Source of the DNA: Candidatus Aminicenantes bacterium
GTDB lineage: Bacteria > Acidobacteriota > Aminicenantia > UBA2199
Reading direction: 5' to 3'
DNA: 64,000 bases
NCBI GenBank assembly: GCA_011772425.1
Contig: WVZO01000485.1
Span: 40,514 to 104,513 of the forward strand
Every line of letters begins with the position of its first letter. Positions within the stretch are counted from its first letter, which is position 1. The translations under genes were made by a program, and so were the position numbers. Below are positions 1 to 64,000 of this stretch, one piece after another. Under the pieces are notes generated by a model. The model did not search any database, was not told where the DNA came from, and worked only from the letters and a program-made list of their open reading frames with translations.

Positions 1-292
1 TCCCGAAGTAAAGATTCCAGGATTACAATTAAAACCCTATGCCTATGAAGGCTATACATCGATGTTTGATCTGACTTTATTTGGAAATGAAACAAACCAT
101 CGATTGAATTTCTTATTCCAATACAATATAACATTATTTAAAGAGGAAACCATCAGGCGATTTGGCAATTATTTCCAGGAGATCGTATCGTCTATATTGG
201 AGAATAAAGAGGTTGAATTGGCGGACATCAAATTATCCCATGACTTTATCGCTTCAACTTCAAAGAAACCCACCATCGAGTTTTCATTTTAA
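1..292 (+). CDS. g0 (5'-truncated): 3' end of an NRPS gene, i.e. the end of a condensation (C) domain plus a C-terminal tail
   Basis: Frame 2 is open from nt 2 (PEVKIPGLQLKPYAYEGYTSMFDL...). This matches the C-terminal part of the complete C domains elsewhere in the window (compare IPGLTFKPYEFENSTSKFDL in g4). Stop TAA at 290-292. The 5' end lies outside the window. Confidence 0.85.
   Translation, partial: PEVKIPGLQLKPYAYEGYTSMFDLTLFGNETNHRLNFLFQYNITLFKEETIRRFGNYFQEIVSSILENKEVELADIKLSHDFIASTSKKPTIEFSF
272..289 (+). other. C-terminal tail of g0: TIEFSF
   Basis: Last 6 codons before TAA at 290-292. Confidence 0.6.
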
Positions 293-322
293 AATAGCAA
301 GAAATAAAAAGGTTGAAATCAA

Positions 323-1070
323 ATGAAAAGTTTAAGATATTCGGAAAAGTTAAGAATTGCCGCGGACCACAATGTTAAAGAAAGAGATTATTGGTTGAAT
401 AAGCTGCAGGGTGAATTACCCCGAAGCAATTTCACCTATGACAAAAAATCAATAGAAGAATATGGTACCCAATACCACATGGATGAAATGGGATTTAAAT
501 TACCGGCAGCGCTCCAGGCGGGATTAATACGGCTGTGTAATCATTCTGATGAGGCACTCCATGTTATTTTATTAGCGGGATTGGTGATACTGCTTCATAA
601 ATATACGGATAATAATGATATCCTGCTGGCCACACCGATTTATAGAGAAGATGGCGACGGTGATTTCATAAATACCGTAATAATCATTCGAAGCCGGATC
701 ACAGTTGACATTACATTTAAAGAATTATTGCTCCAGGTAAAACAAGAGGTGACCGCAGCCAATGAAAACGCCAATTATCCCGTTGAAATATTATTCGAAC
801 AATTGGGAATGAAATCTTCCATAGAAGACGAATTTCCCCCGGACAATATTATTTTACTTGAAAATATCCATGATGAAGCATATATCCGCTATATGAATTT
901 TAACACTATTTTTTATTTTTCTAGGAATAATGAAGATATCCGGGGAGTATTGGAATATAATGTCTTATTGTACAACCAGGCCGCAGTAGAAAAAATTATC
1001 GCTCATTTCATTAATTTATTACAGGAGGCCGTCTCTTATGTAGAAATGATGGTTTCCGAGATTGGCGTAC
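323..1070 (+). other. C-half: C-terminal subdomain of a C domain at the N-terminus of g1 (no HHxxxDG lobe)
   Basis: About 250 aa lie before the A-domain leader LLFDFNDTESDYP, against ~440 aa for the complete C domains in g4. The region aligns from the ..EYWLN.F.G..P.L.LP.DYPRP.. helix onward. Confidence 0.8.
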
Positions 1071-4000
1071 TATCGCAAAGTGAAAAAAAGCAGCTCTTAT
1101 TTGATTTCAACGATACCGAAAGCGATTACCCGGGAGATAAGTGCGTCCATAATTTGTTCGAGGAGCAGGTAGAAAAAACTCCAGCCAATGCAGCAGTCGT
1201 GTATAAAGACAAGCAAATAACCTATCAGGAGTTGAATGAAAAGGCAAATCAATTGGTGAGAATTTTGAAAGAAAGAGGGGTTGAAGCAGAGAGTATTGTC
1301 GGCTTAATGGTTTTCCGCTCATTGGAAACGATAATAGGTATATTGGGCATATTAAAAGCAGGCGGTGCATATTTACCATTAGATCCCGGCTATCCAATGG
1401 AAAGGAAAAAGTATATGCTTTTGGACAGCGGTACGGAATTGGTACTCACCCAGGGACGGTTTGTCGATACGGTGGATGGTATATGTGAAGTCATTGAAAT
1501 AGACGATTCAAATTTATATTCCGGTGAGACAAAGAATTTAGAAAAGTTAAATAACTCAAAGAATTTCGCTTATGTAATATACACATCCGGTTCCACCGGA
1601 AAACCCAAAGGAGTTATAGTCGAGCACTCTCCCGTGGTTAATTTATTGACGGCATTATTTGAGGAATACGGATTTACTCGATATGACAGTTATTTACTTA
1701 AGACTTCTTACCAGTTTGATGTGTCTGTAACCGAGTTGTTTGGATGGTTTTTGGGAGGAGGCAAATTAATCGTATTGGAGCAGGAGAATGAGAAAGAGCC
1801 TCAAAAGATATTGAATGCAATTAAAGATCATAGGATAACTCATATAAATTTTGTTCCTTCTATGTTTAATGCATTTGTAGATTCCCTTAAGGATGAAAAC
1901 ATCAGTCAATTAGAACCGTTGAAATATATATTCCTGGCAGGAGAAGCTATCCTGCCGGAAATGATCAATAAATTCAGGCGGAAAGATAATCAAGTGATAA
2001 TAGAAAATTTGTATGGCCCCACAGAGGCAGCGGTCTACGCAAGCCGATTTCCATTGTCCGGTTGGAACGGTACAGGTAGTATATCCATTGGAAAGCCTTT
2101 AAAAAATGTTAAACTCTATGTTTTAAATAAGCACAAAAATTTGCAGCCAGTAGGGATAACTGGCGAATTATGTATTTCCGGGGCAGGATTAGCAAGGGGA
2201 TACCTGAACAAGCCCGAATTGACAGGAGAAAAATTTATAAGAAATCCTTTTTTTGAAGGGGAAAAATTATACAAAACCGGGGACCTTGCCCGCTGGTTTC
2301 AAGATGGCAGCCTGGAATTCCTGGGCAGGGTAGACCAACAGGTGAAAATAAGGGGATACCGTATAGAACCCGGTGAGATAGAAAGCATATTAATGGAGCA
2401 TGAGGAGATCAAAGAGGCATTGGTCAAAACCGGTGAAGATAAGCAGGGCGATTCATATCTTTGTGCGTATTTTGTCAGCCGGCAGCACTTTTCCATAGAT
2501 ATATTAAGGGAATACCTGGCAAAGAATCTGCCAGACTATATGATACCCGCTTATTTTATGCGGTTGGATAAGATACCCTTATCCCCTAACGGCAAAATCG
2601 ATAGGAAAGCGTTACCGGTTCCCAATCAAGAGCACCTGAACCGTGACCTGGAGTATGTGGGGCCCGGGAGCCCGGTAGAGGAAGCATTGGTCAACACATG
2701 GCAGCGAGTATTTGGACGCAGTCCCGTCGGTATCACAGAAAACTTTTTTATGATTGGCGGAGATTCCATCAAAGCGATTCAAATTGCTTCCCGCCTGAAT
2801 AAAATGGGATTACAATTGGAAGTGGAGCATATTTTACAGTACCCTACCATATTGCAATCGGCGCCCCAGGTGAAAAAAGTTGAGCGAATGGCATCGCAGT
2901 TGCTAATTACCGGGGAAGTTCTCCTAACCCCCATCCAGGTATGGTTCCTGGATTTTCACCACATCGCCCCCCATTATTATAACCAGGCAGTCATGCTCTA
3001 TTCAAAGGAAGGATTTAACCCGGAAGGAATCCGGGCTGTATTTCTCAAAATCTATGAGCATCACGATGCGCTGCGAATGACGTTTCAACAAAGGGATGGC
3101 GCATTTATTCAAGTAAACATGGGATTGGACCATCTGCTGGCCTTACAGGCATTTGACCTGCGGGATGTACCCCTTGCGCAGGCAGCAGCGGAAGTTGAAG
3201 CCAGGACCAATGAAATACAAGGCAGTATTGACCTGGAAAACGGTCCGCTCATGAAATTGGCTTTGTTTCACCTGGCCGATGGCGACCGTCTGTTGATAGT
3301 CATTCATCACCTGGTCATGGATGGAATATCCTGGCGAATATTGTTTGAAGATATCGACACATTATACCGGCAGTACCGGGAGGGCGGGCAATTGGTATTA
3401 CCATCCAAAACCGATTCCTTCCAGCGGTGGTCGGAACGGTTGGTTGAATACGCCAATTCAAATGAATTTTTAAAAGAGAAAGATTATTGGGCAAAGTGGG
3501 AAACACTCCCAATACCGGTAATAGAGACGGATCATGCAGAAAAAGAAAATTATTTTAAAGATTCCCGGGGCCTCTCATTCGAGTTGAATGAAGAATCAAC
3601 CGGGCACCTGTTAAAGGGCATTAACCAGGCATTTGGCACGGAAATAAAGGATATATTATTGACAGCACTGGGATTAAGCATTAAAAAATCCTTTGGCTGT
3701 CACCGCCTGTTATTGTCCCTGGAAAATCACGGCCGCGAAAAGATTATAAAGGATATCGACATAAGTAAAACCGTTGGCTGGTTTACCACTGTATACCCGC
3801 TGGTACTGGATATCGATTATGAAGATGATTTAGCTCGGCAAATCAAAGAGGTAAAGGAGCAATTACACCAGGTTCCCAATAATGGAATCGGTTATGGGAT
3901 TTTAAAATATTTAACCCGGACGGAAAACAAAAAAGATATGCATTTTCAATTGAGGCCGCAAATTATATTTAACTATTTGGGCCAGTTTTCTACGGATATT

Positions 4001-5710
4001 AAGAATATGTCCTTCTTCAGTATTGCAAAAGAATCACCTGGAAACCCTAGTAGCCCGGATGAGAAAAGATACTATGATTTGAGCATCAATGCCTTAATCA
4101 GAAGCGGTAGTTTGAGAGTATCCATTAACTTTAGCAGGAAACAATATAAACCTGGAACGATAAAAAAATTCTTAAATAATTACCAGGAGCAATTAAACCG
4201 TGTCATTTCTTTTTGTGCCGGCCGCCAAAAGAGGGAACTTACTCCCAGTGATTTAACCTATAAAGAGCTGTCTATAGAGACTGTTGATCGATTAAACCAG
4301 CAATATTTAATAGAAGATATCTATATTTTATCTCCAATGCAAGAGGGAATACTGTTTTTTGTATTATATAATAAAAACACCACTGCATATTTTGAACAGT
4401 TATCCTGTCGGATTCATGGAAAGTTAGATATATCCATCGTTAAAAAGTGTCTAAGTGATCTGGTGGGTCGATATGAAATATTGCGGACGGTATTTATTCA
4501 TGAAAACCTTAAACGTCCAGTGCAAATCGTTTTAAAAGAACGGGGCGTAGATTTCCATTATGAGGATGTTCGGGAAATGACCGGAGGTGATAGAGAGAGA
4601 TATATAATGAATTTTAAAGAGAGAGATAGACAGCGTTCATTTGATTTGACTAAAGATGTACTCATGCGTTTGACGATCCTGCGGGTAGATGAAGATGAGT
4701 ATGAGTTTGTATGGAGTTTTCATCATATATTGATGGATGGTTGGTGTACAGCGGTAGTGGTCTCAGACTTTTTTAGGATTTATATTAATTATCGGCAAAA
4801 TGGAGAGTATCAACTACCAGGGGTTAAACCATACCGGGATTATATACGATGGTTAGAAAAAAAAGATAAGGAGAAATCGAAACGCTATTGGAGAAAATAT
4901 CTGGAAAATTATAAATATCCCACGACCCTTCCCAAAAAGAAAACCATTAAAACTGCGGGGAAAGAATATATAAATGGACAGATTTCTGCTGCCCTGGATC
5001 AAGAAACAACAGGAAGTCTTAAAAAAATGGCAGGAATAAACCAGGTAACCTTGAATACGATTATGCAGGTTGCCTGGGGAATATTACTGGCAAAGTATAA
5101 TAATAAACGGGATGTTGTGTTTGGGGCAGTGGTTTCGGGTCGTCCAGCTGAAATAGAAGGTATAGAATCGATGGTAGGATTATTTATCAATACCATTCCG
5201 GTTCGAATTCGCTGTGGAGAAAATACGGGATTTATCGATATGTTGAAGTCAGCCCAGGAAGCAGTTATTGATAGTGAATCCCATTGCTATTATCCGTTAG
5301 CGGAAATACAAGCCAATACTTTATTGAAACGAAAATTATTAGACCATATCCTGGTATTCCAAAATTACCCGGTTTCCGCGCAGATAGATGGAATCATGGA
5401 TATAAGGAATAATGAAGATCAACAACAAGCAACTTTTAAATTATCCCGGGTGGAAGCTTTCGAACACAGCAATTATGATCTCATGGTGACATTCTTCCTG
5501 GATGAAAACCTGTTAAAAATAAGATTTGACTATAATATCAATACTTACGATAAAGAAAAATTAAAAAAAGTATTGAGTCATTACATTGATATCCTGGACC
5601 AGGTTAGTGAAAAACCGGGTATGAGGATAAAGGATATTTTTATAGAGAATCGATTGTTAAAAGTGGAATCAAAAGTTTTTGTTGATGAGCAAAGTGATTT
5701 TGGGTTTTAG
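323..5710 (+). CDS. g1 NRPS, domain order C-half / A / T / E / C / tail
   Basis: 1795-aa ORF. The N-terminus holds only the C-terminal half of a C domain (starts ..KERDYWLNKLQGEL.., no HHxxxDG). A cores: LKAGGAYLPLDP, YVIYTSGSTGKPKG, NLYGPTE, GELCISGAGLARGY, YKTGD, GRVDQQVKIRGYRIE, PNGKIDRKAL. T: GGDS at 2756-2767. E: HHLVMDG at 3305-3325 and FNYLGQF at ~3968-3990. C: SPMQEGILFF and HHILMDGW at 4721-4744. Ends ..VDEQSDFGF. Confidence 0.95.
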   Translation: MKSLRYSEKLRIAADHNVKERDYWLNKLQGELPRSNFTYDKKSIEEYGTQYHMDEMGFKLPAALQAGLIRLCNHSDEALHVILLAGLVILLHKYTDNNDILLATPIYREDGDGDFINTVIIIRSRITVDITFKELLLQVKQEVTAANENANYPVEILFEQLGMKSSIEDEFPPDNIILLENIHDEAYIRYMNFNTIFYFSRNNEDIRGVLEYNVLLYNQAAVEKIIAHFINLLQEAVSYVEMMVSEIGVLSQSEKKQLLFDFNDTESDYPGDKCVHNLFEEQVEKTPANAAVVYKDKQITYQELNEKANQLVRILKERGVEAESIVGLMVFRSLETIIGILGILKAGGAYLPLDPGYPMERKKYMLLDSGTELVLTQGRFVDTVDGICEVIEIDDSNLYSGETKNLEKLNNSKNFAYVIYTSGSTGKPKGVIVEHSPVVNLLTALFEEYGFTRYDSYLLKTSYQFDVSVTELFGWFLGGGKLIVLEQENEKEPQKILNAIKDHRITHINFVPSMFNAFVDSLKDENISQLEPLKYIFLAGEAILPEMINKFRRKDNQVIIENLYGPTEAAVYASRFPLSGWNGTGSISIGKPLKNVKLYVLNKHKNLQPVGITGELCISGAGLARGYLNKPELTGEKFIRNPFFEGEKLYKTGDLARWFQDGSLEFLGRVDQQVKIRGYRIEPGEIESILMEHEEIKEALVKTGEDKQGDSYLCAYFVSRQHFSIDILREYLAKNLPDYMIPAYFMRLDKIPLSPNGKIDRKALPVPNQEHLNRDLEYVGPGSPVEEALVNTWQRVFGRSPVGITENFFMIGGDSIKAIQIASRLNKMGLQLEVEHILQYPTILQSAPQVKKVERMASQLLITGEVLLTPIQVWFLDFHHIAPHYYNQAVMLYSKEGFNPEGIRAVFLKIYEHHDALRMTFQQRDGAFIQVNMGLDHLLALQAFDLRDVPLAQAAAEVEARTNEIQGSIDLENGPLMKLALFHLADGDRLLIVIHHLVMDGISWRILFEDIDTLYRQYREGGQLVLPSKTDSFQRWSERLVEYANSNEFLKEKDYWAKWETLPIPVIETDHAEKENYFKDSRGLSFELNEESTGHLLKGINQAFGTEIKDILLTALGLSIKKSFGCHRLLLSLENHGREKIIKDIDISKTVGWFTTVYPLVLDIDYEDDLARQIKEVKEQLHQVPNNGIGYGILKYLTRTENKKDMHFQLRPQIIFNYLGQFSTDIKNMSFFSIAKESPGNPSSPDEKRYYDLSINALIRSGSLRVSINFSRKQYKPGTIKKFLNNYQEQLNRVISFCAGRQKRELTPSDLTYKELSIETVDRLNQQYLIEDIYILSPMQEGILFFVLYNKNTTAYFEQLSCRIHGKLDISIVKKCLSDLVGRYEILRTVFIHENLKRPVQIVLKERGVDFHYEDVREMTGGDRERYIMNFKERDRQRSFDLTKDVLMRLTILRVDEDEYEFVWSFHHILMDGWCTAVVVSDFFRIYINYRQNGEYQLPGVKPYRDYIRWLEKKDKEKSKRYWRKYLENYKYPTTLPKKKTIKTAGKEYINGQISAALDQETTGSLKKMAGINQVTLNTIMQVAWGILLAKYNNKRDVVFGAVVSGRPAEIEGIESMVGLFINTIPVRIRCGENTGFIDMLKSAQEAVIDSESHCYYPLAEIQANTLLKRKLLDHILVFQNYPVSAQIDGIMDIRNNEDQQQATFKLSRVEAFEHSNYDLMVTFFLDENLLKIRFDYNINTYDKEKLKKVLSHYIDILDQVSEKPGMRIKDIFIENRLLKVESKVFVDEQSDFGF
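1110..2620 (+). other. g1 A domain; hand-derived 10-residue code DVTNFALVYK (no signature I recognise)
   Basis: Code read by aligning FDVSVTE.., ..ITHINFVPS.., ..IFLAGE.., NLYGPTEAAVYAS and NGK to GrsA-PheA positions 235/236/239/278/299/301/322/330/331/517. Confidence 0.6.
2900..4230 (+). other. Epimerization (E) domain of g1, motifs intact
   Basis: LTPIQVWFL.., HHLVMDGISW (3305-3325 for HHLVMDG), FNYLGQF. Confidence 0.85.
5681..5707 (+). other. C-terminal tail of g1: VDEQSDFGF
   Basis: Last 9 codons before the stop. An acidic run followed by DFGF. Confidence 0.7.
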
Positions 5711-5786
5711 TGAAAAAAATAGGCCCCGGGAATTCTTTAGAGGGCTGTCTGAGGAACGCGGCGAACAATTTTAACGTTATATTTTA

Positions 5787-5793
5787 AAGGAGG
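5787..5793 (+). promoter_or_regulatory. Shine-Dalgarno site of g2
   Basis: AAGGAGG, 6 nt before ATG 5800. Confidence 0.8.
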
Positions 5794-5799
5794 CATCAA

Positions 5800-7707
5800 A
5801 TGGCACAAAAAAAAAGGTTATGTACCTGTGGTAAGTCAAAGGATGGTCCCTATTGCGATCATACCCATGAACATAAGCATGAACCGGTGGAAACCGAAAC
5901 CCCCGTGGTGAAACGAAAGATTTGTACATGTGGAAAGAGCCGTACCCCACCCTACTGCGATCATTCACATAGTAATGAATGTAAAGAAGTTTTGTCAGCC
6001 ACATCATCGGAGATATCCGCCATCCCGGGTAAAATTCTCCTGCTCATGCCCCCCTATTGGGACCCCCTGATCCCCCCGCAGGGCATCGCGCACCTTAAGC
6101 ATTATTTGCAGCACCACGGCTGTAATGTAAAAACAGAAGACGCCAATACAAGAGAAGAATTCAAAGCGTTTAACAATAAATATTTTGCCCTATTAAAACA
6201 ATTTATCCCCGAACATAAGCAAGGGAACTTTCTTAATATCGGCCAGGATGTGATGCGAAATCATATACTGGCCCACATCAACTATGTGAATGAAAGAGAG
6301 TATCTCGAGCTGGTAAAAAAGATCGTGTATGAAACGTATTTTACGTCTCTTAGTGATGAGCAGGCCAGGGAACTCAAAAAATTAATGGATGATTTTTTGT
6401 TATTGATGCGAAATTATATGCTGCATTTATTCATAACGGAAAAGCCCGATGTTTTGGGGTTAACCGTGCTTAGGGATACCATAGGACCGGCTTTATATGC
6501 CTTCAGGTTTACCAAAGAAAAGTATCCCTTTATCATGACCGTAATGGGAGGTAGTATATTTTCCGATCACCTGCTCCCCGGAACCCCGAATTTTGAACAT
6601 TTTTTAGAGAAGACCCCCTTTATCGACAAGATCATAATCGGGGAAGGCCAGGAATTGTTTTTAAAGTTATTACAGGGCCGGCTGCCGGAATCCCAGCGAG
6701 TATTTACCTTAGAAGATAACGACGGTAAGATATTAAGCTATACGCCATTGAATTTCCCGGACCTGACGGATTTTGACCTGGACGAGGATTATCCTTACCT
6801 GGCGGCGCAGGTATCTTTTAGTTGTCCACACCAGTGCAGTTTTTGCAACGTGGTCTCTTATTTTGGAAAATACAGGTCCAAGGGGGCAACGCAGGCAGTG
6901 AACGAGATGCTGGTACAGCATATGAAATACGGATCGCAATTGTTTTTTATGAACGATTCCCTGCTCAACGAAGCCGCAACCGGTCTTTCGCAAGAGTTGT
7001 TAAAATACCCCACAGTGTTATACTGGGATGGTTATTTAAGGGTAGACGGTGCGGTATGCGACCCCGACGTTACCCTGCTCTGGAGGCGGGCCGGGTTTTA
7101 CCGGGCACGGCTGGGAATCGAAAGCGGTTCGCAGCGCGTACTGGACCTGATTCATAAAGGCATAACAGTGGATCAAATAAAAACGGCATTAATCTCCCTC
7201 GCCAATGCCGGGATAAAAACCACCGCCTATTGGGTTATCGGACACCCCGGGGAAACCGAAGAGGATTTTTTACAAACGTTAGAACTCCTGGGGGAAATCA
7301 AAAATTATATTTATGAAGCCGAATGCAACGCCTTTATCTATGGCTTTAGCGGGCAGGGGAATTCCGAAGAATGGAAAAATAAGCGAAAACTGCTCTATCC
7401 CGAAGAAGCAAAAGATATGCTGATCGTGCAATCATGGATCGTCGATACGGAACCTTCCAGGGCAGAAACCTATGAACGGACCAACCGGTTCGTTAAACGC
7501 TGCAAAGAGTTGGGTATTCCCAACCCCTATTCATTGTACGATATTCATAAAGCAGATGAACGATGGAGGAAACTCCACAAAAATGCGGTCCCCCCACTGG
7601 CATATTTCAAAAAGCAGGACGCTTATATTGATGAGTGTCGAAATGTAAAGAAAGTCATACAAATACAAACCAATCTCCAGGATGACGGGGATTTTGGTTT
7701 TCAATAA
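5800..7707 (+). CDS. g2 stand-alone enzyme: 2 x CDGSH-type Fe-S motif / B12-binding-like domain / radical SAM domain / acidic tail
   Basis: 635-aa ORF with AAGGAGG 6 nt upstream. CTCGKSKDGPYCDHTH at 5821-5868 and CTCGKSRTPPYCDHSH at 5923-5970. Rossmann-like KILLLMPPYWDPLIPPQGIAHL..PDVLGLTV..MGGSIF..KIIIGEGQELF. rSAM cluster motif CPHQCSFC at 6823-6846, then ..RLGIESGSQRVL... Ends ..LQDDGDFGFQ. Confidence 0.9.
   Translation: MAQKKRLCTCGKSKDGPYCDHTHEHKHEPVETETPVVKRKICTCGKSRTPPYCDHSHSNECKEVLSATSSEISAIPGKILLLMPPYWDPLIPPQGIAHLKHYLQHHGCNVKTEDANTREEFKAFNNKYFALLKQFIPEHKQGNFLNIGQDVMRNHILAHINYVNEREYLELVKKIVYETYFTSLSDEQARELKKLMDDFLLLMRNYMLHLFITEKPDVLGLTVLRDTIGPALYAFRFTKEKYPFIMTVMGGSIFSDHLLPGTPNFEHFLEKTPFIDKIIIGEGQELFLKLLQGRLPESQRVFTLEDNDGKILSYTPLNFPDLTDFDLDEDYPYLAAQVSFSCPHQCSFCNVVSYFGKYRSKGATQAVNEMLVQHMKYGSQLFFMNDSLLNEAATGLSQELLKYPTVLYWDGYLRVDGAVCDPDVTLLWRRAGFYRARLGIESGSQRVLDLIHKGITVDQIKTALISLANAGIKTTAYWVIGHPGETEEDFLQTLELLGEIKNYIYEAECNAFIYGFSGQGNSEEWKNKRKLLYPEEAKDMLIVQSWIVDTEPSRAETYERTNRFVKRCKELGIPNPYSLYDIHKADERWRKLHKNAVPPLAYFKKQDAYIDECRNVKKVIQIQTNLQDDGDFGFQ
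5821..5868 (+). other. CDGSH-type [2Fe-2S] motif, copy 1 (variant CDHTH)
   Basis: C-T-C-GKSKDGPY-C-DHT-H shows the exact C-x-C-x8-C-x3-H ligand spacing, plus the conserved Ser and Pro of the CDGSH signature. Gly is replaced by His. Confidence 0.7.
5923..5970 (+). other. CDGSH-type [2Fe-2S] motif, copy 2 (variant CDHSH)
   Basis: C-T-C-GKSRTPPY-C-DHS-H, with the same spacing, 34 aa after copy 1. Confidence 0.7.
7675..7704 (+). other. C-terminal tail of g2 (free rSAM): LQDDGDFGFQ
   Basis: Last 10 codons before the stop. The same DFGF core as g1 and g6. Confidence 0.7.
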
Positions 7708-7708
7708 C

Positions 7709-7715
7709 GAGGTGA
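7709..7715 (+). promoter_or_regulatory. Shine-Dalgarno site for the proposed GTG 7721 start of g3
   Basis: GAGGTGA, 5 nt (8 nt from the GAGG core) before GTG 7721 and just after the g2 stop. Confidence 0.6.
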
Positions 7716-7720
7716 TAGCC

Positions 7721-8470
7721 GTGGAATACATAAAAACGCCCGAAGCAGCAGCCATTGCTGCCAATCAATCATTAAAAGAAAGAAAGTATTGGCAGGAAAG
7801 ATTATCCGGTCAATTGGTAAAAACCGCTTTTCCCACAGACTATAAAAAACCCGGAAAAAAAGGCCGGGAATCACTTCATTTTACCCTTACCGGCGAACTA
7901 TTTTCAAATTTAATGAAATTAAGAAACGGCAGTGATCATCGAATGTTGATGATTTTTGCGGCCGGATTGGTGGCATTGCTGGGGAAATATACGGGGAATA
8001 AAGATATTCTTTTAGGCATACCTGTGGATCGGCAGTCGATTGAAGGTGAGTTTATCAATCGAGCATTGGTATTGAGGAATGTCATTGAAGACACTATGAC
8101 CTTCAGAGAATTGCTATTGCAAGTAAGACAGACCGTTGTCGAGGCAATTGAAAATCAAAATTATCCCATTGAAATCCTATTGGATGACCTGGGATTCGAA
8201 GTTGCCGGCAGTGAAGAGGGATTTCCACTATTTGATATTGCCGTGGTGATTGAGAATATTCATGACAAATCATATATTCAACACATTAATATGAGTATGG
8301 TATTCTTTTTTTCAAGGACAGAACAATGTGTGAAGGGTGTACTGGAATTTGATTCGTCATTGTACAAACATACAACGATAGAGCGGATCGTTGACCATTT
8401 TACTCATTTACTAAAACAAGTGCTTGCAAACGTCCATTGCCAGATATCCGATGTAGACATTCTTTCAGAG
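7721..8470 (+). other. C-half at the N-terminus of g3
   Basis: ..AAIAANQSLKERKYWQERLSGQL.. through ..ILSEEEKEQVLFDFNHT. Same length and layout as the g1 C-half, with no His motif. Confidence 0.8.
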
Positions 8471-10432
8471 GAAGAGAAAGAACAGGTGTTATTTGATTTT
8501 AATCATACCGACATAGTCTATCCAGAGGATAAAAAACTGCATGAGCTATTTGAGGACCAGGTAGAAAAAGCACCGGATCGTATTGCCGTCATATTTGAAG
8601 ATAAATTCTTAACCTATAACCAATTGAACCGGAAGGCGAATCGATTGGGACGGCTATTGAGATCAAAAGGTGTAACGTATGATACGATAGTAGGGATAAT
8701 GCTGGAATCTTCGTTAGAGATGATCATCGGAGCCCTTGGGGTTTTAAAGGCAGGGGGAACGTATCTTCCAATCGGGCTTGATTTTCCGGAAAGCAGGATA
8801 AATTTTATTTTGAATGACAGCGGCGTAGATATCCTGGTAAATAATGGGAATCGGGGCTTTGAAGGATTTATCTCAACAGTCATCGACATTTATGATGATG
8901 CAATCGATCCGGAAGACCACCGGGATCTTGAAATTGAAATGAAAAATGCGAATAAAACCACCCATGCCGCGTATGTTATATTTACCTCCGGTACAACGGG
9001 AAAACCCAAAGGTGTTATCGTGGAGCACAGAAGTGTAGTAAATACCCTTTTTTGCCGGAAAGAAGAATATAAGATGAATCCGGAAATTACTACTTTGCAA
9101 TTGTTTTCATTCACCTTTGATGGTTTTATTACAAGTTTTTTTACTCCCATCATTTCAGGTGCAAAAATTGTGCTCCTGAGTGAAATTGGAATGAAAGATA
9201 TAATAAAGATAAAAAATGCCCTCACATGTCACCAGGTCAATCATTTTATTAGTGTTCCCTCCCTATATCACGTCATAGTTGAGAGTCTTACTAGAGAAGA
9301 GGCCTCTTCATTAAAGATTGTTACGCTGGCGGGAGATCATGTATCGCCAAATATATTGGAAACAACAAAAGATAAAAACCCGAAAATCGAAATAGTGAAT
9401 GAGTACGGAATTACCGAAGCAGCGGTAATGTCAACCATTTACAGGCACCAGGAAAAAGAGACTCAAATAAAGATAGGAGAGCCCATAGGAAATACTAGGA
9501 TTTATATAATAGATGGACATTATCATTTGCAGCCGATTGGAGTCCCCGGAGAATTATGTATTGCCGGTGTTGGCCTGGCACGGGGATATTTAAACAAACC
9601 GGAATTGACAACGGAAAAGTTTGGAAAAGCTGTCATTAGTCATTTGTCATTAGAGACTGGTTCTTTTTATAGCTCTCAAAAAACCAATGACCGGTGTCCA
9701 ATGATCAATGCCAAACTGTATCGGTCCGGTGACCTGGCCCGGTGGCTTCCTGACGGAAACATCGAATTTTTAGGCAGGAAGGATTACCAGATTAAAATAA
9801 GGGGTTACCGGATCGAATTGGGGGAGATAGAAAATCAACTGCGAACCTATGATCCGATAAAAGAAGCTGTTGTTTTAGCAAAAGAAAACAATCAAGGAGA
9901 AAAATATCTGTATGCTTTCCTCTTGACCGATAACGAAAGCAATATAAAAATTGATGTTTCTGCCCTCAGACAATATTTATCCAAGAAATTACCTGATTAT
10001 ATGATTCCCGCATATTTTCTAGAAATCGATCAAATACCCTTAACTCCCAATGGCAAAATTGATAACAGAACGCTGTTGAATCTTAATGAAGTGATTGCTG
10101 AAGCAGAATATGTAGAACCTCGAAACGAAACCGAAGAGAAACTGGTTCAAATTTGGAAGAATCTACTGGACACCCAAAGGATTGGCATAAAAGATAATTT
10201 TTTTAATATTGGTGGAGATTCGATAAAATCTATACGGTTAATGAACTTAATAAATGAAGAATTCAATAAGAAATTTGAATTGGCAGATATCTATGAAAAT
10301 GAGACCATTGAAAAACTTGCAGAAAAGGTACAATTGATACAGGATAAGGAGATGATAGATTCCTCTGATAAATATAAAGAGTCTTTAGAAAGAATGGAAG
10401 AAGTAAAAAGCAAATTTATGAAGGAGATTTAA
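7721..10432 (+). CDS. g3 NRPS, C-half / A / T
   Basis: The ORF track starts at ATG 7682, inside g2. I prefer the in-frame GTG 7721, which has GAGGTGA at 7709-7715 and lies after the g2 stop at 7707. The N-terminus ..SLKERKYWQERLSGQL.. is only the C-terminal half of a C domain. A cores: LKAGGTYLPIG, YVIFTSGTTGKPKG, NEYGITE, GELCIAGVGLARGY, YRSGD, PNGKIDNRTL. T: GGDS at 10211-10222. Ends ..MEEVKSKFMKEI, with no DF-type tail. Confidence 0.9.
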   Translation: MEYIKTPEAAAIAANQSLKERKYWQERLSGQLVKTAFPTDYKKPGKKGRESLHFTLTGELFSNLMKLRNGSDHRMLMIFAAGLVALLGKYTGNKDILLGIPVDRQSIEGEFINRALVLRNVIEDTMTFRELLLQVRQTVVEAIENQNYPIEILLDDLGFEVAGSEEGFPLFDIAVVIENIHDKSYIQHINMSMVFFFSRTEQCVKGVLEFDSSLYKHTTIERIVDHFTHLLKQVLANVHCQISDVDILSEEEKEQVLFDFNHTDIVYPEDKKLHELFEDQVEKAPDRIAVIFEDKFLTYNQLNRKANRLGRLLRSKGVTYDTIVGIMLESSLEMIIGALGVLKAGGTYLPIGLDFPESRINFILNDSGVDILVNNGNRGFEGFISTVIDIYDDAIDPEDHRDLEIEMKNANKTTHAAYVIFTSGTTGKPKGVIVEHRSVVNTLFCRKEEYKMNPEITTLQLFSFTFDGFITSFFTPIISGAKIVLLSEIGMKDIIKIKNALTCHQVNHFISVPSLYHVIVESLTREEASSLKIVTLAGDHVSPNILETTKDKNPKIEIVNEYGITEAAVMSTIYRHQEKETQIKIGEPIGNTRIYIIDGHYHLQPIGVPGELCIAGVGLARGYLNKPELTTEKFGKAVISHLSLETGSFYSSQKTNDRCPMINAKLYRSGDLARWLPDGNIEFLGRKDYQIKIRGYRIELGEIENQLRTYDPIKEAVVLAKENNQGEKYLYAFLLTDNESNIKIDVSALRQYLSKKLPDYMIPAYFLEIDQIPLTPNGKIDNRTLLNLNEVIAEAEYVEPRNETEEKLVQIWKNLLDTQRIGIKDNFFNIGGDSIKSIRLMNLINEEFNKKFELADIYENETIEKLAEKVQLIQDKEMIDSSDKYKESLERMEEVKSKFMKEI
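8500..10075 (+). other. g3 A domain; code DGTITAEVMK (9/10 to the Tyr signature DGTITAEVAK as I recall it)
   Basis: FDGFITS.., ..VNHFISVPS.., ..VTLAGD.., NEYGITEAAVMST, NGK. Confidence 0.6.
9632..9652 (+). repeat. In-frame tandem heptamer GTCATT[A/T] x 3 in the A6-A7 loop of the g3 A domain
   Basis: gtcatta gtcattt gtcatta, followed by the direct repeat CCAATGA at 9684-9690 and 9698-9704. The loop is ~32 aa here, against ~12 aa in g1. Confidence 0.7.
10421..10426 (+). promoter_or_regulatory. Shine-Dalgarno site of g4, inside the 3' end of g3 (translational coupling)
   Basis: AAGGAG, 7 nt before ATG 10434. The g3 stop is at 10430-10432. Confidence 0.75.
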
Positions 10433-10433
10433 A

Positions 10434-13400
10434 ATGGGCATTGAAATTGATAAAAATAATATAGAAGATGTCTATTCCATGAGCGATATTCAAAAAGGCA
10501 TGGTCTATCATTCGTTGAAAGATGCCCATGCCCATGTTTATCATAATCAAACGGTTTATCAATGGAAAGATAACGAGTTTGATTCGGAAACCTTAAAGAA
10601 AGCTCTTATGTTAATGGTGGAAAAACATCCAATATTGAGAACAGGTTTCCAGGTGTTTGATTTTGAGGAGCCGATTCAGATTTTATTTAAAAGAATTTCC
10701 TTTGATATCCAGCATAATGACTTATCACACCTGGATAAACCGGAGCAAAACGAATATATTAATAAAGCCTTGGAAGATGATAGGCAACGGCCTTTTAACT
10801 TATCCGATACCGGGCCTGTTTGGAGAATAAAGACGTTTACTCTTGGCAATGGAGATATTTGTTTGGTATGGATATGTCATCATGCCATAATGGATGGTTG
10901 GAGTTCTGCTTCTTTTGCAACTGAATTGTATAATACGTATTCAATGTTAAAAATTGATCCGAATTTTGTACCGGTAAAGTTGAAAAGCACATATAAGGAT
11001 TTTGTAATCGAACAGGATGTGGAGAAGAGGAAGACAGAAAATATAGAGTATTGGAGGAAAGAATTACAGGATTATAAAAGACTGGACTTTCCCGGAATAC
11101 CTACTGACAGTATTGGTATTAACCGTGGAAGATATGAAGGCAGAAGGAAATATTATTCAAAGAAATTAGGTGATCAACTTTTTGATGAACTGAATAATAC
11201 TGTAAAGAAACTCAATACATCCATAAAGAACATATGTTTTGGAGCATATATTCATATGTTAAATATGCTCACTTATGAAAATGATCTCGTGGTTGGTCTG
11301 ATTACTCATAACAGGCCTGTATGTAAAGATGGGGATAAGATATTGGGATGTTTTTTGAACACGGTGCCTTTTAGAATGAAAATTCCCATGAATATCACCT
11401 GGTCAGCTTATATGAAACTTATCGATAATAAACTAAGGGAATTATCAAAGTATAACAAATTTTCACTTCTTGAGATCGTTAAAATTATTGGTGATGAATC
11501 AAAAGACAAGAATCCCATATTAGATACTATATTTACCTTTACCGATTTTCATGTTTATAATCAATTAGATGAGGGCAATTTCAATAATACAAGCAATACA
11601 CTTTCATTGGATTCGCAGGCGAGAACCAATACATTATTTGATTTTTTTGTGACTATTACCTCCGGTGAGTTTAGATTTGCAGCTTCTTATACAGATTATA
11701 TAATCAGCGATAAATTAGTGGCTGATTTATTTGTTTGTTTTGAGAATGTTTTAAATAACTTTATTTCAAGGCCAGGGATTCGCATTGATAATAAAGACGT
11801 AATGCCAGTTGAAGAAAAGCAAAAGTTGTTAAATTACTTTAATGATACCAAAGCGGACTACCCCCGGGAGAAGACGATTCATGAACTGTTTGAGAGGCAG
11901 GTAGAGAAGATTCCTGATGATAAAGCTGTTTTATTTGGGAAGACCGCGTTAACATATAGAGAATTAAATGAGGAATCGAATCAATTGGCCCGGATATTAA
12001 AAAAGCAGGGTATCAGAGCGGAAGGCATTGCTGCGATGCTTATGGAGCGGTCGATTGAAATGATAATCGGAATACTTGCAATTTTGAAGGCGGGCGGTGC
12101 ATATTTACCCATTGATCCTGAGTATCCTGACCACCGAATACAATTTATGCTGGAAGATAGTGGGTCAAAAACCTTATTAACCTCGCAAAAAATCAAATTG
12201 CCTCTCTTTTATGAGGGGAATAAGATCATTATTAATGACGGGGAAATACAAAAGGCAAAAAGGAGGGAGGAAGTGTCGAATCTTGCCAATATCAATTCCC
12301 CAACCGATCTTGCGTATATTATCTATACTTCCGGAACCACAGGTCATCCCAAGGGAGTTATGATTGAGCATAGAAATGTTGTCCGGTTAATGGTCAATGA
12401 CAAAAACGTGTTTCACCTTAGTCGTTTCGATGTCTGGACAATGTTCCATTCCTATTGTTTTGACTTTTCCGTATGGGAGATGTATGGTGCCTTACTATAT
12501 GGTGGGAAGCTGATCGTCATTCCCGGTATGGAAGCCAGGGACCCGGGAAAATTTTTAAAAATACTAAAGCAAGAAAAAGTCACAATATTAAACCAGACAC
12601 CTTCGGCATTTTATAATTTAATCGATGAAGAGATCAAATATGAGCAAAAGGACTTAAAGATTCGGTATGTTATTTTTGGAGGAGAAGCCTTAAAACCTGC
12701 AAAATTAAAACCCTGGAAATTGAAATATCCCGGGACACAACTTGTCAACATGTTTGGTATAACAGAGACGACGGTTCATGTAACCTATAAAGAGATAACC
12801 GATAAGGAAATTGAATTTGATATATCCAACATAGGTAAACCCATACCCACCACCTGCTGCTATGTATTGGATTCCCACCGGAAATTATTGCCCGTCGGTG
12901 TGGCAGGCGAATTATGTGTTGGTGGAGATGGGGTTGGGAGGGGATATTTAAAGAGAGACGAATTAACCCGGGAGAAATTCATCAAGAATCCCTTTAAAAC
13001 GGGGGAAAGATTGTATCGGTCAGGAGATTTGGTCCGGATGCTGGAAAATGGTGAAATGGAGTACCTTGGTCGACTTGATCACCAGGTACAGTTAAGAGGT
13101 TTCAGGATTGAGTTGGGAGAAATAGAAAGCAGGCTAATAAAATGCGATGAAATCGATGAGGCAGTCGTAATTGCGAGAGAAAATGAAATGGGAGATAAAT
13201 ATTTATGTGCCTATTATGCCTCCAATCATGAACTGGATGTAAAAGGATTGAGGGAATATATAGCGAAAGAACTCCCCTCTTATATGATCCCCTCCTATTT
13301 TGTTCATCTGGAGAAGATACCGCTGACTCCCAATGGTAAGATAGATAGAAAAGCGCTCCCGGATATCAGTGGAATTATAGTGAATGAATTCATAGAACCG

Positions 13401-16400
13401 AGAAATGAATTGGAGAAAGAACTGGTAGATATATGGAGAAAGGCGTTAGAAATAGAAAAGGTTGGTATAAATTCCAGTTTCTTCGAATTGGGTGGCGATT
13501 CTATTCGGGCCATTCGATTGATAAGTCAATTAAATAAGCAATTGGATACAGATATATCAATTGCCGATTTATATACCCATGAAACCATTGAAATGCTGTC
13601 AAATAAGATTTATCAAAGCAAAAATGAGAAAGCGGACAAAGTAAGAGAAAAGGTTTTAAAAGAAATTGCCGATCTAAAAGCAAAGGTTCTTTTAGCACAC
13701 CGGGATGCAGGTAATATTGAAGATGTATATCCAATGACTGCCATCCAACAGGGGACGGTATTCGATTATATTAAGGGCAGTGAGTTCGGAGTATATCACG
13801 GCCAGTTTCTTTATCCAAAAGTTTGTAAGGATTTTGATCCGGGGAGATTTAAACGGGCATTGACTTTAGTGGTTAAAAGACATGAAATACTGCGAACCGG
13901 CTTTAACGTGGATGATTTTGAAGACCCAATTCAAATTGTATATAAAACGGTTCCACTGAATTTCAATTATACCGATATTTCTCACCTGGCACGAAAGGAA
14001 CAGGAAGAGTATGTTAAAGAGGAGATGAAAGCTGATTTACAGCGGCCTTTTAATGAAAAAATTTCTCCATTATGGAGAATGCATGTGTTCATAATTGACC
14101 AGGATAATGTTATTCTTTTGTTTGTTTGTCATCACGCTATTTTGGATGGTTGGAGTAAAGCCTCTTTAATGGTGGAACTCCATAATACTTACCTCGAACT
14201 GGAAACAAATCCCGGTTTTATCCGTGAAGAATTAAAATGTACTAATAGGGATGTGGTGATAGAAGAAATTATTGAAAAAAAGTACCAGGAAAGAGACATA
14301 AATTATTGGAAGAATGAGTTAGAGGACTATCAAAGGCTGGACTTTTCGATATTTTGTTCGAAGAGGAGAAAGAAAGGTTTGATGAAAGTTCATTATAGAG
14401 AAGTTCTGGATCCAGATTTTTTAAAGAAGCTGGAGAACACCGCCCAAAAATACAATACCTCCTTGAGAAGTTTAGCTTTTGGGGCATATGTTTACACATT
14501 AAATATGATGTTCTATGAAAATGAAATTACTGCAGGTTGTGTTACCAATAATCGGCCTTTAATTGAAGATGGTGAAAAAGTATTTGGGTGTTTTTTAAAT
14601 ACGATCCCGGTTAGAATAAAAATTATTCAAGGAATAAGATGGTCGGATTACATATCTCTCGTAGAGGATAAAATGGCGGAAGTGAAGGGGCATGACAGGA
14701 TATTTTTATCTGAGATTGTAAAGGTCTTGGGGGAAACCACCAAAGATAAAAGTCCTTTCTTCGACACGATATTTAACTTCGTTAATTTTTACGTATATGG
14801 GCAATTAAAACCACAAGAGCATCCTGTTCCGGACTCAATTCAACAAATGAGCATCTACCGTGAAAGTAATTCAACTACCAATACTTTGTTCGATGTTGAA
14901 TTAAGTATTACTTACGGAAGAATAAGATATCATGCCAGGTACAGTTCAGATATGGAAGAAGAGCTTGCTGTAAAATTTTGTACCTTTTATGAAAGAGTTT
15001 TAAATAAGTTCATAAATGAACCTGAAAGGATGATTAAAAAGGATGAGATCATTACCGATGAAGAAAGACAGAGACTTTTATATGATTTTAATGATACAAA
15101 AAAGGATATAGTCCGCGATAGATGTTATAACCATATTTTTGAAGAGAATACAGCTAAATTTCAAAATAAAATAGCGGTTGTCCATAATGGCAGTCAGAGA
15201 ACATACAAGGAATTAAATGAAAGTGCCAATCGTATTGCTCATTATCTTATCACTCAGGGTATAGAAGCCAATGATATAGTTGGCATATTCATGAAAAGAG
15301 GAATAAATATGCTTGCCTCCATAATAGGGGTATTTAAAGCCGGTGCAGCATATTTACCCCTGGAAGTTAATTATCCCCAGGAGAGGATAAAAAATATACT
15401 TGAGGACAGCAATACGAAACTATTAATTACTGAGATGGATAACCTGGAAATTTTTGACAAAATACAAAAATCGCTCCCATGTTTAAAAGAAGTGCTGTGT
15501 TTGGAGAATAGTGAGACCGCCGACAGCCTGCTATCCGGGTATCCTGCAATTAACCCGGGGATAAATTCTAATACGGGTTTCCTTGCTTATATGATTTACA
15601 CATCGGGAACCATGGGTAAACCCAAAGGTGTAATGATTCATCAATTGGGAATGATAAATCATTTGTATGCTAAAATAAGTGATTTATCAATCACGGAACG
15701 GGATATTGTTGCACAAACTGCTTCAGCATGCTTTGATATATCGATCTGGCAGTTTTTAGGGGTTTTATTAGTGGGAGGGAAGGTCTGTGTCATTGATAGA
15801 GAAATTGTTCTTAATCCCCAAAAATTGTTAGAAGAACTTCAAGCTGAAAAAGTTACCATTTTTGAGTCTGTTCCCTCGTTAATGAAAATATTTTTAGAGA
15901 TGGTTAAGCAGGAAGAGAATCGTGGACTTAACGACTTAAGATGGATGATACCTACCGGTGAGTCCCTTGGTGTATCATTGGTTAGAGAGTGGTATGAACG
16001 GTACCCGGTTATAAAACTTATGAATGCGTATGGCCCTACAGAATGTTCGGATGATGTGACCCATTATGTTATAAATGAACTACCTTCGGAGGAGCAAATT
16101 ACTATTCCCATTGGAAAGCCTCTGCAAAATCTTCATGTTCACATATTGGATAAAAATTTATCTTTGTGTCCGATTGGAGTACAGGGAGAAATATGTGTAG
16201 CCGGCATAGGTGTCGGAAGGGGTTATAAGGACCCTGCAGCAACAGAACGGTATTTTGTTCCCAATCCATATTTTGAGGAATATAAAGACTCTGACTATGC
16301 CACATTGTATAGAACGGGAGATATTGGCTATTATAGAGAAGATGGACTTGTTGAATGTTTAGGCAGACTTGATTATCAGGTAAAAATACGGGGAAATCGG

Positions 16401-19400
16401 ATTGAGCTTGGAGAAATCGAAAGAGTCTTACTGGGACATAACGAAGTAAAAGAGGCGGTGGTATTAGTTAGAGAGAATGAGAGTGGTAATAAATACATAT
16501 GTGCATACATTATTGGTAGTTGTGATATTGAGCAATTCAATTTGAAAAATTATTTGAAGCAAGAATTGCCGGACTATATGATACCTGAATACGTTGTGCA
16601 GCTTGAGAAGATACCCTTAACTCCCAATGGAAAAATAGACCGGAAAGCATTACCGGAACCCGAATTTAGAACCAGCGAAGAATATATTGGTCCCCGCAAT
16701 CTTACAGAAATGAGATTGGTGGAGATTTGGGCGGATATACTTAATGTTAACAAAGATAAAATTAGTATAGATGCAGACTTTTTTGAGATGGGCGGCCATT
16801 CTTTAAGAGCCACAATCCTGGTTAATAGAATACACAAAGTATTCAATGTAGAAATACCGATAAGGGAAATTTTTACCCATCAAACCGTTAGTGAGATGGG
16901 AGAATTAATCGATAATTCGGAAAAAAGCATCCATTCAGCCATAAGAAATGTAGAAAAAAGAGAGTATTATCCTGTCTCTCCCGCACAGAAACGGCTGTTA
17001 ATTCTTAATATATTGGAGCAAGCGTCTACGAATTACAATATATCCGGGGCCGTAATAATAGAAGGTGACCTGGATTATAATTGCCTGGAAAATGTATTTA
17101 AGACATTGATATCCAGGCATGAGGCTTTCAGGACTTCATTTTTCTTCAGGAATGAAGAGCCCGTGCAGCAGATCCACGATGATGTTCCCTTTTCAATAGA
17201 ATATATAAAAAAAGATACCGAAGAAGGTGAAAGGAGACAAGAAACAGGTAAGCAAACACAGCACCGCATCAAAGAATTTATAAGGCCATTTGCATTGGAC
17301 AAAGCTTCTTTATTAAGAATAGGACTTATAGAAATTGAAAAAAATAGACATATTTTAATATTCGATATGCATCATATTATCACGGATGGAACATCATATG
17401 CTCTATTGGTCCACGAGTTCATTGATTTATATTGTGGAAAAGAATTGCCGTGGTCAAAAATAGAGTATAAAGATTTCTCAGTGTGGCAAAATGAATTATT
17501 AAAGAAGGGAATAATAGAAAAACAAAAGGAATATTGGCTCAATATTTTTAAAGGAGATATCCCGGTACTTGAGTTGCCGGTTGATTACCCAAGACCAGCT
17601 GTCCAGAGTTATGAAGGAGCCACTTATAGATTTGAAATCGGGGAAGATGAAACTGCCGGGTTATATAAAGCAGCCTTAGAAGAAAACGTAACTCTATTCA
17701 TTGTGTTGCTTGCAGCATATAATATACTATTATCAAAGCTTAGCAACGAGGAGGATATTATAATAGGGACCCCCATCGCTGGCAGAAGGCATGCGGATCT
17801 GAATTCCGTTATAGGAATGTTTGTCAATACCTTAGCTTTAAGAAATTTCCCATCGGGAGATAAGTCCTTCAGGGATTTTTTAAAAGAAGTAAGAGAAAGC
17901 ACGATAACTGCCTTTGACCACCAGGATTACCAATTTGAGGATTTAATCGAGCAAGTTATGGTTACCAGGGACACCGGGCGCAGTCCTCTTTTTGATGTCA
18001 TGTTTGTGCTGCAAAATATGGATTTCAAGGAAGAAACGATTAGCGGTTTGATATTTAAGTCATATGAATTTGAAAGTGTTACCTCGAGGTTTGATTTGTT
18101 GTGGATAGTAATGGAATCTGAAAATAAGCTCTTTATTTTAGTTGAGTATTGTACGAGACTTTTCAAAAGGATTACCATAGAACGATTTTCCAGGTATTTG
18201 AAAAATATCATATCATACATAATAGAAGATTCCGCAAGAAAACTTTCAGAAATTGATATAATAACAGAAGAAGAAAAAATGCAGTTACTATGTGAATTTA
18301 ACGACACCCGGGCAGACTATCCCGTTGATAAGACCATTCATGAATTATTTGAAAAACAAGCGAAGAAAACCCCTGATAAAATAGCTCTATCCTTCACAGA
18401 TAGACAAATCTCCTATGAAAACTTAAATTCAAACTCGAATAAATTAGCAAGCCGATTAAGGAGAAGGGGAATAAAGCAAGATACTATTGTCGGTTTAATG
18501 GTGAAACGCAGGTTGGAGGTTATCGTAGGAATACTTGGAATTTTGAAGGCGGGAGGAGCATATTTACCCGTGGATCCCGAGTTCCCGGATGAAAGAAAAA
18601 AGTATATTCTCGAAAATAGTAATGTATTTATGTTGTTGATAAATTATGAATTGGCCCCCGTTTCTATCCCGGATAATATTGAAATAATAGATATTAGAGA
18701 TGTAATCCTATATCCAGTAGAAGGGGATTTGGGGAATTTACCATATGAAAATTCTATAGAGAGTTTATTATATTTAATCTATACCTCTGGCTCAACAGGT
18801 AAACCTAAAGGAGCAATGCTTGAGCATAAGAATCTTGTTAATCTTATACAGTTCCAATACCACCATACCGGCATTGATTTTTCTATCGTATTACAATTTG
18901 CCTCTATAAGCTTTGATGTTTCATTCCAGGAGATATTCTCAACACTCCTCTATGGAGGAAAGCTAATTTTAATAAACGAGGATACCAGGAAAAATGTCCC
19001 GGAATTGTTTAACTGCGTTGAAATAAATGATATAAAGACTCTATTCCTGCCAACATCGTTTTTGAAGTTTTTAATTAACGAAAGTAATTATATTGATATT
19101 CTACCTGAAAATTTAAAACATATCGTCACAGCAGGAGAACAATTAATAATAACAGAGAGATTCAAAGATTATCTAAAAACCAACAATGTATATTTGTATA
19201 ACCATTATGGGCCAAGTGAAACACATGTGGTTACGGCTTTAACATTATCACCTGGAGAAGAAATCCCGGAAATTCCTTCTATCGGTAAGCCAGTCAAAAA
19301 TACAAAAATATACATATTGGATAAGGAGAAAAAGCTGCAGCCGCTTGGTGTAATCGGAGAAATATACATCGGAGGTGACCAGGTAGGAAGAGGATATTTT

Positions 19401-22400
19401 GGAAAAAGTGAATTAACAGCAAAAAGATTTATTCCCGATCCCTTCGCACCGGGGAAAAAGATATACAAAACGGGTGATATCGGCAAATGGTTACCAGATG
19501 GAAATATTGAATTTCTAGGAAGAAATGATTTTCAAGTGAAGGTGAGGGGATATCGAATAGAATTAGGAGAAATTGAGAATCAACTCATTAATCATAGCGA
19601 GATAAATCAAGCGGTAGTAATTGTAAAGGAAGGGGATAATCATAACAGGTATTTATGTGCCTACTATGTATCAAGCACTGATTTGGCTATTTCCGAAATA
19701 AGATCATATTTATCGTCAAAACTGCCTGATTATATGCTCCCTTATTATTTTGTTCCCATTGAAAGGTTACCTTTAACTCCCAGCAAAAAGGTAGACCGCA
19801 AAGCATTACCCGAGCCTGAGTTCAAAGCAGGTACGAAGTATATTAAGCCGCGCAATCAAACAGAAATGAAACTGGTAGAGATCTGGTCGGATATACTTAA
19901 CATTGAAAAAACTGAAATAAGCATAGACGCGAATTTCTTCGAGCTGGGTGGACATTCTTTAAAAGCCACTATTCTTGTTGCCAGGATACATCAAAAGTTC
20001 GATGTAGAAATACCCATGATGGATATTTTTAGCCATCAGACCGTTAGAGAACAGGGAGAATTAATTCATAATTCAAAAAAATCGATCTATTCATTAATAA
20101 AAAATGTGGAAAAAAGGGAGTATTATCCTGTCTCACCTGCTCAAAAGCGGTTGGTATTTCTTAACCTGCTGGATCAAGAAGCAACCAATTACAATATGCC
20201 CAGAGCAGTAATGATAGAAGGAGATTTGGATAATGAACACATGGAAAAGGTTTTTAAAGCACTGTTATGGAGGCATGAAGTCTTCAGAACCTCTTTTAAA
20301 CTGGTTGATGATGAACCCGTTCAATATATCCGGGACAATGTTCACTTTTCAATAGATTATAAAGAAATAAATACCCCAGGAAATGAGCAAGAAGCAGACA
20401 ACCAGGTGGGAGATTTGATTAAAGAATTTATAACACCCTTTGATTTAAGCAAAGCTCCCTTATTAAGGGCATCTCTTTTACCTATTGAAGAGGATAGACA
20501 TCTCTTGATATGTGACATGCATCATATTATTTCGGACGGGACATCGATAGCCATATTCATTGGGGAATTTATTGATTTGTATAATGGGAAGCAATTAGAC
20601 CTGTTAAAAGTACAGTATAAGGACTTCTCAACATGGCAAAATGAATTACTGAACAGAGGCACAGTGGAAAAACAAAAGGAATACTGGCTTAACATTTTCA
20701 AGGGAGTGATTCCGGTCCTTGAGTTACCCCTTGATTACCCAAGACCGCTTTTGCAAAGCAATGAAGGGATGATTTATACATTCGAGATAGGGAAAGAAGA
20801 AACCGCCGGTTTAAAACGGATAGCATTGCAAGAGGGGATAACTTTGTTTATTGTATTGCTTGCAGCCTATAATATATTATTTTCAAAGCTCAGTAATCAA
20901 GAGGATATTATAATAGGTACGCCAATTGCTGGTAGAAAGCATGCAGACCTGGAATCTCTCATTGGAATGTTTGTAAACACTGCAGCACTAAGAAACTACC
21001 CCGCCAGGGATAAATCATTCAAGGATTTTCTAGAAGAAGTAAAGGAAAACACAATAGCTGCATTCGACAATCAGGAATATCAATTTGAGGATTTAATCGA
21101 AAACGTTAACGTTAATAGGGATATGGGTCGCAATCCTATTTTCGATGTAATGGTGGTGCTGCAAAATACGGATTTTAGCAAGAAATCGATTCCTGGGTTA
21201 ACATTTAAACCATATGAATTTGAGAATAGCACCTCGAAGTTTGATTTGTTGTGGGAAGGAATAGAGACTGAGAATAACCTCTTTATATCCATCCAGTACT
21301 GTACAAAACTTTTCAAAAGAAGCACAATAGAAAGGTTTTCCAGGTATCTGAAAAATATTGTTTCCTCCATAATAGAAAACTCCGTGAAAAAACTTGCAAA
21401 AGTAGAAATAATAACAGAAGAAGAAAAAAGGGAAATATTATGTGATTTTAATGATACACAGGCGGAATATCCCGAAAATAAGCCCCTTCACGAATTATTT
21501 GAAGAACAAACCGGGAAAACTCCGGGTAATATTGCAGTGACGTTTAATGATGAACAGTTAACCTATAAAGAATTGAATAATAGGTCTGATCAATTGGCAC
21601 ATTTAATGAGGAAAAGAGGGATAAAGGCAGATGAAATAATTGGTATTATGATGAAACGTTCGTTAGAAATGATGATTGGGATTTTTAGTGTATTAAAGGC
21701 AGGAGGAGCTTACATGCCAATCGATCCCGGTTATCCCCAGGAGCGCATAAAGTATATATTAGAAGATAGTGGTACGAAATTAGTGCTTACTCGAAAGCAG
21801 TCTAAAGAAAAAGTACTTGATACATGTGAGTCTGTTGATTTGAAGAACCTTGATTTAATTGCATATAAACTGGGGAATTTAGAAAATAAAAATACAAAGG
21901 CCGCAGAAAATCTGGCTTATGTCATATATACCTCCGGTTCGACCGGTAATCCCAAAGGAGTATTGATTGACCATTATTCGGTAGTGAACAGGTTAAACTG
22001 GATGCAAAAACAATTTCCTATAGATGATAGAGATACATTATTGCAAAAAACTTCTTTTACTTTTGATGTTTCAGTATGGGAAATATTCTGGTGGGCTTTA
22101 GTAGGAGCGAAAGTATGCATGCTAATTCCGGGCGGCGAAAAGGATCCGGCCCGGATAGCAGATACAATAGCCAGGAAAAAGGTATCAATTATTCATTTTG
22201 TGCCTTCCATGTTAACTCCTTTCATGGAATTCATTAAAGAAACCGGTAAGACAAAAAGTATTTCAAGTTTAAGGCAGGTTATTGCCAGTGGAGAAGCCTT
22301 GACATTAGCGCAGGTTACCAGGTTAAATGAACTATTGTACAATCAAAATTCTACCAAACTTGCTAACCTGTATGGACCCACTGAAGCAGCGGTTGATGTG

Positions 22401-23330
22401 TCCTTTTTTGATTGTTCCGCGAGAGAGAAATTGGAAAAAGTACCAATTGGAAAGCCAATTGATAACATTCAGTTATTTATTGTTGATAGAGGTCTGGATT
22501 TACAACCGGTGGGTGTCCCGGGAGAATTATGTATATCCGGTGTTGGGGTGGGCAGGGGATATTTAAATAATATCGAACTAACATTGAAAAAGTTTGTAGA
22601 AAGTCCCTTTGAGGCTGGTAAACGAATGTATAAGACAGGGGATTTTGCCAGGTGGCTACCGGATGGTAACATAGAATTCTTAGGCAGATCAGATTTCCAG
22701 GTAAAGATAAGGGGATTCAGGGTTGAGCCGGGTGAAATAGAAAGTCAGCTATTAAAACATGAAAAAATAGAAGGTGCAGTGGTATTAACCAGGGAAGAAA
22801 ATCAAGATAAACACCTCTGCGCTTATATCGTGTCGGAAGAGAATTTGAAAATATCGGATCTGAAAGGGCATTTAACCGGAAATTTACCGGGTTATATGAT
22901 TCCTTCGTTGTTTATTAAAATTGAGAAAATACCTCTAACACCGAACGGGAAAGTAGATAGAAAAGCATTACTTTCATATGACACAAAACTGGGTACGGGT
23001 AAGGAATATATACCTCCCAAAAATAAAACTGAAAAAATAATAGCGGGTATATGGAAAGAAGTACTAAATTTTGATAAAGTTAGTATCTATGATAATATCT
23101 TCGATCTTGGGGGAGACTCGATTAAAATCATTAAAATAAATAGTAAAATAAGACAAATTTTGAAAAAAGATATTCCCATCCTGTCAATGTTTCGATTTCC
23201 AACGATTAAGTCTTTATCCGGCTTCTTGAACATGTATGAGACAGGTGATATTGATAAAACAAAATCTCAAAATCTAAGTGAGGTTGAAGAAACATTGAAA
23301 GAAACGGTACAGTTGTTTGATGGACTTTAG
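10434..23330 (+). CDS. g4 tetramodular NRPS, (C-A-T) x 4
   Basis: 4298-aa ORF. ATG lies 1 nt after the g3 stop, with AAGGAG at 10421-10426. C His motifs: HHAIMDGW 10878-10901, HHAILDGW 14130-14153, HHIITDG 17370-17390, HHIISDG 20520-20540. T serine motifs: GGDS 13491-13502, GGHS 16791-16802, GGHS 19947-19958, GGDS 23109-23120. Four complete A-domain core sets. Ends ..ETLKETVQLFDGL (carrier end, no DF-type tail). Confidence 0.95.
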   Translation: MGIEIDKNNIEDVYSMSDIQKGMVYHSLKDAHAHVYHNQTVYQWKDNEFDSETLKKALMLMVEKHPILRTGFQVFDFEEPIQILFKRISFDIQHNDLSHLDKPEQNEYINKALEDDRQRPFNLSDTGPVWRIKTFTLGNGDICLVWICHHAIMDGWSSASFATELYNTYSMLKIDPNFVPVKLKSTYKDFVIEQDVEKRKTENIEYWRKELQDYKRLDFPGIPTDSIGINRGRYEGRRKYYSKKLGDQLFDELNNTVKKLNTSIKNICFGAYIHMLNMLTYENDLVVGLITHNRPVCKDGDKILGCFLNTVPFRMKIPMNITWSAYMKLIDNKLRELSKYNKFSLLEIVKIIGDESKDKNPILDTIFTFTDFHVYNQLDEGNFNNTSNTLSLDSQARTNTLFDFFVTITSGEFRFAASYTDYIISDKLVADLFVCFENVLNNFISRPGIRIDNKDVMPVEEKQKLLNYFNDTKADYPREKTIHELFERQVEKIPDDKAVLFGKTALTYRELNEESNQLARILKKQGIRAEGIAAMLMERSIEMIIGILAILKAGGAYLPIDPEYPDHRIQFMLEDSGSKTLLTSQKIKLPLFYEGNKIIINDGEIQKAKRREEVSNLANINSPTDLAYIIYTSGTTGHPKGVMIEHRNVVRLMVNDKNVFHLSRFDVWTMFHSYCFDFSVWEMYGALLYGGKLIVIPGMEARDPGKFLKILKQEKVTILNQTPSAFYNLIDEEIKYEQKDLKIRYVIFGGEALKPAKLKPWKLKYPGTQLVNMFGITETTVHVTYKEITDKEIEFDISNIGKPIPTTCCYVLDSHRKLLPVGVAGELCVGGDGVGRGYLKRDELTREKFIKNPFKTGERLYRSGDLVRMLENGEMEYLGRLDHQVQLRGFRIELGEIESRLIKCDEIDEAVVIARENEMGDKYLCAYYASNHELDVKGLREYIAKELPSYMIPSYFVHLEKIPLTPNGKIDRKALPDISGIIVNEFIEPRNELEKELVDIWRKALEIEKVGINSSFFELGGDSIRAIRLISQLNKQLDTDISIADLYTHETIEMLSNKIYQSKNEKADKVREKVLKEIADLKAKVLLAHRDAGNIEDVYPMTAIQQGTVFDYIKGSEFGVYHGQFLYPKVCKDFDPGRFKRALTLVVKRHEILRTGFNVDDFEDPIQIVYKTVPLNFNYTDISHLARKEQEEYVKEEMKADLQRPFNEKISPLWRMHVFIIDQDNVILLFVCHHAILDGWSKASLMVELHNTYLELETNPGFIREELKCTNRDVVIEEIIEKKYQERDINYWKNELEDYQRLDFSIFCSKRRKKGLMKVHYREVLDPDFLKKLENTAQKYNTSLRSLAFGAYVYTLNMMFYENEITAGCVTNNRPLIEDGEKVFGCFLNTIPVRIKIIQGIRWSDYISLVEDKMAEVKGHDRIFLSEIVKVLGETTKDKSPFFDTIFNFVNFYVYGQLKPQEHPVPDSIQQMSIYRESNSTTNTLFDVELSITYGRIRYHARYSSDMEEELAVKFCTFYERVLNKFINEPERMIKKDEIITDEERQRLLYDFNDTKKDIVRDRCYNHIFEENTAKFQNKIAVVHNGSQRTYKELNESANRIAHYLITQGIEANDIVGIFMKRGINMLASIIGVFKAGAAYLPLEVNYPQERIKNILEDSNTKLLITEMDNLEIFDKIQKSLPCLKEVLCLENSETADSLLSGYPAINPGINSNTGFLAYMIYTSGTMGKPKGVMIHQLGMINHLYAKISDLSITERDIVAQTASACFDISIWQFLGVLLVGGKVCVIDREIVLNPQKLLEELQAEKVTIFESVPSLMKIFLEMVKQEENRGLNDLRWMIPTGESLGVSLVREWYERYPVIKLMNAYGPTECSDDVTHYVINELPSEEQITIPIGKPLQNLHVHILDKNLSLCPIGVQGEICVAGIGVGRGYKDPAATERYFVPNPYFEEYKDSDYATLYRTGDIGYYREDGLVECLGRLDYQVKIRGNRIELGEIERVLLGHNEVKEAVVLVRENESGNKYICAYIIGSCDIEQFNLKNYLKQELPDYMIPEYVVQLEKIPLTPNGKIDRKALPEPEFRTSEEYIGPRNLTEMRLVEIWADILNVNKDKISIDADFFEMGGHSLRATILVNRIHKVFNVEIPIREIFTHQTVSEMGELIDNSEKSIHSAIRNVEKREYYPVSPAQKRLLILNILEQASTNYNISGAVIIEGDLDYNCLENVFKTLISRHEAFRTSFFFRNEEPVQQIHDDVPFSIEYIKKDTEEGERRQETGKQTQHRIKEFIRPFALDKASLLRIGLIEIEKNRHILIFDMHHIITDGTSYALLVHEFIDLYCGKELPWSKIEYKDFSVWQNELLKKGIIEKQKEYWLNIFKGDIPVLELPVDYPRPAVQSYEGATYRFEIGEDETAGLYKAALEENVTLFIVLLAAYNILLSKLSNEEDIIIGTPIAGRRHADLNSVIGMFVNTLALRNFPSGDKSFRDFLKEVRESTITAFDHQDYQFEDLIEQVMVTRDTGRSPLFDVMFVLQNMDFKEETISGLIFKSYEFESVTSRFDLLWIVMESENKLFILVEYCTRLFKRITIERFSRYLKNIISYIIEDSARKLSEIDIITEEEKMQLLCEFNDTRADYPVDKTIHELFEKQAKKTPDKIALSFTDRQISYENLNSNSNKLASRLRRRGIKQDTIVGLMVKRRLEVIVGILGILKAGGAYLPVDPEFPDERKKYILENSNVFMLLINYELAPVSIPDNIEIIDIRDVILYPVEGDLGNLPYENSIESLLYLIYTSGSTGKPKGAMLEHKNLVNLIQFQYHHTGIDFSIVLQFASISFDVSFQEIFSTLLYGGKLILINEDTRKNVPELFNCVEINDIKTLFLPTSFLKFLINESNYIDILPENLKHIVTAGEQLIITERFKDYLKTNNVYLYNHYGPSETHVVTALTLSPGEEIPEIPSIGKPVKNTKIYILDKEKKLQPLGVIGEIYIGGDQVGRGYFGKSELTAKRFIPDPFAPGKKIYKTGDIGKWLPDGNIEFLGRNDFQVKVRGYRIELGEIENQLINHSEINQAVVIVKEGDNHNRYLCAYYVSSTDLAISEIRSYLSSKLPDYMLPYYFVPIERLPLTPSKKVDRKALPEPEFKAGTKYIKPRNQTEMKLVEIWSDILNIEKTEISIDANFFELGGHSLKATILVARIHQKFDVEIPMMDIFSHQTVREQGELIHNSKKSIYSLIKNVEKREYYPVSPAQKRLVFLNLLDQEATNYNMPRAVMIEGDLDNEHMEKVFKALLWRHEVFRTSFKLVDDEPVQYIRDNVHFSIDYKEINTPGNEQEADNQVGDLIKEFITPFDLSKAPLLRASLLPIEEDRHLLICDMHHIISDGTSIAIFIGEFIDLYNGKQLDLLKVQYKDFSTWQNELLNRGTVEKQKEYWLNIFKGVIPVLELPLDYPRPLLQSNEGMIYTFEIGKEETAGLKRIALQEGITLFIVLLAAYNILFSKLSNQEDIIIGTPIAGRKHADLESLIGMFVNTAALRNYPARDKSFKDFLEEVKENTIAAFDNQEYQFEDLIENVNVNRDMGRNPIFDVMVVLQNTDFSKKSIPGLTFKPYEFENSTSKFDLLWEGIETENNLFISIQYCTKLFKRSTIERFSRYLKNIVSSIIENSVKKLAKVEIITEEEKREILCDFNDTQAEYPENKPLHELFEEQTGKTPGNIAVTFNDEQLTYKELNNRSDQLAHLMRKRGIKADEIIGIMMKRSLEMMIGIFSVLKAGGAYMPIDPGYPQERIKYILEDSGTKLVLTRKQSKEKVLDTCESVDLKNLDLIAYKLGNLENKNTKAAENLAYVIYTSGSTGNPKGVLIDHYSVVNRLNWMQKQFPIDDRDTLLQKTSFTFDVSVWEIFWWALVGAKVCMLIPGGEKDPARIADTIARKKVSIIHFVPSMLTPFMEFIKETGKTKSISSLRQVIASGEALTLAQVTRLNELLYNQNSTKLANLYGPTEAAVDVSFFDCSAREKLEKVPIGKPIDNIQLFIVDRGLDLQPVGVPGELCISGVGVGRGYLNNIELTLKKFVESPFEAGKRMYKTGDFARWLPDGNIEFLGRSDFQVKIRGFRVEPGEIESQLLKHEKIEGAVVLTREENQDKHLCAYIVSEENLKISDLKGHLTGNLPGYMIPSLFIKIEKIPLTPNGKVDRKALLSYDTKLGTGKEYIPPKNKTEKIIAGIWKEVLNFDKVSIYDNIFDLGGDSIKIIKINSKIRQILKKDIPILSMFRFPTIKSLSGFLNMYETGDIDKTKSQNLSEVEETLKETVQLFDGL
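11840..13370 (+). other. g4 A1; code DFWNIGMVHK (Thr signature)
   Basis: FDFSVWE.., ..VTILNQTPS.., ..VIFGGE.., NMFGITETTVHVT, NGK. Confidence 0.7.
15080..16660 (+). other. g4 A2; code DIWEITADDK (acidic pocket, so a cationic side chain such as Dab/Orn/Lys is likely)
   Basis: FDISIWQ.., ..VTIFESVPS.., ..MIPTGE.., NAYGPTECSDDVT, NGK. Confidence 0.5.
16650..18310 (+). repeat. T-C didomain unit, copy 1 of an intragenic duplication in g4
   Basis: LPEPEF..EMRLVEIWADILN..GGHSLRATIL..EKREYYPVSPAQKRL..MHHIITDG..EKQKEYWLNIFKG..IITEEEK, paralogous to 19806-21465. Confidence 0.8.
18300..19810 (+). other. g4 A3; code DVQFVAHVVK (Pro-type signature)
   Basis: FDVSFQE.., ..IKTLFLPTS.., ..IVTAGE.., NHYGPSETHVVTA, KKVD. 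Confidence 0.65.
19806..21465 (+). repeat. T-C didomain unit, copy 2 of the intragenic duplication in g4
   Basis: LPEPEF..EMKLVEIWSDILN..GGHSLKATIL..EKREYYPVSPAQKRL..MHHIISDG..EKQKEYWLNIFKG..IITEEEK. In the stretch LFIVLLAAYNIL..ALRN.P, 46 of 53 residues are identical between the copies. Confidence 0.8.
21460..22980 (+). other. g4 A4; code DVWHISLVDK (Ser-type, EntF-like)
   Basis: NRLNWMQ.., FDVSVWEIFWW.., ..VSIIHFVPS.., ..VIASGE.., NLYGPTEAAVDVS, NGK. Confidence 0.65.
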
Positions 23331-23359
23331 AAATTTCGAATAAGGAAAAAATAGCCTCA

Positions 23360-26300
23360 ATGGAATTAGAACAGAAACGCACAGGTTTTGAAATTGCGGT
23401 CATTGGTATGTCCGGGAGATTCCCAGGGGCCAGAGACATTCATGAATTCTGGAACAATCTAAAAAATGGAGTAGAATCTATTTCATTCCTTTCTGATGAA
23501 GATGTTAAAAAATATGGAATTAATCCCGACGTATTAAAGAATCCCAATTATGTCAGGGCTGGGGGAGGTGTACTTGAAGACAGGGAATATTTTGATGCAT
23601 CTTTCTTTGGTTACACTCCCAGGCAAGCTGAAATAATGGATCCACAACTGAGAATATTTCAGGAAAGTTCATGGAGTGCGCTTGAAGATGCGGGGTATAA
23701 TGCCGAATCATATGAAGGATTAATAGGGATTTATGCCGGGGCTTCTTTGAATTTTCATTGGAATGCCCTTATTACATTAACGGGAAAAAGCAGTGATTTA
23801 GGGCAATTTTCGACATCGCAATTAATTAATAAAGACTATTTAGCGGCCAGGATATCCTACAGCCTCAATTTAAAAGGGCCAGCTGTGGTGGTACAAAGTG
23901 CATGCTCTACATCTCTTGTGGCGATTCACCTGGCATGTCGGGCGTTATTAACCGCAGAGTGCGATATCGCTCTGGCAGGCGGAATTTCGTTGATGGCTCC
24001 CCAGCAAAGAATTGGTTATATTTACCAGGAAGGAATGATCAATTCACCTGATGGTCATTGCCGGGCATTTGATGCAAAGGCCATGGGAACGATTGGGGGA
24101 GAAGGTGTGGGGGTGGTGGTTTTGAAACGCTTAAAACATGCTGCTGCAGATGGAGATAATATATATGCTATTGTGGTGGGGTCTGCCATTAATAATGACG
24201 GAAAGAGAAAAGTAGGGTTTTCTGCTCCCAGTATCGAAGCCCAGGCAGCGGTGATAAAAAGAGCGTTACATATGGCTCAAATAGAACCTGAGAGTATTAC
24301 GTATATTGAAAGCCATGGAACCGGGACACCTCTTGGTGATCCAATTGAAATTGAGGCTTTGAAAGAGGCGTTCAATACAAATAAAAAAAGATTCTGCGGT
24401 ATAGGATCGATTAAATCCAATATCGGGCACCTGGATACTGCAGCGGGAGTTGCCAGCTTCATAAAGACAGTATTATCCTTAAAACATCGGTTGATTCCAC
24501 CAGGCATAAATTTTGAAACCCCAAATCCTGAAATCGATTTTGAAAACAGCCCGTTTTATGTGAATACCAGGCTAAGAGAATGGAAAAATGATGAATTCCC
24601 GTTAAGAGCCGGAGTTAGTTCGTTTGGAATTGGAGGCACTAATGCACATGCTATTCTTGAAGAAGCACCGGTGAAAGAAGAAGCCGGTGAAATACGCCCT
24701 CTGAAATTGATCCCCCTTTCTGCCAGAACAAAAACCGCACTGGAAGGGATGTCGGGAAATTTACTAAAATTTCTAAAAGAGAAAAGTAAAATAAATTTAG
24801 CAGATGCGGCCTATACCCTTCAAATAGGCAGAAGCGAGTTTCAACACAGGAGATTTTTTCTATGTTCCGATATTCATGACGCTGTTGAAACTTTAGAAAC
24901 TTTATCGCTTCAAGGGACCAGGAAAATACATACATCTTTTGTAAAAGAAGGAGATAGACCTATAACATTTATGTTTCCCGGCCTGGGAGCCCAATATGAA
25001 AATATGGGACTGGGCTTGTATGAAACCGAACCGTTATTTCGCAGTGAGCTGGATCGTTGTTTTGAAATTATAAATTCTATATCAGGCTGTAATATAAAAG
25101 ATATATTATTTCCTGCAAATGATCTTATCGATAAAGCAAAAGTTAAAATCAATCAAATAGACAATGCACAATTAGTCATATTTATATTTGAATATTCTCT
25201 TGCCAGGTTATTGATCAATTGGGGGATAAAACCTGATGCATTGATCGGTTATAGTTTTGGGGAATATATTGCTGCCTGTATATCCGGTGTATTCTCTTTG
25301 AAAGATGCGTTAAACCTTCTAATATTAAGAGGAAAATTGATAAAGGAAACAGCGCCTGGAGCAATGTTAAGTGTTCCCCTGCCCAAAGTAGACCTGGAAC
25401 CCTTATTGAATGACGGATTATCAATAGCTATAGATAATGGTGCCTCGTGTATTGTTGCCGGTTCCAAAGGAAGGATCGATGCATTTGAGAACCGGATGAA
25501 AGAAAGACGATTAATGTGTATTCGTTTACAGGCTTCGCATGCTATTCATTCAAATTTAATGAAGCCGATTTTAAACAAGTTCGAAGCAGGAATCAGGCAG
25601 ATATCTTTGAGAAATCCTCAAATTCCATATATATCTAATGTAACAGGAACATGGATAACAGACCGGGAAGCGCAAGACCCCCATTATTGGGCAAAACATA
25701 TGCTTGAGACAGTACGATTTGCGGATGGTATTAAAGAACTTTTAAGCGAGTCCGGTTCAATATTTGTTGAAATTGGGCCGGGGAACGATCTAAAAACACT
25801 AGCCAACCATCACCTGACCAATGATTCTGACCACCTGGTAATTAATACCGTTAAACTTGCAGCAGAAATAATACCGGATGAGCGTTACCTGTTAAATAAA
25901 GTGGGGCGGCTATGGTTGGCCGGGGTGAAAATAGATTGGCAGGCATTTCATCGTGGGGGAAAAAGATGCCGGATACCATTACCTACCTACCCCTTTGAAG
26001 GGTTACCCTATTGGATAGAGGGAGATCCATTCAAAGAGGGAATTGATGGACTAACTGGAAAAAATATGGGGAAAAAATCGGATATTACAGACTGGTTCTA
26101 TATTCCCTCTTGGAAATACTCCCCATTGGTTGTTACCTATAATAATAAGATCTCAAAGAAATCAGGTTGGCTTATATTGATGGAGGAAACCAGATTGGGA
26201 ACCCAACTGGTAAAACGTTTAAAGGATGTGGGGCAGGACTTTACTGTTGTGAGAGCAGGGGAACGTTTTGCTAAAGTAAGCGATCAAGAATATACAATAA

Positions 26301-28072
26301 ATCCGGGGGAGAATAACGATTATAATACCTTGCTGTCGGAATTAAGCCGGATAAAAAAAGTACCGAATAAAATCATTCACTTATGGGGTGTTACTGTATG
26401 CGAAGGTGAAAGCAGTGATGAGGCTTTAAAACTAAAATATGTTGATAATGTCCAGGCTTCAGGATTTTACAGTTTAATATATTTAGCCCAGGCAATTGGT
26501 AAGTTTAATTATAAGGATCAAATACAAATTGCTGTTATTACCAGTAACATGCAAAGAGTAAGGGGGGATGAAGTGATATCCCCTGGGAAGGCAACTATTC
26601 TCGGGGCTATAAAGGTTATACCCCAGGAATATTATAATATCAGTTCCTGCAGCATAGATATTACTCTTTCAAAAGAGGAAGATCAACATTATGAAAACCT
26701 GGTGGATCAATTGTTGATAGAATTTTCAAAGGATTTTTCCGATGCTGTTATTGCTTATCGTAATAACTCTCGGTGGCTGCAAATTACTGAACCGGTGAAA
26801 TTGGAGAAATCAAGAGAAATACCATTGCGATTAAAAAAGGGAGGTGTTTACCTGATTACAGGTGGGTTAGGTGGGATAGGATATACGATAGCCGAGCATC
26901 TGGCAAAAAGTGTTCAGGCCAAACTGGTTCTAACCGGGCGTTCTGTTTTACCTTCCAGGGAAGACTGGAAGCAGTGGACAGCAGCAGATTATATAGATGA
27001 TAGAATCGCCCGGAAAATAAAGAGAATATTATCTCTTGAAGAATTAAATTCAGAGGTTTTGGTTAGTAGTGCTGATGTTTGCAATCACCAGGAAATGCAG
27101 GAAGTAATCAGGATGGCTGAAAAACGATTTGGTCATATAAATGGGGTAATTCACTCAGCTGGGGTGCCGGATGGTGGTGTTATTCCATTGAGAACACGGG
27201 AAGCAACAGATAAGGTATTGGCTCCAAAAGTAACGGGCACATTGATCCTTGACGATGTTTTGAAAAACACAGAGCTTGATTTCTTTATTATATGTTCATC
27301 ACTTGCTTCAATCACAGGTGGATTGGGCCAGGTGGGCTATAGTGCTGCGAATGCTTTTCAAGATGCTTATGCTCATTATATGTTTACCAGGAATGGTAAC
27401 CTTGTTGTGTCTATAAACTGGGACACCTGGGGGGAAGTTGGCTTTGGATTAGAATCTGTGAAACAATTGGTTGAAAATGGTGATATCACTTATTCCGAAG
27501 CGGAATCCCTACTGGGACATGCTATTTTGTCTTCTGAGGGTATAGATATCTTAGACCGTATAATGGAATATTCGTTTCCTCAAGTAATCATATCAACCAG
27601 GGATTTAGAGTATGTAAATACAAATGTAAATCAAAATACAGGTGCACATCAGGAGGACCGGGAACTGCCTATCCCGGGACAAGAGTCGGAGATGAAACCC
27701 CAGCTGCATCCCGGTAAGCTGTATCGACGGCCTGAGTTGAGTACAGAATATGCCCCACCCAACACGGAGTTCGAGATAACATGTGCCAACATTCTACAAC
27801 AATACTTCGGGTTTGAAAAAATGGGCATCCATGACAACCTTTTCGAGTTTGGAGTGACTTCTCTTGAGATGATCCACATTAATGACAGATTGAAGAGAGA
27901 ATTAAAGAAAGATATTCCTCTTGTTATCATGTTTGAGTTTCCAACCATTCGTTCCCTCGAGCAATATTTAAACCAGGAGGAAAAAGGTGAGAGTTTGGAC
28001 GAATACGATCAGCCGGACAGGGCTGAAGAGATAATGCTTGAGACGATAAGTATATTGAATGTGGACGATTAA
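23360..28072 (+). CDS. g5 type I PKS module, KS / AT / KR / ACP
   Basis: 1570-aa ORF. KS: SACSTS with the Cys codon at 23903-23905, HGTGTPLGD, NIGHLDTAAG. AT: FPGLGAQYENMG, GYSFGE at 25247-25264, ASHAIHS. KR: TGGLGGIG at 26858-26881 and ..GQVGYSAANAF. ACP: GVTSLE at 27851-27868. No DH or ER motifs seen. Confidence 0.95.
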   Translation: MELEQKRTGFEIAVIGMSGRFPGARDIHEFWNNLKNGVESISFLSDEDVKKYGINPDVLKNPNYVRAGGGVLEDREYFDASFFGYTPRQAEIMDPQLRIFQESSWSALEDAGYNAESYEGLIGIYAGASLNFHWNALITLTGKSSDLGQFSTSQLINKDYLAARISYSLNLKGPAVVVQSACSTSLVAIHLACRALLTAECDIALAGGISLMAPQQRIGYIYQEGMINSPDGHCRAFDAKAMGTIGGEGVGVVVLKRLKHAAADGDNIYAIVVGSAINNDGKRKVGFSAPSIEAQAAVIKRALHMAQIEPESITYIESHGTGTPLGDPIEIEALKEAFNTNKKRFCGIGSIKSNIGHLDTAAGVASFIKTVLSLKHRLIPPGINFETPNPEIDFENSPFYVNTRLREWKNDEFPLRAGVSSFGIGGTNAHAILEEAPVKEEAGEIRPLKLIPLSARTKTALEGMSGNLLKFLKEKSKINLADAAYTLQIGRSEFQHRRFFLCSDIHDAVETLETLSLQGTRKIHTSFVKEGDRPITFMFPGLGAQYENMGLGLYETEPLFRSELDRCFEIINSISGCNIKDILFPANDLIDKAKVKINQIDNAQLVIFIFEYSLARLLINWGIKPDALIGYSFGEYIAACISGVFSLKDALNLLILRGKLIKETAPGAMLSVPLPKVDLEPLLNDGLSIAIDNGASCIVAGSKGRIDAFENRMKERRLMCIRLQASHAIHSNLMKPILNKFEAGIRQISLRNPQIPYISNVTGTWITDREAQDPHYWAKHMLETVRFADGIKELLSESGSIFVEIGPGNDLKTLANHHLTNDSDHLVINTVKLAAEIIPDERYLLNKVGRLWLAGVKIDWQAFHRGGKRCRIPLPTYPFEGLPYWIEGDPFKEGIDGLTGKNMGKKSDITDWFYIPSWKYSPLVVTYNNKISKKSGWLILMEETRLGTQLVKRLKDVGQDFTVVRAGERFAKVSDQEYTINPGENNDYNTLLSELSRIKKVPNKIIHLWGVTVCEGESSDEALKLKYVDNVQASGFYSLIYLAQAIGKFNYKDQIQIAVITSNMQRVRGDEVISPGKATILGAIKVIPQEYYNISSCSIDITLSKEEDQHYENLVDQLLIEFSKDFSDAVIAYRNNSRWLQITEPVKLEKSREIPLRLKKGGVYLITGGLGGIGYTIAEHLAKSVQAKLVLTGRSVLPSREDWKQWTAADYIDDRIARKIKRILSLEELNSEVLVSSADVCNHQEMQEVIRMAEKRFGHINGVIHSAGVPDGGVIPLRTREATDKVLAPKVTGTLILDDVLKNTELDFFIICSSLASITGGLGQVGYSAANAFQDAYAHYMFTRNGNLVVSINWDTWGEVGFGLESVKQLVENGDITYSEAESLLGHAILSSEGIDILDRIMEYSFPQVIISTRDLEYVNTNVNQNTGAHQEDRELPIPGQESEMKPQLHPGKLYRRPELSTEYAPPNTEFEITCANILQQYFGFEKMGIHDNLFEFGVTSLEMIHINDRLKRELKKDIPLVIMFEFPTIRSLEQYLNQEEKGESLDEYDQPDRAEEIMLETISILNVDD

Positions 28073-28143
28073 AACGTACAAAAAGGTTTTAATAGAAAAA
28101 CTTCGGGTCTTTGTGATTTGGTATTTGGCAGCTAAAGAATAAA

Positions 28144-28156
28144 AAGGAGTTAAGGA
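28144..28156 (+). promoter_or_regulatory. Shine-Dalgarno region of g6
   Basis: AAGGAGttAAGGA upstream of ATG 28162. Confidence 0.65.
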
Positions 28157-28161
28157 TTATC

Positions 28162-31100
28162 ATGAATACAAAAGGAGATAGAAAACAAACTGGTTTAGAA
28201 ATCGCTGTTATTGGTATGGCAGGGAGATTCCCGGGTGCAACAAACCTTGAGGAATTCTGGAATAATCTAAAAGATGGTATAGAGTCCATTGCGTTTTTTG
28301 GAGATGAAGAGTTGAAAGAAGCCGGGGTAGGAAGTAGTTTTTTAAAGGACCCCAATTATGTCAAAGCGAATGGTGAGCTTCAAGATAAGGATCATTTCGA
28401 TAATTCTTTTTTTGGTTATTCTCCCAAGGAGGCAGAAATCATGGACCCTCAAATCCGGGTTTTTCATGAATGTGCCTGGGAAGTACTGGAAGAAGCCGGT
28501 TATGTTCCGGATTCATATAATGGTTTGATTGGAATATATGCGGGGGGGTCCGATAATTTTTCATGGCGGGCGTTGGAAGCACTAAAGGGGCTGGGCACCG
28601 ATCTGGGAACGTTTGGAAGAAGCATATTGAATATTGGCTTCTATTTAAGTACAAGGGTGTCCCATAAACTGAATTTGAAAGGGCCGAGCTTAACTTTTTT
28701 CAATGCTTGTTCAACATCATTGGTGGCCATTCATCTGGCGTGCCGGGCTTTGTTAATGGGTGAGTGCGATATGGCGTTGGCAGGAGGAGTATCGATAACA
28801 AATCATACAAAGAGGGGTTATACTTATGAAGAGGGAATGATTATGTCACCGGACGGTCATTGCAGGACCTTTGATACGAATGCCTGCGGTTCGGTATATG
28901 GGGAGGGTGTGGGTATAGTTGCCTTGAAACGATTTAAAGAGGCAATAAAGGATGGTGATACGATTCATGCTGTTATAAAGGGCTCAGCAGTTAACAATGA
29001 CGGGATAAATAAAGCCAGTTTTACAGCCCCGGGACCAGGTATCGCATCCATTGTCAAAAAAGCGCTGAAAGTAGCTCATGTTAACACGGAAGATATTAGT
29101 TATGTGGAGGCTCATGGCACAGCAACCCATATCGGGGATACACTTGAGGTAAAAGCATTAAAACAAGCATTTAACTCCGATGTGAAAGGTTACTGCAGAA
29201 TAGGTTCTGTTAAGACAAATATTGGTCACCTGGATACAGCTGCTGGTGTTGCAGCTTTTATTAAAACAATATTGGCATTAGAACATAAAGCAATTCCTCC
29301 AAGTTTACATTTTAAAAAACCAAACCCGGATATTGATTTTGAAAATAGTCCATTTGTGGTTAATACCGAATTATCGGAGTGGAGGAATGGCAATGGCAAA
29401 GGCCCCTTAATAGCAGGAGTGAATGGCTTTGGAATTGGAGGAACCAATGTGTTTGTTGTCCTTGAAGAAGCACCTGAAATTGAAAGTTCCCCGGAAGAGG
29501 AAAAGGAATGCAGTGAGTGGAAAATAATCTTGCTTTCAGCAAGAAGTGAGCCAGCCCTTAATAAAACCACTGAGAATTTCAAGGAGTACCTGGAAAGTAA
29601 CCCGAATGTTAATTTTGCGGATGTCGTTTATACTTTACAGGTGGGAAGGAAAGCATTTCAATATCGAAGGATGTTGGTATGTTCGAGTATAAAGGAGGCC
29701 ATTGAGGTTTTATCCACTCCGGCTTCCAGGAAGATTAAGACATTTTTATCCAGGGTTGAAAACCGGGAGATAATATTTATGTTTTCAGGATTAGGTTCTC
29801 AATATGTAAATATGGGATTAGAGCTTTACCAAAAAGAAAGGATATTTCGCCAGGAGTTAGATCGTTGTCTTGAGATATTAGAACCTTTGATGGGTTATGA
29901 TATAAAAGAAATTCTTTACCCGGGCCTACACACCCCTACCGCTTCGCATCCATCTGTCTCAAGAAGGGATTCAAACCCCACAGTGGCTGATATCAACCAG
30001 GCTGAAATCACCCAGCCCATCATATTCATATTTGAATATGCCCTGGCGAAGCTGCTGATGAAATGGGGAATAAAACCCCAGGCAATGATCGGGTATAGTT
30101 TTGGAGAGTATGTGGCAGCCGCTGTATCCGGTGTTTTCTCCCTGGAAGATGCGTTAAAAATGGTAGTATTAAGAGGACGGTTAATCCAGGAAGTATCCCC
30201 TGGAGCCATGTTAAGTGTGCCCCTTTCCTGTGAAGAGGTAACACCCGATTTACCGGATGAGTTGTCGCTGGCTATCGACAATGGTTCCTCTTGTGTCGTT
30301 GCTGGGCCTGATGCAGCGGTTGCTGATTTTGAACACCAGATGAAAGAGAAGAAAGTTTTATGTATGCGGCTGAAAGCATCTCGAGCGATTCATTCAAAAA
30401 TGATGGGGGCTATTTTGGCAGAGTTCCAGGAAATCTGTAGGCAAGTCACATTGAATAAACCGCAAATTCCTTACATATCAAATGTGACAGGCACCTGGAT
30501 ATCCGATGAGGAAGCTGTAAGCCCCGTGCACTGGGCAAAACATTTGAGAGAAACCGTACGATTTGCAGATGGAATAAAGGAACTCACCAGAAAAACCGGT
30601 GCAATATTCGTGGAAATCGGCCCGGGCCGTGACTTAAGTGCCCTGTTGATGCGATATATCGATAACAACTCGGATCAACATGCATTAAGCTTAGTAAGGC
30701 AGCCGGAGCAGGATATATCGGATGTTTATTTTCTTATGAGTAAACTTGGACAGTTATGGTTGTATGGGAGAGAGATTGATTGGAGGGAATTTTATGGGGA
30801 AGAGAAGAGGCACCGCATTCCTCTTCCCACTTATCCTTTTCAACGCCAACAATTTTGCATCGAAGGAGACCCCTTCCAAATGGCCCAACAGATGCTCTCC
30901 GAAGGCTCTCCCAATGCGCAAAAATTGGAGGTCTCAGACTGGTTCTATGTCCCATCGTGGAAACGAACCCCCGCCATTTCTCAGAGGGAAAGCGAAAATT
31001 CGGATCAAACCATGCCAGCCGATTGCCTGGTATTTATGGATGAAGATAATTGGGGGAAGACCCTGGTAAAACAATTGGAAAACAAGCACCAGGATGTGAC

Positions 31101-34100
31101 TATTATTCGAGCTGCCCAAATGTTTCGTAAAATAAATAATCGTGAATATACCATCAATCCCGCGGATGATAACCAGTATGAAAAACTATTTAGCAATATC
31201 AGGGAGGAAAAAGGAGTTTTCCCGGGAAAAATGATTCATTTATGGAATGTTACCACAAAAAAAACTGATGATTTAAATTTAGAGTCAATTGACTCGTTGT
31301 TGGATTTGGGATATTACTGTTTATTGAACATTGCCCGGGCAATAGGCAAACTGAATATCGAGGATGATATTGACATTACAGTGGTAACCAACAACATGCA
31401 AGAAGTGGTTGGCCAAGATCAACGATGTCCTGAAAAGGCAACATTGCTGGGACCGGTGAAAACTATTCCCAAAGAATACGGTAATATATCTTTACGCAGC
31501 ATAGATATCCGTCTTCCCCAAACGGGCAGGGAAGAGGAAGAAAAATTAATAGAGTGTCTAATCAAAGAATTTTTTAGCAAAGACCATGAACCGGTGATAG
31601 CATTTCGCAATCATTTTCGCTGGATACAAACCTATGAACCCGTACGGCTGGAAAAGTCGGAAAGTGAGACATGGCGTTTAAAAGACGGAGGGATTTACCT
31701 GGTCACCGGGGGGCTGGGAGGTATCGGTTATGTATTGGCCCAACAAATAGTAAGGAGTGTTAGAAATCCAAAACTCATATTGACTGGCCGGACAAAACTT
31801 CCCGAACCAGGGAAATGGGATCAATGGCTAGAGGACCACGACGAAGAAGATAGTATCAGTGCGAAAATAACCAAAGTAAGGGGTCTTGAAGGAATGGGCG
31901 CCAAGGTTTTAGTCGTCAGTGGGGAAAATTCCAATCTAGAACAAATGCAGCAGGTTATTTCCCGGGCAGAAGAACAGTTTGGGCCGATTAATGGGGTTGT
32001 ACACTCGGCCGGACTCCCGGATGGCGCCATGATCCAGGTCAGGACCCGGGAGCAGTCTGAGATAGTGTTTTCTTCTAAACTAAAAGGCACATTAATTTTG
32101 GCTATGCTTCTAAAGCATGTTAAACTTGATTTTTTCGTCCTTTGTTCTTCAATCGATTCAATAATGTCCAATGCAGGTCATGTGGGTTATTGTTCAGCCA
32201 ACTCCTTTCTTAATGCGTTTGCCACTTACAAGTTTAATAAAGATAAAGTATTTACCACTGCTATTAGCTGGCCTCGGTGGCAGAGTCTGGGCATGGCAGT
32301 TATCCAGGAGAACCTGCATAAGGAGTTGAAAGGTTATGATTTATCAGGAGGCTTAGAGATTGAAGATGGCATAGATGCCTTTAGTCGCATCCTGGGCGAA
32401 AATCTACCTCAAGTGGCGGTAACCAGTAATGATCTGGGCCGCGCCTATGAACGCGATAAAACCGTTGGAACGGAAGCCTTTATGGCAGAATTCGATGCCG
32501 CTGACGATGCCCCTGAAAATTTATTCCAACGCCCGGATTTGACGTCCGAGTATGTGGCCCCCCAAAATGAAACCCAACAATCACTGGCACGAATCTGGCA
32601 GACGTTATTTGGCATTGAAAAAATCGGTATCCAGGATGACTTCTTCGAATTGGGAGGCGATTCTTTAAAAGTTGTCATTACCATATCTAAAATTCACAAA
32701 GAATTAGATGTAGAGATACCCGTATCGGAATTTTTTAACACACCCAACATCCAGGACCTGGCTAAATATATGACCGGTGATATTAGTAAGGATAAAGAGA
32801 GTACGTATTTATCAATAGAGCCGGGAGAGAAAAAAGAATTCTACCCCCTGTCATCGGCTCAAAAAAGATTTTATATCATCCAACAATTGGATGTGCATAG
32901 TATCGTTTTCAATAATCCAAGAGTTGTAGTATTACAGGGTGAATTGCTGAAAGATAAGCTGGAAGGAGCAATTAAGCAATTGATCCAATGTCATGAAATA
33001 TTAAGGTCTTCCTTTGAAATTTTTGACAAGGAGCCTGTCCAAAGGATCAATGAAACCTTTGATTTTGCTATTGAATATCATGAACTTCCAGAGGAGGAAA
33101 CCCGGCAATTGATAGAAACATTTGTAAAACCCTTTGACCTGGCAAAGGTCCCGTTATTCAGGGTATGTCTTGTTAAAGTCGGGGGGGGAGAGCAAATCTT
33201 GATGTTTGACATGCACCATATTATTACCGATTTATATTCTCGCACCATATTTATTAGAGAATGTCTGCAGGTATATAATGGACTGGAACAGCCCTTGTTA
33301 CGCCTACAGTATAAAGATTTTTGCCAATGGCAGCACGATATGTTAGTATCCGGTCGGTTAAAAAAACAAGAAGAGTACTGGGTGGAACATTTTTCCGGGG
33401 AACTCCCGGTACTGGAACTATCCACCGATTACCCGAGACCGGAAGTCCATTCTTTTGAGGGTACAGCCCTGGTGTTCTCTTTGCAAGGTGAGGTCATGCG
33501 GAAACTGAATACTTTGATGAAGAAAACCGGGACAACGTTATTCATGATGATCCTGGCCTTGTATAATATATTATTAAGTAAGTACAGCGGACAATCAGAT
33601 ATAATCATCGGAGCACCAGTAGCCGGCAGAAGCCATGCAAACCTGGAAAATATGATGGGCCTGTTAATCGAAACAATTGTCATAAGAAATTACCCGGACC
33701 CTGATCAAACATTCGTGAAATTCTTGGAGGAAGTAAAAAACAATTCCTTAGAGGCCTTTGACAACCAGTCATATCCCTTTGGGGAGTTGTTGAAACATTT
33801 GGGCCCTCAACACGATCAGAGTCGGAATCCCCTGTTTGATGCCATGTTAATGGTGCAAAATGTGGAACAACTACCCGAGGAAGCCAAAAAAGAAGAATTA
33901 AGCATTGCTCCCTATAAGTATGAACCTCACGATATGTCAAAAGTTGATATCACATTTGAGGTAGAACCCGTAGACGGAGGGAATGGACTGCTTTTTAAAG
34001 TGGAATATTGTACCAGGTTATTTAAAGAAGAAACCATGGAGAGATTTACACATTTCTTTATTGAGATCGTATCTACTGTGGTGGATAACCCGACGATTAA

Positions 34101-34185
34101 ATTGAAAGATATTAAGATGTCTCATGTCGTTAGCGCTGCTGAGGCAGATGTTTTTGAAGATGATGGGACCGATTTCGGTTTTTAG
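28162..34185 (+). CDS. g6 hybrid PKS/NRPS, KS / AT / KR / carrier / C / tail
   Basis: 2007-aa ORF. KS Cys codon at 28708-28710, HGTATHIGD, NIGHLDTAAG. AT GYSFGE at 30091-30108 and ASRAIHS. KR GGIYLVTGGLGGIG and ..GHVGYCSANSF. PCP-like carrier GGDS at 32653-32664. C domain YPLSSAQKRFY.. with HHIITDL at 33214-33234. Ends ..FEDDGTDFGF. Confidence 0.95.
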   Translation: MNTKGDRKQTGLEIAVIGMAGRFPGATNLEEFWNNLKDGIESIAFFGDEELKEAGVGSSFLKDPNYVKANGELQDKDHFDNSFFGYSPKEAEIMDPQIRVFHECAWEVLEEAGYVPDSYNGLIGIYAGGSDNFSWRALEALKGLGTDLGTFGRSILNIGFYLSTRVSHKLNLKGPSLTFFNACSTSLVAIHLACRALLMGECDMALAGGVSITNHTKRGYTYEEGMIMSPDGHCRTFDTNACGSVYGEGVGIVALKRFKEAIKDGDTIHAVIKGSAVNNDGINKASFTAPGPGIASIVKKALKVAHVNTEDISYVEAHGTATHIGDTLEVKALKQAFNSDVKGYCRIGSVKTNIGHLDTAAGVAAFIKTILALEHKAIPPSLHFKKPNPDIDFENSPFVVNTELSEWRNGNGKGPLIAGVNGFGIGGTNVFVVLEEAPEIESSPEEEKECSEWKIILLSARSEPALNKTTENFKEYLESNPNVNFADVVYTLQVGRKAFQYRRMLVCSSIKEAIEVLSTPASRKIKTFLSRVENREIIFMFSGLGSQYVNMGLELYQKERIFRQELDRCLEILEPLMGYDIKEILYPGLHTPTASHPSVSRRDSNPTVADINQAEITQPIIFIFEYALAKLLMKWGIKPQAMIGYSFGEYVAAAVSGVFSLEDALKMVVLRGRLIQEVSPGAMLSVPLSCEEVTPDLPDELSLAIDNGSSCVVAGPDAAVADFEHQMKEKKVLCMRLKASRAIHSKMMGAILAEFQEICRQVTLNKPQIPYISNVTGTWISDEEAVSPVHWAKHLRETVRFADGIKELTRKTGAIFVEIGPGRDLSALLMRYIDNNSDQHALSLVRQPEQDISDVYFLMSKLGQLWLYGREIDWREFYGEEKRHRIPLPTYPFQRQQFCIEGDPFQMAQQMLSEGSPNAQKLEVSDWFYVPSWKRTPAISQRESENSDQTMPADCLVFMDEDNWGKTLVKQLENKHQDVTIIRAAQMFRKINNREYTINPADDNQYEKLFSNIREEKGVFPGKMIHLWNVTTKKTDDLNLESIDSLLDLGYYCLLNIARAIGKLNIEDDIDITVVTNNMQEVVGQDQRCPEKATLLGPVKTIPKEYGNISLRSIDIRLPQTGREEEEKLIECLIKEFFSKDHEPVIAFRNHFRWIQTYEPVRLEKSESETWRLKDGGIYLVTGGLGGIGYVLAQQIVRSVRNPKLILTGRTKLPEPGKWDQWLEDHDEEDSISAKITKVRGLEGMGAKVLVVSGENSNLEQMQQVISRAEEQFGPINGVVHSAGLPDGAMIQVRTREQSEIVFSSKLKGTLILAMLLKHVKLDFFVLCSSIDSIMSNAGHVGYCSANSFLNAFATYKFNKDKVFTTAISWPRWQSLGMAVIQENLHKELKGYDLSGGLEIEDGIDAFSRILGENLPQVAVTSNDLGRAYERDKTVGTEAFMAEFDAADDAPENLFQRPDLTSEYVAPQNETQQSLARIWQTLFGIEKIGIQDDFFELGGDSLKVVITISKIHKELDVEIPVSEFFNTPNIQDLAKYMTGDISKDKESTYLSIEPGEKKEFYPLSSAQKRFYIIQQLDVHSIVFNNPRVVVLQGELLKDKLEGAIKQLIQCHEILRSSFEIFDKEPVQRINETFDFAIEYHELPEEETRQLIETFVKPFDLAKVPLFRVCLVKVGGGEQILMFDMHHIITDLYSRTIFIRECLQVYNGLEQPLLRLQYKDFCQWQHDMLVSGRLKKQEEYWVEHFSGELPVLELSTDYPRPEVHSFEGTALVFSLQGEVMRKLNTLMKKTGTTLFMMILALYNILLSKYSGQSDIIIGAPVAGRSHANLENMMGLLIETIVIRNYPDPDQTFVKFLEEVKNNSLEAFDNQSYPFGELLKHLGPQHDQSRNPLFDAMLMVQNVEQLPEEAKKEELSIAPYKYEPHDMSKVDITFEVEPVDGGNGLLFKVEYCTRLFKEETMERFTHFFIEIVSTVVDNPTIKLKDIKMSHVVSAAEADVFEDDGTDFGF
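34153..34182 (+). other. C-terminal tail of g6: FEDDGTDFGF
   Basis: Last 10 codons before the stop. Confidence 0.7.
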
Positions 34186-34228
34186 AAAGAATATTAATAA
34201 AGTGGATATATTATTATAGAGGTAAGAG

Positions 34229-35560
34229 ATGAACATAGAAGGAAAATTAAAAAACGACTTTGGGCCGTCGGAGAAGAAAGATTATTATGAGTTATCTTCG
34301 GCCCAGAAGAGATTTTACATTTTACATCAAATGGAGCCGCAGTGTACTAAATATAATATATCGACCCTGTCTGTACTGGAAGGCGAACTGGACCTGGAAT
34401 TATTGGAAAACATATTCCAGAGACTAATAAACAGGCACGAAAGTTTAAGAACCTCATTTATCCTGGTAGAAGGTAAACCGGTCCAGAAAATTTATAAACA
34501 TGTGGAATTTAAGATCGAGTATGATGAAGCAGATAGACCTGAAGAAGCAATATTAAAAGATTTTGTACGACCTTTTGATTTATCCCGTCCCCCCTTACTG
34601 AGGGTGAGATTGAGCAAGATAAATGAAAAGAAACACCTTCTTATATTCGATATGCATCAAATCACAGCAGATGCAGCATCTCAAGTACTACTGAAGAAAG
34701 AATTGATGGCATTATATGCCGGCAAGGAACTTGAGTCTTCAAGCATTCAATACAAAGATTATGCGGAATGGCAGAAACATATAAAACAAGAAGATTGGCT
34801 AAAAAGCCAGGAAGAGTATTGGTTAAACATGATTGCTGGAAAAATCTCCGTACTGAATCTTCCTACCGATTATTTGAGACCTGCAATTCAGAGTTTTGAA
34901 GGTGATTCATCAGGTTTTGAAATAAGCAGCGAAGAGACGACCGCCTTAAAAACACTGGCACTGGAACAAGAGACCACATTGTATGTGGTTTTCCTGGCAA
35001 TTTTTAATGTTTTCTTGAGCATTGTAAGCAACCAGGAAACGATCAGAGTCGGAACACCGGTGTCTGGTCGAATTGATAAGGATATAGAAAATGTCCTCGG
35101 GGTGCTTGAGAATAAACTCGTATTAGTTAATGATCCGGTTGGTGAAAAAACCTTTATAGAGTTTTTGGGAGAGGTAAAAAAGAAAACCTTAGAGGTATTT
35201 ACAAACCAGGATTATCCATATGAAGACCTGGTGGATAAAGTTGCAGCCGACACCGATATGAGCCGTAATCCTCTATTCGATATTATGTACGAATTTATGG
35301 AGTCTGATTATGAGATTCCGGAAATGGAGATATCATCGTTGAAGTTAAGACGTTATAAATATGGGAACGAGATAGGGACCACTGGTTTAGATTTGACTTT
35401 ACGAGGATTTGAGGAAGGAGATCGTCTGTTTTTTACTTTTGAATTCTGCACGAAGGTTTATAAAGAAGAAACGATCAAACGATTTATCGCTTATTTTAAA
35501 AGAATTGTATCGTCCATAATCACAGAGCCATTGCAAAAAATTGGGGCGATTGAGATTCTA
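34229..35560 (+). other. C*: full-length C-like domain at the N-terminus of g7 whose catalytic motif reads HQITAD instead of HHxxxDG
   Basis: YYELSSAQKRFYILHQ...LLIFDMHQITADAAS. The second His is replaced by CAA (Gln) at 34658-34660, and the Gly after Asp is replaced by Ala. Confidence 0.8.
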
Positions 35561-38500
35561 TCGGAAGCGGAAAAAAATCAATTATTATGTGGTTTTAATG
35601 ATACAAGTTCGCATTATCCCAGGGATAAGACCATCCATGAATTGTTTGAGGAGCAGGCAGATAGAGCCCCGGATAAAGTGGCTGTTGTGATGAATAATGA
35701 GTTCATTAAATACAGAGAATTGAATATGAGAGCCAACCGGGTGGCGAGAATGTTAAGAAAAAAGGGGGTTGGAGCCAACAGTATAGTAGCAATGATGCTG
35801 GAACCTTCAATTAATACTATCATCGGAATATTTGGGGTATTAAAAGCGGGTGGAGCATATTTGCCTATAGACCCGGATTATCCTAAGGATCGGATCACGT
35901 TCCTGCTGAATGACTCCACGGCCAAAATTTTATTGACTGACACAAAGAGCATTAAAAAATACCCTTTTACAGTTTTACAAGGCTTGAATATAACAAATGA
36001 CTCAATACAGGTAAAGGTTACAGGCACTCGTTCGCAGATTAAAGATTTAGATCATTTACCCATACCCAATCGATCCCTGGTGGATTATGAAAAGTACAAC
36101 CAATATATTGGTCAGGCAATGGTAAAGCATTGCATATCCGTGCAATCTACACGAGGATGTCCTTATAAATGTGCATATTGCCATAAAATCTGGCCTAAAA
36201 CCCATGTGTGGCGTTCCGCTGAAAGTATCTTTGCAGAAATAAAGCTTTATTATGATATGGGAGTCAGAAGATTTGCGTTTATCGATGATATCTTCAATTT
36301 GAATATTAAAAACAGTTCACGCGTATTAAATTTGATTATTGAAAATGGGTTGGATATACAGATTTTTTTCCCAAATGGTGTGCGTGGAGATATTTTAACT
36401 AAAGAATACATAGACCTATTGGTCCAGGCTGGAACGGTTGATCTTGCTTTTGCTTTGGAAACAGCGTCACCTCGGTTGCAGAAGCTAATTAGAAAGAATT
36501 TGAACCTTGAGAAGTTTAGAGAAAATCTTGAGTATGTATGCCAAAAATATCCTCATGTGATAGTTGAGCTTTTTACCATGCATGGCTATCCCTCGGAAAC
36601 AAAAGAAGAGGCCAGGATGACTTTGGATTTTATCAAGAGCATAAAATGGCTCCATTTTCCGTATGTTTTTGTTTTGATGATTTACCCCAACACGGATATG
36701 GAGAAATTGGCTTTGGAAAATGGGGTTTCAAGAGAAGCGATTCTTGCGTCCCAGGACAAACCTTTTCATGAATTACCCGAAACCTTACCTTTTGATAAAA
36801 GTTTTACATTAAAGTACCAGACTGAATTTACCAGCGAATACTTTTTATCCAAGGAAAGGCTGGTGCAGGTACTGCCGTATCAACTCAAGATTTTGACAGA
36901 AAGTGAAGTGATTCAAAAGTACAATAGCTATCTCCCGATTGATATTAATTGTTTGGATGATTTATTGGAATTTGCAGGGATTACATACGAGGAGTTGGGC
37001 GTCAAAGGATTACTGAATGAAGATTATATGGAGGTTCCTGATTTAAATAATAAGATGAGAAATGCCTTTGCATCTTCGTCAGTCAGGCCTTCCAAAGGTG
37101 CCCTGCGAGTTTTGCTCCTGGATTTATCCCAGCATTTTAGTAGAGGCAGCGATCAACTCTTTGACCTTATCGAGCCTCCTCTGGGGCTTATGTACCTTAT
37201 GACCTATTTAAACCACCGGTTCGGCAGCAATATTAAGGGAAGAATCGCAAAATCCATGATTGATTTTAACAGCTATGGAGAGCTGAAGTTGTTGTTGGAT
37301 GAATTTAAGCCAGAAATAATCGGAATACGAACATTGACGCTATTTAAAGATTTTTTTCATGAAACTGTCTCAAGGATTCGACAGTTTGGTGTGGATGCTC
37401 CCATCATTGCTGGAGGACCTTACGCTACAAGTACTTATCAGATCCTATTAATGGATCGGAATATTGATCTGGTAGTTCTGGGAGAAGGGGAAATAACTTT
37501 TAGCGAGATAATCGGGAAAATGATCGAGAACGATGGAAAATTCCTTCATGAGCATACCTTAAATAAAATCAGAGGGATTGCATTTATCCCAAAGAGTGAA
37601 GAACTCTCCAATGGCTTGGGCCGAGAGATAATTTTTATGGATGATCTCCCAAAAGAGACGTTAAATGAAGATGGTGAGAATTTACACCATGTCAATCAAC
37701 CCCAGGATTTAGCTTATGTGATTTATACTTCCGGTACCACTGGAAAACCAAAAGGTACACTTACTACTCATTCCAACGTCATCCGGGTTGTCAGGAACTC
37801 AAATTATATTGATTTGACCGAGAATGATAGGATATTACAGTTGTCCAGTTATACATTTGATGGGTCTGTATTCGATATTTATGGAGCACTCTTGAATGGG
37901 GCTTTGTTGCTAATGGTGAAAAAAGAGGATGTGTTATCGCCGGAAGTATTGGCTCAGTTGATTAAAAAGGAGGAGATAACCGTCTTTTTCGTAACAACGG
38001 CATTATTTAATGCTCTGGTTGATATAAATGTCACTTGTTTCGATCCTGTTAGGAAAGTTCTATTTGGGGGGGAACGGGTTTCTGTAAAACATACTGGGAG
38101 AGCTCTGGAATATTTGGGAAAGGACCGGATTATTCACGTTTACGGTCCCACCGAAACAACCGTTTATGCCACCTATTTTTTTGTTAATGAGATAGATAGA
38201 AACCTGGATACTATACCCATTGGTAAGCCAATTTCAAATACTACCGTATTCATACTGGACAATCGTTTTAAACCCGTGCCAATAGGTGTAAAAGGTGAGA
38301 TTTATATAGGAGGAGACGGTGTTGCCAGAGGATATCTAAATAGCCCGGAATTAACCTGGGAAAAATTTATTCCAAATCCTTTTACTGTAGAAGATCGGTT
38401 ATATAGAACTGGAGACCTGGCCCGATGGCTGCTGGATGGAAACATCGAGTTTTTTGGAAGAATCGATCACCAGGTGAAGATAAGGGGATATCGGGTGGAA

Positions 38501-41500
38501 TTGGATGAGATAAAAAATCATTTGGAAAAGTACCATCAAGTAAAAGAGGCTGTGGTATTGGTGAAGGAGGATGATACCAGGGGCAAACATCTGATCGCTT
38601 ATATTGTTCCATCCACGGATGAACCAATATTATTAACTGAATTGACGAAATTTTTATCTTTTCAACTGCCGGCTTATATGATACCCAGTTATTTTGTACC
38701 TTTAAAACAATTCCCGTTGACTGCAAACGGCAAAATAGATCGTAAAGCATTACCAGACCCGGGTGGTATAAGTTTAGACAGCGGTGTTGAATATATTGCC
38801 CCGGAAAATGAGGTGGAAATGCAACTAGTCGAAATCATGAGTAGGGTATTGGGGCGACCTAAAATTGGAATTCATGAGGATTTCTTTATGATTGGAGGCG
38901 ATTCCATCAAAGCTATCCAGGTGGCAGCGCGAATGAATGAGGCAGGATTTATGCTTAAAGTGAAAGACATTTTCCAGAATCCCCAAATATCGCTGTTAGC
39001 GTCTTTAGTAAAGGTTACAGAGCGAATTGGGGAGCAGACGGAAATCACCGGAACGTTTCCGTTAACTCCATTCCAGAAATGGTTTCTTAAAAATAAGGCA
39101 GCAGGCAGCTGTGTTTTTTCTCAAGGAGTGGTTCTCTATTCAAAAAAAGGGTTTGATGACGGTGCTGTTGAAGCAGTATTTAAAAAGATTCAGGCGCATC
39201 ATGATGTGCTGCGGATAACATTTAACCAGTTGGAAGACGGCGAGATCCTTCAAACCAACCATGGGTTGGAATATCCTCTCTCCTTGCAGGTTTTTGATTT
39301 AAAGAAACAGGAGAATGCCTTAAAAACTGTTGAAACAAAATCCCGGGAGATCCAGGCGGGCATTGACCTGGAAAATGGCCCGTTAATGAAAATCGGACTG
39401 TTTCACCAGGACGATGGAGACCGTTTATTAATCGCGGCCCACCCCCTGGTGATCGACGATATCTCGTGGGGCATTCTTCTTGAAGATATCGACCGCTTAT
39501 TTCAACAATATAGAAATGGAGAACTCTTTAAATTGCCTTCTAAGGCCCATTCCTTTAAGCTCTGGTCGGAGAAATTGTCCTGTTATGCTGAGAGCGAAAC
39601 CATCTCAAAGGAGAAAACCCACTGGGCGGCGTTGGAATCGGTTGAGGTACCAGAAATAGCAGGAGATAAAAAAGGGATAAATCTCTTCATTGAAGATACA
39701 GCTTCCATGTCATTTCATTTAAATGAAAATGAAACCCTTCGCTTGTTAACAAAGACAAATGAACCGTTTGGCACTGAAACCGCTGATATATTATTAATCG
39801 CCTTGGCTCTGGCAATGAACAAAACCTTTGGCCATACACAGGTAGCTGTTACCCTGGAAAGTGATGGAAGACCCGATATCTTTGAAGGTATAAATATAAG
39901 CCGGACACTGGGATGCTTTAGAACGTTGTATCCCGTATTAATGAATGTATCCTTTGAAGATGATCTGGTCCGGCAGATTAAAGAAATTAAAGAATGTTTG
40001 CATCAGGTTCCCAATAAAGGGATCGGTTATGGAATTTTGAGATATTTAGCCCCGGCAAAGCAAGGCGACCAACCTGATGCCATTGATTTCAGGTTAAATC
40101 CCCAAAGTTATTTTAAATACCGCGGAGAACGGGATGATCGTGTGAGTGTAAATGAACATCCAGGGTCCTTTACAATTGCAAAGGAACTCGCAGCCCTCCC
40201 CTTTGATTTAGGCTGGCCAGGGGAGTTTGACCTGGAGTTCCAGGGGATGATTGTGGATAAACGGTTGGTTATGTCTCTTTATTTTAACAAAAAATACAAA
40301 AAAGAAACCATTGAAACACTGCTAAATAATTATAAAACTCAACTGATTCGTATTATAACTTTTTGTGGAGGTCGGAAAGAACGAGTGCTTACCCCTTCGG
40401 ATTTAACCTACAAAGGATTGTCCATCGAGAGTCTAGACCGGTTAACCCAGCAGTACCAAATAGAAGATATCTATAAATTATCTCCACTTCAGGAAGGGAT
40501 GCTATTTCATTCTATCTATGAAAAAGAGAAAGTGGAAACAAAAAGGGTTCCTTATTTTTTGCAGACCTTCTTTCGCATAAAGATTAAGTTGGATCTGGCA
40601 TTGGTTAAGAAAAGTTTAAGTGAATTAATTAAACGTCACGATATACTGCGAACGGTTTTTATTTATAGGGAATTGGGGTATCCACTCCAGGTAGTTTTGA
40701 AAGACCAGCCCCTGAATTTCTACTACAAAGATATAAGCGGAATGAATGAAGAAAAGGAAAAAGAGGAATTTACAAGAAAATTCAAAGAAAAGGACAGATA
40801 CCTGGGATTTGATCTGGGCAAAGACAGTTTAATGCGGGTGGCAGTTATTCAATTGGAAGAGTCAGAATATGAATTTGTCTGGAGTATTCATCACATATTG
40901 ATGGATGGGTGGTGCGTTTCGATATTAATCTTTGAATATTTTGAAATTTATAGCAGTCTCTTTGAAGGTAAATCGCCTCAATTACCGGCTGTTACGCCCT
41001 ATAAAAAGTATATTGAATGGTTAGAAATACAAAATAGAAAGAAAGCCATAGATTATTGGCTAAAATACCTCGCTAACTATAAAGAACTCACGGGGCTTCC
41101 TAAAAAAGATGCGTTCCAGGTCAGTAAGAACGAATATAAATATGAACAAGAATTTTTGATACTAGATAATGAAATGACAAATGGGTTGAATCAACTTGCA
41201 GGAAAGAATCAGGTTACACTAAATACCATATTGCAGGCGGTTTGGGGAATTGTTTTAGGTGGATTTGTCGGGAAACAAGATGCGGTATTCGGCACGGTAG
41301 TATCCGGTCGCCCTTCTCAATTGAAGGGGGTGGAATCAATGGTGGGGCTATTTATAAATACAATCCCAGTTCGAATTCGCTTTGAAGAAAAAACGAAATT
41401 TATAAATCTGGCAAAAAAGATCCAGGAAGAAGCAGTCGAATGTCAACCTTACCACTATTATTCATTAGCTGAGATTCAAGCTCAATGTGCATTGAAACAG

Positions 41501-41884
41501 GGTTTGCTGGATCATATTTTCGTATTTGAGAACCTGCCCGGTGTGGAGCACATCGCTAGTAAGATGGGCTTGAATAATAGTAAAGATGAAATTACATTGG
41601 ATTTCTCCAATGTAAATACCTATGATCCATCCAATTATGATCTGAATGTGATCATCCTCCCCCGGGATCAATTAACCATACTTTTGAATTATAATGGGAA
41701 TGTGTATGAAAGAGAAGTGATGGAAAGAACAGCAGATTGCTTCAACCGGGTTATCGAGCAGATACTGAAAAACAGAGACATTTATATCGGTGAAGTCGAT
41801 CTTTTGTCTGAAGCTGAAAAAGAAGAAATTCTTGCCAGAAAAGAAGAAGATGGAGAAGGAATTCAGATAGATTTTGATATTTAA
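34229..41884 (+). CDS. g7 NRPS, C* (His motif lost) / A interrupted by an rSAM+B12-like cassette / T / E* (decayed) / C / tail
   Basis: 2551-aa ORF. Full-length C-like domain with MHQITAD (HQITAD at 34655-34672). A2 core LKAGGAYLPIDP at 35840-35875. CPYKCAYC at 36158-36181. A3 core LAYVIYTSGTTGKPKG at 37709-37756. T: GGDS at 38894-38905. E-like domain with HPLVIDD at 39440-39460 and FKYRGE in place of FNYLGQ. C: SPLQEGMLFH and HHILMDGW at 40889-40912. Ends ..EDGEGIQIDFDI. Confidence 0.95.
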   Translation: MNIEGKLKNDFGPSEKKDYYELSSAQKRFYILHQMEPQCTKYNISTLSVLEGELDLELLENIFQRLINRHESLRTSFILVEGKPVQKIYKHVEFKIEYDEADRPEEAILKDFVRPFDLSRPPLLRVRLSKINEKKHLLIFDMHQITADAASQVLLKKELMALYAGKELESSSIQYKDYAEWQKHIKQEDWLKSQEEYWLNMIAGKISVLNLPTDYLRPAIQSFEGDSSGFEISSEETTALKTLALEQETTLYVVFLAIFNVFLSIVSNQETIRVGTPVSGRIDKDIENVLGVLENKLVLVNDPVGEKTFIEFLGEVKKKTLEVFTNQDYPYEDLVDKVAADTDMSRNPLFDIMYEFMESDYEIPEMEISSLKLRRYKYGNEIGTTGLDLTLRGFEEGDRLFFTFEFCTKVYKEETIKRFIAYFKRIVSSIITEPLQKIGAIEILSEAEKNQLLCGFNDTSSHYPRDKTIHELFEEQADRAPDKVAVVMNNEFIKYRELNMRANRVARMLRKKGVGANSIVAMMLEPSINTIIGIFGVLKAGGAYLPIDPDYPKDRITFLLNDSTAKILLTDTKSIKKYPFTVLQGLNITNDSIQVKVTGTRSQIKDLDHLPIPNRSLVDYEKYNQYIGQAMVKHCISVQSTRGCPYKCAYCHKIWPKTHVWRSAESIFAEIKLYYDMGVRRFAFIDDIFNLNIKNSSRVLNLIIENGLDIQIFFPNGVRGDILTKEYIDLLVQAGTVDLAFALETASPRLQKLIRKNLNLEKFRENLEYVCQKYPHVIVELFTMHGYPSETKEEARMTLDFIKSIKWLHFPYVFVLMIYPNTDMEKLALENGVSREAILASQDKPFHELPETLPFDKSFTLKYQTEFTSEYFLSKERLVQVLPYQLKILTESEVIQKYNSYLPIDINCLDDLLEFAGITYEELGVKGLLNEDYMEVPDLNNKMRNAFASSSVRPSKGALRVLLLDLSQHFSRGSDQLFDLIEPPLGLMYLMTYLNHRFGSNIKGRIAKSMIDFNSYGELKLLLDEFKPEIIGIRTLTLFKDFFHETVSRIRQFGVDAPIIAGGPYATSTYQILLMDRNIDLVVLGEGEITFSEIIGKMIENDGKFLHEHTLNKIRGIAFIPKSEELSNGLGREIIFMDDLPKETLNEDGENLHHVNQPQDLAYVIYTSGTTGKPKGTLTTHSNVIRVVRNSNYIDLTENDRILQLSSYTFDGSVFDIYGALLNGALLLMVKKEDVLSPEVLAQLIKKEEITVFFVTTALFNALVDINVTCFDPVRKVLFGGERVSVKHTGRALEYLGKDRIIHVYGPTETTVYATYFFVNEIDRNLDTIPIGKPISNTTVFILDNRFKPVPIGVKGEIYIGGDGVARGYLNSPELTWEKFIPNPFTVEDRLYRTGDLARWLLDGNIEFFGRIDHQVKIRGYRVELDEIKNHLEKYHQVKEAVVLVKEDDTRGKHLIAYIVPSTDEPILLTELTKFLSFQLPAYMIPSYFVPLKQFPLTANGKIDRKALPDPGGISLDSGVEYIAPENEVEMQLVEIMSRVLGRPKIGIHEDFFMIGGDSIKAIQVAARMNEAGFMLKVKDIFQNPQISLLASLVKVTERIGEQTEITGTFPLTPFQKWFLKNKAAGSCVFSQGVVLYSKKGFDDGAVEAVFKKIQAHHDVLRITFNQLEDGEILQTNHGLEYPLSLQVFDLKKQENALKTVETKSREIQAGIDLENGPLMKIGLFHQDDGDRLLIAAHPLVIDDISWGILLEDIDRLFQQYRNGELFKLPSKAHSFKLWSEKLSCYAESETISKEKTHWAALESVEVPEIAGDKKGINLFIEDTASMSFHLNENETLRLLTKTNEPFGTETADILLIALALAMNKTFGHTQVAVTLESDGRPDIFEGINISRTLGCFRTLYPVLMNVSFEDDLVRQIKEIKECLHQVPNKGIGYGILRYLAPAKQGDQPDAIDFRLNPQSYFKYRGERDDRVSVNEHPGSFTIAKELAALPFDLGWPGEFDLEFQGMIVDKRLVMSLYFNKKYKKETIETLLNNYKTQLIRIITFCGGRKERVLTPSDLTYKGLSIESLDRLTQQYQIEDIYKLSPLQEGMLFHSIYEKEKVETKRVPYFLQTFFRIKIKLDLALVKKSLSELIKRHDILRTVFIYRELGYPLQVVLKDQPLNFYYKDISGMNEEKEKEEFTRKFKEKDRYLGFDLGKDSLMRVAVIQLEESEYEFVWSIHHILMDGWCVSILIFEYFEIYSSLFEGKSPQLPAVTPYKKYIEWLEIQNRKKAIDYWLKYLANYKELTGLPKKDAFQVSKNEYKYEQEFLILDNEMTNGLNQLAGKNQVTLNTILQAVWGIVLGGFVGKQDAVFGTVVSGRPSQLKGVESMVGLFINTIPVRIRFEEKTKFINLAKKIQEEAVECQPYHYYSLAEIQAQCALKQGLLDHIFVFENLPGVEHIASKMGLNNSKDEITLDFSNVNTYDPSNYDLNVIILPRDQLTILLNYNGNVYEREVMERTADCFNRVIEQILKNRDIYIGEVDLLSEAEKEEILARKEEDGEGIQIDFDI
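35600..38760 (+). other. g7 interrupted A domain; code DGFFLGVVYK (Ile signature)
   Basis: A1-A2 lie before the cassette and A3-A10 after it. FDGSVFD.., ..ITVFFVTTA.., ..VLFGGE.., HVYGPTETTVYAT, NGK. Confidence 0.7.
36044..37620 (+). other. Embedded cassette 1 (g7): radical SAM domain followed by a B12-binding-like Rossmann domain
   Basis: DLDHLPIPNRSLVDYEKY..VQSTRGCPYKCAYC (36158-36181) ..RRFAFIDDIFN..ALETASPRLQKLI..ELFTMHGYPSET... From ~37103: LRVLLLDLSQ..PPLGLMYLMTYL..PEIIGIRTLT..PIIAGGPYATS..DLVVLGEGEITFSEII..IRGIAFIP. Confidence 0.85.
39040..40380 (+). other. E* domain of g7, motifs decayed
   Basis: LTPFQKWFL.. is retained, but HHxxxDG reads HPLVIDD (39440-39460) and FNYLGQ reads FKYRGE (~40109-40130). 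Confidence 0.75.
41846..41881 (+). other. C-terminal tail of g7: EDGEGIQIDFDI
   Basis: Last 12 codons before the stop. Confidence 0.7.
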
Positions 41885-43571
41885 TGGAGATTTGCCTGTG
41901 AGTAACATAGTTGATTGTCTAATAATTGGGCATAATGAGATGGATTTTGTTGAATATGAGAAAAATATCCGGAAAATGGGTAAGGATTCCGGCGCTTACC
42001 GGGATTTGAATTTGAGTTTTATCTGTCATAACAATATCCCCCATCACGCTTCGGGAATTTTTAATTTATTATGTAAAAACTCCAAAACCAGTCTCAGCCA
42101 TGGAGAATCTTTCAGCGCTGCCATCGCTTACCTGGGCACCTATTTATATCGAAGAGGATTTACCTTTGATTATATTAACTCGTTCCAGGATGAGAAAGAT
42201 GTGTTAGCAGAAAAATTGAAGAAAGAAAATATTCTAACCATCGCAATTACAACGACTTTATATGTTTCGGTATTCCCTATACTGGAGATTGTGGATTTTA
42301 TAAAGAGGCGCAATCGCAGTGCCAAGATAATAGTAGGTGGTCCCTTTGTTTCTACTCAGGTTCGCAATGTAAATGCTGTGACATCGACATATCTTTTTAA
42401 CTCCATCGGGGCGGATGTTTATGTGAACAGTTCACAAGGAGAAGCCACCCTGGTAAAAATAATAGACGCCTTGAAGAATGAGCGCCCTTTGAACCGGATT
42501 TCCAATATTTATTATAAAACGGAAAATCGCAGTTATACTTCGACGCCTGTTATAAGAGAAAATAATCGATTATCCGAAAATATGGTGGATTGGAGTCTTT
42601 TTTCCCATCGAGTAGGGGAGTATGTGGTATTACGGACATCGATATCCTGTCCGTTTTCATGTGCCTTTTGTGGTTTCCCGGAACATGCCGGGAAATATCA
42701 AACAGCCAATGTAAAGGCAATAGAAGAGGAATTGGATTCATTGGGAACAATAGAATCGGTTAAAAGTATCTATTTTATAGATGATACGTTTAATGTTCCC
42801 ATGAATCGATTTAAAGAGATTCTAAGAATGATGATAAAAAACAAAACTAAATTCAAGTGGCACTCTAACTTTAGATGCCAATTTGCAGATAGGGAGATGG
42901 TAGATTTAATGAAAGCGAGTGGTTGTGAAGGTGTATTCCTGGGAATTGAATCGGGAAATGATCAGATTCTTAAAAATATGAACAAATCCGCCAATATAGA
43001 GAAATATCTTGAAGGGATTGCCATGTTAAAGGAAGCCGGGATCATAACCTATGGTTCTTTTATCATTGGATTTCCCGGTGAGACGTCTGAAACACTGCAG
43101 GATACGGTACGATTTATTGAAGAAAGTGGGGTCGATTTGTACAGGGCGCAGTTGTGGTATTGTGAACCTATTACCCCCATATGGAAAATGAGGGAAAAGT
43201 ATAAAATTACAGGTTCTAATTTTGAATGGGCACACGCCACAATGGATGCAAAAACAGCCGCAAACTTGGTGGAAGAGATGTTTCTTTCAATTAAGAATTC
43301 CCTATGGGTTCCTCAATATGGTTTTGATTTCTGTAATTTATTTCATTTGACAAACCGGGGAATCGATTGGGGCAAAATCAAAAATTTCATAAGAAGTTTT
43401 AATGAAGGAATAAAAGACAAATTAATAAATCCTTCTGTCACTGAAGTTAGTGCTGAAGTTATGAACCGGATAAAAAACGCTTTGATCCTGGATGATAGTC
43501 ATTATTCCGCTATCATGACAGATAAACCGGGAGAGGAAGATGATGATTTAATCATTGATTTTGAACTTTAA
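41874..43571 (+). CDS. g8 stand-alone B12-binding-like / radical SAM enzyme with acidic tail
   Basis: 565-aa ORF from TTG 41874, which overlaps the g7 end. The in-frame GTG 41898 has GGAGA at 41886-41890 and is an equally good start. Rossmann-like ILTIAITTT..AKIIVGGPFVS..SSQGEATLVKII. rSAM motif CPFSCAFC at 42648-42671, then ..GVFLGIESGNDQIL... Ends ..EEDDDLIIDFEL. Confidence 0.9.
   Translation: MIFNGDLPVSNIVDCLIIGHNEMDFVEYEKNIRKMGKDSGAYRDLNLSFICHNNIPHHASGIFNLLCKNSKTSLSHGESFSAAIAYLGTYLYRRGFTFDYINSFQDEKDVLAEKLKKENILTIAITTTLYVSVFPILEIVDFIKRRNRSAKIIVGGPFVSTQVRNVNAVTSTYLFNSIGADVYVNSSQGEATLVKIIDALKNERPLNRISNIYYKTENRSYTSTPVIRENNRLSENMVDWSLFSHRVGEYVVLRTSISCPFSCAFCGFPEHAGKYQTANVKAIEEELDSLGTIESVKSIYFIDDTFNVPMNRFKEILRMMIKNKTKFKWHSNFRCQFADREMVDLMKASGCEGVFLGIESGNDQILKNMNKSANIEKYLEGIAMLKEAGIITYGSFIIGFPGETSETLQDTVRFIEESGVDLYRAQLWYCEPITPIWKMREKYKITGSNFEWAHATMDAKTAANLVEEMFLSIKNSLWVPQYGFDFCNLFHLTNRGIDWGKIKNFIRSFNEGIKDKLINPSVTEVSAEVMNRIKNALILDDSHYSAIMTDKPGEEDDDLIIDFEL
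43533..43568 (+). other. C-terminal tail of g8 (free rSAM): EEDDDLIIDFEL
   Basis: Last 12 codons before the stop. The IDF-x-[IL] core matches g7. Confidence 0.7.
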
Positions 43572-43577
43572 TAAAAA

Positions 43578-43584
43578 AAGGAGG
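43578..43584 (+). promoter_or_regulatory. Shine-Dalgarno site of g9 (supports ATG 43591)
   Basis: AAGGAGG, 6 nt before ATG 43591. Confidence 0.8.
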
Positions 43585-43590
43585 AAGGAT

Positions 43591-44320
43591 ATGAATAGAA
43601 ATGTTCTTATTCCTATAGATGGGTTTGAAAATGAAAAGATATATTGGTTGAACAAATTGTCCGGAGAATTAAGTGAAGTAAAGTTAGTGGCCGATTTCCC
43701 AGGGAAGGAATGCTGCAGAACAGCAAATTATAAACTATTATTTGAAAAAGAAATAACACAACACTTAATCCGTATAAGTAAGAATAATGATTTGTCTTTT
43801 TTTGTGATTCTATTGACCTCTTTTAAGATACTGCTTTTTAAATATACCCAGCAGAATGAAATTATCGTCGCATCTCCAACTTATAGTAAAAGCAATCAGA
43901 AGTATAATCGAAATGTAGTGTTTAGAGATTTTATATACCCGGAAATGACCTTTAAGGAAATATTATTGAAAGTTAAACAAACTGTAGGGGAAGGATATAG
44001 AAACCAGTATTTTCCCATTAGACGATTAATCGATTTATTGGATGTAGGAGATACGTTATCATTATTCCGGGTCATTGTATTATTGGAGAATATTCATGAC
44101 AAAGAATCCGTGGATGAGATTACAAGGGATTTTGAGAATGATATTACCCTTTCCTTTCGAAGAACTGGCGAAGAATTGGAAGCCAATGTAATCTACAATT
44201 CAAGTTTGTTTAAGGAGGAAACGGTACAAAGGTTATTTGTTAGTTTTCAGCATGTTTTGATTCAAATATCGGGGAATACCGATATTGAAGTAAAGAACAT
44301 TGAAACGATTCCCAGGGAAG
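43591..44320 (+). other. C-half at the N-terminus of g9
   Basis: MNRNVLIPIDGFENEKIYWLNKLSGEL.. through ..IETIPREVTNEILHEFNKT, with no His motif. Confidence 0.8.
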
Positions 44321-47300
44321 TAACAAATGAAATACTTCATGAGTTCAATAAAACAGAGGTGGAATACCCTGAATATGAAACCATCCACCGGTTATTCGAA
44401 AGGCAGGTGGAGCGAACCCCTGACCATATGGCTGTAGCTTGCATGGAGCATGCAGCCTCCATCACCTATCGGCGGATGAATGAAAGGGCGAATCAACTGG
44501 CACGGGTTCTTAAAGAAAGAGCGGTTGATACGGGATGCATTGTAGGTTTAATGATGCATGATTCAACGGAGATGGCGGTGGCGATCCTGGGAGTATTGAA
44601 GGCAGGAGGCGCATATCTACCCATAGACCCGGATTATCCTCAAGAGCGGAAGGTGTATATAGCTAAAGACAGTCATTTAAATATACTGCTGGTTGGTTCT
44701 TCTCTTTCGGGCGGCATAACGGGAATCCATTCGCCGCTGTTGATTATACCGTTAACAGGCGAAACCCTGGCTGGCTTTGATACTGCGAATCTCCAACGGA
44801 CCGGCAGTGCCTCTGATATCGCTTATGTGATTTATACCTCGGGTACCATGGGCAGACCCAAAGGCGTCGTTGTGGAGCATAAAGGGCTGGTTAACTTTAC
44901 TTACTGGAGGCTTAAATTTCATGGATTCAATGAAAGAGATGTCACACTTCAACTATTTTCTCCGTGTTTTGACGGGTTTGGTTCCAATTTTTATTCCAGC
45001 CTCCTTTCGGGAGGAACTCTCCTGGTGGTATCCGCTTCCAGGAAGCAGGATTATGAATATATAAAAAAAATCGTTGAGCATAAAGGCGTAACAAATGCCA
45101 CTCTTGTGCCTGGAATGTATGAAGCTTTGCTGGACCTTGCCGAAGGGGATGAACTCGAAAGTATCCGGTTTGTGGTGCTGGCAGGGGAAAGAACCAGGGA
45201 GAATATTTTAGAGAAGGCCCTGGAGAAAAATCCCAATGTGATACATATCAATGAATATGGCCCTACGGAAACGACGGTGGGGGCGACAGCCAATGCAAAT
45301 TTGAACAGGGATGATACCGCAGTCATAGGAAAACCCATATCAAATATGCGCGTATATATACTGGACCCTTCTCTTAAGTTGGTTAATGTAGGGGTTCCCG
45401 GTGAGTTGTATATTTCCGGGGTGGGGGTTGCCAGGGGATACCTGAACAATCCGGAGCTTACATCGGAAAAGTTTATTAATAATTCCTTTTTCCCTGGTGA
45501 AAAAATGTACAAAACAGGAGATCTTGCCCGGTGGTGCCCGGATGGCAAAATCGAATTTTTAGGTAGGGTGGATTTCCAGGTAAAAATCAGGGGATTCAGG
45601 ATCGAATTGGAAGCGATTGAGAAACATTTGTTAGAATACCCTCTCATCAAAGAGGCCGTGGTAATTGCTGAGGCTCCTCCCTGGAAACAGGGACACAGCT
45701 CCTATGAAAGTAGCGATAAATTTTTATGTGCTTATATTGTTTCTGATATGGATTTTGTCACCTTTGAACCTGGCTTAAAGGAATTTTTATCCGGGGTCTT
45801 GCCGGATTATATGATTCCCTCGTATTTTGTCCCCATTGAAAAGATACCGATGACCACCACCGGGAAAGTTAATCGAAGGGCGCTGCCAGAGCCGGAAATG
45901 GCAGCGGGGAAAGAGATCGTTGTTACCCCCCCGAGGGATGAAATGGAAGAAACACTGGCCGGTGTCTGGTCCGATGTCCTTAGTATAAATAGAGAGCTTA
46001 TTGGAATTGATAACAACTTTTTTGACCTGGGAGGCCATTCGTTAAAAGCCACCATTGCGTCGGCAAAAATTCATAAAGAACTTCATGTTGATATAAAGTT
46101 GTCGGATATATTCGAATTTCGTACCATCCGTGAGCTGGCAGGATATATCAAGAAAGCTGCCTTGACGACGTATACCTCAATAGAATCGGTGGAAAAAAGG
46201 GATTACTATTTTCTCTCTTCGGCCCAGAAACGGTTGTATATTCTTCAACAGATGGAGCCGGATAATACCAGTTATAATATCCCCATTTTTCTTACCCTGG
46301 AAAAGGGTATTGATGAATTGAAACTTGAGGAGACGTTTAAACGGTTAATTGAAAGACACGAAAGTTTACGAACTTCTTTTGAAATGTTCGATGATGAACC
46401 AGTGCAAAGGGCTCATGAGTTTGTGGAGTTTAAGATGGAATATTTTGAAGCCGGCGGAGATGAAGAGGTCGAGGCGATAAGAAAAAATTTTGTAAGGTTC
46501 TTCGACTTATTTCAAGCACCGCTTCTGCGAGTAGGAGTGATACATACCCCGGTCTTCGGCCAACCCTCTCAAGAGGGGAATTCTAAAGATACCCGCATCC
46601 TCATGGTGGATATGCACCACATCATCACCGATGGGGTCTCACAGGATATATTAACGAGAGAATTGGTGAGACTGTATGAAGGCGAGGAATTATCCTGCTT
46701 ACGACTGCAGTATAAGGATTTTTCAGAGTGGCAGAATGGTGAAGAACAGAAAAAAATAATCGAATCACAGAAATCTTATTGGATGAATGCCTTTTCAGGG
46801 GAAATCCCGGTACTTAATCTTCCGGCGGATTATCCGAGGCCCCGGGTACAAAGTTTTGAAGGGTGCACCTTTCATCTTGCATTAGATGAAACAGAACTCC
46901 GGGTCTTAAAGGATATATCGAGAGAAGCGGAAACAACTCTTTTTATGTCTGTTCTATCGGTTTTTTATATATTACTATCTAAAGTCAGCGGCCAGGAAGA
47001 TATTATTGTGGGTACACCTGCAGCGGGTCGCCAGCATGCTGACCTGGAGCATATCATCGGCATGTTTGTCAACACGCTGGCATTGAGAAACAATCCTGTC
47101 GGCTCAAAAACCTTTTATGAATTTTTACATGAAGTAAAACAAAGAACATTGGAAGTCTTTGAGAACCAGGAATACCAGTTTGAAGACCTGGTGGAGAATG
47201 CGGCGGTAAACATAAACAGGGATGCCAGTCGCAATCCCTTGTTTGATGTCATGTTTGCCTGGGATAAGCAGGAAGATGGCGGTCACCAGGGGGAGGAGTT

Positions 47301-50300
47301 GAATTTAAAACCCTTTAATTTTTCCACTGAAACCTCTAAATTCGATATGACCCTGTTTGCCCTGGAGGAAAAAAACCGGTTGTCTCTTATCGTGGAGTAC
47401 TGTACAAAACTATTTAAAGAAGCAACCATCGAAAGATTTATCGGGTATTTTAAGAAAATTATTACTGAGATTTTCGGGAATCCGGATAGGAAAATATCGG
47501 GAGTTGAAATTCTGTTTGAAACAGAAAAGAGCCTGATATTGCATGGTTTTAATGAAACTGAAATTACCTATCCAAAAGACAGGACCATCCAGGAGTTATT
47601 TGAAGAGCAGGTGGAAAAGACCCCGGGAAAGATCTCCGTGGTTTTTAAGGATAAGCACATCACTTACAACGAATTAAATATGAAGTCCGATCAATTGGCC
47701 GGGGTATTGAGAAGAAAGGGGGTACGGCCGGATACCATCGTGAGTATGATGGCGGACCGGTCCCTGGAAATGGTGATTGGTATATTGGGTATTTTGAAAG
47801 CTGGCGGCGCTTATTTACCCATAGACCCCGGGTATCCGGAGGAAAGAAAGAAGTTTATGTTCAACGACTGCGATTCCCGGATATTATTGACTCAAAAGAG
47901 TTACCTGGATCATGGTGATTTTGCGAGAATCGTCCTTGATATTGAAAGCGATGAGGCCTTTAGAGGGCAGTCACCAGTAAATCTTGACCATTCCCTTTGC
48001 TCCGATAACCTGGTATATGTAATCTACACCTCCGGGACCACCGGGAAACCCAAGGGTACGCTTACCATGCATTACAATGTCACCCGGGTGGTCAGGGATA
48101 CTAATTACATTGATTTAAACTGGGATGACAGGGTGCTGCAGTTATCCAATTATGCCTTTGATGGCTCGGCCTTTGATATTTACGGTGCCCTGTTGAATGG
48201 GGCAGCACTGGTTATGATTAAGCAGGAGGATATACTGGCGGCAGATATCCTGGCTGATTTGATTAAGAGGGAGAAAATATCGGTTTTCTTTGTAACCACC
48301 GCGTTATTTAATACACTGGTGGATATCGGTATAGAAAGCTTTGATGGCATACGGAAAGTATTATTCGGAGGAGAACGGGTATCGATGGATCATGCCGGCA
48401 GAGCGCTGGAATATTTAGGCAAGGATAGAATCATCCATGTTTATGGTCCCACCGAGACGACGGTTTATGCCAGTTATTATTTTATAGATGAGATCGGTGA
48501 AGATTGGGATACCATTCCTATTGGAAAGCCCCTGGCCAATACCACCGCCTATATTCTCGACAGATACCTGAAGCCTCAGCCTATCGGAGTGCCGGGTGAG
48601 ATATATATCGGGGGAGATGGGTTGGCCCGGGGTTATCTCAACAGACCGGTGTTGACTTCTGAAAAGTTTATTGCCAATCCTTTTGGAGAGGGTGAACTCC
48701 TGTATAAGACAGGAGACCTGGCGATTTGGGATACGGATGGCTGTATCACCTTTTTGGGTCGAATTGATCACCAGGTGAAGATAAGAGGGTTCCGGGTGGA
48801 AATGGGGGAAATCGAGAATCATTTATTAAGTCATGAGAAGGTAAAAGAAGCATTCGTAACGGTATTGGAGGGAAGGGGAGGAAGTTCCGGTGGTTCCGGG
48901 GAAGGAGATAGACGTCTTTGTGCATATATTGTGCCCTCATTATCAACGACTGAGCTCGATGTATCCGCACTCAAAGAGTTTTTATCCGGGGAGTTGCCTG
49001 TTTATATGATTCCCACTTATTTTGTGCCGTTGGACAAATTACCCCTGACTCCCAATGGAAAAGTGGACAAGAAGGCTTTGCCTATCCCGGAGTCAGTGGA
49101 AACCGGCAAAGAATATTCTGCTCCCCGGAACCAATTAGAGAGAAAATTGGTGGGATTCTGGTCGAAATTATTGGACGTTGATGGAGGTAAAATCGGGATC
49201 GACGATGACTTTTTCGACCTGGGCGGTCATTCGCTGAAGGCAACGGTATTAATATCGCGAATACAACGGGAGCTGGATGTAAATGTACCGCTGAAAAACA
49301 TCTTCGAAATGCCCACTATAAGGGAACTGGCGCAATACATAAAAGATGCTGTGGAAGAGCAGTATGTGCCGGTATATCTTGTGGAGGAAAGAGAATATTA
49401 TGACTTATCATATGCCCAGCAGCGGTTATGGGTAATATGCCAGTTTGAGAACGAATCCACCGCTTATAATATGCCGGAAGCATTTTTGCTTTCCGGCCGC
49501 TTGAACATCGAATCCCTTGAACAGGCACTACAAAACCTGGTGAAAAGACATGAAAGCGTGAGAACTGTTTTTATCAGGGTGGAGGGCAAACCCAAACAAA
49601 AAATATTTCACGAGTTTTCCTTTGTCCTGGAAAAAGCGGATTTACGTCAGCTCCGGTTACCTGTAAAAAATGAAAAGGTATTGGAAATTACAAATGCCTA
49701 TGCCAATCAGACCTTTGACTTGGAAAAGGGCCCCCTATTCAAAGCAAAACTGGTTCGATTGGAAGATGAAAAAAACTTACTTATTTTCAATATGCATCAT
49801 ACCATTAGTGATGGGTGGTCGTTGGGCATCATGCATAGGGAAATATTCACCTTATATAATGCCTTTTCAAAGGGGAATAAAAACTCTCTTTCACCGGTGG
49901 GGTTGCAGTATAAAGATTATACATTATGGCACAATGAGCAGGTAGAAAAGGGTTGTTATGAAGCAGACAGGCAGTATTGGCTGGAAAAGTTAAAAGACAG
50001 GCCCAACGGTATCGAATTGCCCCTGGATCATCCCAGGAGACCGGTGCAGACCTTTAACGGAGGAAATGTCTATTTTACTATTAAACCTGGAGTAAAATCG
50101 AAGTTTCACCGGTTAAACCGTGAGAAGGAAACTACGATTTTTATGAACTTCTTCACCCTGTTCAGTATATTTATGTCTAAATATACCGGGCAGCAGGATA
50201 TTGTTTTCGGTTCACCCATTGCCGGTCGAAAGCACCCGGAATTGAGAGATTTGATCGGTTTCCTGGTAAATACCCTGGTATTACGTGCTTATATAAACCC

Positions 50301-53300
50301 GGAGGAGAGTTTCACGGCACTGCTTGAAGAAGGCCGGCAGGAGACCCTGGATTCCTATGAACACCAGGATTATCCCTTTAATCTCCTGGTTGAACAATTG
50401 GGCCTGGATCGTGATGTCAGCCAATCTCCCCTGTTCAATGTAATGGTTGCTCACATTAACCTGGGGAAACAGGAAGACAAACTGTTGATGGACGGGATTA
50501 CCCTTGAAGATTCCTCTGAACTTGAGAATTTTAACATGAGTGCCTTTGATTTGATATTTTTTATGGAGGAGGTGGAGGACCATATAAATTGTATATTCAA
50601 TTATAATAGCGATTTATTCGAAGCGGCTACAATCGAACGTATGTCCGTTAATTTCTTAACGTTCCTGGAAAATGCCGTCGATAACCCGGATTTACCGGTC
50701 TCGCAATTGAGTGTGATCGCTGAGGCGGAATCTCGAAAGATAATATGCGAGTTCAATGAAAACCAGCAGGAGTTTCCGTCCCTGACACTCCAGGAGCTCT
50801 TTGAACACCAGGTGGAAAAATCCCCGGGGAAAACAGCCGTTGTTTATTATAAGGATGAAATCACCTATAACGATTTAAATAAGAAAGCCAATCGATTGGC
50901 CCATTACCTAAGAGACCAGTATGGTGTGGGAAAAGGTAAGATTATCGGCATATGTATCGACCGCAGCATCGAGATGGTAACAGCCCTGTTGGGAATCATT
51001 AAAGCCGGGGCGGGTTATGTGGCCATTGATCCCACTTACCCGGAAGATCGCGTATTACATATGCTCAATGATAGTCAGGCTGATTTATTAATCATTGACA
51101 AATTAAGGCCCCACCTGTTTGCAAACTATAAAGGGAAAATGATTGATATCCATTCGGGTTGGACGGATATCTCGTTAAAATCCACTGAAAATCCGGAACT
51201 GATCAATGATTTTTCCGATATCTTGTATGTGATATACACTTCCGGTTCAACCGGGACCCCCAATGGTGCGATGCTGTCTCAGGGGATTTTATCCAATCTT
51301 ATCCAGTGGCAGGAAAATAACACTTCTATCGACGCTTCCGGGCCCTGCTTACAATTTACCTCCGTGAATTTTTGTGTCTCCTTCCAGGAGATAATGATTA
51401 CGCTGACCTCCGGGGGAGAAGTCCACCTGATTGACGATATTGAACGGCGTGATATCGATTATTTAATGGATTTTCTTTCAGAGCATAAAATTGAGTTGTT
51501 GTACTTGCCCTTTTCCTATCTTAATTTTCTATTTAATGAATCCAGCCGATGGGGAGAGAGTTTTAAGCATGAATTAAAGCATATTATCACTGCCGGTGAG
51601 CAATTAAAAATAACCAGGGGATTAAAGGAGTTCCTGGAGTGCAATCGACATATAAAACTGCACAATCATTACGGTTCATCGGAGATGCATGTGGTTACTT
51701 CGTACACCATGGATTATACCGAAGCGGATACCCGTCCCGTTCCACCGGCGGGAAAGCCCATTGCCAACACGAGGATATTTATCCTGGATGAACACCGTAA
51801 TCCCGTACCTATCGGCGTTTGGGGAGAATTGTGCATTGAAGGCAGTTGGGAAGTGGCAGGATATATTAATAACAGAGAACTTACCGATAAGAAGCTTATA
51901 TCCCACCCTGTTTTAAATGAAGGCAATAAACATCTTTATTGTTCCGGCGATATTGGGCGTTGGCTGCCGGACGGCAATATAGAATTGAGGGGAAGAAAAG
52001 ACACGCAGGTTAAAGTTCGGGGTTTCAGGGTAGAACTCAGTGAGATAGAGAGTAAAATATTAGCTGTAGAGGGAGTAAACGATTGTGTGGCAGTCGTGAA
52101 ATCGGATGAGAAGGGAGAGAAATACCTGGCCGCTTATGTGGTGGTGGAAGAGGTTGATGTGGGTGAAATTAAAAAGCAGCTCAACAATTATTTACCCCAG
52201 TACATGATACCCAAATTATTGGTACTGGATAAATTGCCTCTTATGCACAATGGAAAAGTGGATCGAGATAGGTTACCCGACCCGGAAACAATGGTAAAGG
52301 CTATTTATGATATTAAACCGGGTACGGTTTCTTCTTTATTACGTTCAGGGGATTTTCAACCGCAGGAATGGCAAAATATATCGCTCCTGGATGCGGATAA
52401 ATCTACAGTGGAAAAGGTGATTGCCTATTTTACCTCCCTGGTCCGGGATCAATTTCTTGATGAGACCGTTGGGGTGAGCCAGATCGATATTAATGTGCTT
52501 ACCGGGAAGGATAAGGAACGGTTATTGTCGGAGGCGGGTGAACCCGGGGTGTCGTCAAGCCATGACCGAACACTGCAGGGGTTTTTTGAAGAGCAGGTTA
52601 GCGAAACGCCGCGCAATATTGCTGTTATAGAGTATATGGAATGCTCTACTCTCACCTACGAAGAATTAAATAAAAGGTCTAATCAATTAGCCCATCTCTT
52701 AAGAAGAAAAGGCGTTCAACCGGGCACTGTGGTGGGAGTGATGATAAAACCTGGCATAGAGATGATTATCGGGATAGCCGCTGTTTTAAAGGCGGGAGGC
52801 GGTTACCTGGCCGTGGACCGGGACCTTTCATCAGACGAAGCGATTGCATTGTTAAAAGAGAACAATGTCTCAATGGTGTTGAGCAGCACCGCTGCCATGG
52901 GTAAACATCCTTTTAAAAAATTCCTGGGATTTGCAACAAACGGGGTAGAACCTCATATTTCCTGCATCCGCCAGCAGATCACTGATTTTAACGGTTTACC
53001 CATTCCTGACCGGTCGCTGGTGGATTATGAAAAGTACGGTAAAAATATCGGTTTGGCCATGGCTAAGCATACCATTACGCTGCAAGCCACCCGAGGTTGT
53101 CCTTATAATTGCCTTTATTGTCATAAAATCTGGCCGAAAAAACATGTGATTCGTTCGGCGGAAAATATTTACCAGGAGCTTAAGCTTTACTACGACATGG
53201 GCGTTCGCCGGTTTGTGTTTGTGGATGATATTTTTAACCTGGATATGGAAAACAGCAAGAAATTCTTCGAAGCCATCATTGCCAACGGCCTGGAGGTTCA

Positions 53301-56300
53301 GCTTTTCTTTCCCAACGGCTTACGCAGCGATCTGTTAACCAGAGATTATATTGACCTGATGGTAAAGGCAGGAACGGTTTCGCTGGGGTTGGCCCTGGAG
53401 ACCGCCTCGCCCCGGCTGCAAAAGTTGATTAAAAAGAACCTGAACCTGGAGAAACTCCATGAAAACCTAAAGTATCTTTGCTCCCATTATCCCCAGGTGA
53501 TCGTAGAGCTTTTCTTGATGCACGGTTTTCCCACTGAAACCGAAGAAGAAGCCCGGATGACTTTAGATTTCCTTAAAAGTCTCAAGTGGATCGATTTTCC
53601 CTATTTTCATATCCTGAAGATTTATCCCCATACGGATATGGCTGAGATGGCGGTACAAAACGGCGTATCGGCAGAGGCCATCGCCCGTTCGGCAGACCTG
53701 GCATATCACCAATTGCCTGAAACCCTTCCCTTTGATAAAAGCGTTACCCTTCGCTTCCAGACTGAATTCTTGAATGACTATTTCCTCCGAAAAGACCGGT
53801 TGTCGGCCAAACTCCCCTATCAAATGAGGGTATTGACAGAAGATGAAATCGTCCAAAAATACAACAGCTACCTGCCGGTGGACATTAAAACCTTTGAAGA
53901 TTTCCTGGATTTTGCCGGCATTTCAAAAGAAGAATTGATAACCCTGGAATTCCTGGATGAGGAAGCGGTATCAACTCCCGGTTTAAATGATAAACTCATG
54001 GATCATTTTCCTGTAAATAAACCGGGTAAGAATGCCTTAAGGATTTTGCTGCTGGATTTATCCCAGTTTTTCAGTGGAGAAAAAGATATTCTTTATGATG
54101 GTGTAGAGCCGCCGTTGGGTTTGATGTACTTGCTGACCTGGTTAAACCGGCAATTGGGAAACAAAATTGCCGGGAAGATTGCCAAATCACGCATCGATTT
54201 TGACAATTATAAGCAATTGAAAGCCCTGCTTGATGAGTTTCAAGCGGATATAATCGGCATACGAACCTTAACCTATTATGGAGATTTCTTCCATAAAACG
54301 GTTTCCCTTATCCGGCAGTGGGGCATCGATGTTCCCATTGTAGCAGGGGGCCCATATGCTACCAGCGATTTCGCCACTATTTTGCAGGACCCCAATGTAG
54401 ATCTGGTGGTATTGAGTGAAGGTGAGTTAACATTTTGTGAATTGATGGAAAAAGTCCTGGAAAATAACGGTGAGCTGCCGGATGACAGTGTGTTAAGAGA
54501 TATCCCCGGGCTCGCTTTTATCCCCGGTACCCATAAAGATGATCGTTACCGTAAAGAGAAGCGGGAAATTCTCCTGTTGGACGAGCTCAGGGATATGTTG
54601 AGTGAAGAGCCGGATAAAAACCCTGAACCTGTTAATGAGCTGACCGATCTGGCTGCTGTCATCTATGGGACTGGTTCAAACCGGCAGCAAGTCAGACTCC
54701 CGGTGTCGCATAAAAATGCAATTCAAATGCTATCCGGGTTAAGGGAAGATTTTTATGCCGGGTACAACAGCAGCGGCGGTGCGGAATTCCCGGTGATGAT
54801 CGGTTCATGGGTATTTAACGGTTCCCTGGAACAACTGTTTGCAGCCCTGCTGCAAGGGGGAACGCTGTGTGTGCCCCCGGGAGATACCCGCATTGATGAT
54901 ATCGGTTTATTGGAGTATTATAAGGAACGGAATAAGGAATCCGCCGGGACTTTCCTACACCTGCGGTTAATGTGGAAAGGCGGTCATAAAGGTATGAAGC
55001 AACTTCCAGGTGAGGAAGATTATACAGCACCCACCAACCAAATAGAAGAAGTTTTAGTGGATATCTGGTCGGAGGTCCTGGGAATAGGCAAAGACATGAT
55101 TGGTATTGATTCCGACTTTTTTGAGGTGGGAGGGCATTCCTTGAAAGCCACTATCGTGGTATCCAAAATACATAAAAAATTCAATGTAAGAGTACCGTTG
55201 GCTGAGATGTTTAAAGCCTCTACCATCCGTGAGTTGGTCCAATATATAACGGAAGCCTCTAAAGTTGAATACACCCACGTGGAGGCAGCGGAGGAGAAGG
55301 AATATTACCCCTTATCTCCGGCACAAAAGCGGTTGTATATTGCGCAGCAATTCGACTTGAAGAGTTCCGGTTACAATTTGCCCCGTATATTTATTCTGGA
55401 GGGAAAACCGGATGCAAAGAAGATGAATGATACCTTTAAGCAAATGATTGAAAGACATGAAAGCTTTCGATCGTCTTTTATAAATGTAAATGATGAGCCG
55501 GTCCAAAAAATCCGTGATCATGTGGAATTTGGAATCGAAGATTATCAGGTTGAAGTTGACGTTCCCATTGAGGAGATAACCCGGGGCTTCATTCGTGCTT
55601 TTGACCTATCGCAGGCACCGCTGCTGCGGGTGGGATTGATGCATATGGGAAAAGAAAAATATATCCTGATGATGGATATGCATCATATCATCACGGACGG
55701 TATTTCCATGGCGATTTTCGTCAACGAATGGATGGCCCTGTACTGTGGAGAGGAATTACCGGCGTTAAAGCTTCATTACAAGGATTATTCGGAGTGGCAA
55801 GGGCGGTTGTGGAAAAATGACTCCCAGGCTCTGGAAAGCCAGGAAAACTTCTGGTTGAAGCAGTTTGAAGGTGAAATATCCGCATTGACTCTCCCATTGG
55901 ACTACGAGAGACCGGGCGTATTTCAGTTTGAAGGGAAGCAATACATTTTTGAAATAGGCAAAGAAGAGACAGAGGCATTAAGAAACGTGATAAAAGAGGA
56001 AGATGTAACTCTTTTTATGTTTTTGCTTGCGGTTTTTTATGTTTTGTTGGCAAAAACCAGTGGTCAGGGGGACATCGTGGTGGGAATCCCGGTGATGGGA
56101 CGAAGGCATGCCGATTTTCAGTCGATAATCGGGATGTTCGTCAACTCCCTGGCCTTGAGGAATTACCCCGAAGCAAAGAAAACCTTCAAAGAATTCTTAA
56201 TGGAGTTAAAAGAAAGAGCTTTGAAGGCATTTGATAACCAGGACTACCAGTTTGATGAATTAGTGGATAGGTTGGATATTGAACGGAAACCCAATCGAAA

Positions 56301-56649
56301 TGCGCTTTTTGATGTGATGTTTGGGATGCAAAATCTTGGCGATCAAACGCAGGATGTATTGGAAATATCAATTCCCGGGTTGAAGTTAACGCCTTATGAT
56401 GATGAAAGCAAAGTTTCGAAAATTGACCTGGTTTTTTATGCCTATGAAAAAGTCGAAGGAATCGATTGCCTGTTTGAGTACAGTACAAAATTGTTTAAAC
56501 CAGAAACCATTGAGATATTGAAAGATCGTTACATCATCTTACTTAAGAGGATATTGGCAGACCTGGATTGCAGGATTGGGGACCTGGATTATCGAACCGA
56601 AGTAGAAAAAGAGTTAGACAAAGTCGAAGATGTCGGCTTTGATTTCTGA
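43591..56649 (+). CDS. g9 NRPS, C-half / A / T / C / A / T / C / A (no T) / decayed A shell carrying an rSAM+B12-like cassette / T / C / tail
   Basis: The ORF track starts at 43555. I prefer ATG 43591, which has AAGGAGG at 43578-43584. The N-terminus ..FENEKIYWLNKLSGEL.. is the C-terminal half of a C domain only. T motifs: GGHS 46030-46041, 49222-49233 and 55129-55140. C His motifs: HHIITDG 46615-46635, HHTISDGW 49795-49818, HHIITDG 55681-55701. rSAM motif CPYNCLYC at 53098-53121. Ends ..KVEDVGFDF. Confidence 0.95.
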   Translation: MNRNVLIPIDGFENEKIYWLNKLSGELSEVKLVADFPGKECCRTANYKLLFEKEITQHLIRISKNNDLSFFVILLTSFKILLFKYTQQNEIIVASPTYSKSNQKYNRNVVFRDFIYPEMTFKEILLKVKQTVGEGYRNQYFPIRRLIDLLDVGDTLSLFRVIVLLENIHDKESVDEITRDFENDITLSFRRTGEELEANVIYNSSLFKEETVQRLFVSFQHVLIQISGNTDIEVKNIETIPREVTNEILHEFNKTEVEYPEYETIHRLFERQVERTPDHMAVACMEHAASITYRRMNERANQLARVLKERAVDTGCIVGLMMHDSTEMAVAILGVLKAGGAYLPIDPDYPQERKVYIAKDSHLNILLVGSSLSGGITGIHSPLLIIPLTGETLAGFDTANLQRTGSASDIAYVIYTSGTMGRPKGVVVEHKGLVNFTYWRLKFHGFNERDVTLQLFSPCFDGFGSNFYSSLLSGGTLLVVSASRKQDYEYIKKIVEHKGVTNATLVPGMYEALLDLAEGDELESIRFVVLAGERTRENILEKALEKNPNVIHINEYGPTETTVGATANANLNRDDTAVIGKPISNMRVYILDPSLKLVNVGVPGELYISGVGVARGYLNNPELTSEKFINNSFFPGEKMYKTGDLARWCPDGKIEFLGRVDFQVKIRGFRIELEAIEKHLLEYPLIKEAVVIAEAPPWKQGHSSYESSDKFLCAYIVSDMDFVTFEPGLKEFLSGVLPDYMIPSYFVPIEKIPMTTTGKVNRRALPEPEMAAGKEIVVTPPRDEMEETLAGVWSDVLSINRELIGIDNNFFDLGGHSLKATIASAKIHKELHVDIKLSDIFEFRTIRELAGYIKKAALTTYTSIESVEKRDYYFLSSAQKRLYILQQMEPDNTSYNIPIFLTLEKGIDELKLEETFKRLIERHESLRTSFEMFDDEPVQRAHEFVEFKMEYFEAGGDEEVEAIRKNFVRFFDLFQAPLLRVGVIHTPVFGQPSQEGNSKDTRILMVDMHHIITDGVSQDILTRELVRLYEGEELSCLRLQYKDFSEWQNGEEQKKIIESQKSYWMNAFSGEIPVLNLPADYPRPRVQSFEGCTFHLALDETELRVLKDISREAETTLFMSVLSVFYILLSKVSGQEDIIVGTPAAGRQHADLEHIIGMFVNTLALRNNPVGSKTFYEFLHEVKQRTLEVFENQEYQFEDLVENAAVNINRDASRNPLFDVMFAWDKQEDGGHQGEELNLKPFNFSTETSKFDMTLFALEEKNRLSLIVEYCTKLFKEATIERFIGYFKKIITEIFGNPDRKISGVEILFETEKSLILHGFNETEITYPKDRTIQELFEEQVEKTPGKISVVFKDKHITYNELNMKSDQLAGVLRRKGVRPDTIVSMMADRSLEMVIGILGILKAGGAYLPIDPGYPEERKKFMFNDCDSRILLTQKSYLDHGDFARIVLDIESDEAFRGQSPVNLDHSLCSDNLVYVIYTSGTTGKPKGTLTMHYNVTRVVRDTNYIDLNWDDRVLQLSNYAFDGSAFDIYGALLNGAALVMIKQEDILAADILADLIKREKISVFFVTTALFNTLVDIGIESFDGIRKVLFGGERVSMDHAGRALEYLGKDRIIHVYGPTETTVYASYYFIDEIGEDWDTIPIGKPLANTTAYILDRYLKPQPIGVPGEIYIGGDGLARGYLNRPVLTSEKFIANPFGEGELLYKTGDLAIWDTDGCITFLGRIDHQVKIRGFRVEMGEIENHLLSHEKVKEAFVTVLEGRGGSSGGSGEGDRRLCAYIVPSLSTTELDVSALKEFLSGELPVYMIPTYFVPLDKLPLTPNGKVDKKALPIPESVETGKEYSAPRNQLERKLVGFWSKLLDVDGGKIGIDDDFFDLGGHSLKATVLISRIQRELDVNVPLKNIFEMPTIRELAQYIKDAVEEQYVPVYLVEEREYYDLSYAQQRLWVICQFENESTAYNMPEAFLLSGRLNIESLEQALQNLVKRHESVRTVFIRVEGKPKQKIFHEFSFVLEKADLRQLRLPVKNEKVLEITNAYANQTFDLEKGPLFKAKLVRLEDEKNLLIFNMHHTISDGWSLGIMHREIFTLYNAFSKGNKNSLSPVGLQYKDYTLWHNEQVEKGCYEADRQYWLEKLKDRPNGIELPLDHPRRPVQTFNGGNVYFTIKPGVKSKFHRLNREKETTIFMNFFTLFSIFMSKYTGQQDIVFGSPIAGRKHPELRDLIGFLVNTLVLRAYINPEESFTALLEEGRQETLDSYEHQDYPFNLLVEQLGLDRDVSQSPLFNVMVAHINLGKQEDKLLMDGITLEDSSELENFNMSAFDLIFFMEEVEDHINCIFNYNSDLFEAATIERMSVNFLTFLENAVDNPDLPVSQLSVIAEAESRKIICEFNENQQEFPSLTLQELFEHQVEKSPGKTAVVYYKDEITYNDLNKKANRLAHYLRDQYGVGKGKIIGICIDRSIEMVTALLGIIKAGAGYVAIDPTYPEDRVLHMLNDSQADLLIIDKLRPHLFANYKGKMIDIHSGWTDISLKSTENPELINDFSDILYVIYTSGSTGTPNGAMLSQGILSNLIQWQENNTSIDASGPCLQFTSVNFCVSFQEIMITLTSGGEVHLIDDIERRDIDYLMDFLSEHKIELLYLPFSYLNFLFNESSRWGESFKHELKHIITAGEQLKITRGLKEFLECNRHIKLHNHYGSSEMHVVTSYTMDYTEADTRPVPPAGKPIANTRIFILDEHRNPVPIGVWGELCIEGSWEVAGYINNRELTDKKLISHPVLNEGNKHLYCSGDIGRWLPDGNIELRGRKDTQVKVRGFRVELSEIESKILAVEGVNDCVAVVKSDEKGEKYLAAYVVVEEVDVGEIKKQLNNYLPQYMIPKLLVLDKLPLMHNGKVDRDRLPDPETMVKAIYDIKPGTVSSLLRSGDFQPQEWQNISLLDADKSTVEKVIAYFTSLVRDQFLDETVGVSQIDINVLTGKDKERLLSEAGEPGVSSSHDRTLQGFFEEQVSETPRNIAVIEYMECSTLTYEELNKRSNQLAHLLRRKGVQPGTVVGVMIKPGIEMIIGIAAVLKAGGGYLAVDRDLSSDEAIALLKENNVSMVLSSTAAMGKHPFKKFLGFATNGVEPHISCIRQQITDFNGLPIPDRSLVDYEKYGKNIGLAMAKHTITLQATRGCPYNCLYCHKIWPKKHVIRSAENIYQELKLYYDMGVRRFVFVDDIFNLDMENSKKFFEAIIANGLEVQLFFPNGLRSDLLTRDYIDLMVKAGTVSLGLALETASPRLQKLIKKNLNLEKLHENLKYLCSHYPQVIVELFLMHGFPTETEEEARMTLDFLKSLKWIDFPYFHILKIYPHTDMAEMAVQNGVSAEAIARSADLAYHQLPETLPFDKSVTLRFQTEFLNDYFLRKDRLSAKLPYQMRVLTEDEIVQKYNSYLPVDIKTFEDFLDFAGISKEELITLEFLDEEAVSTPGLNDKLMDHFPVNKPGKNALRILLLDLSQFFSGEKDILYDGVEPPLGLMYLLTWLNRQLGNKIAGKIAKSRIDFDNYKQLKALLDEFQADIIGIRTLTYYGDFFHKTVSLIRQWGIDVPIVAGGPYATSDFATILQDPNVDLVVLSEGELTFCELMEKVLENNGELPDDSVLRDIPGLAFIPGTHKDDRYRKEKREILLLDELRDMLSEEPDKNPEPVNELTDLAAVIYGTGSNRQQVRLPVSHKNAIQMLSGLREDFYAGYNSSGGAEFPVMIGSWVFNGSLEQLFAALLQGGTLCVPPGDTRIDDIGLLEYYKERNKESAGTFLHLRLMWKGGHKGMKQLPGEEDYTAPTNQIEEVLVDIWSEVLGIGKDMIGIDSDFFEVGGHSLKATIVVSKIHKKFNVRVPLAEMFKASTIRELVQYITEASKVEYTHVEAAEEKEYYPLSPAQKRLYIAQQFDLKSSGYNLPRIFILEGKPDAKKMNDTFKQMIERHESFRSSFINVNDEPVQKIRDHVEFGIEDYQVEVDVPIEEITRGFIRAFDLSQAPLLRVGLMHMGKEKYILMMDMHHIITDGISMAIFVNEWMALYCGEELPALKLHYKDYSEWQGRLWKNDSQALESQENFWLKQFEGEISALTLPLDYERPGVFQFEGKQYIFEIGKEETEALRNVIKEEDVTLFMFLLAVFYVLLAKTSGQGDIVVGIPVMGRRHADFQSIIGMFVNSLALRNYPEAKKTFKEFLMELKERALKAFDNQDYQFDELVDRLDIERKPNRNALFDVMFGMQNLGDQTQDVLEISIPGLKLTPYDDESKVSKIDLVFYAYEKVEGIDCLFEYSTKLFKPETIEILKDRYIILLKRILADLDCRIGDLDYRTEVEKELDKVEDVGFDF
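44350..45890 (+). other. g9 A1; code DGSTVAEVGK (closest to the Tyr-type signatures DGTITAEVAK / DASTVAAVCK)
   Basis: FDGFGSN.., ..VTNATLVPG.., ..VVLAGE.., NEYGPTETTVGAT, TGK. Same A subfamily as the g3 A domain. Confidence 0.5.
47550..49085 (+). other. g9 A2, uninterrupted; code DGFFLGVVYK (Ile signature)
   Basis: A2 core at 47794-47829 and A3 core at 48010-48057 are only 181 nt apart. FDGSAFD.., ..ISVFFVTTA.., ..VLFGGE.., HVYGPTETTVYAS. Confidence 0.7.
50760..52290 (+). other. g9 A3; Pro-type code with Asp235 replaced: CVQYIAHVVK. No T domain follows
   Basis: NFCVSFQE (Cys codon TGT at 51373-51375 where FD is expected). P-loop TSGSTGTPNG (Asn codon at 51262-51264 for the usual Lys). YGSSE for YGPTE. 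EGSWEVAGY for the A6 core. Confidence 0.7.
52540..52880 (+). other. N-terminal (A1-A2) part of the decayed A-domain shell in g9
   Basis: ..RTLQGFFEEQVSETPRNIAVIE..LTYEELNKRSNQLAHLLRRKGV... The A2 core is degenerate: LKAGGGYLAVDR at 52786-52821, against LKAGGAYLPIDP elsewhere. Confidence 0.75.
52984..54560 (+). other. Embedded cassette 2 (g9): radical SAM domain followed by a B12-binding-like domain
   Basis: DFNGLPIPDRSLVDYEKY..LQATRGCPYNCLYC (53098-53121) ..ALETASPRLQKLI... From ~54037: LRILLLDLSQ..PPLGLMYLLTWL..ADIIGIRTLT..PIVAGGPYATS..DLVVLSEGELTFCEL..IPGLAFIP. Confidence 0.85.
54652..55020 (+). other. C-terminal remnant of the decayed A-domain shell in g9
   Basis: AAVIYGTGSNRQQ (54652-54690) replaces the A3 core AYVIYTSGTTGKPKG. 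Only ~123 aa separate it from the T-domain leader, against ~364 aa in g7. No A5-A10 cores are present. Confidence 0.75.
56620..56646 (+). other. C-terminal tail of g9: KVEDVGFDF
   Basis: Last 9 codons before the stop. Confidence 0.65.
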
Positions 56650-56729
56650 CAAAAACGAAAATGGCTTGAATTGCAAGTTTTGAGGTCCCTGGATTTCAAG
56701 TTAATAAGAATAAATAGTAAGAGGGAAAT

Positions 56730-57420
56730 ATGGATAACAAAAAGACAAAATTCATTGAAGAGTATTGGTTAAAGCAATTGGATGGAGAATTGCTCGGAGT
56801 TTCTCTCCCATTGGTAAAGGGGGAGCAATATGCTCACGAAGTGCATCCGCAACTAGAAATTTCCGGCGAAATATACACAAAACTGAAAAAAATTGCCAGA
56901 GGTTCGGATGTCGCATTATTTATATTGTTTCTAAGCGCTCTCAATGTGGTTATACATAAATATACAGGAGCCGAAGACCTTGTGGTGGGGACGATACCGC
57001 CGAAGGATAGAGGATTAAAAGAAGAGATAGTACTATGCAGAAATCGGATTACGGGTGATCTAACCTTTAAAGAGTTTGTAACTCACGTCAAGGAAGTTGT
57101 ACTGAAAGCCTTTAACCATGCAGAATATTCTTTTAAGGATATCTATAATAAATTATGTATTAACAAGGGAGTAGAATCATTCGATATATTTAATATTGCG
57201 TTTATTTACGACAAATTCCAGGATAGGGGTAGATTTCCGCTGGCATTTGATTTGCTGATTGTCTTATCTGAGCTGGGGGATCAAGGGGTTATGGAGGTAG
57301 AATATAATACCCAACTTTATTCCGGTGAAATTGTGAATCGGTTCCTCAGGCACATCATTGCTATTTTTGATGATATTTCAGGCAACCTGGAAATGAAAAT
57401 TACGGAAATAGAAATGCTGA
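56730..57420 (+). other. C-half at the N-terminus of g10
   Basis: MDNKKTKFIEEYWLKQLDGEL.. through ..IEMLTSQERKQVLYEFNDT, with no His motif. Confidence 0.8.
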
Positions 57421-60400
57421 CTTCCCAGGAGAGAAAACAGGTATTATATGAATTCAATGATACCAGGGTAGAGTATCCGGCGGATAAAGCCCTTCATGGA
57501 TTATTTGAAGAACAGGCAAAGCAAGGACCTGATGGCATTGCTGTAGTTGACGAAGAGCGTAGAGCGGAGAGCCTAGAGCAACTACAAATAACCTACCATG
57601 AATTAAACCGGAAATCTAATCAATTGGCCTGTTTATTAAGAGAAAAAGGCGTTAAACCCGATACAATTGTAGGGCTTATGGTGGAGCGTTCCGTGGAGAT
57701 GGTCGTTGGGGTATTGGGAATATTGAAGGCCGGCGGTGCTTATTTACCCATAGACCCGGATTACCCGGAAGAACGAAAACGATACATGTTGGCCGACAGC
57801 AATGCGAAGGTTTTGCTTGCTGCGCCAGCGGCTCAGGTTACGCTTGAGGTTAAGGAGAAAGAGGAACCTGTAGAAATAATAGATATTTCTTTAGACTTCT
57901 CTTCCTTAACCTCAACCTTAACCTTAACCTCAATCTTAAGCAAGGTTAGCTCGTCTAACCTTGCTTATATCCTCTACACCTCCGGTTCCACCGGTAGACC
58001 CAAGGCCGTGATGGTAGAGCACCGGAGTGTGGTCCGTTTGGTCAAGAATACCAATTTCCTGGATTTCAATGAAGAGCACCGGGTGCTGCAAACCGGTGCG
58101 TTGGAGTTTGATGCTTCCACCTTGGAGATATGGGGCCCCCTGCTGAACGGGTCACAATTATTCCTGGTGAATAAAAACACCATCTTATTCCCGGAAAGAC
58201 TGAGGGAGACCATGAAAAAGTATCACATTACCACCATGTGGATGACCTCGCCGTTATTCAACCAGCTAGAACAGGCAGATATCGAGATATTTGCAGGTTT
58301 GAGGTACTTGTTGGTGGGAGGCGATGTGCTGAACCCCGTCCATATCAACCGTGTCCGGGAGAAATTTTCTCACCTGCATGTGATCAATGGATATGGCCCA
58401 ACGGAAAACACGACCTTCTCCGCTACTTTTTTGATTGATAAAGAATACAGGGATAATATACCCATCGGCAGCCCCATATCAAATTCTACCGCTTATATCG
58501 TGGACCATCGTATGTATCTGGTGCCCATCGGAATCCCCGGTGAACTGGTGGTGGGCGGCGATGGGATTTCCAGGGGTTATTTAAACCGCCCGGACTTAAC
58601 CGCAGAGAAGTTTATTAAATCTTCACTGAACACTCAACACTTAACACTTAACACTCGTTTTTATCGAACTGGTGACTTGGCCCGGTGGCTCTTGGATGGA
58701 AACATCGAATTCTTGGGCAGGATCGATCAGCAGGTGAAGATCAGGGGATTTCGCATTGAATTGGGAGAGATTGAGAGTCGATTAACCGCACACGGGGATG
58801 TTGGGGAAGCTGTGGTAAGAGTAATATCCACGACGGGCGTGGAGAAAATACAGACACCCGGTGAGAAGGATAAACGATTGTGTGCCTATATCGTTCCCGT
58901 AAATGGGGTAAGCCTGGATATACCTGGACTGCGGGAATATTTGTCTTCGGAACTCCCGGATTACATGATTCCGTCATTTTTCGTTCAATTGGAGAAAATA
59001 CCGTTGACTCCCAACGGTAAAGTAGATCGGAAAGCTTTATCTGTTCCTGAAGTGGAAGCTGGTGAAAAATATACGGCTCCCAGGGATGAGATCGAAGAAA
59101 AGTTAGTGGAATTATGGGCAGAGATACTCATGCTGGATAAAACCGTCATCGGTATTGACGACAATTTTTTCCACCTGGGAGGCCATTCGCTAAAAGCAAC
59201 TGTTTTGATGACCAAGATTCACAATCAATTCAACGTCAGGATAGAGTTGACGGAGATATTTGTAAATCCATTTATAAGAGGACTGGCACGATGGATTAAA
59301 AATGCGAAGAAAGAAAAGTATATCTCGCTGGAACCCGTCGAGGAAAGAGGATATTATCTGTTATCCTCTGCGCAGCTGCGATTGTGGGTGATATGTCAAA
59401 TTGAAGAGGTATCCTCTGCCTACAACGTTCCCTATGCATATATTGTTTCAGGGAAGCTGGACATAGAAGTGTATCGCCGGGCAGTACAGGCATTGGTAGA
59501 TCGCCACGAAGTTTTACGAACGGTTTTTATTAGGATGGATGGTGAACCAATGCAGAAAATTATTCAAAATTTTAAATATGAAGTAGAAGAAATCGACCTT
59601 CGTCACCTGGATGCCAAATCCAGAGAACAGAAGACCATGGAAATATATATGACCAGTGTCAATAAAACCTTTGATCTGGAAAATGGTCCCCTGATGCTTT
59701 TCAGATTCGTTCGCTTGGAGGAAGAAAGATACCTGGTGGTGTACAATTTTCATCACATCATCTGCGATGGATGGTCTGTGGATATTATTAGGGAGGAACT
59801 GTTTAGTTTGTACACTGCCTTTTTAAAAAATGAGAGAATTCCGCTGGAGCCTTTGAACTACCAATACAAAGATTACTCCCAATGGCAAAACGGGTCTATC
59901 TTTCGACAGCAAATAAGAGAACAGGAAGCGTTTTGGTTGAGTGAATTTGAAGAAGACCAAATCCAGCCATTGAACTTGCCTCTCGATTATTCAAGGCCAG
60001 AAATCCAGAGTTTTGAAGGTAGTACATTGGGTTTTGAGATTAGTGCTGAAGAGGCCACAAGGTTAAGAGAGCTGGGAGATGGATCGGGTATTACTCTTTT
60101 TATGAAGTTATTGACCATCTTCAATATCTTTTTATCTAAAGTAACCGGCCAGGAGGAAATTACAATAGGGACCGCTGTGGCAGGACGGCGTCATGGGGAT
60201 TTGCAGAATATAGTAGGCATGTTTGTAAATATGATGGCTCTCAAAAATGCTGTCAGTGAAGATGAAACCTTTAACCGCTTTCTCACAAAAGTAAAGAAAA
60301 AGACACTCCAGGCCTATGAAAATCAGGATTATCAGATCGAAGAACTGATAGAAAAGGTGGTTACCAACAGGGATACCTCTCGCAATCCACTCTTTGATGT

Positions 60401-63400
60401 GGTGTTTGCATTGCAAAACCTGGAGAAAGAGGAAAAGCGAATTCCTGGTTTGATAATGGAACCTTACTGGCATGAACGTACTATACCCAAATTTGACCTG
60501 GTTTTTGTGGGGAAAGAATTAGAAGATACAATATTATTTTCTATTGAATACTGTACAAAGCTGTTCAAAAAGGAAACCATAGCAAAATTCATTGAATATT
60601 TTAAGAAAATAGTATCTGAAGTTCTTAAGGACCCGGGAAGAAAGATCGCTGAGGTAGAGATTATATCGGAGGATGGGAAGCATAAAGTATTGTATGATTT
60701 TAATCGAACCAAGACCCAATACCCCGGAGAAAAAAACCTTCATCAATTATTTGAGGAACAGGTAGAGAAGAGGCCGGAAAAAATAGCCTTAGTAGGCAGT
60801 ACTCAGTATGCAGTAAGCAGTAAAAACAAAGCTGGAGAAGTGGGGCAATTAACCTACCGGGAATTGAATGCAAGATCCAATCAATTGGCGCGATTTTTGA
60901 AGAAAAAAGGAATTTCAACGGATACCTTTGTAGCTATGATGATGGATCGTTCACCGGAGATGATCGTTGGCATACTGGGCATCCTCAAGGCTGGGGGAGC
61001 TTATTTGCCTATTGATCCCGGGTATCCTCATAATCGCATTGAATCCATGCTGGAGGATTCCAATTCATCTATTCTTTTAACAGAAACCGGTGGTGTTGAG
61101 GATCATCATGTATTTACTGGGTTGCAGGGTTTGGAATCCAGTGATGTATCTTTGCAGATCACGGCTCCCAGGCCTCAGATCCTGGATTTTGATGGTTTAC
61201 CTATACCGGACCGTACCCTTATCGATTATGAAAAGTATAATCGATATATTGGGCAGGGGATGGTAAAACATAGTGTCAACCTCCAGGCAACACGGGGTTG
61301 CCCCTATAACTGTGCTTATTGCTGCCGGGTCTGGCCGAAGAAAAATGTGATACGCTCGGCGGAGAATATTTATGCAGAGGTAAAAATGTATTACGAGGCG
61401 GGGGTCCGCCGGTTCGTATTTATTGATGATATTTTTAATTTAAACATCCCCAACAGCAGTCGATTTTTTGAATTGGTAATCAAAAATAATTTAAAGGCGC
61501 AGTTTCTCTTTCCCAGTGGGCTTCGGGGTGATATATTAACAAAAGATTATATTGATCTGATGATGGAAGCAGGAACCATCAGTTTTCCCCTGGCGTTGGA
61601 GACGGCTTGCCCCAGGCTTCAAAAGTTCATTCGGAAACACCTGGATCTCGATAAAGTCCGGGAAAACCTGGAATATATAATGGCAAAATATCCACAGCTT
61701 ATCCTGGAACTTCATACCATGCACGGCTTCCCCACAGAAACCGAAGAAGAAGCAATGATGACATTGAATTTTATTAAAAGCCTGGAGCGCATTCATTTTC
61801 CTTATGTTCACATCTTGAAGATTCATCCCAATACCGGTATGGAGAAACTGGCTCTTGAAAATGGGGTTTCAAAAGAGGCCATCGCCTACTCAAGGAACCT
61901 GGCTTACCATGAACTGCCGGATACGTTACCATTTAAGAAAAGTTTTACAAAAAATTATCAATCGGATTTTTTCAACAATTATTTTCTTTCCAAAAACCGC
62001 CTGCTCCAGGTACTTCCTTATCAAATGAGAACGTTAACCGAGGATGAAATTGTCCAGAAATACAATAGCTACTTGCCCGTAGACATACATAGTATTGAAG
62101 AATTGCTGCAATTCCTGGGGATCGAAAGGTCTCAACTGGGGGTGGAATCTTGTCTGGATGAAGCGAGTATTGCTGTTCCCAATTTAAATGTGAAATTGGA
62201 AAAATATTTCCCCAAGAAAAGGTCTACTGATGGGTTGAGGGTTTTACTGTTGGATTTGTCGCAGTTTTTCACCACTAAAAGCGATATGCTTTATGATGTG
62301 GTGGAGCAGCCGTTGGGGCTCCTTTACCTGATGACCTATATAAACCGGAAGTATGGCGATAGAATTACCGGCAAGATCGCCAAATCCCGTATTGATTTTG
62401 ATAGTTATGGGGAATTAAAGGCTCTTTTGCAGGAATTTAAACCCGATGTCATTGGGATTCGTTCTTTGACCTATTACAGGGAATTCTTTCACCGGACGAT
62501 TGCCATGATACGGCATTGGGGATTCGATGTACCGATTATTGCAGGTGGGCCTTATATTACGGTTGAGTTTAAATCCGTTTTAAAGGATGCGAATATTAAT
62601 TTAGCTGTTCTTGGAGAAGGGGAGAATACCTTTGGTGAAATTATCGGTAAGATACTGGAAAATAAAGGAAAATTACCCGGGGAAGAGGTATTAGAAAAAA
62701 TTGTCGGGATTGCTTATGTTCCCGGAAGAACAGGCGCGAAGGCGGGAAAAGCCAGGGAAATCTTCATGTTGGACCTGCTCCAGGAACAATTATGCAAAGA
62801 ATCTCGTGAGAATTTAGAGCCGGTCAATCAATCCCATCATCTATCTTACAGCATATTTACTTCCGGTTCCACGGGCAAACCCAAGGGGACCCTTACCACT
62901 CATTATAATGTCAGCCGGGTGGTCAGGGATACCAATTATATCGATTTAACTGAGGATGACAGGGTATTGCAGTTATCCAATTATGCTTTTGATGGTTCTA
63001 CCTTTGATATATATGGGGCTCTATTAAATGGTGGAACGCTGGTAATGCTAAAAAAGGAGGAAGTATTATCTATTGATATTTTATCTGGTTTGATCAAAAG
63101 GGAAAATATCTCGGTATTTTTTGTCACCACGGCGATGTTTAATGCCCTGGTGGATGTGAATATCGGTTGTTTAGACAGTGTGCGCAGCGTGTTGTTTGGG
63201 GGGGAGCGGGTATCGGTGAATCATACCAGGCGTGCATTGGAACACCTGGGACCGGGTAAAATCATCCATGTATATGGTCCCACTGAAACCACGGTGTATG
63301 CAACATATTATAGGGTGGATCAGCTAGATGAAGCGTTAGGAACCGTACCCATAGGTAAACCTATATCCAATACCACCATTTATATACTGGATAAATATAT

Positions 63401-64000
63401 GAAACCCGTACCCCTGGGGATTGCTGGTGAAATTTATATCGGTGGCGATGGTACCGCCAGGGGCTATTTAAACAACCCGGAATTAACTGCAGAAATGTTT
63501 ATAAAATTCCCATACTCACCCACTCACCCACTTACCCACTCACCTATATACCGAACCGGCGACCTGGCCCGCTGGCTGCCGGAGGGGGATATCGAATTCA
63601 TTGGTCGTATCGATCAACAGGTGAAAATAAGGGGGTTCCGCATCGAGATGGGAGAAATCGAGCACCAGCTATTGAGCCAGCCGGGTATAAAAGAAGCCGT
63701 TGTCACAGTAAAACCTATAGCTGGAGTACAAGATAAACAACTGTGTGCTTATATCATCCCCGAGAGAGAAGTGGAAGTATCTGAATTGAAAGGATATTTG
63801 TCCCGGCAATTACCGGATTATATGATTCCTACCTTTATCGTCCCGGTTAAGAAAATACCGTTAACGCCCAATGGCAAAGTGGACTGGAAGGCGCTCCCTG
63901 CTCCCAAAGTAGCGGCTGGTAGTATATACACGGCGCATAGGGATGAAATAGAAGAGAAACTGGTAGAGATATGGGCAGAGGTGTTATTTGGCAGCGGCAA
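56730..64000 (+). CDS. g10 (3'-truncated) NRPS, C-half / A / T / C / A interrupted by an rSAM+B12-like cassette / start of T
   Basis: Not in the supplied ORF track because it has no stop before the window ends. Hand translation from ATG 56730 (AGAGGGA at 56719-56725) stays open to nt 63998: MDNKKTKFIEEYWLKQLDGEL... T: GGHS at 59178-59189. C: HHIICDGW at 59751-59774. A2 core at 60984-61019, CPYNCAYC at 61299-61322, A3 core LSYSIFTSGSTGKPKG at 62841-62888, A10 NGKVDWKAL at ~63870-63900. Confidence 0.9.
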   Translation, partial: MDNKKTKFIEEYWLKQLDGELLGVSLPLVKGEQYAHEVHPQLEISGEIYTKLKKIARGSDVALFILFLSALNVVIHKYTGAEDLVVGTIPPKDRGLKEEIVLCRNRITGDLTFKEFVTHVKEVVLKAFNHAEYSFKDIYNKLCINKGVESFDIFNIAFIYDKFQDRGRFPLAFDLLIVLSELGDQGVMEVEYNTQLYSGEIVNRFLRHIIAIFDDISGNLEMKITEIEMLTSQERKQVLYEFNDTRVEYPADKALHGLFEEQAKQGPDGIAVVDEERRAESLEQLQITYHELNRKSNQLACLLREKGVKPDTIVGLMVERSVEMVVGVLGILKAGGAYLPIDPDYPEERKRYMLADSNAKVLLAAPAAQVTLEVKEKEEPVEIIDISLDFSSLTSTLTLTSILSKVSSSNLAYILYTSGSTGRPKAVMVEHRSVVRLVKNTNFLDFNEEHRVLQTGALEFDASTLEIWGPLLNGSQLFLVNKNTILFPERLRETMKKYHITTMWMTSPLFNQLEQADIEIFAGLRYLLVGGDVLNPVHINRVREKFSHLHVINGYGPTENTTFSATFLIDKEYRDNIPIGSPISNSTAYIVDHRMYLVPIGIPGELVVGGDGISRGYLNRPDLTAEKFIKSSLNTQHLTLNTRFYRTGDLARWLLDGNIEFLGRIDQQVKIRGFRIELGEIESRLTAHGDVGEAVVRVISTTGVEKIQTPGEKDKRLCAYIVPVNGVSLDIPGLREYLSSELPDYMIPSFFVQLEKIPLTPNGKVDRKALSVPEVEAGEKYTAPRDEIEEKLVELWAEILMLDKTVIGIDDNFFHLGGHSLKATVLMTKIHNQFNVRIELTEIFVNPFIRGLARWIKNAKKEKYISLEPVEERGYYLLSSAQLRLWVICQIEEVSSAYNVPYAYIVSGKLDIEVYRRAVQALVDRHEVLRTVFIRMDGEPMQKIIQNFKYEVEEIDLRHLDAKSREQKTMEIYMTSVNKTFDLENGPLMLFRFVRLEEERYLVVYNFHHIICDGWSVDIIREELFSLYTAFLKNERIPLEPLNYQYKDYSQWQNGSIFRQQIREQEAFWLSEFEEDQIQPLNLPLDYSRPEIQSFEGSTLGFEISAEEATRLRELGDGSGITLFMKLLTIFNIFLSKVTGQEEITIGTAVAGRRHGDLQNIVGMFVNMMALKNAVSEDETFNRFLTKVKKKTLQAYENQDYQIEELIEKVVTNRDTSRNPLFDVVFALQNLEKEEKRIPGLIMEPYWHERTIPKFDLVFVGKELEDTILFSIEYCTKLFKKETIAKFIEYFKKIVSEVLKDPGRKIAEVEIISEDGKHKVLYDFNRTKTQYPGEKNLHQLFEEQVEKRPEKIALVGSTQYAVSSKNKAGEVGQLTYRELNARSNQLARFLKKKGISTDTFVAMMMDRSPEMIVGILGILKAGGAYLPIDPGYPHNRIESMLEDSNSSILLTETGGVEDHHVFTGLQGLESSDVSLQITAPRPQILDFDGLPIPDRTLIDYEKYNRYIGQGMVKHSVNLQATRGCPYNCAYCCRVWPKKNVIRSAENIYAEVKMYYEAGVRRFVFIDDIFNLNIPNSSRFFELVIKNNLKAQFLFPSGLRGDILTKDYIDLMMEAGTISFPLALETACPRLQKFIRKHLDLDKVRENLEYIMAKYPQLILELHTMHGFPTETEEEAMMTLNFIKSLERIHFPYVHILKIHPNTGMEKLALENGVSKEAIAYSRNLAYHELPDTLPFKKSFTKNYQSDFFNNYFLSKNRLLQVLPYQMRTLTEDEIVQKYNSYLPVDIHSIEELLQFLGIERSQLGVESCLDEASIAVPNLNVKLEKYFPKKRSTDGLRVLLLDLSQFFTTKSDMLYDVVEQPLGLLYLMTYINRKYGDRITGKIAKSRIDFDSYGELKALLQEFKPDVIGIRSLTYYREFFHRTIAMIRHWGFDVPIIAGGPYITVEFKSVLKDANINLAVLGEGENTFGEIIGKILENKGKLPGEEVLEKIVGIAYVPGRTGAKAGKAREIFMLDLLQEQLCKESRENLEPVNQSHHLSYSIFTSGSTGKPKGTLTTHYNVSRVVRDTNYIDLTEDDRVLQLSNYAFDGSTFDIYGALLNGGTLVMLKKEEVLSIDILSGLIKRENISVFFVTTAMFNALVDVNIGCLDSVRSVLFGGERVSVNHTRRALEHLGPGKIIHVYGPTETTVYATYYRVDQLDEALGTVPIGKPISNTTIYILDKYMKPVPLGIAGEIYIGGDGTARGYLNNPELTAEMFIKFPYSPTHPLTHSPIYRTGDLARWLPEGDIEFIGRIDQQVKIRGFRIEMGEIEHQLLSQPGIKEAVVTVKPIAGVQDKQLCAYIIPEREVEVSELKGYLSRQLPDYMIPTFIVPVKKIPLTPNGKVDWKALPAPKVAAGSIYTAHRDEIEEKLVEIWAEVLFGSG
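57904..57939 (+). repeat. In-frame tandem hexamer CCT[T/C]AA x 6 in the A2-A3 spacer of g10 A1
   Basis: ccttaa cctcaa ccttaa ccttaa cctcaa tcttaa, which encodes ..SLTSTLTLTSIL... Confidence 0.85.
58624..58658 (+). repeat. Tandem heptamer CACTNAA x 5 in the A6-A7 loop of g10 A1
   Basis: cactgaa cactcaa cacttaa cacttaa cactcgt, which encodes ..SLNTQHLTLNTR.. between EKF and YRTGD. Confidence 0.85.
61185..62750 (+). other. Embedded cassette 3 (g10): radical SAM domain followed by a B12-binding-like domain
   Basis: DFDGLPIPDRTLIDYEKY..LQATRGCPYNCAYC (61299-61322) ..ALETACPRLQKFI... From ~62235: LRVLLLDLSQ..QPLGLLYLMTYI..PDVIGIRSLT..PIIAGGPYITV..NLAVLGEGENTFGEI..IVGIAYVP. Confidence 0.85.
63513..63544 (+). 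repeat. Tandem octamer [T/C]ACT[C/T]ACC x 4 in the A6-A7 loop of g10 A2
   Basis: tactcacc cactcacc cacttacc cactcacc, which encodes ..YSPTHPLTHSP.. between EMF and YRTGD. Confidence 0.85.

Follow-up and report, generated by a model that had tools for sequence, protein, structure and literature searches.

A predicted circularly permuted radical SAM/B12-type enzyme nested in an adenylation domain, a candidate unit for radical tailoring on nonribosomal peptide synthetases

Closest described systems and the interrupted adenylation domain of g7

To our knowledge, in-line tailoring on nonribosomal peptide synthetases (NRPS) is confined to polar or flavin/NAD chemistry, carried out by class I N-, O-, S- and C-methyltransferases, ketoreductases, oxidases and epimerases. 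Closest in position to the system described here are adenylation (A) domains that are interrupted at a2-a3 by a class I methyltransferase (families 3 and 4 of Lundy, Mori and Garneau-Tsodikova 2020; TioN, MarQ and TtbB), in which the motifs of the host are kept and a Rossmann methyltransferase of 260–270 aa carries out SN2 chemistry at N, O or S. At this site, inserted class I methyltransferases act after the T domain has been loaded (PMC8341866; PMC11355689), and the 2020 survey, in which the word 'radical' is never used, assigns every inserted M domain, in all seven families that it catalogues, to class I (PMC8341866). Closest in composition are the class B methyltransferases with amino acids or peptides as substrates, PoyB/PoyC and EreB (proteusins), DscE, CysS, MgmA/QCMT, TsrM and TokK, which combine a CxxxCxxC barrel, a helical domain and a five-stranded B12-type Rossmann domain. 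These enzymes are free-standing and carry the B12 domain N-terminal to the radical SAM domain, as is the rule for the class 1 architecture (PMC13331322); one of them, DscE (discodermin), C-methylates Val and Ala residues on the released peptide (PMC12858407). Mmp10 is the only characterised case of a cobalamin domain located C-terminal to the radical SAM domain (December 2025 review). An A domain interrupted by a radical SAM enzyme was not found in the literature searched, which included surveys of interrupted A domains (PMC8341866, PMC11355689) and reviews of B12-dependent radical SAM enzymes, with most subscription journals outside its scope, in agreement with an earlier note on this DNA whose author knew of no such guest.

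In the window, meaning the whole 64,000-nt stretch of Candidatus Aminicenantes DNA that was analysed, an A domain of the NRPS protein encoded by g7 is interrupted in this manner (Table 1). The motif LKAGGAYLPIDP begins at 35840 and LAYVIYTSGTTGKPKG finishes at 37756, both within one open frame of g7; the peptides and coordinates of A2, A3 and CxxxCxxC given in the earlier note proved exact and the frame unbroken. The two core motifs are 623 aa apart in g7 versus 72 aa in the uninterrupted domain g9 A2, and alignment to uninterrupted paralogues using MAFFT gave an insert of roughly 551 aa with clean edges, somewhat longer than the 525 aa estimated before. The Pfam AMP-binding match to g7 falls in two stretches (1.1e-85) and is accompanied by AMP-binding_C and PP-binding, and motifs A3 through A10 of both g7 and g10 align with the uninterrupted paralogues and are intact. 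The specificity code of the host, DGFFLGVVYK, is identical in g9 A2 and in g10 A2, and we take it to be the canonical Stachelhaus code for Ile. In both g7 and g10 A2 the features of an NRPS adenylation domain (ANL superfamily) are present, with core motifs A1-A10, specificity-conferring residues and Lys517. Profile matches, alignment and code together bear out the nested reading, in which an Ile-type A domain holds a radical SAM/B12 unit between A2 and A3 and continues behind it as far as A10, with a T domain next in line.

The location of the guest between A2 and A3 is one of the three (a2-a3, a6-a7 and a8-a9) that define interrupted A domains (PMC8341866). Its nature, however, differs from that of the TioN, MarQ and TtbB guests, as it consists of a radical SAM barrel and a B12-type domain, a two-cofactor enzyme of 550 aa in place of a class I methyltransferase. 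The A core was predicted to fold around the insert, a check that the earlier note had proposed. An AF2 model of A(rSAM-B12)-T was obtained at a pLDDT of 86.8 and a pTM of 0.85, and uninterrupted A domains superposed on it across the insert (4d56, TMt 0.90; PheA, 0.72), from which the fold of the host is predicted to be intact.

Domain order of the guest

The guest in g7, cassette 1, was modelled separately by AF2 (pLDDT 92.1, pTM 0.91) and gave a confident fold from about 36011 to 37585. Six strand-helix units were found in the model, and the top Foldseek matches are radical SAM structures. Radical_SAM (PF04055) matched g7 at aa 639–802 (5.9e-19) with 69.3 bits, and its cut-off of 29.5 was exceeded by all three cassettes that the window contains (69.3, 75.4 and 67.2 bits). 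The cluster motif is CPYKCAYC at 36158–36181, contributing Cys644, Cys648 and Cys651. B12-binding (PF02310) matched at aa 983–1094 (4.3e-7) with 30.2 bits, which is just below the cut-off of 32.1 that is exceeded by the paralogous cassettes of g9 (39.4 bits) and g10 (35.3 bits). In the profile search suggested by the earlier note, PF04055 was recovered above cut-off in g7 itself and PF02310 only in its paralogues. None of the curated NCBIfam subfamilies (e.g. PhpK, KedN5, RiPP C-methyltransferase and BchE) was matched at cut-off, the best score being 104.5 bits against 750.

According to Pfam the domain order of the cassettes in g7, g9 and g10 is radical SAM followed by B12, opposite to that of canonical class B enzymes. 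When cassette 1 was compared by BLAST to g2 of the same cluster, the C-terminal part of the cassette paired with the N-terminal domain of g2. Foldseek alignment is sequential and covered mainly the radical SAM half (TMq 0.21–0.41), and is not a three-dimensional test of permutation; a profile test on re-permuted sequence was used for this reason. Following re-permutation in silico the cassette gave a single unbroken alignment to the models of canonical class B enzymes, at positions of approximately 20 to 400, and scores rose from 90.5 to 102.9 for BchE and from 57 to 70 for KedN5, while BzaD was aligned over 20–400. Judged by sequence and model, the guest is a complete, circularly permuted radical SAM enzyme of class B type (B12-binding-domain). 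The helices behind the barrel are read as the C-terminal domain of the canonical enzymes and the linker that follows as the join of the old C-terminus to the old N-terminus. Mmp10 and DUF512 enzymes resemble the cassette in that the cobalamin domain is C-terminal to radical SAM, but the domain of Mmp10 is four-stranded and non-Rossmann, whereas that of the cassette is an ordinary five-stranded PF02310 Rossmann domain relocated by permutation. Mmp10 is only a weak fold match (TMq 0.29).

With the permutation, the linker that joins B12 to rSAM in canonical enzymes would be where the chain is opened; this should place the ends of the cassette close together and would fit insertion into the A2-A3 surface loop with the host fold unbroken. 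The cassette would then represent a natural case in which circular permutation makes a two-domain enzyme insertable. The earlier note, whose structural reading holds, had overlooked this permutation together with two further cassettes, a dead A domain in g9 and the free-standing B12-rSAM genes of the cluster.

Table 1. Positions of the cassettes, their host domains and related genes within the window.
Feature	Position	Strand	Evidence
g2, free-standing; N-terminal CDGSH zinc finger and canonical-order B12-like/rSAM pair	5800..7707	+	Pfam, NCBIfam
g7 NRPS protein, C*-A(rSAM-B12)-T-E*-C, 2551 aa, single ORF	34229..41884	+	ORF list, Pfam, BLAST domain mapping
g7 N-terminal C-like domain; degenerate active-site motif, HQITADA replacing HHxxxDG	34271..35605	+	
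g7 host A domain, N-terminal piece (A1-A2), LLTDT strand at its end; A2 motif 35840-35875	35600..35968	+	
Cassette 1, class-B-type radical SAM unit, circularly permuted; 551-aa query	35951..37603	+	Pfam, NCBIfam, AF2, Foldseek
Radical SAM partial barrel, six beta strands in model; CxxxCxxC 36158-36181	36134..36685	+	Pfam, AF2
Helical region (36695-37000) and linker (37001-37102) between barrel and Rossmann domain	36695..37102	+	model secondary structure, re-permuted alignment
B12-binding-type Rossmann domain, five parallel strands and a terminal strand; AGGPY 37409-37423, LGEGE 37478-37492	37103..37585	+	PF02310, AF2
g7 host A domain, C-terminal piece, A3 (37709-37756) through A10	37604..38836	+	
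T (PP-binding) domain of the g7 module	38822..39007	+	Pfam
g7 E-like domain, catalytic His replaced (HPLVIDD; ESDGRP)	39026..40432	+	
g7 C domain, motif WSxHHILMDGWC	40472..41836	+	
g8, free-standing PhpK-family radical SAM methyltransferase, canonical order (B12 then rSAM)	41874..43571	+	Pfam, NCBIfam
g9 third A domain, complete, Pro-like code CVQYIAHVVK	50785..52281	+	
g9 A', N-terminal remnant of a further A domain, degenerate A2 motif (KAGGGYLAVDRD)	52561..52887	+	
Cassette 2 (g9), CPYNCLYC 53098-53121, 59.5% identity to cassette 1	52897..54537	+	tblastn, Pfam
g9 A', C-terminal remnant, dead P-loop (LAAVIYGTGSNRQQVR), without A5-A10	54556..54882	+	
g10 second A domain, Ile code, interrupted as in g7; ORF leaves the window at its end	60708..63971	+	
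Cassette 3 (g10), CPYNCAYC 61299-61322, 60.9% identity to cassette 1	61113..62723	+	tblastn, Pfam

Recurrence of the cassette and fate of its hosts

The earlier note had described the feature for g7 alone, and tblastn revealed three cassettes in the window. Their mutual identity is only about 60%, so they are no collapsed repeat. In g9, sequence comparison indicates that the host of cassette 2 is a dead, truncated A-domain remnant (A') situated between a complete A domain and a T domain. The complete domain, the third of g9, has Asp235 replaced by Cys and at position 331 shows Val in one alignment and a gap in another, and is followed directly by A' with neither a T nor a C domain between them. 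With a dead P-loop and A5–A10 absent, A' does not qualify as an adenylation domain; its C-terminal remnant leads into a T domain at 55051–55248.

Beyond the window the same insertion point was found across many phyla, in a set of independent proteins numbering well over 100; one of the organisms concerned, Clostridium tagluense, is a cultured carrier that makes the question open to experiment. No fewer than 120 full-length proteins organised as C-A(rSAM-B12)-T were recovered at 47–62% identity, the cassette was matched by 1,112 clusters at 50% identity, and the layout is frequent in uncultured anaerobes. The nearest relatives of the cassette are 63–70% identical and belong mostly to Aminicenantes, Acidobacteriota and Clostridia. 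The architecture is common, then, which the earlier note had named together with prior characterisation as grounds for withdrawing its claim, and a characterised example appears in none of the surveys. Of 30 loci taken from different GTDB species, 13 had the two core motifs at matching distances, A2 at 36–52 aa upstream and A3 at 38–47 aa downstream of the cassette, and long NRPS reading frames surround it in at least 23 of the 30. An assembly chimera or frameshift artefact at the junctions is therefore next to inconceivable as an explanation, even though the window is derived from a metagenome and the exact g7 protein has no other database record, nor did JGI metagenomes contain an exact 56-mer that was looked for, since the insertion point recurs in so many independent proteins; g2 of the same cluster also recurs in an independent Logan assembly (ERR2564004).

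A cassette that is a silent relic or a structural insert, or an interrupted A domain that is itself inactive, is a further reading, and A domains interrupted at a2-a3 were in fact formerly proposed to be inactive (PMC8341866). The degenerate C and E domains that g7 also contains would be in line with it. Against it stand 39 columns that are invariant across 90 sequences of 48–62% identity, namely the Cys triad and 36 others, GGP and EGE being included, all of which are kept by the three window copies. The number of clusters, the aligned A3 through A10 motifs of g7 and g10 and the predicted fold likewise speak against decay, as does the observation that the cassette outlasts its host, and we regard this reading as hardly credible.

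The full host A domain is retained in most homologs. In others the distance from cassette to T domain follows a reduction series, from 192 aa in g9, where the P-loop is dead, through 137 aa in one homologous locus (L009) to 72 aa in another (L015), the latter having the order complete A domain, cassette, T domain. As the host A domain is dead or lost in g9 and some homologs while the cassette stays directly upstream of T, the partner of the cassette appears to be the T domain and not adenylation chemistry. In an NJ tree of 244 cassettes embedded and stand-alone forms were interleaved, a qualitative statement only, the tree being approximate with identity-based distances and a midpoint root.

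Specificity codes of the hosts of 122 embedded homologs were, on our reading of the codes, assigned to Ile (28), Thr (21), Gln/Glu (12), Asn/Asp (10), Val (9), Leu (7) and Phe (2). A beta C-H is present in every one of these residues. Cassette sequence was observed to co-vary with host specificity (80 of 122 versus 16.7 expected), but since duplication of whole modules explains this equally well the co-variation is not evidence of substrate specialisation.

Proposed radical tailoring and competing readings

We lean towards the view that the cassette in the A2-A3 loop acts in cis to tailor the carrier-bound amino acid by radical chemistry, probably a cobalamin-dependent C-methylation, based on sequence, models and analogy. 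The host A domain, given its intact motifs and specificity code, would activate L-Ile and charge the module's T domain with it. The phosphopantetheine arm would then bring Ile-S-T, or peptidyl-S-T following condensation, to the embedded radical SAM site, action on a T-loaded substrate being expected by analogy to the TioN, MarQ and TtbB guests. A [4Fe-4S] cluster on Cys644, Cys648 and Cys651 would cleave SAM, and the resulting 5'-deoxyadenosyl radical would abstract hydrogen from an unactivated sp3 carbon. The substrate radical would most probably be quenched by a methyl group from methylcobalamin held in the Rossmann domain, giving a C-methylated residue, e.g. beta-methyl-Ile. In contrast to SN2 chemistry at N, O or S the reaction would thus be radical and at carbon, on substrates that are likely aliphatic and polar amino-acid side chains, comparable to those of DscE. 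This tailoring role is indirectly supported by the persistence of the cassette next to T domains as host A domains decay and by alignment of its Rossmann domain to cobalamin-dependent families. Fold matches to the class B methyltransferases MgmA, TsrM and TokK were obtained, as were profile matches to the MCR glutamine C-methyltransferase, KedN5 and RiPP C-methyltransferase families, with scores far below the cut-offs. Counted against methylation are AprD4 as top match and the lack of an NCBIfam family at cut-off; in the AF2 model, moreover, the T domain takes a thiolation-like pose on the A domain and is not at the radical SAM site.

The cassette might instead act in cis on the carrier-bound substrate by radical chemistry other than methylation, with cobalamin optional, which we consider possible but the less probable course. 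Desaturation, rearrangement, cyclisation, C-C or C-heteroatom bond formation and AprD4-like elimination are candidates. AprD4, a radical SAM 1,2-diol dehydratase acting on an aminoglycoside diol (PDB 6fd2), is the best PDB match of the cassette by both sequence (1.7e-15) and fold (8.1e-12, TMq 0.41), ahead of MgmA, TsrM, OxsB, TokK and Mmp10 among the best Foldseek matches. AprD4 is not known to use cobalamin, and with such an enzyme as best match the B12-like domain is not proof of cobalamin use or methyl transfer. BchE and HpnJ, which are not methylases, are also among the class B families matched at about 100 bits, none of the matches attains a family cut-off, and Thr, the second most common host specificity, provides a leaving group. 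Ile, Val and Leu hosts, on the other hand, are without a heteroatom for elimination. AprD4, in which the domain order is canonical, aligns over the radical SAM half only, whereas cobalamin-dependent families align over the Rossmann domain as well. Finally, methylation is described as the commonest reaction of cobalamin-dependent radical SAM enzymes (PMC11659888).

The domains downstream of the cassette in g7 bear on another reading, according to which the cassette would be an epimerase working by radical chemistry and would supply a D-residue in substitution for the E domain of g7. This idea was prompted by the state of that domain, which is probably inactive as its catalytic His is replaced, and which is followed by a C domain that has the WSxHHILMDGWC motif in common with the C domain after the normal E domain of g1 and is read as D-donor (DCL) type. 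The known radical SAM epimerases (PoyD, YydG) are not known to be of B12 type, which was counted against it. A census of downstream domains led to its rejection. T domains of homologous cassette modules precede some 40 C domains with a DMHH motif, read as L-donor type; a further 22 homolog modules continue with an E domain in which HHLVxDGxSW is intact; no D-donor-type C domain directly following the T domain of a cassette module was encountered in the homolog census; and behind the cassette module of g9 comes a C domain whose motif is DMHHIITDG. Epimerisation by the cassette is accordingly deemed highly improbable.

Returning to tailoring by C-methylation and its extension to the homologs, we give evenly balanced credence to the proposal that these modules form a large unrecognised NRPS family (over 1,000 clusters at 50% identity, for the most part from anaerobes) that functionalises C-H bonds of carrier-bound amino acids by cobalamin-dependent radical chemistry, probably C-methylation, and in which circular permutation made the enzyme portable and many switches have occurred between positions inside A, between A and T, and stand-alone. 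If so, proteusin-type hypermethylation would have its nonribosomal counterpart in this family. A module-embedded radical SAM/B12 unit would extend assembly-line chemistry to unactivated carbons and could account for heavily alkylated nonribosomal peptides of anaerobes, and genome-mining tools that have no model of the guest would mispredict the products of such clusters. It would also offer enzymologists a cobalamin-type radical SAM enzyme with a defined, tethered substrate, and the insertion site, the linkers and the natural series from nested to free-standing forms might serve as a design rule for engineering.

The cluster also contains two free-standing B12-rSAM enzymes of canonical order, encoded by g2 and g8. 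The product of g8 matched NCBIfam TIGR04479 with 652.6 bits at a cut-off of 600, and the presence of this PhpK-family methyltransferase in the same cluster was counted as context for methylation.

The interrupted adenylation domain of g7

The window was found to be a hybrid NRPS-PKS cluster of 40% GC with all large ORFs on the + strand. An earlier note had placed a cassette of ~525 aa, combining a radical SAM core with a B12-binding-type Rossmann domain, between core motifs A2 and A3 of an Ile-type adenylation (A) domain in g7. This feature was confirmed as real and correctly located. LKAGGAYLPIDP starts at 35840, LAYVIYTSGTTGKPKG ends at 37756, the CxxxCxxC motif CPYKCAYC occupies 36158–36181 and the frame runs unbroken through the insert. 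Only the length required correction, as A2 and A3 are 623 aa apart in g7 vs 72 aa in the uninterrupted A domain g9 A2, giving an insert of ~551 aa. Alignment against the window's uninterrupted A domains placed a clean insertion directly after the LLT strand downstream of A2. Past the insert, A3, A4, A5, A7, A8 and A10 all aligned with the uninterrupted paralogues, followed by AMP-binding_C and PP-binding (the T domain). Pfam further returned Condensation in three stretches, AMP-binding as two separated stretches and Radical_SAM (aa 639–802, 5.9e-19); of the profiles the note had expected, only B12-binding (aa 983–1094, 4.3e-7) fell short, at 30.2 bits (cut-off 32.1). The host specificity code DGFFLGVVYK, an Ile code, is identical in g9 A2, and the Ile-type assignment was kept.

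In an AlphaFold model of the A(insert)-T region (aa 455–1612; pLDDT 86.8, pTM 0.85) the A core folds around the insert. Superposition of uninterrupted A domains across the insert gave TMt values of 0.90 for ApnA A1 (4d56), 0.72 for PheA (1amu) and 0.66 for LgrA in the thiolation state (5es8). As modelled, the host remains recognisable as an A domain.

Two neighbouring domains of g7 are without the second His of HHxxxDG, the catalytic residue: the upstream condensation (C) domain (34271–35605; HQITADA) and the downstream epimerization (E) domain (39026–40432; HPLVIDD, ESDGRP). The paralogous E domain of g1 is normal (HHLVMDG).

Radical SAM features of the window and the gene carrying cassette 1
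Feature	Position	Strand	Description
g2	5800–7707		free-standing class-B-type radical SAM enzyme with a CDGSH iron-binding zinc finger added at its N-terminus (Pfam 9.1e-11)
g7	34229–41884	+	single unbroken ORF, 2551 aa
cassette 1 (g7)	35951–37603	+	tblastn with insert
g8	41874–43571		free-standing B12-radical SAM enzyme between the cassette-bearing NRPS genes g7 and g9
cassette 2 (g9)	52897–54537	+	tblastn, 59.5% identity; Pfam B12-binding above cut-off
cassette 3 (g10)	61113–62723	+	tblastn, 60.9% identity; Pfam B12-binding above cut-off

Permutation and copies of the guest

The feature is richer than the earlier note had recognised, in that the guest is permuted, is present in three copies in the window and has a natural variant with a dead host. 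Canonical class B radical SAM enzymes carry the B12 domain ahead of the radical SAM core, whereas in g7, g9 and g10 Pfam places the core first. NCBIfam profile positions ~145–400 matched the first half of the insert and positions ~35–165 its last third, a crossed pattern that was repeated in BLAST of the insert against g2. The Rossmann part was then moved to the front of the sequence in silico and the product aligned to canonical profile models. The rearranged cassette aligned as one stretch, at approximately positions 20–400 (BchE 20–354, BzaD 20–400, KedN5 36–388, MCR glutamine C-methyltransferase 49–397), and scores rose from 90.5 to 102.9 bits for BchE, from 57 to 70 for KedN5 and from 92.9 to 104.5 for ApyD. 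Judged by these alignments, the guest is a circularly permuted class B-type radical SAM enzyme. Since the alignment becomes a single stretch, the new termini correspond to the canonical linker between B12 domain and core, the old termini being joined via a helical region and linker. Permutation at this point should leave the cassette ends adjacent, as loop insertion requires.

An AlphaFold2 model of the cassette, built on an alignment of 90 homologs (pLDDT 92.1, pTM 0.91), contains a radical SAM barrel of six strands, then a helical region, then a Rossmann domain of five strands plus a terminal one, a Rossmann topology described for class 1 cobalamin-binding domains in a 2025 review (PMC13331322). 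The best PDB folds were AprD4, MgmA, TsrM, RimO/MiaB, OxsB, Mmp10 and TokK. Mmp10 is described as the only characterised enzyme with a cobalamin domain after the radical SAM domain (PMC13331322); that domain is of a different, non-Rossmann type. The cassette would work as class B enzymes do, unlike them with a B12 domain that is not N-terminal.

Cassette 3 splits a further A domain of Ile type, as cassette 1 does in g7. Cassette 2 sits in an A-domain remnant, A', whose A2 motif is degenerate (KAGGGYLAVDRD), whose P-loop is destroyed (LAAVIYGTGSNRQQVR) and which ends ~100 aa past A3, running into a T domain. A' lies directly behind a complete A domain (g9 aa 2411–2909) with neither T nor C between, and the module therefore reads C-A-[A'(rSAM-B12)]-T. 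The free-standing g2 and g8 have the canonical order; g8 aligns over its full length with the NCBIfam model for PhpK-family B12 radical SAM methyltransferases and scores above its cut-off (652.6 vs 600), while the best match of g2, BchE at 108 bits, is far under cut-off. With the three cassettes, these make five class-B-type radical SAM units in the window.

The complete third A domain of g9 (50785–52281) has a Pro-like code, CVQYIAHVVK or CVQYIAHV-K depending on alignment, in which Asp235, the residue binding the alpha-amino group, is replaced by Cys; its substrate may be other than an alpha-amino acid. Separately, g1 (from 323), g3 (7682), g9 (43555) and g10 (56730) start with a C domain of which just the C-terminal half is present. 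The NRPS preceding g3, g9 and g10 in gene order (g1, g7 and g9) ends in a complete C domain, with g2 and g8 intervening in two of these three pairs. Homologs of ~1870 aa have an identical half-C-A(rSAM)-T-C layout, and the half domain could serve docking.

Distribution and association with carrier domains

With only the insert as query, 937 proteins were retrieved at E <= 1e-5, some NRPS-fused and others stand-alone (540–580 aa). The whole interrupted A-T region, used in the same way, retrieved full-length C-A(rSAM-B12)-T proteins, at least 120 of them (47–62% identity), mostly from Aminicenantes and Acidobacteriota, and also from Ruminiclostridium, Herbinix and Desulfobacterales; cultured Clostridium tagluense carries such a gene inside an NRPS-PKS cluster. 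Thirty close loci were examined in GTDB species representatives (Clostridia, Halanaerobiales, Bacteroidales, Aminicenantes/Acidobacteriota, Chloroflexota, Elusimicrobia, Pseudomonadota). At least 23 embed the cassette in long NRPS reading frames, and in the 13 where both motifs were found A2 lies 36–52 aa upstream and A3 38–47 aa downstream. phmmer was also run exhaustively against 1.84 billion representatives and gave 1,112 clusters at 50% identity (E <= 1e-30). Every one of the best 150 is a long protein (725–7548 aa); the cassette is internal in almost all of them, and several have two. We are almost certain that the nested architecture is real. An assembly chimera, which the earlier note had raised, is excluded for practical purposes by the same layout in at least 120 full-length proteins and many GTDB species.

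As in known interrupted A domains, the guest is nested in the host and would work likewise; unlike all catalogued families (PMC8341866), it is without their shared class I methyltransferase fold. Surveys of interrupted A domains (2020, 2024) and B12-radical SAM reviews (2022, 2025, 2026) make no mention of a radical SAM/A-domain fusion, database names of the proteins are generic labels only, and a November 2025 paper called an NRPS with a separate radical SAM methyltransferase 'an unusual enzyme combination' (PMC12858407). The note had also asked whether the architecture was common and already characterised. It is widespread in databases; no report of characterisation was found in a search mostly without subscription journals, and a prior description is possible.

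The homologs form a reduction series. In most of them the host A domain is complete and the T domain lies 424–449 aa past the cassette; this distance is 192 aa in g9 and 137 aa in an Aminicenantes locus (L009) that retains A'. In an Acidobacteriota locus (L015), a complete A domain, 20 aa, the cassette, 72 aa and T follow one another with no A' remnant left. The A domain preceding the cassette in g9, L009 and L015 is of one conserved type (63–64% identity, code CVQYIAHV-K in that alignment). Stand-alone copies also lie in NRPS/PKS clusters: one occurs in [Clostridium] polysaccharolyticum, and locus L001 (8230–13334) has three in tandem (572, 553 and 539 aa), permuted, directly downstream of an NRPS-PKS gene with its own embedded cassette. 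An approximate NJ tree interleaves the embedded with the stand-alone forms and shows at least 22 switches between them. The series and the stand-alone copies in thiotemplate clusters argue that the constant partner is the carrier domain or, more generally, the thiotemplate pathway, and not adenylation.

Other arrangements were observed. Five loci (L013, L014, L016, L018, L021) and protein P0211 are doubly interrupted, with a second insert of ~340–420 aa between A8 and A10. That of L018 (8464–9756) resembles the WbuX N-acetyl sugar amidotransferase (78 bits, under cut-off); P0211 has class I methyltransferase Pfam domains instead. P0123 (Aminicenantes, 1122 aa), with precomputed Pfam Radical_SAM, PF19864 and B12-binding and a match spanning only 46% of the query, may be tandem cassettes or another fusion. 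Stand-alone permuted homologs (45–48% identical) occur outside NRPS clusters in Pelagibacteraceae (L029, 5998–7665) and Kordiimonadales (L023, 5986–7611), near stand-alone AMP-binding enzymes of ~470 aa, with a NeuB sialic-acid-synthase-like gene near the former and a SPASM radical SAM gene near the latter. These neighbourhoods hint at a two-protein version of the A-domain/cassette partnership.

Predicted chemistry of the cassette

Across 90 sequences (48–62% identity) the Cys triad, GGP, EGE and 33 other columns are invariant, and they are kept in the g9 copy despite its dead host. Among 122 embedded homologs the host codes were read as Ile in 28, Thr in 21, Gln/Glu in 12, Asn/Asp in 10, Val in 9, Leu in 7 and Phe in 2, and an unassigned DPEN-type code occurs in 16. 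Read in this way, the host substrates would share a backbone and beta C-H and no common side-chain functional group.

From its motifs and code, the g7 host would adenylate Ile and load the T domain, whose Ppant arm would bring the thioester to the radical SAM site of the embedded cassette. Cleavage of SAM at a [4Fe-4S] cluster would generate a 5'-deoxyadenosyl radical that abstracts H from an sp3 carbon, a methyl radical equivalent would be transferred from methylcobalamin on the Rossmann domain, and a second SAM would remethylate cob(I)alamin. Where a class I methyltransferase occupies this a2-a3 site, methylation follows T loading (PMC8341866, PMC11355689), and DscE, a free-standing B12-radical SAM enzyme, C-methylates a nonribosomal peptide at Val and Ala positions (PMC12858407). 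The cassette probably works in cis on a substrate bound to the carrier; the whole statement, methylation included, is one we favour only slightly. Radical chemistry other than methylation, the main rival, appears rather unlikely. In its favour, AprD4 is the closest solved relative and the cassette reaches none of the curated subfamily cut-offs; against it, the AprD4 alignment is limited to the radical SAM half, and cobalamin-dependent families give profile alignments that run through the Rossmann domain.

A role as epimerase was rejected on a census of the domains that follow the cassette-module T domain in homologs. None was directly followed by a D-donor-type C domain; ~40 were followed by C domains read from sequence as L-donor type and 22 by E domains whose HH motif is intact.

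What the first reader, a model, noticed from the sequence alone, without database searches (positions are those of the whole stretch)
36044..37620. Embedded cassettes are circularly permuted relative to the free enzymes: rSAM first, B12-like domain second
Seen: in g2 and g8 the Rossmann/B12-like domain comes first (..GGxxxx..GEG[QE]..), and the ..[DN]LP.P...CxxxCxxC rSAM core follows. In all three cassettes the sequence starts with DLDHLPIPNRSLVDYEKY..CPYKCAYC. The B12-like domain (LRVLLLD..GGPYATS..GEGEITF..IRGIAFIP) comes last, from ~37103, ~54037 and ~62235 respectively. The cassette begins exactly at what is normally the B12-to-rSAM linker, and it ends with the ..GIA[FY][IV]P.. strand that normally precedes that linker. 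Established: class B rSAM enzymes normally have the cobalamin domain N-terminal. Exceptions with a C-terminal cobalamin domain exist, such as Mmp10. Inference: permutation may bring the cassette termini together so it can be inserted into the A2-A3 loop.
Basis: partly seen in the sequence, partly recalled or inferred. Interest (0 to 1): 0.7.

Follow-up and report, generated by a model that had tools for sequence, protein, structure and literature searches.

The report
Circularly permuted B12 radical-SAM cassette in NRPS
Three copies of a cobalamin-type radical SAM enzyme sit inside peptide-synthetase adenylation domains with their two halves in reversed order (a true circular permutation), but free-standing enzymes elsewhere share this order, so the permutation was not made for the insertion.

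Summary
All three cassettes (nt 36044-37591, 52984-54525, 61185-62723; about 62% identical to each other) have the radical SAM core first and a Pfam B12-binding domain last. The free enzymes g2 and g8 in the same window have the canonical B12-first order.

It is a genuine circular permutation. When the B12 part is moved back in front in silico, the cassette aligns in one collinear, gap-free stretch across the artificial junction. This holds against g8 and against at least 12 curated class B radical SAM models. The segment that joins the old termini is the least conserved and only indel-prone part of the family.

The interpretation needs correcting. The permuted order is a trait of a broad family with at least 47% identity. 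The family includes many free-standing 540-580 aa enzymes, found in NRPS/PKS clusters and also in non-NRPS neighbourhoods. So the permutation is not a consequence of embedding. At most it pre-adapted the enzyme for insertion into the a2-a3 loop, because it places the two termini next to each other.

AlphaFold models are confident for the cassette (pLDDT 92) and for the whole interrupted A domain (pLDDT 89), whose A fold is predicted intact. The likely function is in-cis C-methylation of carrier-bound isoleucine; this is inferred, not shown. I found no publication describing this.

The parts
34229..41884 (+). g7, an NRPS subunit (2551 aa) that carries cassette 1 inside its A domain
   Evidence: ORF list, translation, A-domain mapping
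35561..35938 (+). g7 host A domain, N-terminal fragment (motifs a1-a2, aa 445-570)
   Evidence: phmmer with an uninterrupted A domain: query positions 2-135, E=4e-37. The a2 motif KAGGAYLPID starts at nt 35843.
35939..36043 (+). N-side linker (35 aa). Its last ~10 aa (TGTRSQIK) are conserved in free-standing homologs too.
   Evidence: pLDDT falls to 63 at model residues 141-150
36044..37591 (+). Cassette 1 (516 aa): a circularly permuted class B radical SAM enzyme
   Evidence: AF2 pLDDT 92.3, pTM 0.91
36143..36634 (+). Radical SAM core of cassette 1 (PF04055). The CPYKCAYC cluster motif is at nt 36158-36181.
   Evidence: Pfam E=2.4e-19. C39, C43 and C46 are invariant in 64 homologs. The model shows a (beta/alpha)6 pattern.
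36731..36943 (+). Helical domain that is C-terminal in canonical class B enzymes (cassette aa ~230-300)
   Evidence: Helices 230-318 in the model. Class B profiles align up to native aa ~262.
36944..37102 (+). Neo-linker that joins the former C-terminus to the former N-terminus (cassette aa 301-353)
   Evidence: Highest column entropy in the family (2.2-2.5 against a mean of 1.47). The one adjoining indel-prone block (341-360, gaps 0.10) overlaps the end of this linker.
37103..37591 (+). B12-binding Rossmann domain of cassette 1 (LRVLLLD..GGPYATS..GEGE..GIAFIP)
   Evidence: PF02310 at 32.3 bits, cutoff 32.1. KedN5 model positions 35-157. G457, G458, E481, G482 and E483 are invariant. Alternating beta/alpha pattern.
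37592..37702 (+). C-side linker (37 aa) back into the A domain
   Evidence: pLDDT 67 at model residues 681-690
37703..38752 (+). g7 host A domain, C-terminal part (a3-a10). Stachelhaus code DGFFLGVVYK (Ile-type).
   Evidence: phmmer positions 180-541, E=4e-104; code; Foldseek TMt up to 0.91 to uninterrupted A domains
52498..52899 (+). g9 vestigial second A domain (A'), N fragment, with degenerate a2 (LKAGGGYLAVD)
   Evidence: phmmer positions 1-140, E=8e-29; sequence
52984..54525 (+). Cassette 2 (514 aa), same permuted order
   Evidence: Pfam rSAM at aa 35-197, B12 at aa 373-487; 62% identical to cassette 1
54526..54879 (+). g9 A' remnant. It is homologous to the A domain only up to a4. The a3 P-loop is degenerate (YGTGSNRQQVR) and a5-a10 are deleted. 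It runs straight into the PCP linker.
   Evidence: phmmer against the g7 and g10 C-parts; no C-part hit
60678..61154 (+). g10 host A domain, N fragment (a1-a2)
   Evidence: phmmer positions 6-159, E=1.6e-41
61185..62723 (+). Cassette 3 (513 aa), same permuted order
   Evidence: Pfam rSAM at aa 35-197, B12 at aa 409-486
62829..63896 (+). g10 host A domain, C part (a3-a10), code DGFFLGVVYK (Ile-type)
   Evidence: phmmer positions 178-541, E=6e-104
5800..7707 (+). g2, a free canonical-order enzyme: two CDGSH motifs, then a B12 domain, then the rSAM core
   Evidence: Pfam, NCBIfam
41874..43571 (+). g8, a free canonical-order enzyme of the PhpK family (B12 domain, then rSAM core)
   Evidence: TIGR04479 at 652.6 bits, cutoff 600; Pfam

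Best explanation
Each cassette is a complete cobalamin-type (class B) radical SAM enzyme whose domain order has been rotated. The canonical order is B12 Rossmann domain, then rSAM barrel, then C-terminal helical domain. In the cassette it is rSAM barrel, helical domain, a new variable linker, then B12 domain.

The cut lies exactly at the canonical B12-to-rSAM linker. The new N- and C-termini are therefore residues that are covalent neighbours in ordinary class B enzymes.

This rotated layout is the shared trait of a distinct, widespread clade. The clade exists in at least five forms:
- free-standing enzymes
- a short A-fragment plus cassette protein
- cassette-PCP fusions
- cassettes inserted in the a2-a3 loop of intact A domains (g7, g10)
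- a cassette in a dead, truncated A-domain shell (g9)

The permutation was therefore not created by the insertion. Because the termini are adjacent, the enzyme could be spliced into a surface loop without disturbing either fold (inference).

Functionally (inferred): the host A domain loads isoleucine onto the downstream PCP. The tethered aminoacyl thioester is then presented to the cassette. The cassette uses a [4Fe-4S]/SAM-derived 5'-deoxyadenosyl radical and methylcobalamin to methylate an unactivated carbon before condensation.
For: Domain order by Pfam in all three cassettes and in the homologs checked by position.

Permutation signature: cassette aa 1-230 match profile positions ~170-400 of class B models, while aa 395-520 match positions 35-157. 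PDB 9ccb (MgmA) shows the same swapped pair of matches.

Re-permutation test:
- With aa 351-516 moved in front of aa 1-350, phmmer gives one alignment to g8 through the junction (59-364 against 102-416). The score rises from 47.4 to 52.2 bits.
- At least 12 NCBIfam class B models then align in a single stretch. Examples are PhpK 30-367 against 73-410 (equal lengths), BchE 27-355 against 20-354 and BzaD 29-395 against 20-400.
- The neo-linker is the least conserved segment of the family.

Family-wide trait: 120 of the 120 best database hits list PF04055 and PF02310 or are truncated. About 85 of them are 529-601 aa free proteins; their sequences are.

Folds: cassette pLDDT 92.3 and pTM 0.91. Interrupted A domain pLDDT 89 and pTM 0.82. 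Its A parts superpose on uninterrupted A domains across the insertion (TMt 0.88-0.91).

Catalytic motifs are invariant: CxxxCxxC, FIDD, GGP and GEGE.

Ile code in both intact host A domains. The dead A' shell in g9 shows that the cassette works as a tailoring domain independent of host adenylation.

Precedent: PDB entry 9n1b is described as CysS with a pantetheinylated ligand. That CysS acts on a carrier-bound substrate is from my own knowledge, not a tool result.
Against: The N-to-C terminal distance could not be measured, because no coordinates were returned. Foldseek is sequence-order dependent and so aligned only part of the cassette to class B structures (TMq 0.34-0.43). The 3D equivalence of the domain arrangement therefore rests on homology and on pTM.

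For cassette 1 the PF02310 score only just passes the cutoff (32.3 against 32.1).

Which came first, the free or the embedded form, is unresolved.

The chemistry is not shown. The best PDB sequence match is AprD4, a diol dehydratase. Class B enzymes also catalyse reactions other than methylation.

An uninterrupted A domain (g9_A2) has the same Ile code, so the code does not identify the methylated residue uniquely.
Confidence: 0.75

Rival explanations
1. The permutation evolved as an adaptation to embedding. A canonical B12-rSAM enzyme was rearranged at, or because of, its insertion into the A domain, and the free-standing permuted enzymes are secondary escapes from NRPS genes.
For: Embedded and free forms are interspersed in NJ trees and the root is unresolved. 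Many free forms lie next to NRPS genes. The ~725-aa proteins made of an A fragment plus a cassette look like break-off products.
Against: Free permuted enzymes occur with no NRPS genes in the ~4 kb flanks I examined, in Kordiimonadales and Pelagibacterales MAGs. The family spans many phyla. A circular permutation normally requires a duplication and fusion of the whole gene, which is simpler to imagine for a free gene.
Confidence: 0.15
2. This is not a circular permutation but an independent domain fusion. An rSAM core acquired an unrelated C-terminal cobalamin domain, as in Mmp10.
For: The domain order is the same as in Mmp10. For a two-module protein, AB to BA can in principle arise by shuffling.
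Against: The re-permuted sequence aligns through the junction without a gap to many class B models. The C-terminal domain matches the N-terminal region of class B models (KedN5 positions 35-157; PF19864 positions 88-143). Mmp10 is absent from the phmmer PDB hits at E<=1. Mmp10 also superposes poorly (TMq 0.30-0.32, rmsd over 15 A).
Confidence: 0.05
3. The cassettes are relics or perform chemistry other than methylation (dehydratase, epimerase or cyclase type), and the B12-like domain is only structural, as in AprD4.
For: The best solved-structure match is AprD4 (E=4.6e-15). No NCBIfam model reaches its cutoff.
Against: The Fe-S cysteines and the GGP and GEGE cobalamin-domain motifs are invariant across 64 sequences of about 50-60% identity, which indicates purifying selection on both domains. 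Three diverged copies are all intact.
Confidence: 0.2

Closest known systems
Class B (cobalamin-dependent) radical SAM methyltransferases with solved structures, such as TsrM, TokK, CysS and MgmA, and the PhpK/BchE/ApyD families
   Same: The same three building blocks are present: a B12 Rossmann domain with GGP and GEGE motifs, a CxxxCxxC (beta/alpha)6 core and a helical domain. Profile-level homology is significant. PDB entry 9n1b is described as CysS with a pantetheinylated ligand.
   Different: The domain order is rotated, with B12 last instead of first. The cassettes form a separate clade: at least 47% identity within it, and at most 40% identity to other class B relatives found in the same scan. 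No curated NCBIfam model claims them, with best scores of about 90 bits against cutoffs of 250-750.
Interrupted adenylation domains (A-M-A; families 3, 4 and 7 with a2-a3 interruptions; Lundy, Mori and Garneau-Tsodikova 2020, PMC8341866)
   Same: A catalytic tailoring domain is inserted in the a2-a3 loop of an otherwise complete A domain. The A fold is predicted to be preserved.
   Different: According to that census, all known inserted M domains are class I (Rossmann) SAM methyltransferases of ~260-390 aa. Here the insert is a ~516 aa two-cofactor radical SAM/B12 enzyme. One host A domain (in g9) is a truncated, catalytically dead shell placed behind an intact A domain.
Mmp10 (methyl-coenzyme M reductase arginine C-methyltransferase)
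   Same: Radical SAM domain at the N-terminus and cobalamin-binding domain at the C-terminus.
   Different: There is no detectable sequence match. The global structural match is poor (TMq 0.30-0.32, rmsd 15-16 A). The cassette is collinear with canonical class B enzymes after rotation, so it is a separate origin of the same order.
DscE, a free-standing cobalamin rSAM C-methyltransferase acting on the nonribosomal discodermins (PMC12858407)
   Same: A radical SAM C-methyltransferase associated with an NRPS pathway, described there as an unusual enzyme combination.
   Different: DscE acts in trans and methylated isolated discodermins in vitro, consistent with late-stage action. Here the enzyme is covalently embedded in the module. 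The domain order of DscE was not checked.

Membership tests
Class B (cobalamin-dependent) radical SAM enzymes | CxxxCxxC [4Fe-4S]/SAM motif in a radical SAM (PF04055) core | tested here: met
   PF04055 E=2.4e-19, 1.7e-21 and 3.3e-19. The three Cys are invariant in 64 homologs.
Class B (cobalamin-dependent) radical SAM enzymes | Cobalamin-binding Rossmann domain (PF02310) | tested here: met
   32.3, 40.5 and 37.5 bits against a cutoff of 32.1. The GGP and GEGE motifs are invariant.
Class B (cobalamin-dependent) radical SAM enzymes | Cobalamin domain N-terminal to the radical SAM core (usual layout) | tested here: not met
   The B12 domain is C-terminal in all three cassettes and in the whole clade.
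Class B (cobalamin-dependent) radical SAM enzymes | Binds cobalamin and transfers methyl from methylcobalamin to a substrate radical | not testable with these tools
   Needs purified protein, UV-vis or EPR spectroscopy and product mass spectrometry.
Circular permutant of a known fold | After rotation, the sequence is collinear with the parent family through the old junction | tested here: met
   Single-stretch alignments to g8 and to at least 12 NCBIfam models across position 166|167.
Circular permutant of a known fold | The new connection between the former termini is a poorly conserved linker | tested here: met
   Entropy 2.2-2.5 at cassette aa 301-340, and the only gaps at aa 341-360.
Circular permutant of a known fold | The 3D arrangement is superposable on the parent with a permutation-aware alignment, and the new termini are adjacent | tested here: inconclusive
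   Only sequential Foldseek was available (TMq 0.34-0.43 to AprD4, MgmA and TsrM). No coordinates were returned. Indirect support: pTM 0.91 and an intact host A fold around the insert.
Interrupted adenylation domains | A complete A domain (a1-a10) split by an inserted catalytic domain at a2-a3, a6-a7 or a8-a9 | tested here: met
   In g7 and g10 the A halves cover positions 2-135 / 180-541 and 6-159 / 178-541 of an intact A domain. The a2 and a3 motifs flank the insert. In g9 the host is truncated after a4.
Interrupted adenylation domains | The inserted domain is a class I SAM-dependent methyltransferase | tested here: not met
   The insert is PF04055 plus PF02310. The census states that all known inserts are class I.
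Mmp10-like radical SAM methyltransferases | Sequence and structural similarity to Mmp10 over both domains | tested here: not met
   Not among the PDB phmmer hits at E<=1. Foldseek TMq 0.30-0.32, rmsd over 15 A.
PhpK family radical SAM P-methyltransferase (TIGR04479), for g8 only | Score above the curated cutoff over the full model length | tested here: met
   g8 scores 652.6 bits against a cutoff of 600, aa 14-511 on model positions 2-502 of 504. The cassettes score only ~90 bits.

The most novel reading that the evidence does not exclude
A previously undescribed clade of circularly permuted cobalamin radical SAM enzymes has adjacent termini. This let the enzyme be spliced repeatedly into the a2-a3 loop of NRPS adenylation domains, or into dead A-domain shells. 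That would create the first radical-SAM-interrupted A domains. They would methylate unactivated carbons of carrier-bound residues (here Ile) in cis during nonribosomal assembly.
Probability: 0.45. Interest if true: 0.8.

Novelty: new variant of a known kind. Interest (0 to 1): 0.6.

Why it matters
Cobalamin radical SAM methyltransferases install methyl groups on unactivated carbons. This chemistry is hard to copy synthetically and has been associated mainly with RiPPs and free tailoring enzymes.

A version wired directly into NRPS modules would extend the catalogue of interrupted A domains beyond class I methyltransferases. It would also explain heavily C-methylated nonribosomal residues. The cassette would be a natural, modular unit: it has adjacent termini and is tolerated in intact A domains, in dead A-domain shells, as PCP fusions and as a free enzyme. 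That makes it a candidate for engineering C-methylation into assembly lines.

The permutation is also a clean natural case for asking how domain order affects a two-cofactor enzyme. Two genomes deposited under species or strain names carry the family and could serve as experimental entry points:
- Desulfosediminicola flagellatus IMCC35005, embedded form
- [Clostridium] polysaccharolyticum, free form

Tried and rejected
- Mmp10-like origin. Rejected: no sequence hit and a poor structural match.
- Rooting the permuted family with canonical class B outgroups, to decide whether free or embedded forms are ancestral. A BLOSUM-distance NJ tree put the non-NRPS alphaproteobacterial free forms basal. 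Kimura-distance bootstraps gave no support for any basal lineage, and only 69-75% support for monophyly. One bootstrap script timed out. The direction is left open.
- First composite alignment for the full interrupted A domain. It misaligned uninterrupted A domains onto the cassette. I fixed this by supplying the A halves as separate rows.
- Looking up the window's source through g8. This failed because the TTG start means the exact product is not on record.
- Ten literature searches found no description of rSAM-interrupted A domains or of permuted class B enzymes. The library lacks most subscription-journal papers, so absence is not proof.
- Direct measurement of the N-to-C distance and a permutation-aware superposition. 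Neither was possible, because model coordinates are not exposed and re-permuted sequences are not accepted by the structure tool.
- Misassembly or chance. Rejected: there are three diverged intact copies and hundreds of homologs.
Full report
**Setting**

The window is one large NRPS/PKS gene cluster, with all genes on the + strand. Gene numbering:
- g1: 323-5710
- g2: 5800-7707
- g3: 7682-10432
- g4: 10434-23330
- g5: 23360-28072
- g6: 28162-34185
- g7: 34229-41884
- g8: 41874-43571
- g9: 43555-56649
- g10: 56730 to the end of the window

The finding concerns a ~516-aa insert in the A domain of g7 and two paralogous inserts in g9 and g10.

**Checking the observation**

The three cassettes are found by their end motifs at nt 36044-37591, 52984-54525 and 61185-62723. 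They are 62% identical to each other in every pair.

Pfam places Radical_SAM before B12-binding in all three, and each hit is above Pfam's gathering score:
- Cassette 1: E=2.4e-19, then 32.3 bits against a cutoff of 32.1.
- Cassettes 2 and 3: rSAM at aa 35-197, then B12 at aa 373-487 (40.5 bits) and aa 409-486 (37.5 bits).

The free enzymes of the window have the opposite, canonical order:
- g2: B12 at aa 210-288, then rSAM at aa 340-497. This B12 hit scores 22.0 bits, below the 32.1-bit cutoff.
- g8: B12 at aa 81-165, then rSAM at aa 258-415.

The inserts lie between A-domain motifs a2 and a3. The a2-to-a3 spacing is 627 and 623 aa in g7 and g10, against 75-83 aa in uninterrupted A domains of the same window. 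Only 35 aa lie between the A fragment and the cassette, so there is no room for an upstream B12 domain.

**Is it a real circular permutation?**

Four lines of evidence say yes.

1. Against curated class B models, the native cassette gives two matches in swapped order. Residues 1-230 match profile positions ~170-400. Residues 395-520 match positions 35-157 of the KedN5 model. The solved MgmA structure 9ccb shows the same swapped pair.

2. I moved residues 351-516 in front of residues 1-350 in silico. The re-permuted sequence aligns to g8 in one stretch that runs straight through the artificial junction '...GIAFIP|DLDHLPIP...', covering 59-364 against 102-416. The score rises from 47.4 to 52.2 bits.

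3. The re-permuted sequence also aligns in a single collinear stretch to at least 12 NCBIfam class B models:
   - PhpK: 30-367 against 73-410, which are equal lengths
   - ApyD: 68-364 against 70-364
   - BchE: 27-355 against 20-354
   - BzaD: 29-395 against 20-400
   - the MJ_0865/MgmA model: 80-428 against 49-397

   The native termini therefore coincide, to within a residue or two, with the canonical B12-to-rSAM linker.

4. The segment that now joins the former C-terminal helical domain to strand 1 of the B12 domain (cassette aa ~301-353) is the least conserved part of a 64-sequence family alignment. Column entropy there is 2.2-2.5, against a mean of 1.47. The only indel-prone block (aa 341-360) overlaps its end. 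This is what a neo-linker should look like.

An independent Mmp10-like fusion is unlikely. Mmp10 is not among the sequence hits. It also superposes poorly, with TMq 0.30-0.32 and rmsd 15-16 A.

**The key correction: the permuted order is not specific to embedding**

A search of the 5.8-billion-protein collection with cassette 1 returned 806 relatives. In the best 120, the precomputed domain lists put Radical_SAM before B12-binding. About 85 of these are free-standing proteins of 529-601 aa that cover 100% of the cassette at 49-64% identity.

Their sequences begin 15-40 aa before the 'LP.PDRSLVDYEKY' motif and end at, or shortly after, 'GIAF'. Pfam coordinates confirm the order in P0102, P0009, P0003, L021 and L022.

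Free members occur in several contexts:
- Beside NRPS/PKS genes in [Clostridium] polysaccharolyticum, where the next gene is a canonical-order B12-rSAM.
- As three tandem copies next to an NRPS that also carries an embedded copy, in a JGI metagenome contig.
- In Kordiimonadales and Pelagibacterales MAGs, with no NRPS genes in the ~4 kb flanks. The neighbours there are a transketolase-like protein, a DUF4910/M28-like protein, an rSAM-SPASM protein, a glutamine-synthetase-like protein, an alpha/beta hydrolase, a 4HBT thioesterase and an N-acetyltransferase-like protein.

In one-genome-per-species data the clade (at least 47% identity over the full length) appears in Clostridia, Halanaerobiales, Aminicenantes, Acidobacteriota, Bacteroidales, Chloroflexota, Desulfobacterota and Alphaproteobacteria. 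Below that there is a drop to at most 40% identity for the other class B relatives in the scan.

Of the 21 best genome loci, 4 are free-standing and 17 lie in long open frames. Thirteen of those 17 show a recognisable a2 motif upstream, and 11 show an a3 motif downstream. One embedded example is in the complete genome of Desulfosediminicola flagellatus IMCC35005, where Pfam gives C-A(N)-rSAM-B12-A(C)-PCP-C.

Other architectures also exist:
- ~725-aa proteins consisting of an a1-a2 fragment, the cassette and an acidic tail
- cassette-PCP fusions

The permutation is thus a clade trait, and embedding is one of several deployments.

**Direction of evolution**

NJ trees intermix embedded and free forms. 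Rooting with canonical outgroups is unstable. One distance measure puts the non-NRPS free forms basal. Bootstraps with another measure support no basal lineage and give 69-75% support for monophyly of the permuted clade. I therefore cannot say which state came first. The existence of free forms outside NRPS neighbourhoods makes 'permutation created by insertion' the less likely reading.

**Structure**

AlphaFold2 with the family alignment gives a confident cassette model, with pLDDT 92.3 and pTM 0.91. Its layout is:
- a (beta/alpha)6 core at aa ~30-225
- a helical domain at aa ~230-318
- a linker
- a five-strand alternating beta/alpha domain at aa 354-516

The best solved matches are AprD4, MgmA and TsrM. 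They are partial, as expected for a sequence-order-dependent aligner.

The whole interrupted A domain of g7 (1066 aa) was modelled with a composite alignment. It gives pLDDT 89 and pTM 0.82, with confidence dips only at the two linkers, at the Fe-S loop and at the a3 P-loop. Foldseek aligns this model to uninterrupted A domains across the insert:
- TMt 0.88-0.91 to ApnA A1 (4d56, 4d4g, 4d4i)
- TMt 0.75 to GrsA-PheA (1amu)

The two A halves are therefore predicted to reassemble into a normal A fold. This requires the two attachment points of the cassette to be close together.

The case for adjacent termini rests on that result and on the fact that the termini are sequence neighbours in canonical homologs. 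A direct distance could not be read out.

**How it probably works (inferred)**

The invariant residues indicate selection on both cofactor sites:
- the CxxxCxxC cysteines
- the FIDD and E-T-A-S-P SAM-site motifs
- the GGP and GEGE motifs of the cobalamin domain

The intact host A domains of g7 and g10 both have the Stachelhaus code DGFFLGVVYK, which I recall as the isoleucine code. I extracted the codes against a GrsA segment recalled from memory; that segment reproduces the known code DAWTIAAICK.

The most likely mechanism has four steps:
1. The A domain loads Ile on the PCP.
2. The phosphopantetheine arm delivers Ile-S-PCP to the cassette.
3. A 5'-deoxyadenosyl radical abstracts a hydrogen from an unactivated carbon.
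4. Methylcobalamin donates the methyl group.

A pantetheinylated ligand is listed for the canonical enzyme CysS in PDB 9n1b.

In g9 the cassette sits in a second, dead A domain:
- The a2 and a3 motifs are degenerate.
- Everything from a5 to a10 is deleted.
- The remnant runs directly into the PCP linker.
- It lies downstream of an intact A domain whose code is Pro-like with Asp235 replaced by Cys.

This shows that the A-domain shell serves as a scaffold and that the cassette is an autonomous tailoring domain. Chemistry other than methylation cannot be excluded, because the best sequence match in the PDB is the dehydratase AprD4.

**Comparison with what is known**

The cassette works like a class B rSAM methyltransferase and carries its defining domains, but it fails the usual 'B12 domain first' layout.

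The host fits the definition of an interrupted A domain at the known a2-a3 site. However, the 2020 census of interrupted A domains found only class I methyltransferases as inserts and does not mention radical SAM or cobalamin (PMC8341866).

A 2025 paper still calls the mere association of an NRPS with a free rSAM C-methyltransferase (DscE) unusual (PMC12858407).

Ten literature searches found no description of the permuted clade or of rSAM-interrupted A domains. The library lacks most subscription-journal papers, so this is not proof of novelty. Database annotation of the family is generic: 'B12-binding domain-containing radical SAM protein', 'YgiQ family' or 'AMP-binding protein'.

**Verdict**

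- The circular permutation is real and precisely placed.
Adjacent termini plausibly enabled insertion, but the permutation is a family-wide trait that free enzymes share.
- I rate it a new variant of a known kind, with moderate to high interest (0.6).

Noticed in passing
window 5668-5710, 7680-7707, 34140-34185, 41840-41884, 43530-43571, 56610-56649 (C-termini of g1, g2, g6, g7, g8, g9): Six proteins of the cluster end in a similar acidic tail with a D-F-x-F pattern: SDFGF, DDGDFGFQ, TDFGF, IQIDFDI, LIIDFEL and DVGFDF. They include the two free canonical rSAM enzymes g2 and g8. This may be a docking motif that recruits subunits and trans-acting enzymes to the assembly line.
   Followed up: partly
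P0006-P0089 (free-standing permuted homologs): About half of the free-standing permuted enzymes carry a conserved C-terminal tail '..QFNDDLE(D/N)E' some 30-40 aa after the cassette end. The ~725-aa proteins made of an A fragment plus a cassette end in '..(D/N)YDF'. Clostridial members have no tail. This may be a docking peptide that replaces the covalent link.
   Followed up: no
window 41874-43571 (g8): g8 passes the curated cutoff of the PhpK family of radical SAM P-methyltransferases (652.6 bits against 600, full length). This raises the possibility of P-methylation or phosphinate chemistry, or of a C-methylating subfamily member, in an NRPS cluster.
   Followed up: no
window 5800-6000 (N-terminus of g2): g2 carries two N-terminal CDGSH-type iron-sulfur/zinc-finger motifs (C-x-C-G-K-S..PYCDH-x-H, PF09360 E=9e-11) fused in front of its B12-rSAM body. 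This could be a built-in electron-transfer module.
   Followed up: no
window 50725-55100 (g9 aa 2391-3850): This module has the unusual layout C-A-[A' fragment-cassette-A' remnant]-PCP, with an intact A domain directly followed by a vestigial second A domain. There is no PCP between them. The intact A domain has the code CVQYIAHVVK: Pro-like, but with the alpha-amino-binding Asp235 replaced by Cys.
   Followed up: partly
window, all A domains: Predicted Stachelhaus codes: g4_A1 DFWNIGMVHK (Thr), g4_A3 DVQFVAHVVK (Pro), g4_A4 DVWHISLVDK (Ser), g10_A1 DALWLGGTFK (Val-like), g9_A2 DGFFLGVVYK (Ile, uninterrupted). Unassigned: g1 DVTNFALVYK, g3 DGTITAEVMK, g4_A2 DIWEITADDK and g9_A1 DGSTVAEVGK. The substrate assignments are from memory of published codes.
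   Followed up: partly
L001 10001-12981 ([Clostridium] polysaccharolyticum FOHN01000005.1): A free permuted enzyme (rSAM then B12, 546 aa) is followed 15 nt later by a canonical-order B12-rSAM gene (441 aa), at the end of an NRPS/PKS operon. Both layouts therefore coexist as neighbours in a genome deposited under a species name.
   Followed up: partly
L021 and L022 (Kordiimonadales and Pelagibacterales MAGs): Free permuted family members (47-48% identical to the cassette) have no NRPS genes in the ~4 kb flanks. Their neighbours are a transketolase-like protein, a DUF4910/M28-like protein, an rSAM-SPASM protein, a glutamine-synthetase-like protein, a thioesterase and an N-acetyltransferase-like protein. 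This suggests a different, unknown pathway for the same enzyme family.
   Followed up: partly

Follow-up and report, generated by a model that had tools for sequence, protein, structure and literature searches.

The third module of the NRPS protein g9, encoded in a 64,000-nucleotide stretch of Candidatus Aminicenantes DNA (the window), is probably a working C-A-[rSAM/B12]-T elongation module, whose radical-SAM (rSAM) cassette was once embedded between the A2 and A3 cores of an A domain and would now putatively methylate the residue tethered to the T domain. The former host was another A domain, interrupted as those of g7 and g10 are today; the cassette now follows a second, complete A domain and precedes the T domain, still flanked by vestiges of the old host. 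In the model that we propose, the complete A domain, which is proline-like and carries Cys235, would load the T domain, and the phosphopantetheine arm would bring the thioester to the radical-SAM active site. There, a 5'-deoxyadenosyl radical would abstract a hydrogen from an unactivated sp3 carbon, methylcobalamin would deliver a methyl group, and the modified residue would be passed on by the downstream C domain.

Anatomy of the third module of g9

g9 is one uninterrupted ORF (43555-56649, 4364 aa), and all features located here lie on the + strand. The initial annotation described, after an A domain without its own T domain, five elements in turn, from a C-domain-end remnant to an intact T domain; every element was found, in that order and at the coordinates given. 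The module opens with a C domain (aa 1916-2363, 49300-50643; 237.5 bits with phmmer and a C-domain seed from the window), followed by a complete A domain (aa 2411-2912, 50785-52290; Pfam AMP-binding 1-383/384, E 2.1e-72, plus AMP-binding_C). No T domain comes after it. Past its A10 core runs a linker (aa 2913-2948, 52291-52398) that is poorly conserved, at 10-22% identity, among relatives of type II, by which we mean shell-bearing A-[shell::cassette]-T modules, type III being shell-less, clean A-cassette-T modules. Then come remains of the final ~20 aa of a C domain and of a C-A linker (aa 2949-3005, 52399-52569; VEKVIAYFTSLVRDQF...ILTGKDKERLLSE), colinear by BLASTP with g7 from aa 413 onward, and the N-shell, a piece of the former host that spans A1-A2 (aa 3006-3113, 52570-52893; AMP-binding 1-99/384, E 1.8e-21; phmmer A seed positions 6-113), inside which the degenerate A2 core LKAGGGYLAVD begins at nt 52786.

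The cassette itself (aa 3131-3690, 560 aa, 52945-54624; Pfam Radical_SAM E 4e-21, B12-binding E 1.3e-10) carries the CxxxCxxC [4Fe-4S] motif CPYNCLYC at 53098-53121, with the three Cys invariant in 118 and 57 homologues, and its B12-like fold starts at ~nt 54037, the first Rossmann strand of the AF2 model; the Pfam B12-binding envelope (54100-54444; PF02310, E 1.3e-10, 41.6 bits) contains GGPYAT and SEGE motifs. It is followed by the C-shell (aa 3692-3793, 54628-54933), a piece of the former host that extends from a vestigial A3 core, replaced by AAVIYGTGSNRQQ at 54652-54690, to the A4 region, and that matches positions 7-103 (E 4.4e-11) of a profile based on 44 intact host A domains. Positions 104-369 of this profile are absent before the T domain, which confirms that cores A5-A10 are missing, and coverage of PF00501 agrees: AMP-binding aligns at 1-99/384 before the cassette and, after it, only at 119-252/384 with E 4e-4, below the Pfam cutoff. 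The T domain with its A-T linker is intact (aa 3818-3898, 55006-55248; PP-binding E 8.3e-19; profile 370-448, E 5e-31; phosphopantetheine Ser in GGHS, 55129-55140), and the proposed acceptor of the modified residue is the downstream C domain (aa 3885-4320, 55207-56514; phmmer C seed, 399.5 bits). The features that together define an NRPS elongation module are all present in a single frame: a C domain, a complete A domain that keeps its A10 Lys, and a GGxS T domain.

The complete A domain presumably is active. Its specificity code is CVQYIAHVVK, with K517 present, and nine of the ten positions are proline-like (DVQ[FLY]IAHVVK), but Asp235 is Cys. Codes were read against the GrsA sequence, and GrsA itself, as a control, returns DAWTIAAICK and K517. 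This Cys235 subfamily is nested among Pro-type DVQFIAHVVK A domains, and a CVQY[IV]AHVVK A domain precedes the cassette in all but three modules of the shell-bearing or shell-less A-cassette-T type.

A permuted radical-SAM cassette and its putative chemistry

The cassette is the best conserved part of the g9 protein. It keeps all 45-47 family-invariant residues, as expected of the intact cassette first described, and it is 69.8% identical to that of P0248, a database NRPS protein of four modules that is related to g9 and colinear with it, compared with 44.8% elsewhere in the protein. Against other type II members, the cassette reaches 55-77% identity and the shell 21-44%. Judged by this conservation, the cassette is under strong constraint.

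Its parts are ordered as a radical-SAM barrel, a helical middle and a cobalamin-type Rossmann domain. Compared with class B radical SAM enzymes this is a circular permutation, which puts the radical-SAM part first and the B12 domain last. The permutation is seen against g8, where positions 35-207 of a cassette profile match aa 247-417 and positions 424-502 match aa 115-202, and likewise against NF033712 (KedN5) and TokK. In class B terms, the radical SAM core with CxxxCxxC (PF04055, E 4e-21) and the Rossmann domain (PF02310, 41.6 bits against a cutoff of 32.1) are both present, and the usual N-terminal position of the B12 domain is reversed. The Rossmann domain aligns with the N-terminal domains of KedN5, TokK and g8, and Foldseek also matches the cobalamin domains of MetH and MCM. 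The AF2 model of the cassette (pLDDT 88.4) retrieves AprD4, MgmA, TsrM, CysS and TokK with Foldseek; NCBIfam, PDB sequence and Foldseek matches together comprise PhpK, ApyD, KedN5, MgmA, TsrM, CysS and TokK. No named class B subfamily among those matched in NCBIfam reaches its cutoff (97.7/600 for PhpK TIGR04479, 97.6/750 for ApyD NF050148, 53.2/700 for KedN5 NF033712 and 42/281.85 for TIGR03975). Fold and motifs suggest that the cassette binds cobalamin.

We propose that the cassette performs a putative cobalamin-dependent radical modification of the T-tethered residue, probably C-methylation. The cobalamin radical SAM enzymes CysS, ThnK and TokK act on pantetheinyl substrates (PMC8950095), and DscE C-methylates a nonribosomal peptide, discodermin (PMC12858407). 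All four belong to the same superfamily as the cassette, CysS (cystobactamid; PDB 9n1b) and TokK being among its Foldseek matches, and methylate unactivated carbons on phosphopantetheine-linked or nonribosomal peptide substrates. Unlike these separate proteins, in which the B12 domain comes first, the cassette is permuted and covalently part of the synthetase.

For the radical-SAM half, the nearest match with a solved structure, by sequence as well as by fold, is AprD4 (PDB 6fd2; E 6.8e-15; Foldseek E 2e-12, TMt 0.49). Unlike the cassette, AprD4 is a free-standing enzyme of canonical domain order whose substrate is an aminoglycoside. It is a radical SAM 1,2-diol dehydratase that is not known to use cobalamin, and because it is the best match, methylation is not assured. 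A non-methylase role, such as dehydration, epimerisation, cyclisation or cross-linking, with a Rossmann domain that may not bind cobalamin, is a less probable reading that still deserves weight: AprD4 leads both by sequence and by fold, no curated methylase model reaches its cutoff, and class B includes non-methylases such as OxsB and BchE (PMC8950095). Nevertheless, the B12-binding domain scores above the Pfam cutoff, GGP..T and GEGE-type motifs are invariant across the cassette family, methylases make up most of the characterised class B members, and the cluster already has canonical E domains, so that a role as epimerase would be unnecessary.

The window contains two paralogous cassettes. 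That of g7 (aa 597-1148, 36017-37672) lies inside an intact A domain between its A2 and A3 cores, and that of g10 (aa 1479-2030, 61155-62810) occupies the same site in an intact A domain with the code DGFFLGVVYK. Intact host A domains carry diverse codes (Thr, Pro, Glu/Gln, Leu, Ile/Val, Asn), which is consistent with a reaction at a position that many residues share, for instance C-beta.

Vestiges of the former host and origin of the module

The initial annotation took the flanks of the cassette for remains of a C-A(cassette) module, and this is borne out by colinearity with g7, by the host-A profile and by junctions shared with relatives. Over the shell and cassette region, g9 shares 50% identity with the interrupted but intact A domain of g7 across 818 aa, which excludes chance likeness. 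The C-end and C-A-linker vestige gives no match to a C-domain profile, the piece being too short; it aligns in all type II relatives, and P0248 also keeps the C-end remnant. In the C-shell, the A4 region reads VFNGS, with Asp235 changed to Asn. With its A3 P-loop destroyed, Asn in place of Asp235 and none of the cores A5-A10, the g9 shell is predicted to be incapable of adenylation. In terms of an interrupted A domain, the insert does lie between conserved cores (A2 at 52786, A3 remnant at 54652), and the host is otherwise complete in g7 and g10 but not in g9. The shell's remnant specificity code opens with N/D-G and suggests that the old host A domain was not Pro-type, in which case the cassette would have switched substrate upon relocation.

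Does such a shell have a function? Rather than being junk, it may persist as a folded scaffold, or as a surface for docking, that orients the cassette towards the A, C or T domains, a possibility that we hold tentatively. The N-shell is kept in at least 7 divergent lineages, in g9 it is still 41-43% identical to functional A1-A2 regions, and N-shell plus cassette also occur as discrete ~725-aa proteins, in tandem between NRPS genes (P0079 family; L073). AF2 folds the shell confidently, but this confidence is inherited from an MSA dominated by intact A domains. Moreover, the shell diverges much quicker than the cassette (N-shell identity among type II relatives is 22-44%), its core motifs vary freely across relatives, and it is missing from type III modules and free-standing cassettes, P0248 having no N-shell and only a partial C-shell.

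The reading of the shell as decayed holds insofar as the host A domain is degenerate; what does not hold is that the decay is peculiar to this genome. At least 6 other lineages share identical junctions (L001, L002, L017, L027, L031, L051), which are found in MAGs labelled Aminicenantes, Deferrimicrobium, Acidobacteriota and Clostridia, and the same domain order is found in P0247, P0249, P0256, P0300, P0321 and P0322. The degeneration of the A2 and A3 cores, together with a module that has no T domain of its own, could also be taken for a recent pseudogene or an assembly chimera in this genome only, but the frame is open across 4364 aa, the junctions recur in independent assemblies from several phyla, and both cassette and T domain are strongly conserved, which makes a broken module highly improbable. 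In a neighbour-joining tree of cassettes (without support values), type III cassettes nest within the type II clade. Because the junctions are shared by at least 6 other lineages and shell-less forms nest inside the shell-bearing clade, the shell-bearing module is, by these comparisons, an old, conserved and spreading module type.

Relatives form a graded series from a cassette in an intact A domain, through the g9-like shell and a partial shell, to clean A-cassette-T modules (P0020, P0059, P0134, L055; also L039) and free-standing cassettes (P0115, L050, L067, L068). P0248 is an intermediate, in which the N-shell is gone and the C-end remnant and some of the C-shell survive. Tandem cassettes (P0001), an N-terminal cassette (P0065) and cassettes at other insertion sites (L025, and P0242 at the a8-a9 site) are also found. 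The clean, free-standing and tandem forms argue for the earlier proposal that the cassette has a function independent of its host A domain.

How did the cassette reach its present place? Fusion of two modules by deletions had been proposed; of this, the vestiges of a former C-A(cassette) module stand, and the route is not established, since a transplant competes with it. In a transplant, a fragment from the C-end to A4, with its cassette, would have recombined into the A-T linker of a C-A(Cys235)-T module without any T-C deletion, which we consider quite plausible, if somewhat short of probable. The same phyla contain many ordinary C-A(Cys235)-T-C modules that have no cassette (P0121, P0123-P0127, P0135, P0142), no A(Cys235)-T-C-A(cassette) ancestor was found among the relatives' loci compared, and the host-A profile detects no vestige of a host A10 core ahead of the g9 T domain. 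The T domains of types II and III are on average 51% identical to those of cassette-less Cys235 modules and 43% to those of intact host modules, their nearest neighbours being P0123, P0127 and P0129; but this gap is small, as ordinary T domains from the window score 49%, the comparison is confounded by the type of domain that follows T, and P0123 may be a type III module minus its cassette. Fusion and transplant leave identical junctions, and therefore the present data cannot separate them.

Comparison with known systems and meaning for the family

The layout of g9 had been likened to A-MT-T tailoring modules, and the analogy appears apt, with adenylation, an in-cis tailoring domain and a carrier in that order. 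The C-A-MT-T modules of the cyclosporin and enniatin synthetases are N-methylating, and the type III relatives P0020 and L039 match their layout cleanly. Unlike these, the cassette would attack C-H bonds by radical chemistry, in place of nucleophilic attack by nitrogen, and is expected to be oxygen-sensitive, and in g9 vestigial A flanks remain. A 2015 review by Labby, Watsula and Garneau-Tsodikova reportedly describes interrupted A domains with a methyltransferase embedded at a2-a3 or a8-a9 (KtzH, TioS, TioN). In g7 and g10, too, an A domain hosts an auxiliary domain between its A2 and A3 cores, and this insert presumably acts on the residue carried by the module's own T domain; in contrast to those enzymes, the insert is a ~555-aa Fe-S/cobalamin radical enzyme and not a class I SAM methyltransferase, and in g9 the host A domain appears dead while a second, separate one supplies the substrate.

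PoyB and PoyC (polytheonamide) and the bottromycin beta-methylases, one of them for proline, are cobalamin radical SAM enzymes that methylate C-beta of many residues. This breadth fits the wide specificities of the host A domains, whereas their substrates are ribosomal precursor peptides and the similarity is at the superfamily level only (TIGR03975, 42 bits vs 281.85). Mmp10 (PDB 7qbt, 7qbu) shares the order of an N-terminal radical SAM and a C-terminal cobalamin-binding domain, but the latter is of a different domain type and the Foldseek match is weak (E ~5e-6, rmsd ~15).

The cassette family numbers about 1000 cluster representatives at 50% identity, mostly from lineages that we take to be anaerobes, and nearly all top-scoring representatives sit in NRPS proteins. 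In the literature searched, we found no description of an NRPS-integrated, permuted cobalamin radical-SAM family. The occurrence of the cassette inside A domains at three sites, after an A domain, at the N-terminus, in tandem and free-standing speaks for its portability. We give an even chance to the broader view that permuted cobalamin radical-SAM domains built into NRPSs are a large and portable in-cis class, not found described in the literature searched, for radical C-H functionalisation, probably C-methylation, with g9 as a relocation intermediate tied to a Cys235 A domain. If this is true, the g9 module would represent a cassette caught moving from within an A domain to the A-T junction.

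Organisation of the third g9 module

The third module of g9 is encoded in one open frame of 4364 aa, and every element that the initial annotation had listed for it, from the C-domain-end remnant to the T domain, was found in its place. Its A domain is complete (AMP-binding 1-383/384, E 2.1e-72, plus AMP-binding_C) and no T domain follows it. From aa 2949 onwards, g9 is colinear with g7 (50% identity over 818 aa) along a span that begins in the last C-domain residues, takes in the C-A linker, A1-A2 and the entire cassette, and ends with A3 and the A4 region. Pfam domains appear in g9 in the order AMP-binding (1-99/384), Radical_SAM, B12-binding, a sub-threshold AMP-binding match and PP-binding.

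Could a complete A domain be hidden behind the cassette? Coverage of PF00501 around it reveals none, the only match after the cassette being the sub-threshold one (119-252/384, E 4e-4). Of a sharper profile, made from 44 intact host A-to-T regions, two parts matched behind the cassette: positions 7-103 (E 4.4e-11) and positions 370-448, which comprise the A-T linker and the T domain (E 5e-31). Positions 104-369, corresponding to A5-A10, are missing there. Also, the A3 P-loop of the shell reads YGTGSNRQQ and Asn occupies the position of Asp235. In consequence of these three features, the g9 shell cannot adenylate. The order of the module is an intact A domain, a dead shell carrying an intact cassette, and an intact T domain. 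By eye, a remnant of the host's A10 core had been suspected ahead of the T domain (GGHKGMKQLPGEE); it was unsupported by the host-A profile and was dropped.

Identity and conservation of the cassette

A search seeded with the domains of the window found three copies of the cassette, of about 555 aa each. Those of g7 (aa 597-1148, 36017-37672) and g10 (aa 1479-2030, 61155-62810) each interrupt an otherwise complete A domain between A2 and A3; the third is that of g9 (aa 3131-3690, 52945-54624). In all three copies the radical-SAM barrel comes first and the B12 Rossmann domain last. The radical-SAM half aligns with the latter half of models for class B enzymes (PhpK, ApyD, BchE and others), and the last ~130 aa align with the B12 domain that KedN5 and TokK have at their N-terminus. 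When the cassette-family HMM was compared with g8, a stand-alone B12/radical-SAM protein of canonical domain order (41874-43571), the two matched in swapped order, HMM positions 35-207 corresponding to g8 aa 247-417 and positions 424-502 to g8 aa 115-202. Relative to the class B architecture, the cassette is therefore circularly permuted. None of the curated subfamily models came near its cutoff for the cassette.

AF2 modelled the cassette confidently, with a pLDDT of 88.4 on its own and of 87.1 when shell and T domain were included. Foldseek searches with the longer model were swamped by NRPS matches and uninformative for the cassette, so the cassette-alone model was used, which matched AprD4, MgmA, MiaB/RimO, TsrM, CysS, OxsB, TokK and Mmp10, together with the cobalamin domains of MetH and MCM. 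The completeness claimed for the g9 cassette in the initial annotation held on closer alignment: every residue invariant in alignments of 118, 57 and 45 homologues is retained, among them the three cysteines of the cluster, the GFPTE-type motif and, in the Rossmann domain, the motifs GGP and GEGE.

Between g9 and modules of the same layout, identity is 55–77% in the cassette, 43–55% in the T domain, 21–44% in the shell and 7–28% in the C-end remnant. A four-module relative, P0248, is colinear with g9 throughout, with 69.8% identity in the cassette and 44.8% in the rest, and none of the genome-collection loci exceeded 67% identity to the g9 segment. That the module is a pseudogene or a misassembly was rejected in view of its conservation across independent assemblies.

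How widespread is the cassette? An exhaustive phmmer search returned 1014 cassette representatives (50% identity clusters, E <= 1e-30), and the best 150 of the 1014 are nearly all NRPS proteins of 1,000–7,500 aa. The source names include Ca. Aminicenantes, Deferrimicrobium, Acidobacteriota, Clostridia, Halanaerobiales, Bacteroidales, Desulfobacterota, Omnitrophota and Melioribacteraceae, as well as a few cultured strains, among them Clostridium puniceum DSM 2619, [Clostridium] polysaccharolyticum DSM 1801, Desulfosediminicola flagellatus IMCC35005 and Desulfopila sp. IMCC35008. Full-text searches of the literature, in a collection of incomplete coverage, found no account of radical SAM domains within NRPS modules, and this absence is not proof. 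The cassette module combines known kinds of element, namely interrupted A domains, in-cis NRPS tailoring and class B radical SAM enzymes, and the cassette itself belongs to a large family for which the literature searched holds no description.

An architectural series and the origin of the module

We classified 75 cassettes from 71 genome loci (L numbers) and 134 from database representatives (P numbers). In Type I, the cassette lies within an intact A domain (55 cases among the genome loci and 119 among the representatives). Type II is the g9 layout, in which a full A domain is followed by the N-terminal part of the shell, the cassette, 85–143 aa and T (5 and 9 cases, respectively, plus borderline ones; for instance L001, L002, L017, L027 and L051). 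The shell-less Type III consists of a full A domain, ~15–50 aa, the cassette, ~45 aa and T (L018/P0020, L024, L026/P0059, L039, P0134 and L055). Finally, Type IV comprises free-standing cassettes between NRPS genes (L067, L068, P0115 and L050, where two such genes lie adjacent at 9935-13330 in an NRPS cluster). A tandem double cassette forms the 1122-aa protein P0001, also in an NRPS cluster, and P0065 carries the cassette at its N-terminus. As to insertion sites, the cassette lies between A-domain profile positions ~257 and 261 in L025 (ORF at 16434) and between ~463 and 470 in P0242, the latter being the classical a8-a9 methyltransferase site. In P0242, the A domain containing the cassette is followed by a second A domain and then T, with no T domain between the two A domains.

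In a multiple alignment, the Type II members share their junctions: the 5′ join falls after A10 plus ~40 aa, a C-end remnant follows, and the 3′ stop lies just past the A4 region. The best preserved shell among them is that of g9, the sole member with a recognisable A3 remnant; P0248 has lost A1-A2 and kept the C-end remnant and part of the C-terminal shell. A neighbour-joining tree of 83 cassettes, built without support values, places g9 with L001, L002, L017 and L051, and nests the Type III cassettes of L018, L024, L026 and L039 inside this clade. The common junctions and this nesting indicate one old event followed by stepwise erosion. In addition, the post-A cassette of L055 is sister to the Type I cassette of the same protein, which implies at least one independent relocation. 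The initial interpretation was largely right about the nature of the parts and about the autonomy of the cassette, attested by free-standing and shell-less forms. As to scale, it needs correction, the module being of an old, conserved type and no local accident.

The fusion of two neighbouring modules by two deletions, which the same interpretation proposed, fits the vestiges. The module could also have arisen by transplantation, if an ordinary C-A(Cys235)-T module took up, by recombination into its A-T linker, a fragment from C-end to A4. The T domain is slightly nearer to those of cassette-less Cys235 modules, and this similarity leans towards a transplant, though as a test it is too weak to decide. 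A two-module ancestor, A(Cys235)-T-C-A(cassette), was not found in the 71 loci; a metagenome scan for it gave only 3 loci, none of them informative, and the contigs of P0142 and P0135 carry ordinary modules. On balance, we lean slightly towards fusion, with transplantation a serious contender.

What, then, is the shell for? It evolves fast and is dispensable in the Type III and IV forms, as would be expected if it were junk in g9. A scaffold role may nevertheless apply, because units of N-terminal shell and cassette persist as discrete proteins, in tandem, in the P0079 family and in L073 (Aminicenantes GCA_050049735.1). In the latter, two free-standing proteins of ~725 aa (5802-10175) each contain an A1-A2 fragment, the cassette, a stretch resembling a C-A linker and a YDF tail, and they lie between two genes, one of which ends with a C domain and its C-A linker while the other begins with a complete A domain.

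Partner A domain, cluster context and proposed chemistry

Stachelhaus positions were read against a GrsA ruler, whose self-check was correct. The A domain upstream of the cassette has the code CVQY[IV]AHVVK in g9 and in nearly all other Type II and III modules (exceptions are L055, P0244 and P0329), that is, a proline-type pocket in which the amine-binding Asp235 is replaced by Cys. In g9 this domain (50785-52290) reads CVQYIAHVVK and has unusual A3 (TGTPNG) and A5 (NHYGSSEMH) cores. The Cys235 subfamily nests within ordinary DVQFIAHVVK domains and has members in plain, cassette-less C-A-T-C modules as well. Type I host codes are diverse; by comparison with published codes, DFWNIGMVHK is Thr-like and DVQFIAHVVK Pro-like, and others are Glu/Gln-, Leu-, Ile/Val- and Asn-like. 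The intact host A domain of g7 (37672-38830) has the unusual code DGFARSVVYK. The strict partnership of the cassette with a proline-like Cys235 A domain suggests a building block not yet characterised.

The entire 64-kb window is a single plus-strand hybrid NRPS/PKS cluster, with NRPS subunits g1, g3, g4, g7, g9 and g10. Amid them, g5 (KS-AT-KR-ACP) and g6 (KS-AT-KR-ACP, then a C domain) encode two PKS modules (23360-34185), and the product is thus a hybrid. A stand-alone B12/radical-SAM protein, g2 (5800-7707), has two stretches of CDGSH-type iron-sulfur zinc-finger (PF09360) in its N-terminal region, and the exact protein is also present in Logan assembly ERR2564004. Within this cluster, g8 clears the curated cutoff of the PhpK-family P-methyltransferases (TIGR04479, 652.6 bits vs 600). 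The ORF finder gave TTG starts for g8 (41874) and g9 (43555), the latter overlapping the end of g8; an ATG at codon 13 (MNRNVL..., within 43555-43593) is more likely the true start of g9.

Short acidic-aromatic C-terminal tails (DFGF, DFDF, DFDI, DFEL, EFSF) are found at the ends of g1 (5710), g2 (7707), g6 (34185), g7 (41884), g8 (43571), g9 (56649) and a gene ending near nt 290; besides the stand-alone g2 and g8, the free cassette proteins P0001, P0115 and P0079 have similar ones. The N-termini of the subunits that follow (g1, g3, g9 and g10) carry a half-C-domain-like region of ~165 aa with a YWxxxLxGEL motif. Together, tails and N-termini look like docking elements through which trans-acting radical-SAM enzymes are recruited as well.

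In the mechanism that we propose, the Cys235 A domain would load the sole available T domain, the Ppant arm would present the thioester to the cassette, and the cassette would run cobalamin-dependent radical chemistry before the downstream C domain acts. By analogy, this chemistry would most probably be C-methylation at an unactivated carbon. Precedents are the cobalamin radical-SAM enzymes CysS, ThnK and TokK, which use pantetheinyl substrates (PMC8950095), and DscE, which converts Val of discodermin to tert-Leu by methylation (PMC12858407, section 10). The reaction may also be one other than methylation, since AprD4 is the closest solved relative. A role as an epimerase was judged unlikely, given that g1 and g7 have canonical E-like domains after their GGDS-type T domains; in the g7 host module, a C domain comes after the E-like domain.

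An active cassette would demonstrate that NRPS assembly lines can accommodate oxygen-sensitive radical-SAM/cobalamin chemistry in cis, and a new type of integrated tailoring domain would stand beside the MT, KR, Ox and E domains. In nonribosomal peptides, such a cassette would give enzymatic access to C-methylated residues of the kind known from polytheonamides, bottromycins and discodermins (tert-leucine or beta-methyl type). The natural series from embedded cassette through shell, part shell and clean A-cassette-T to free-standing protein is a map of tolerated domain boundaries for engineering, and the cultured carriers make the idea of in-cis radical tailoring testable.
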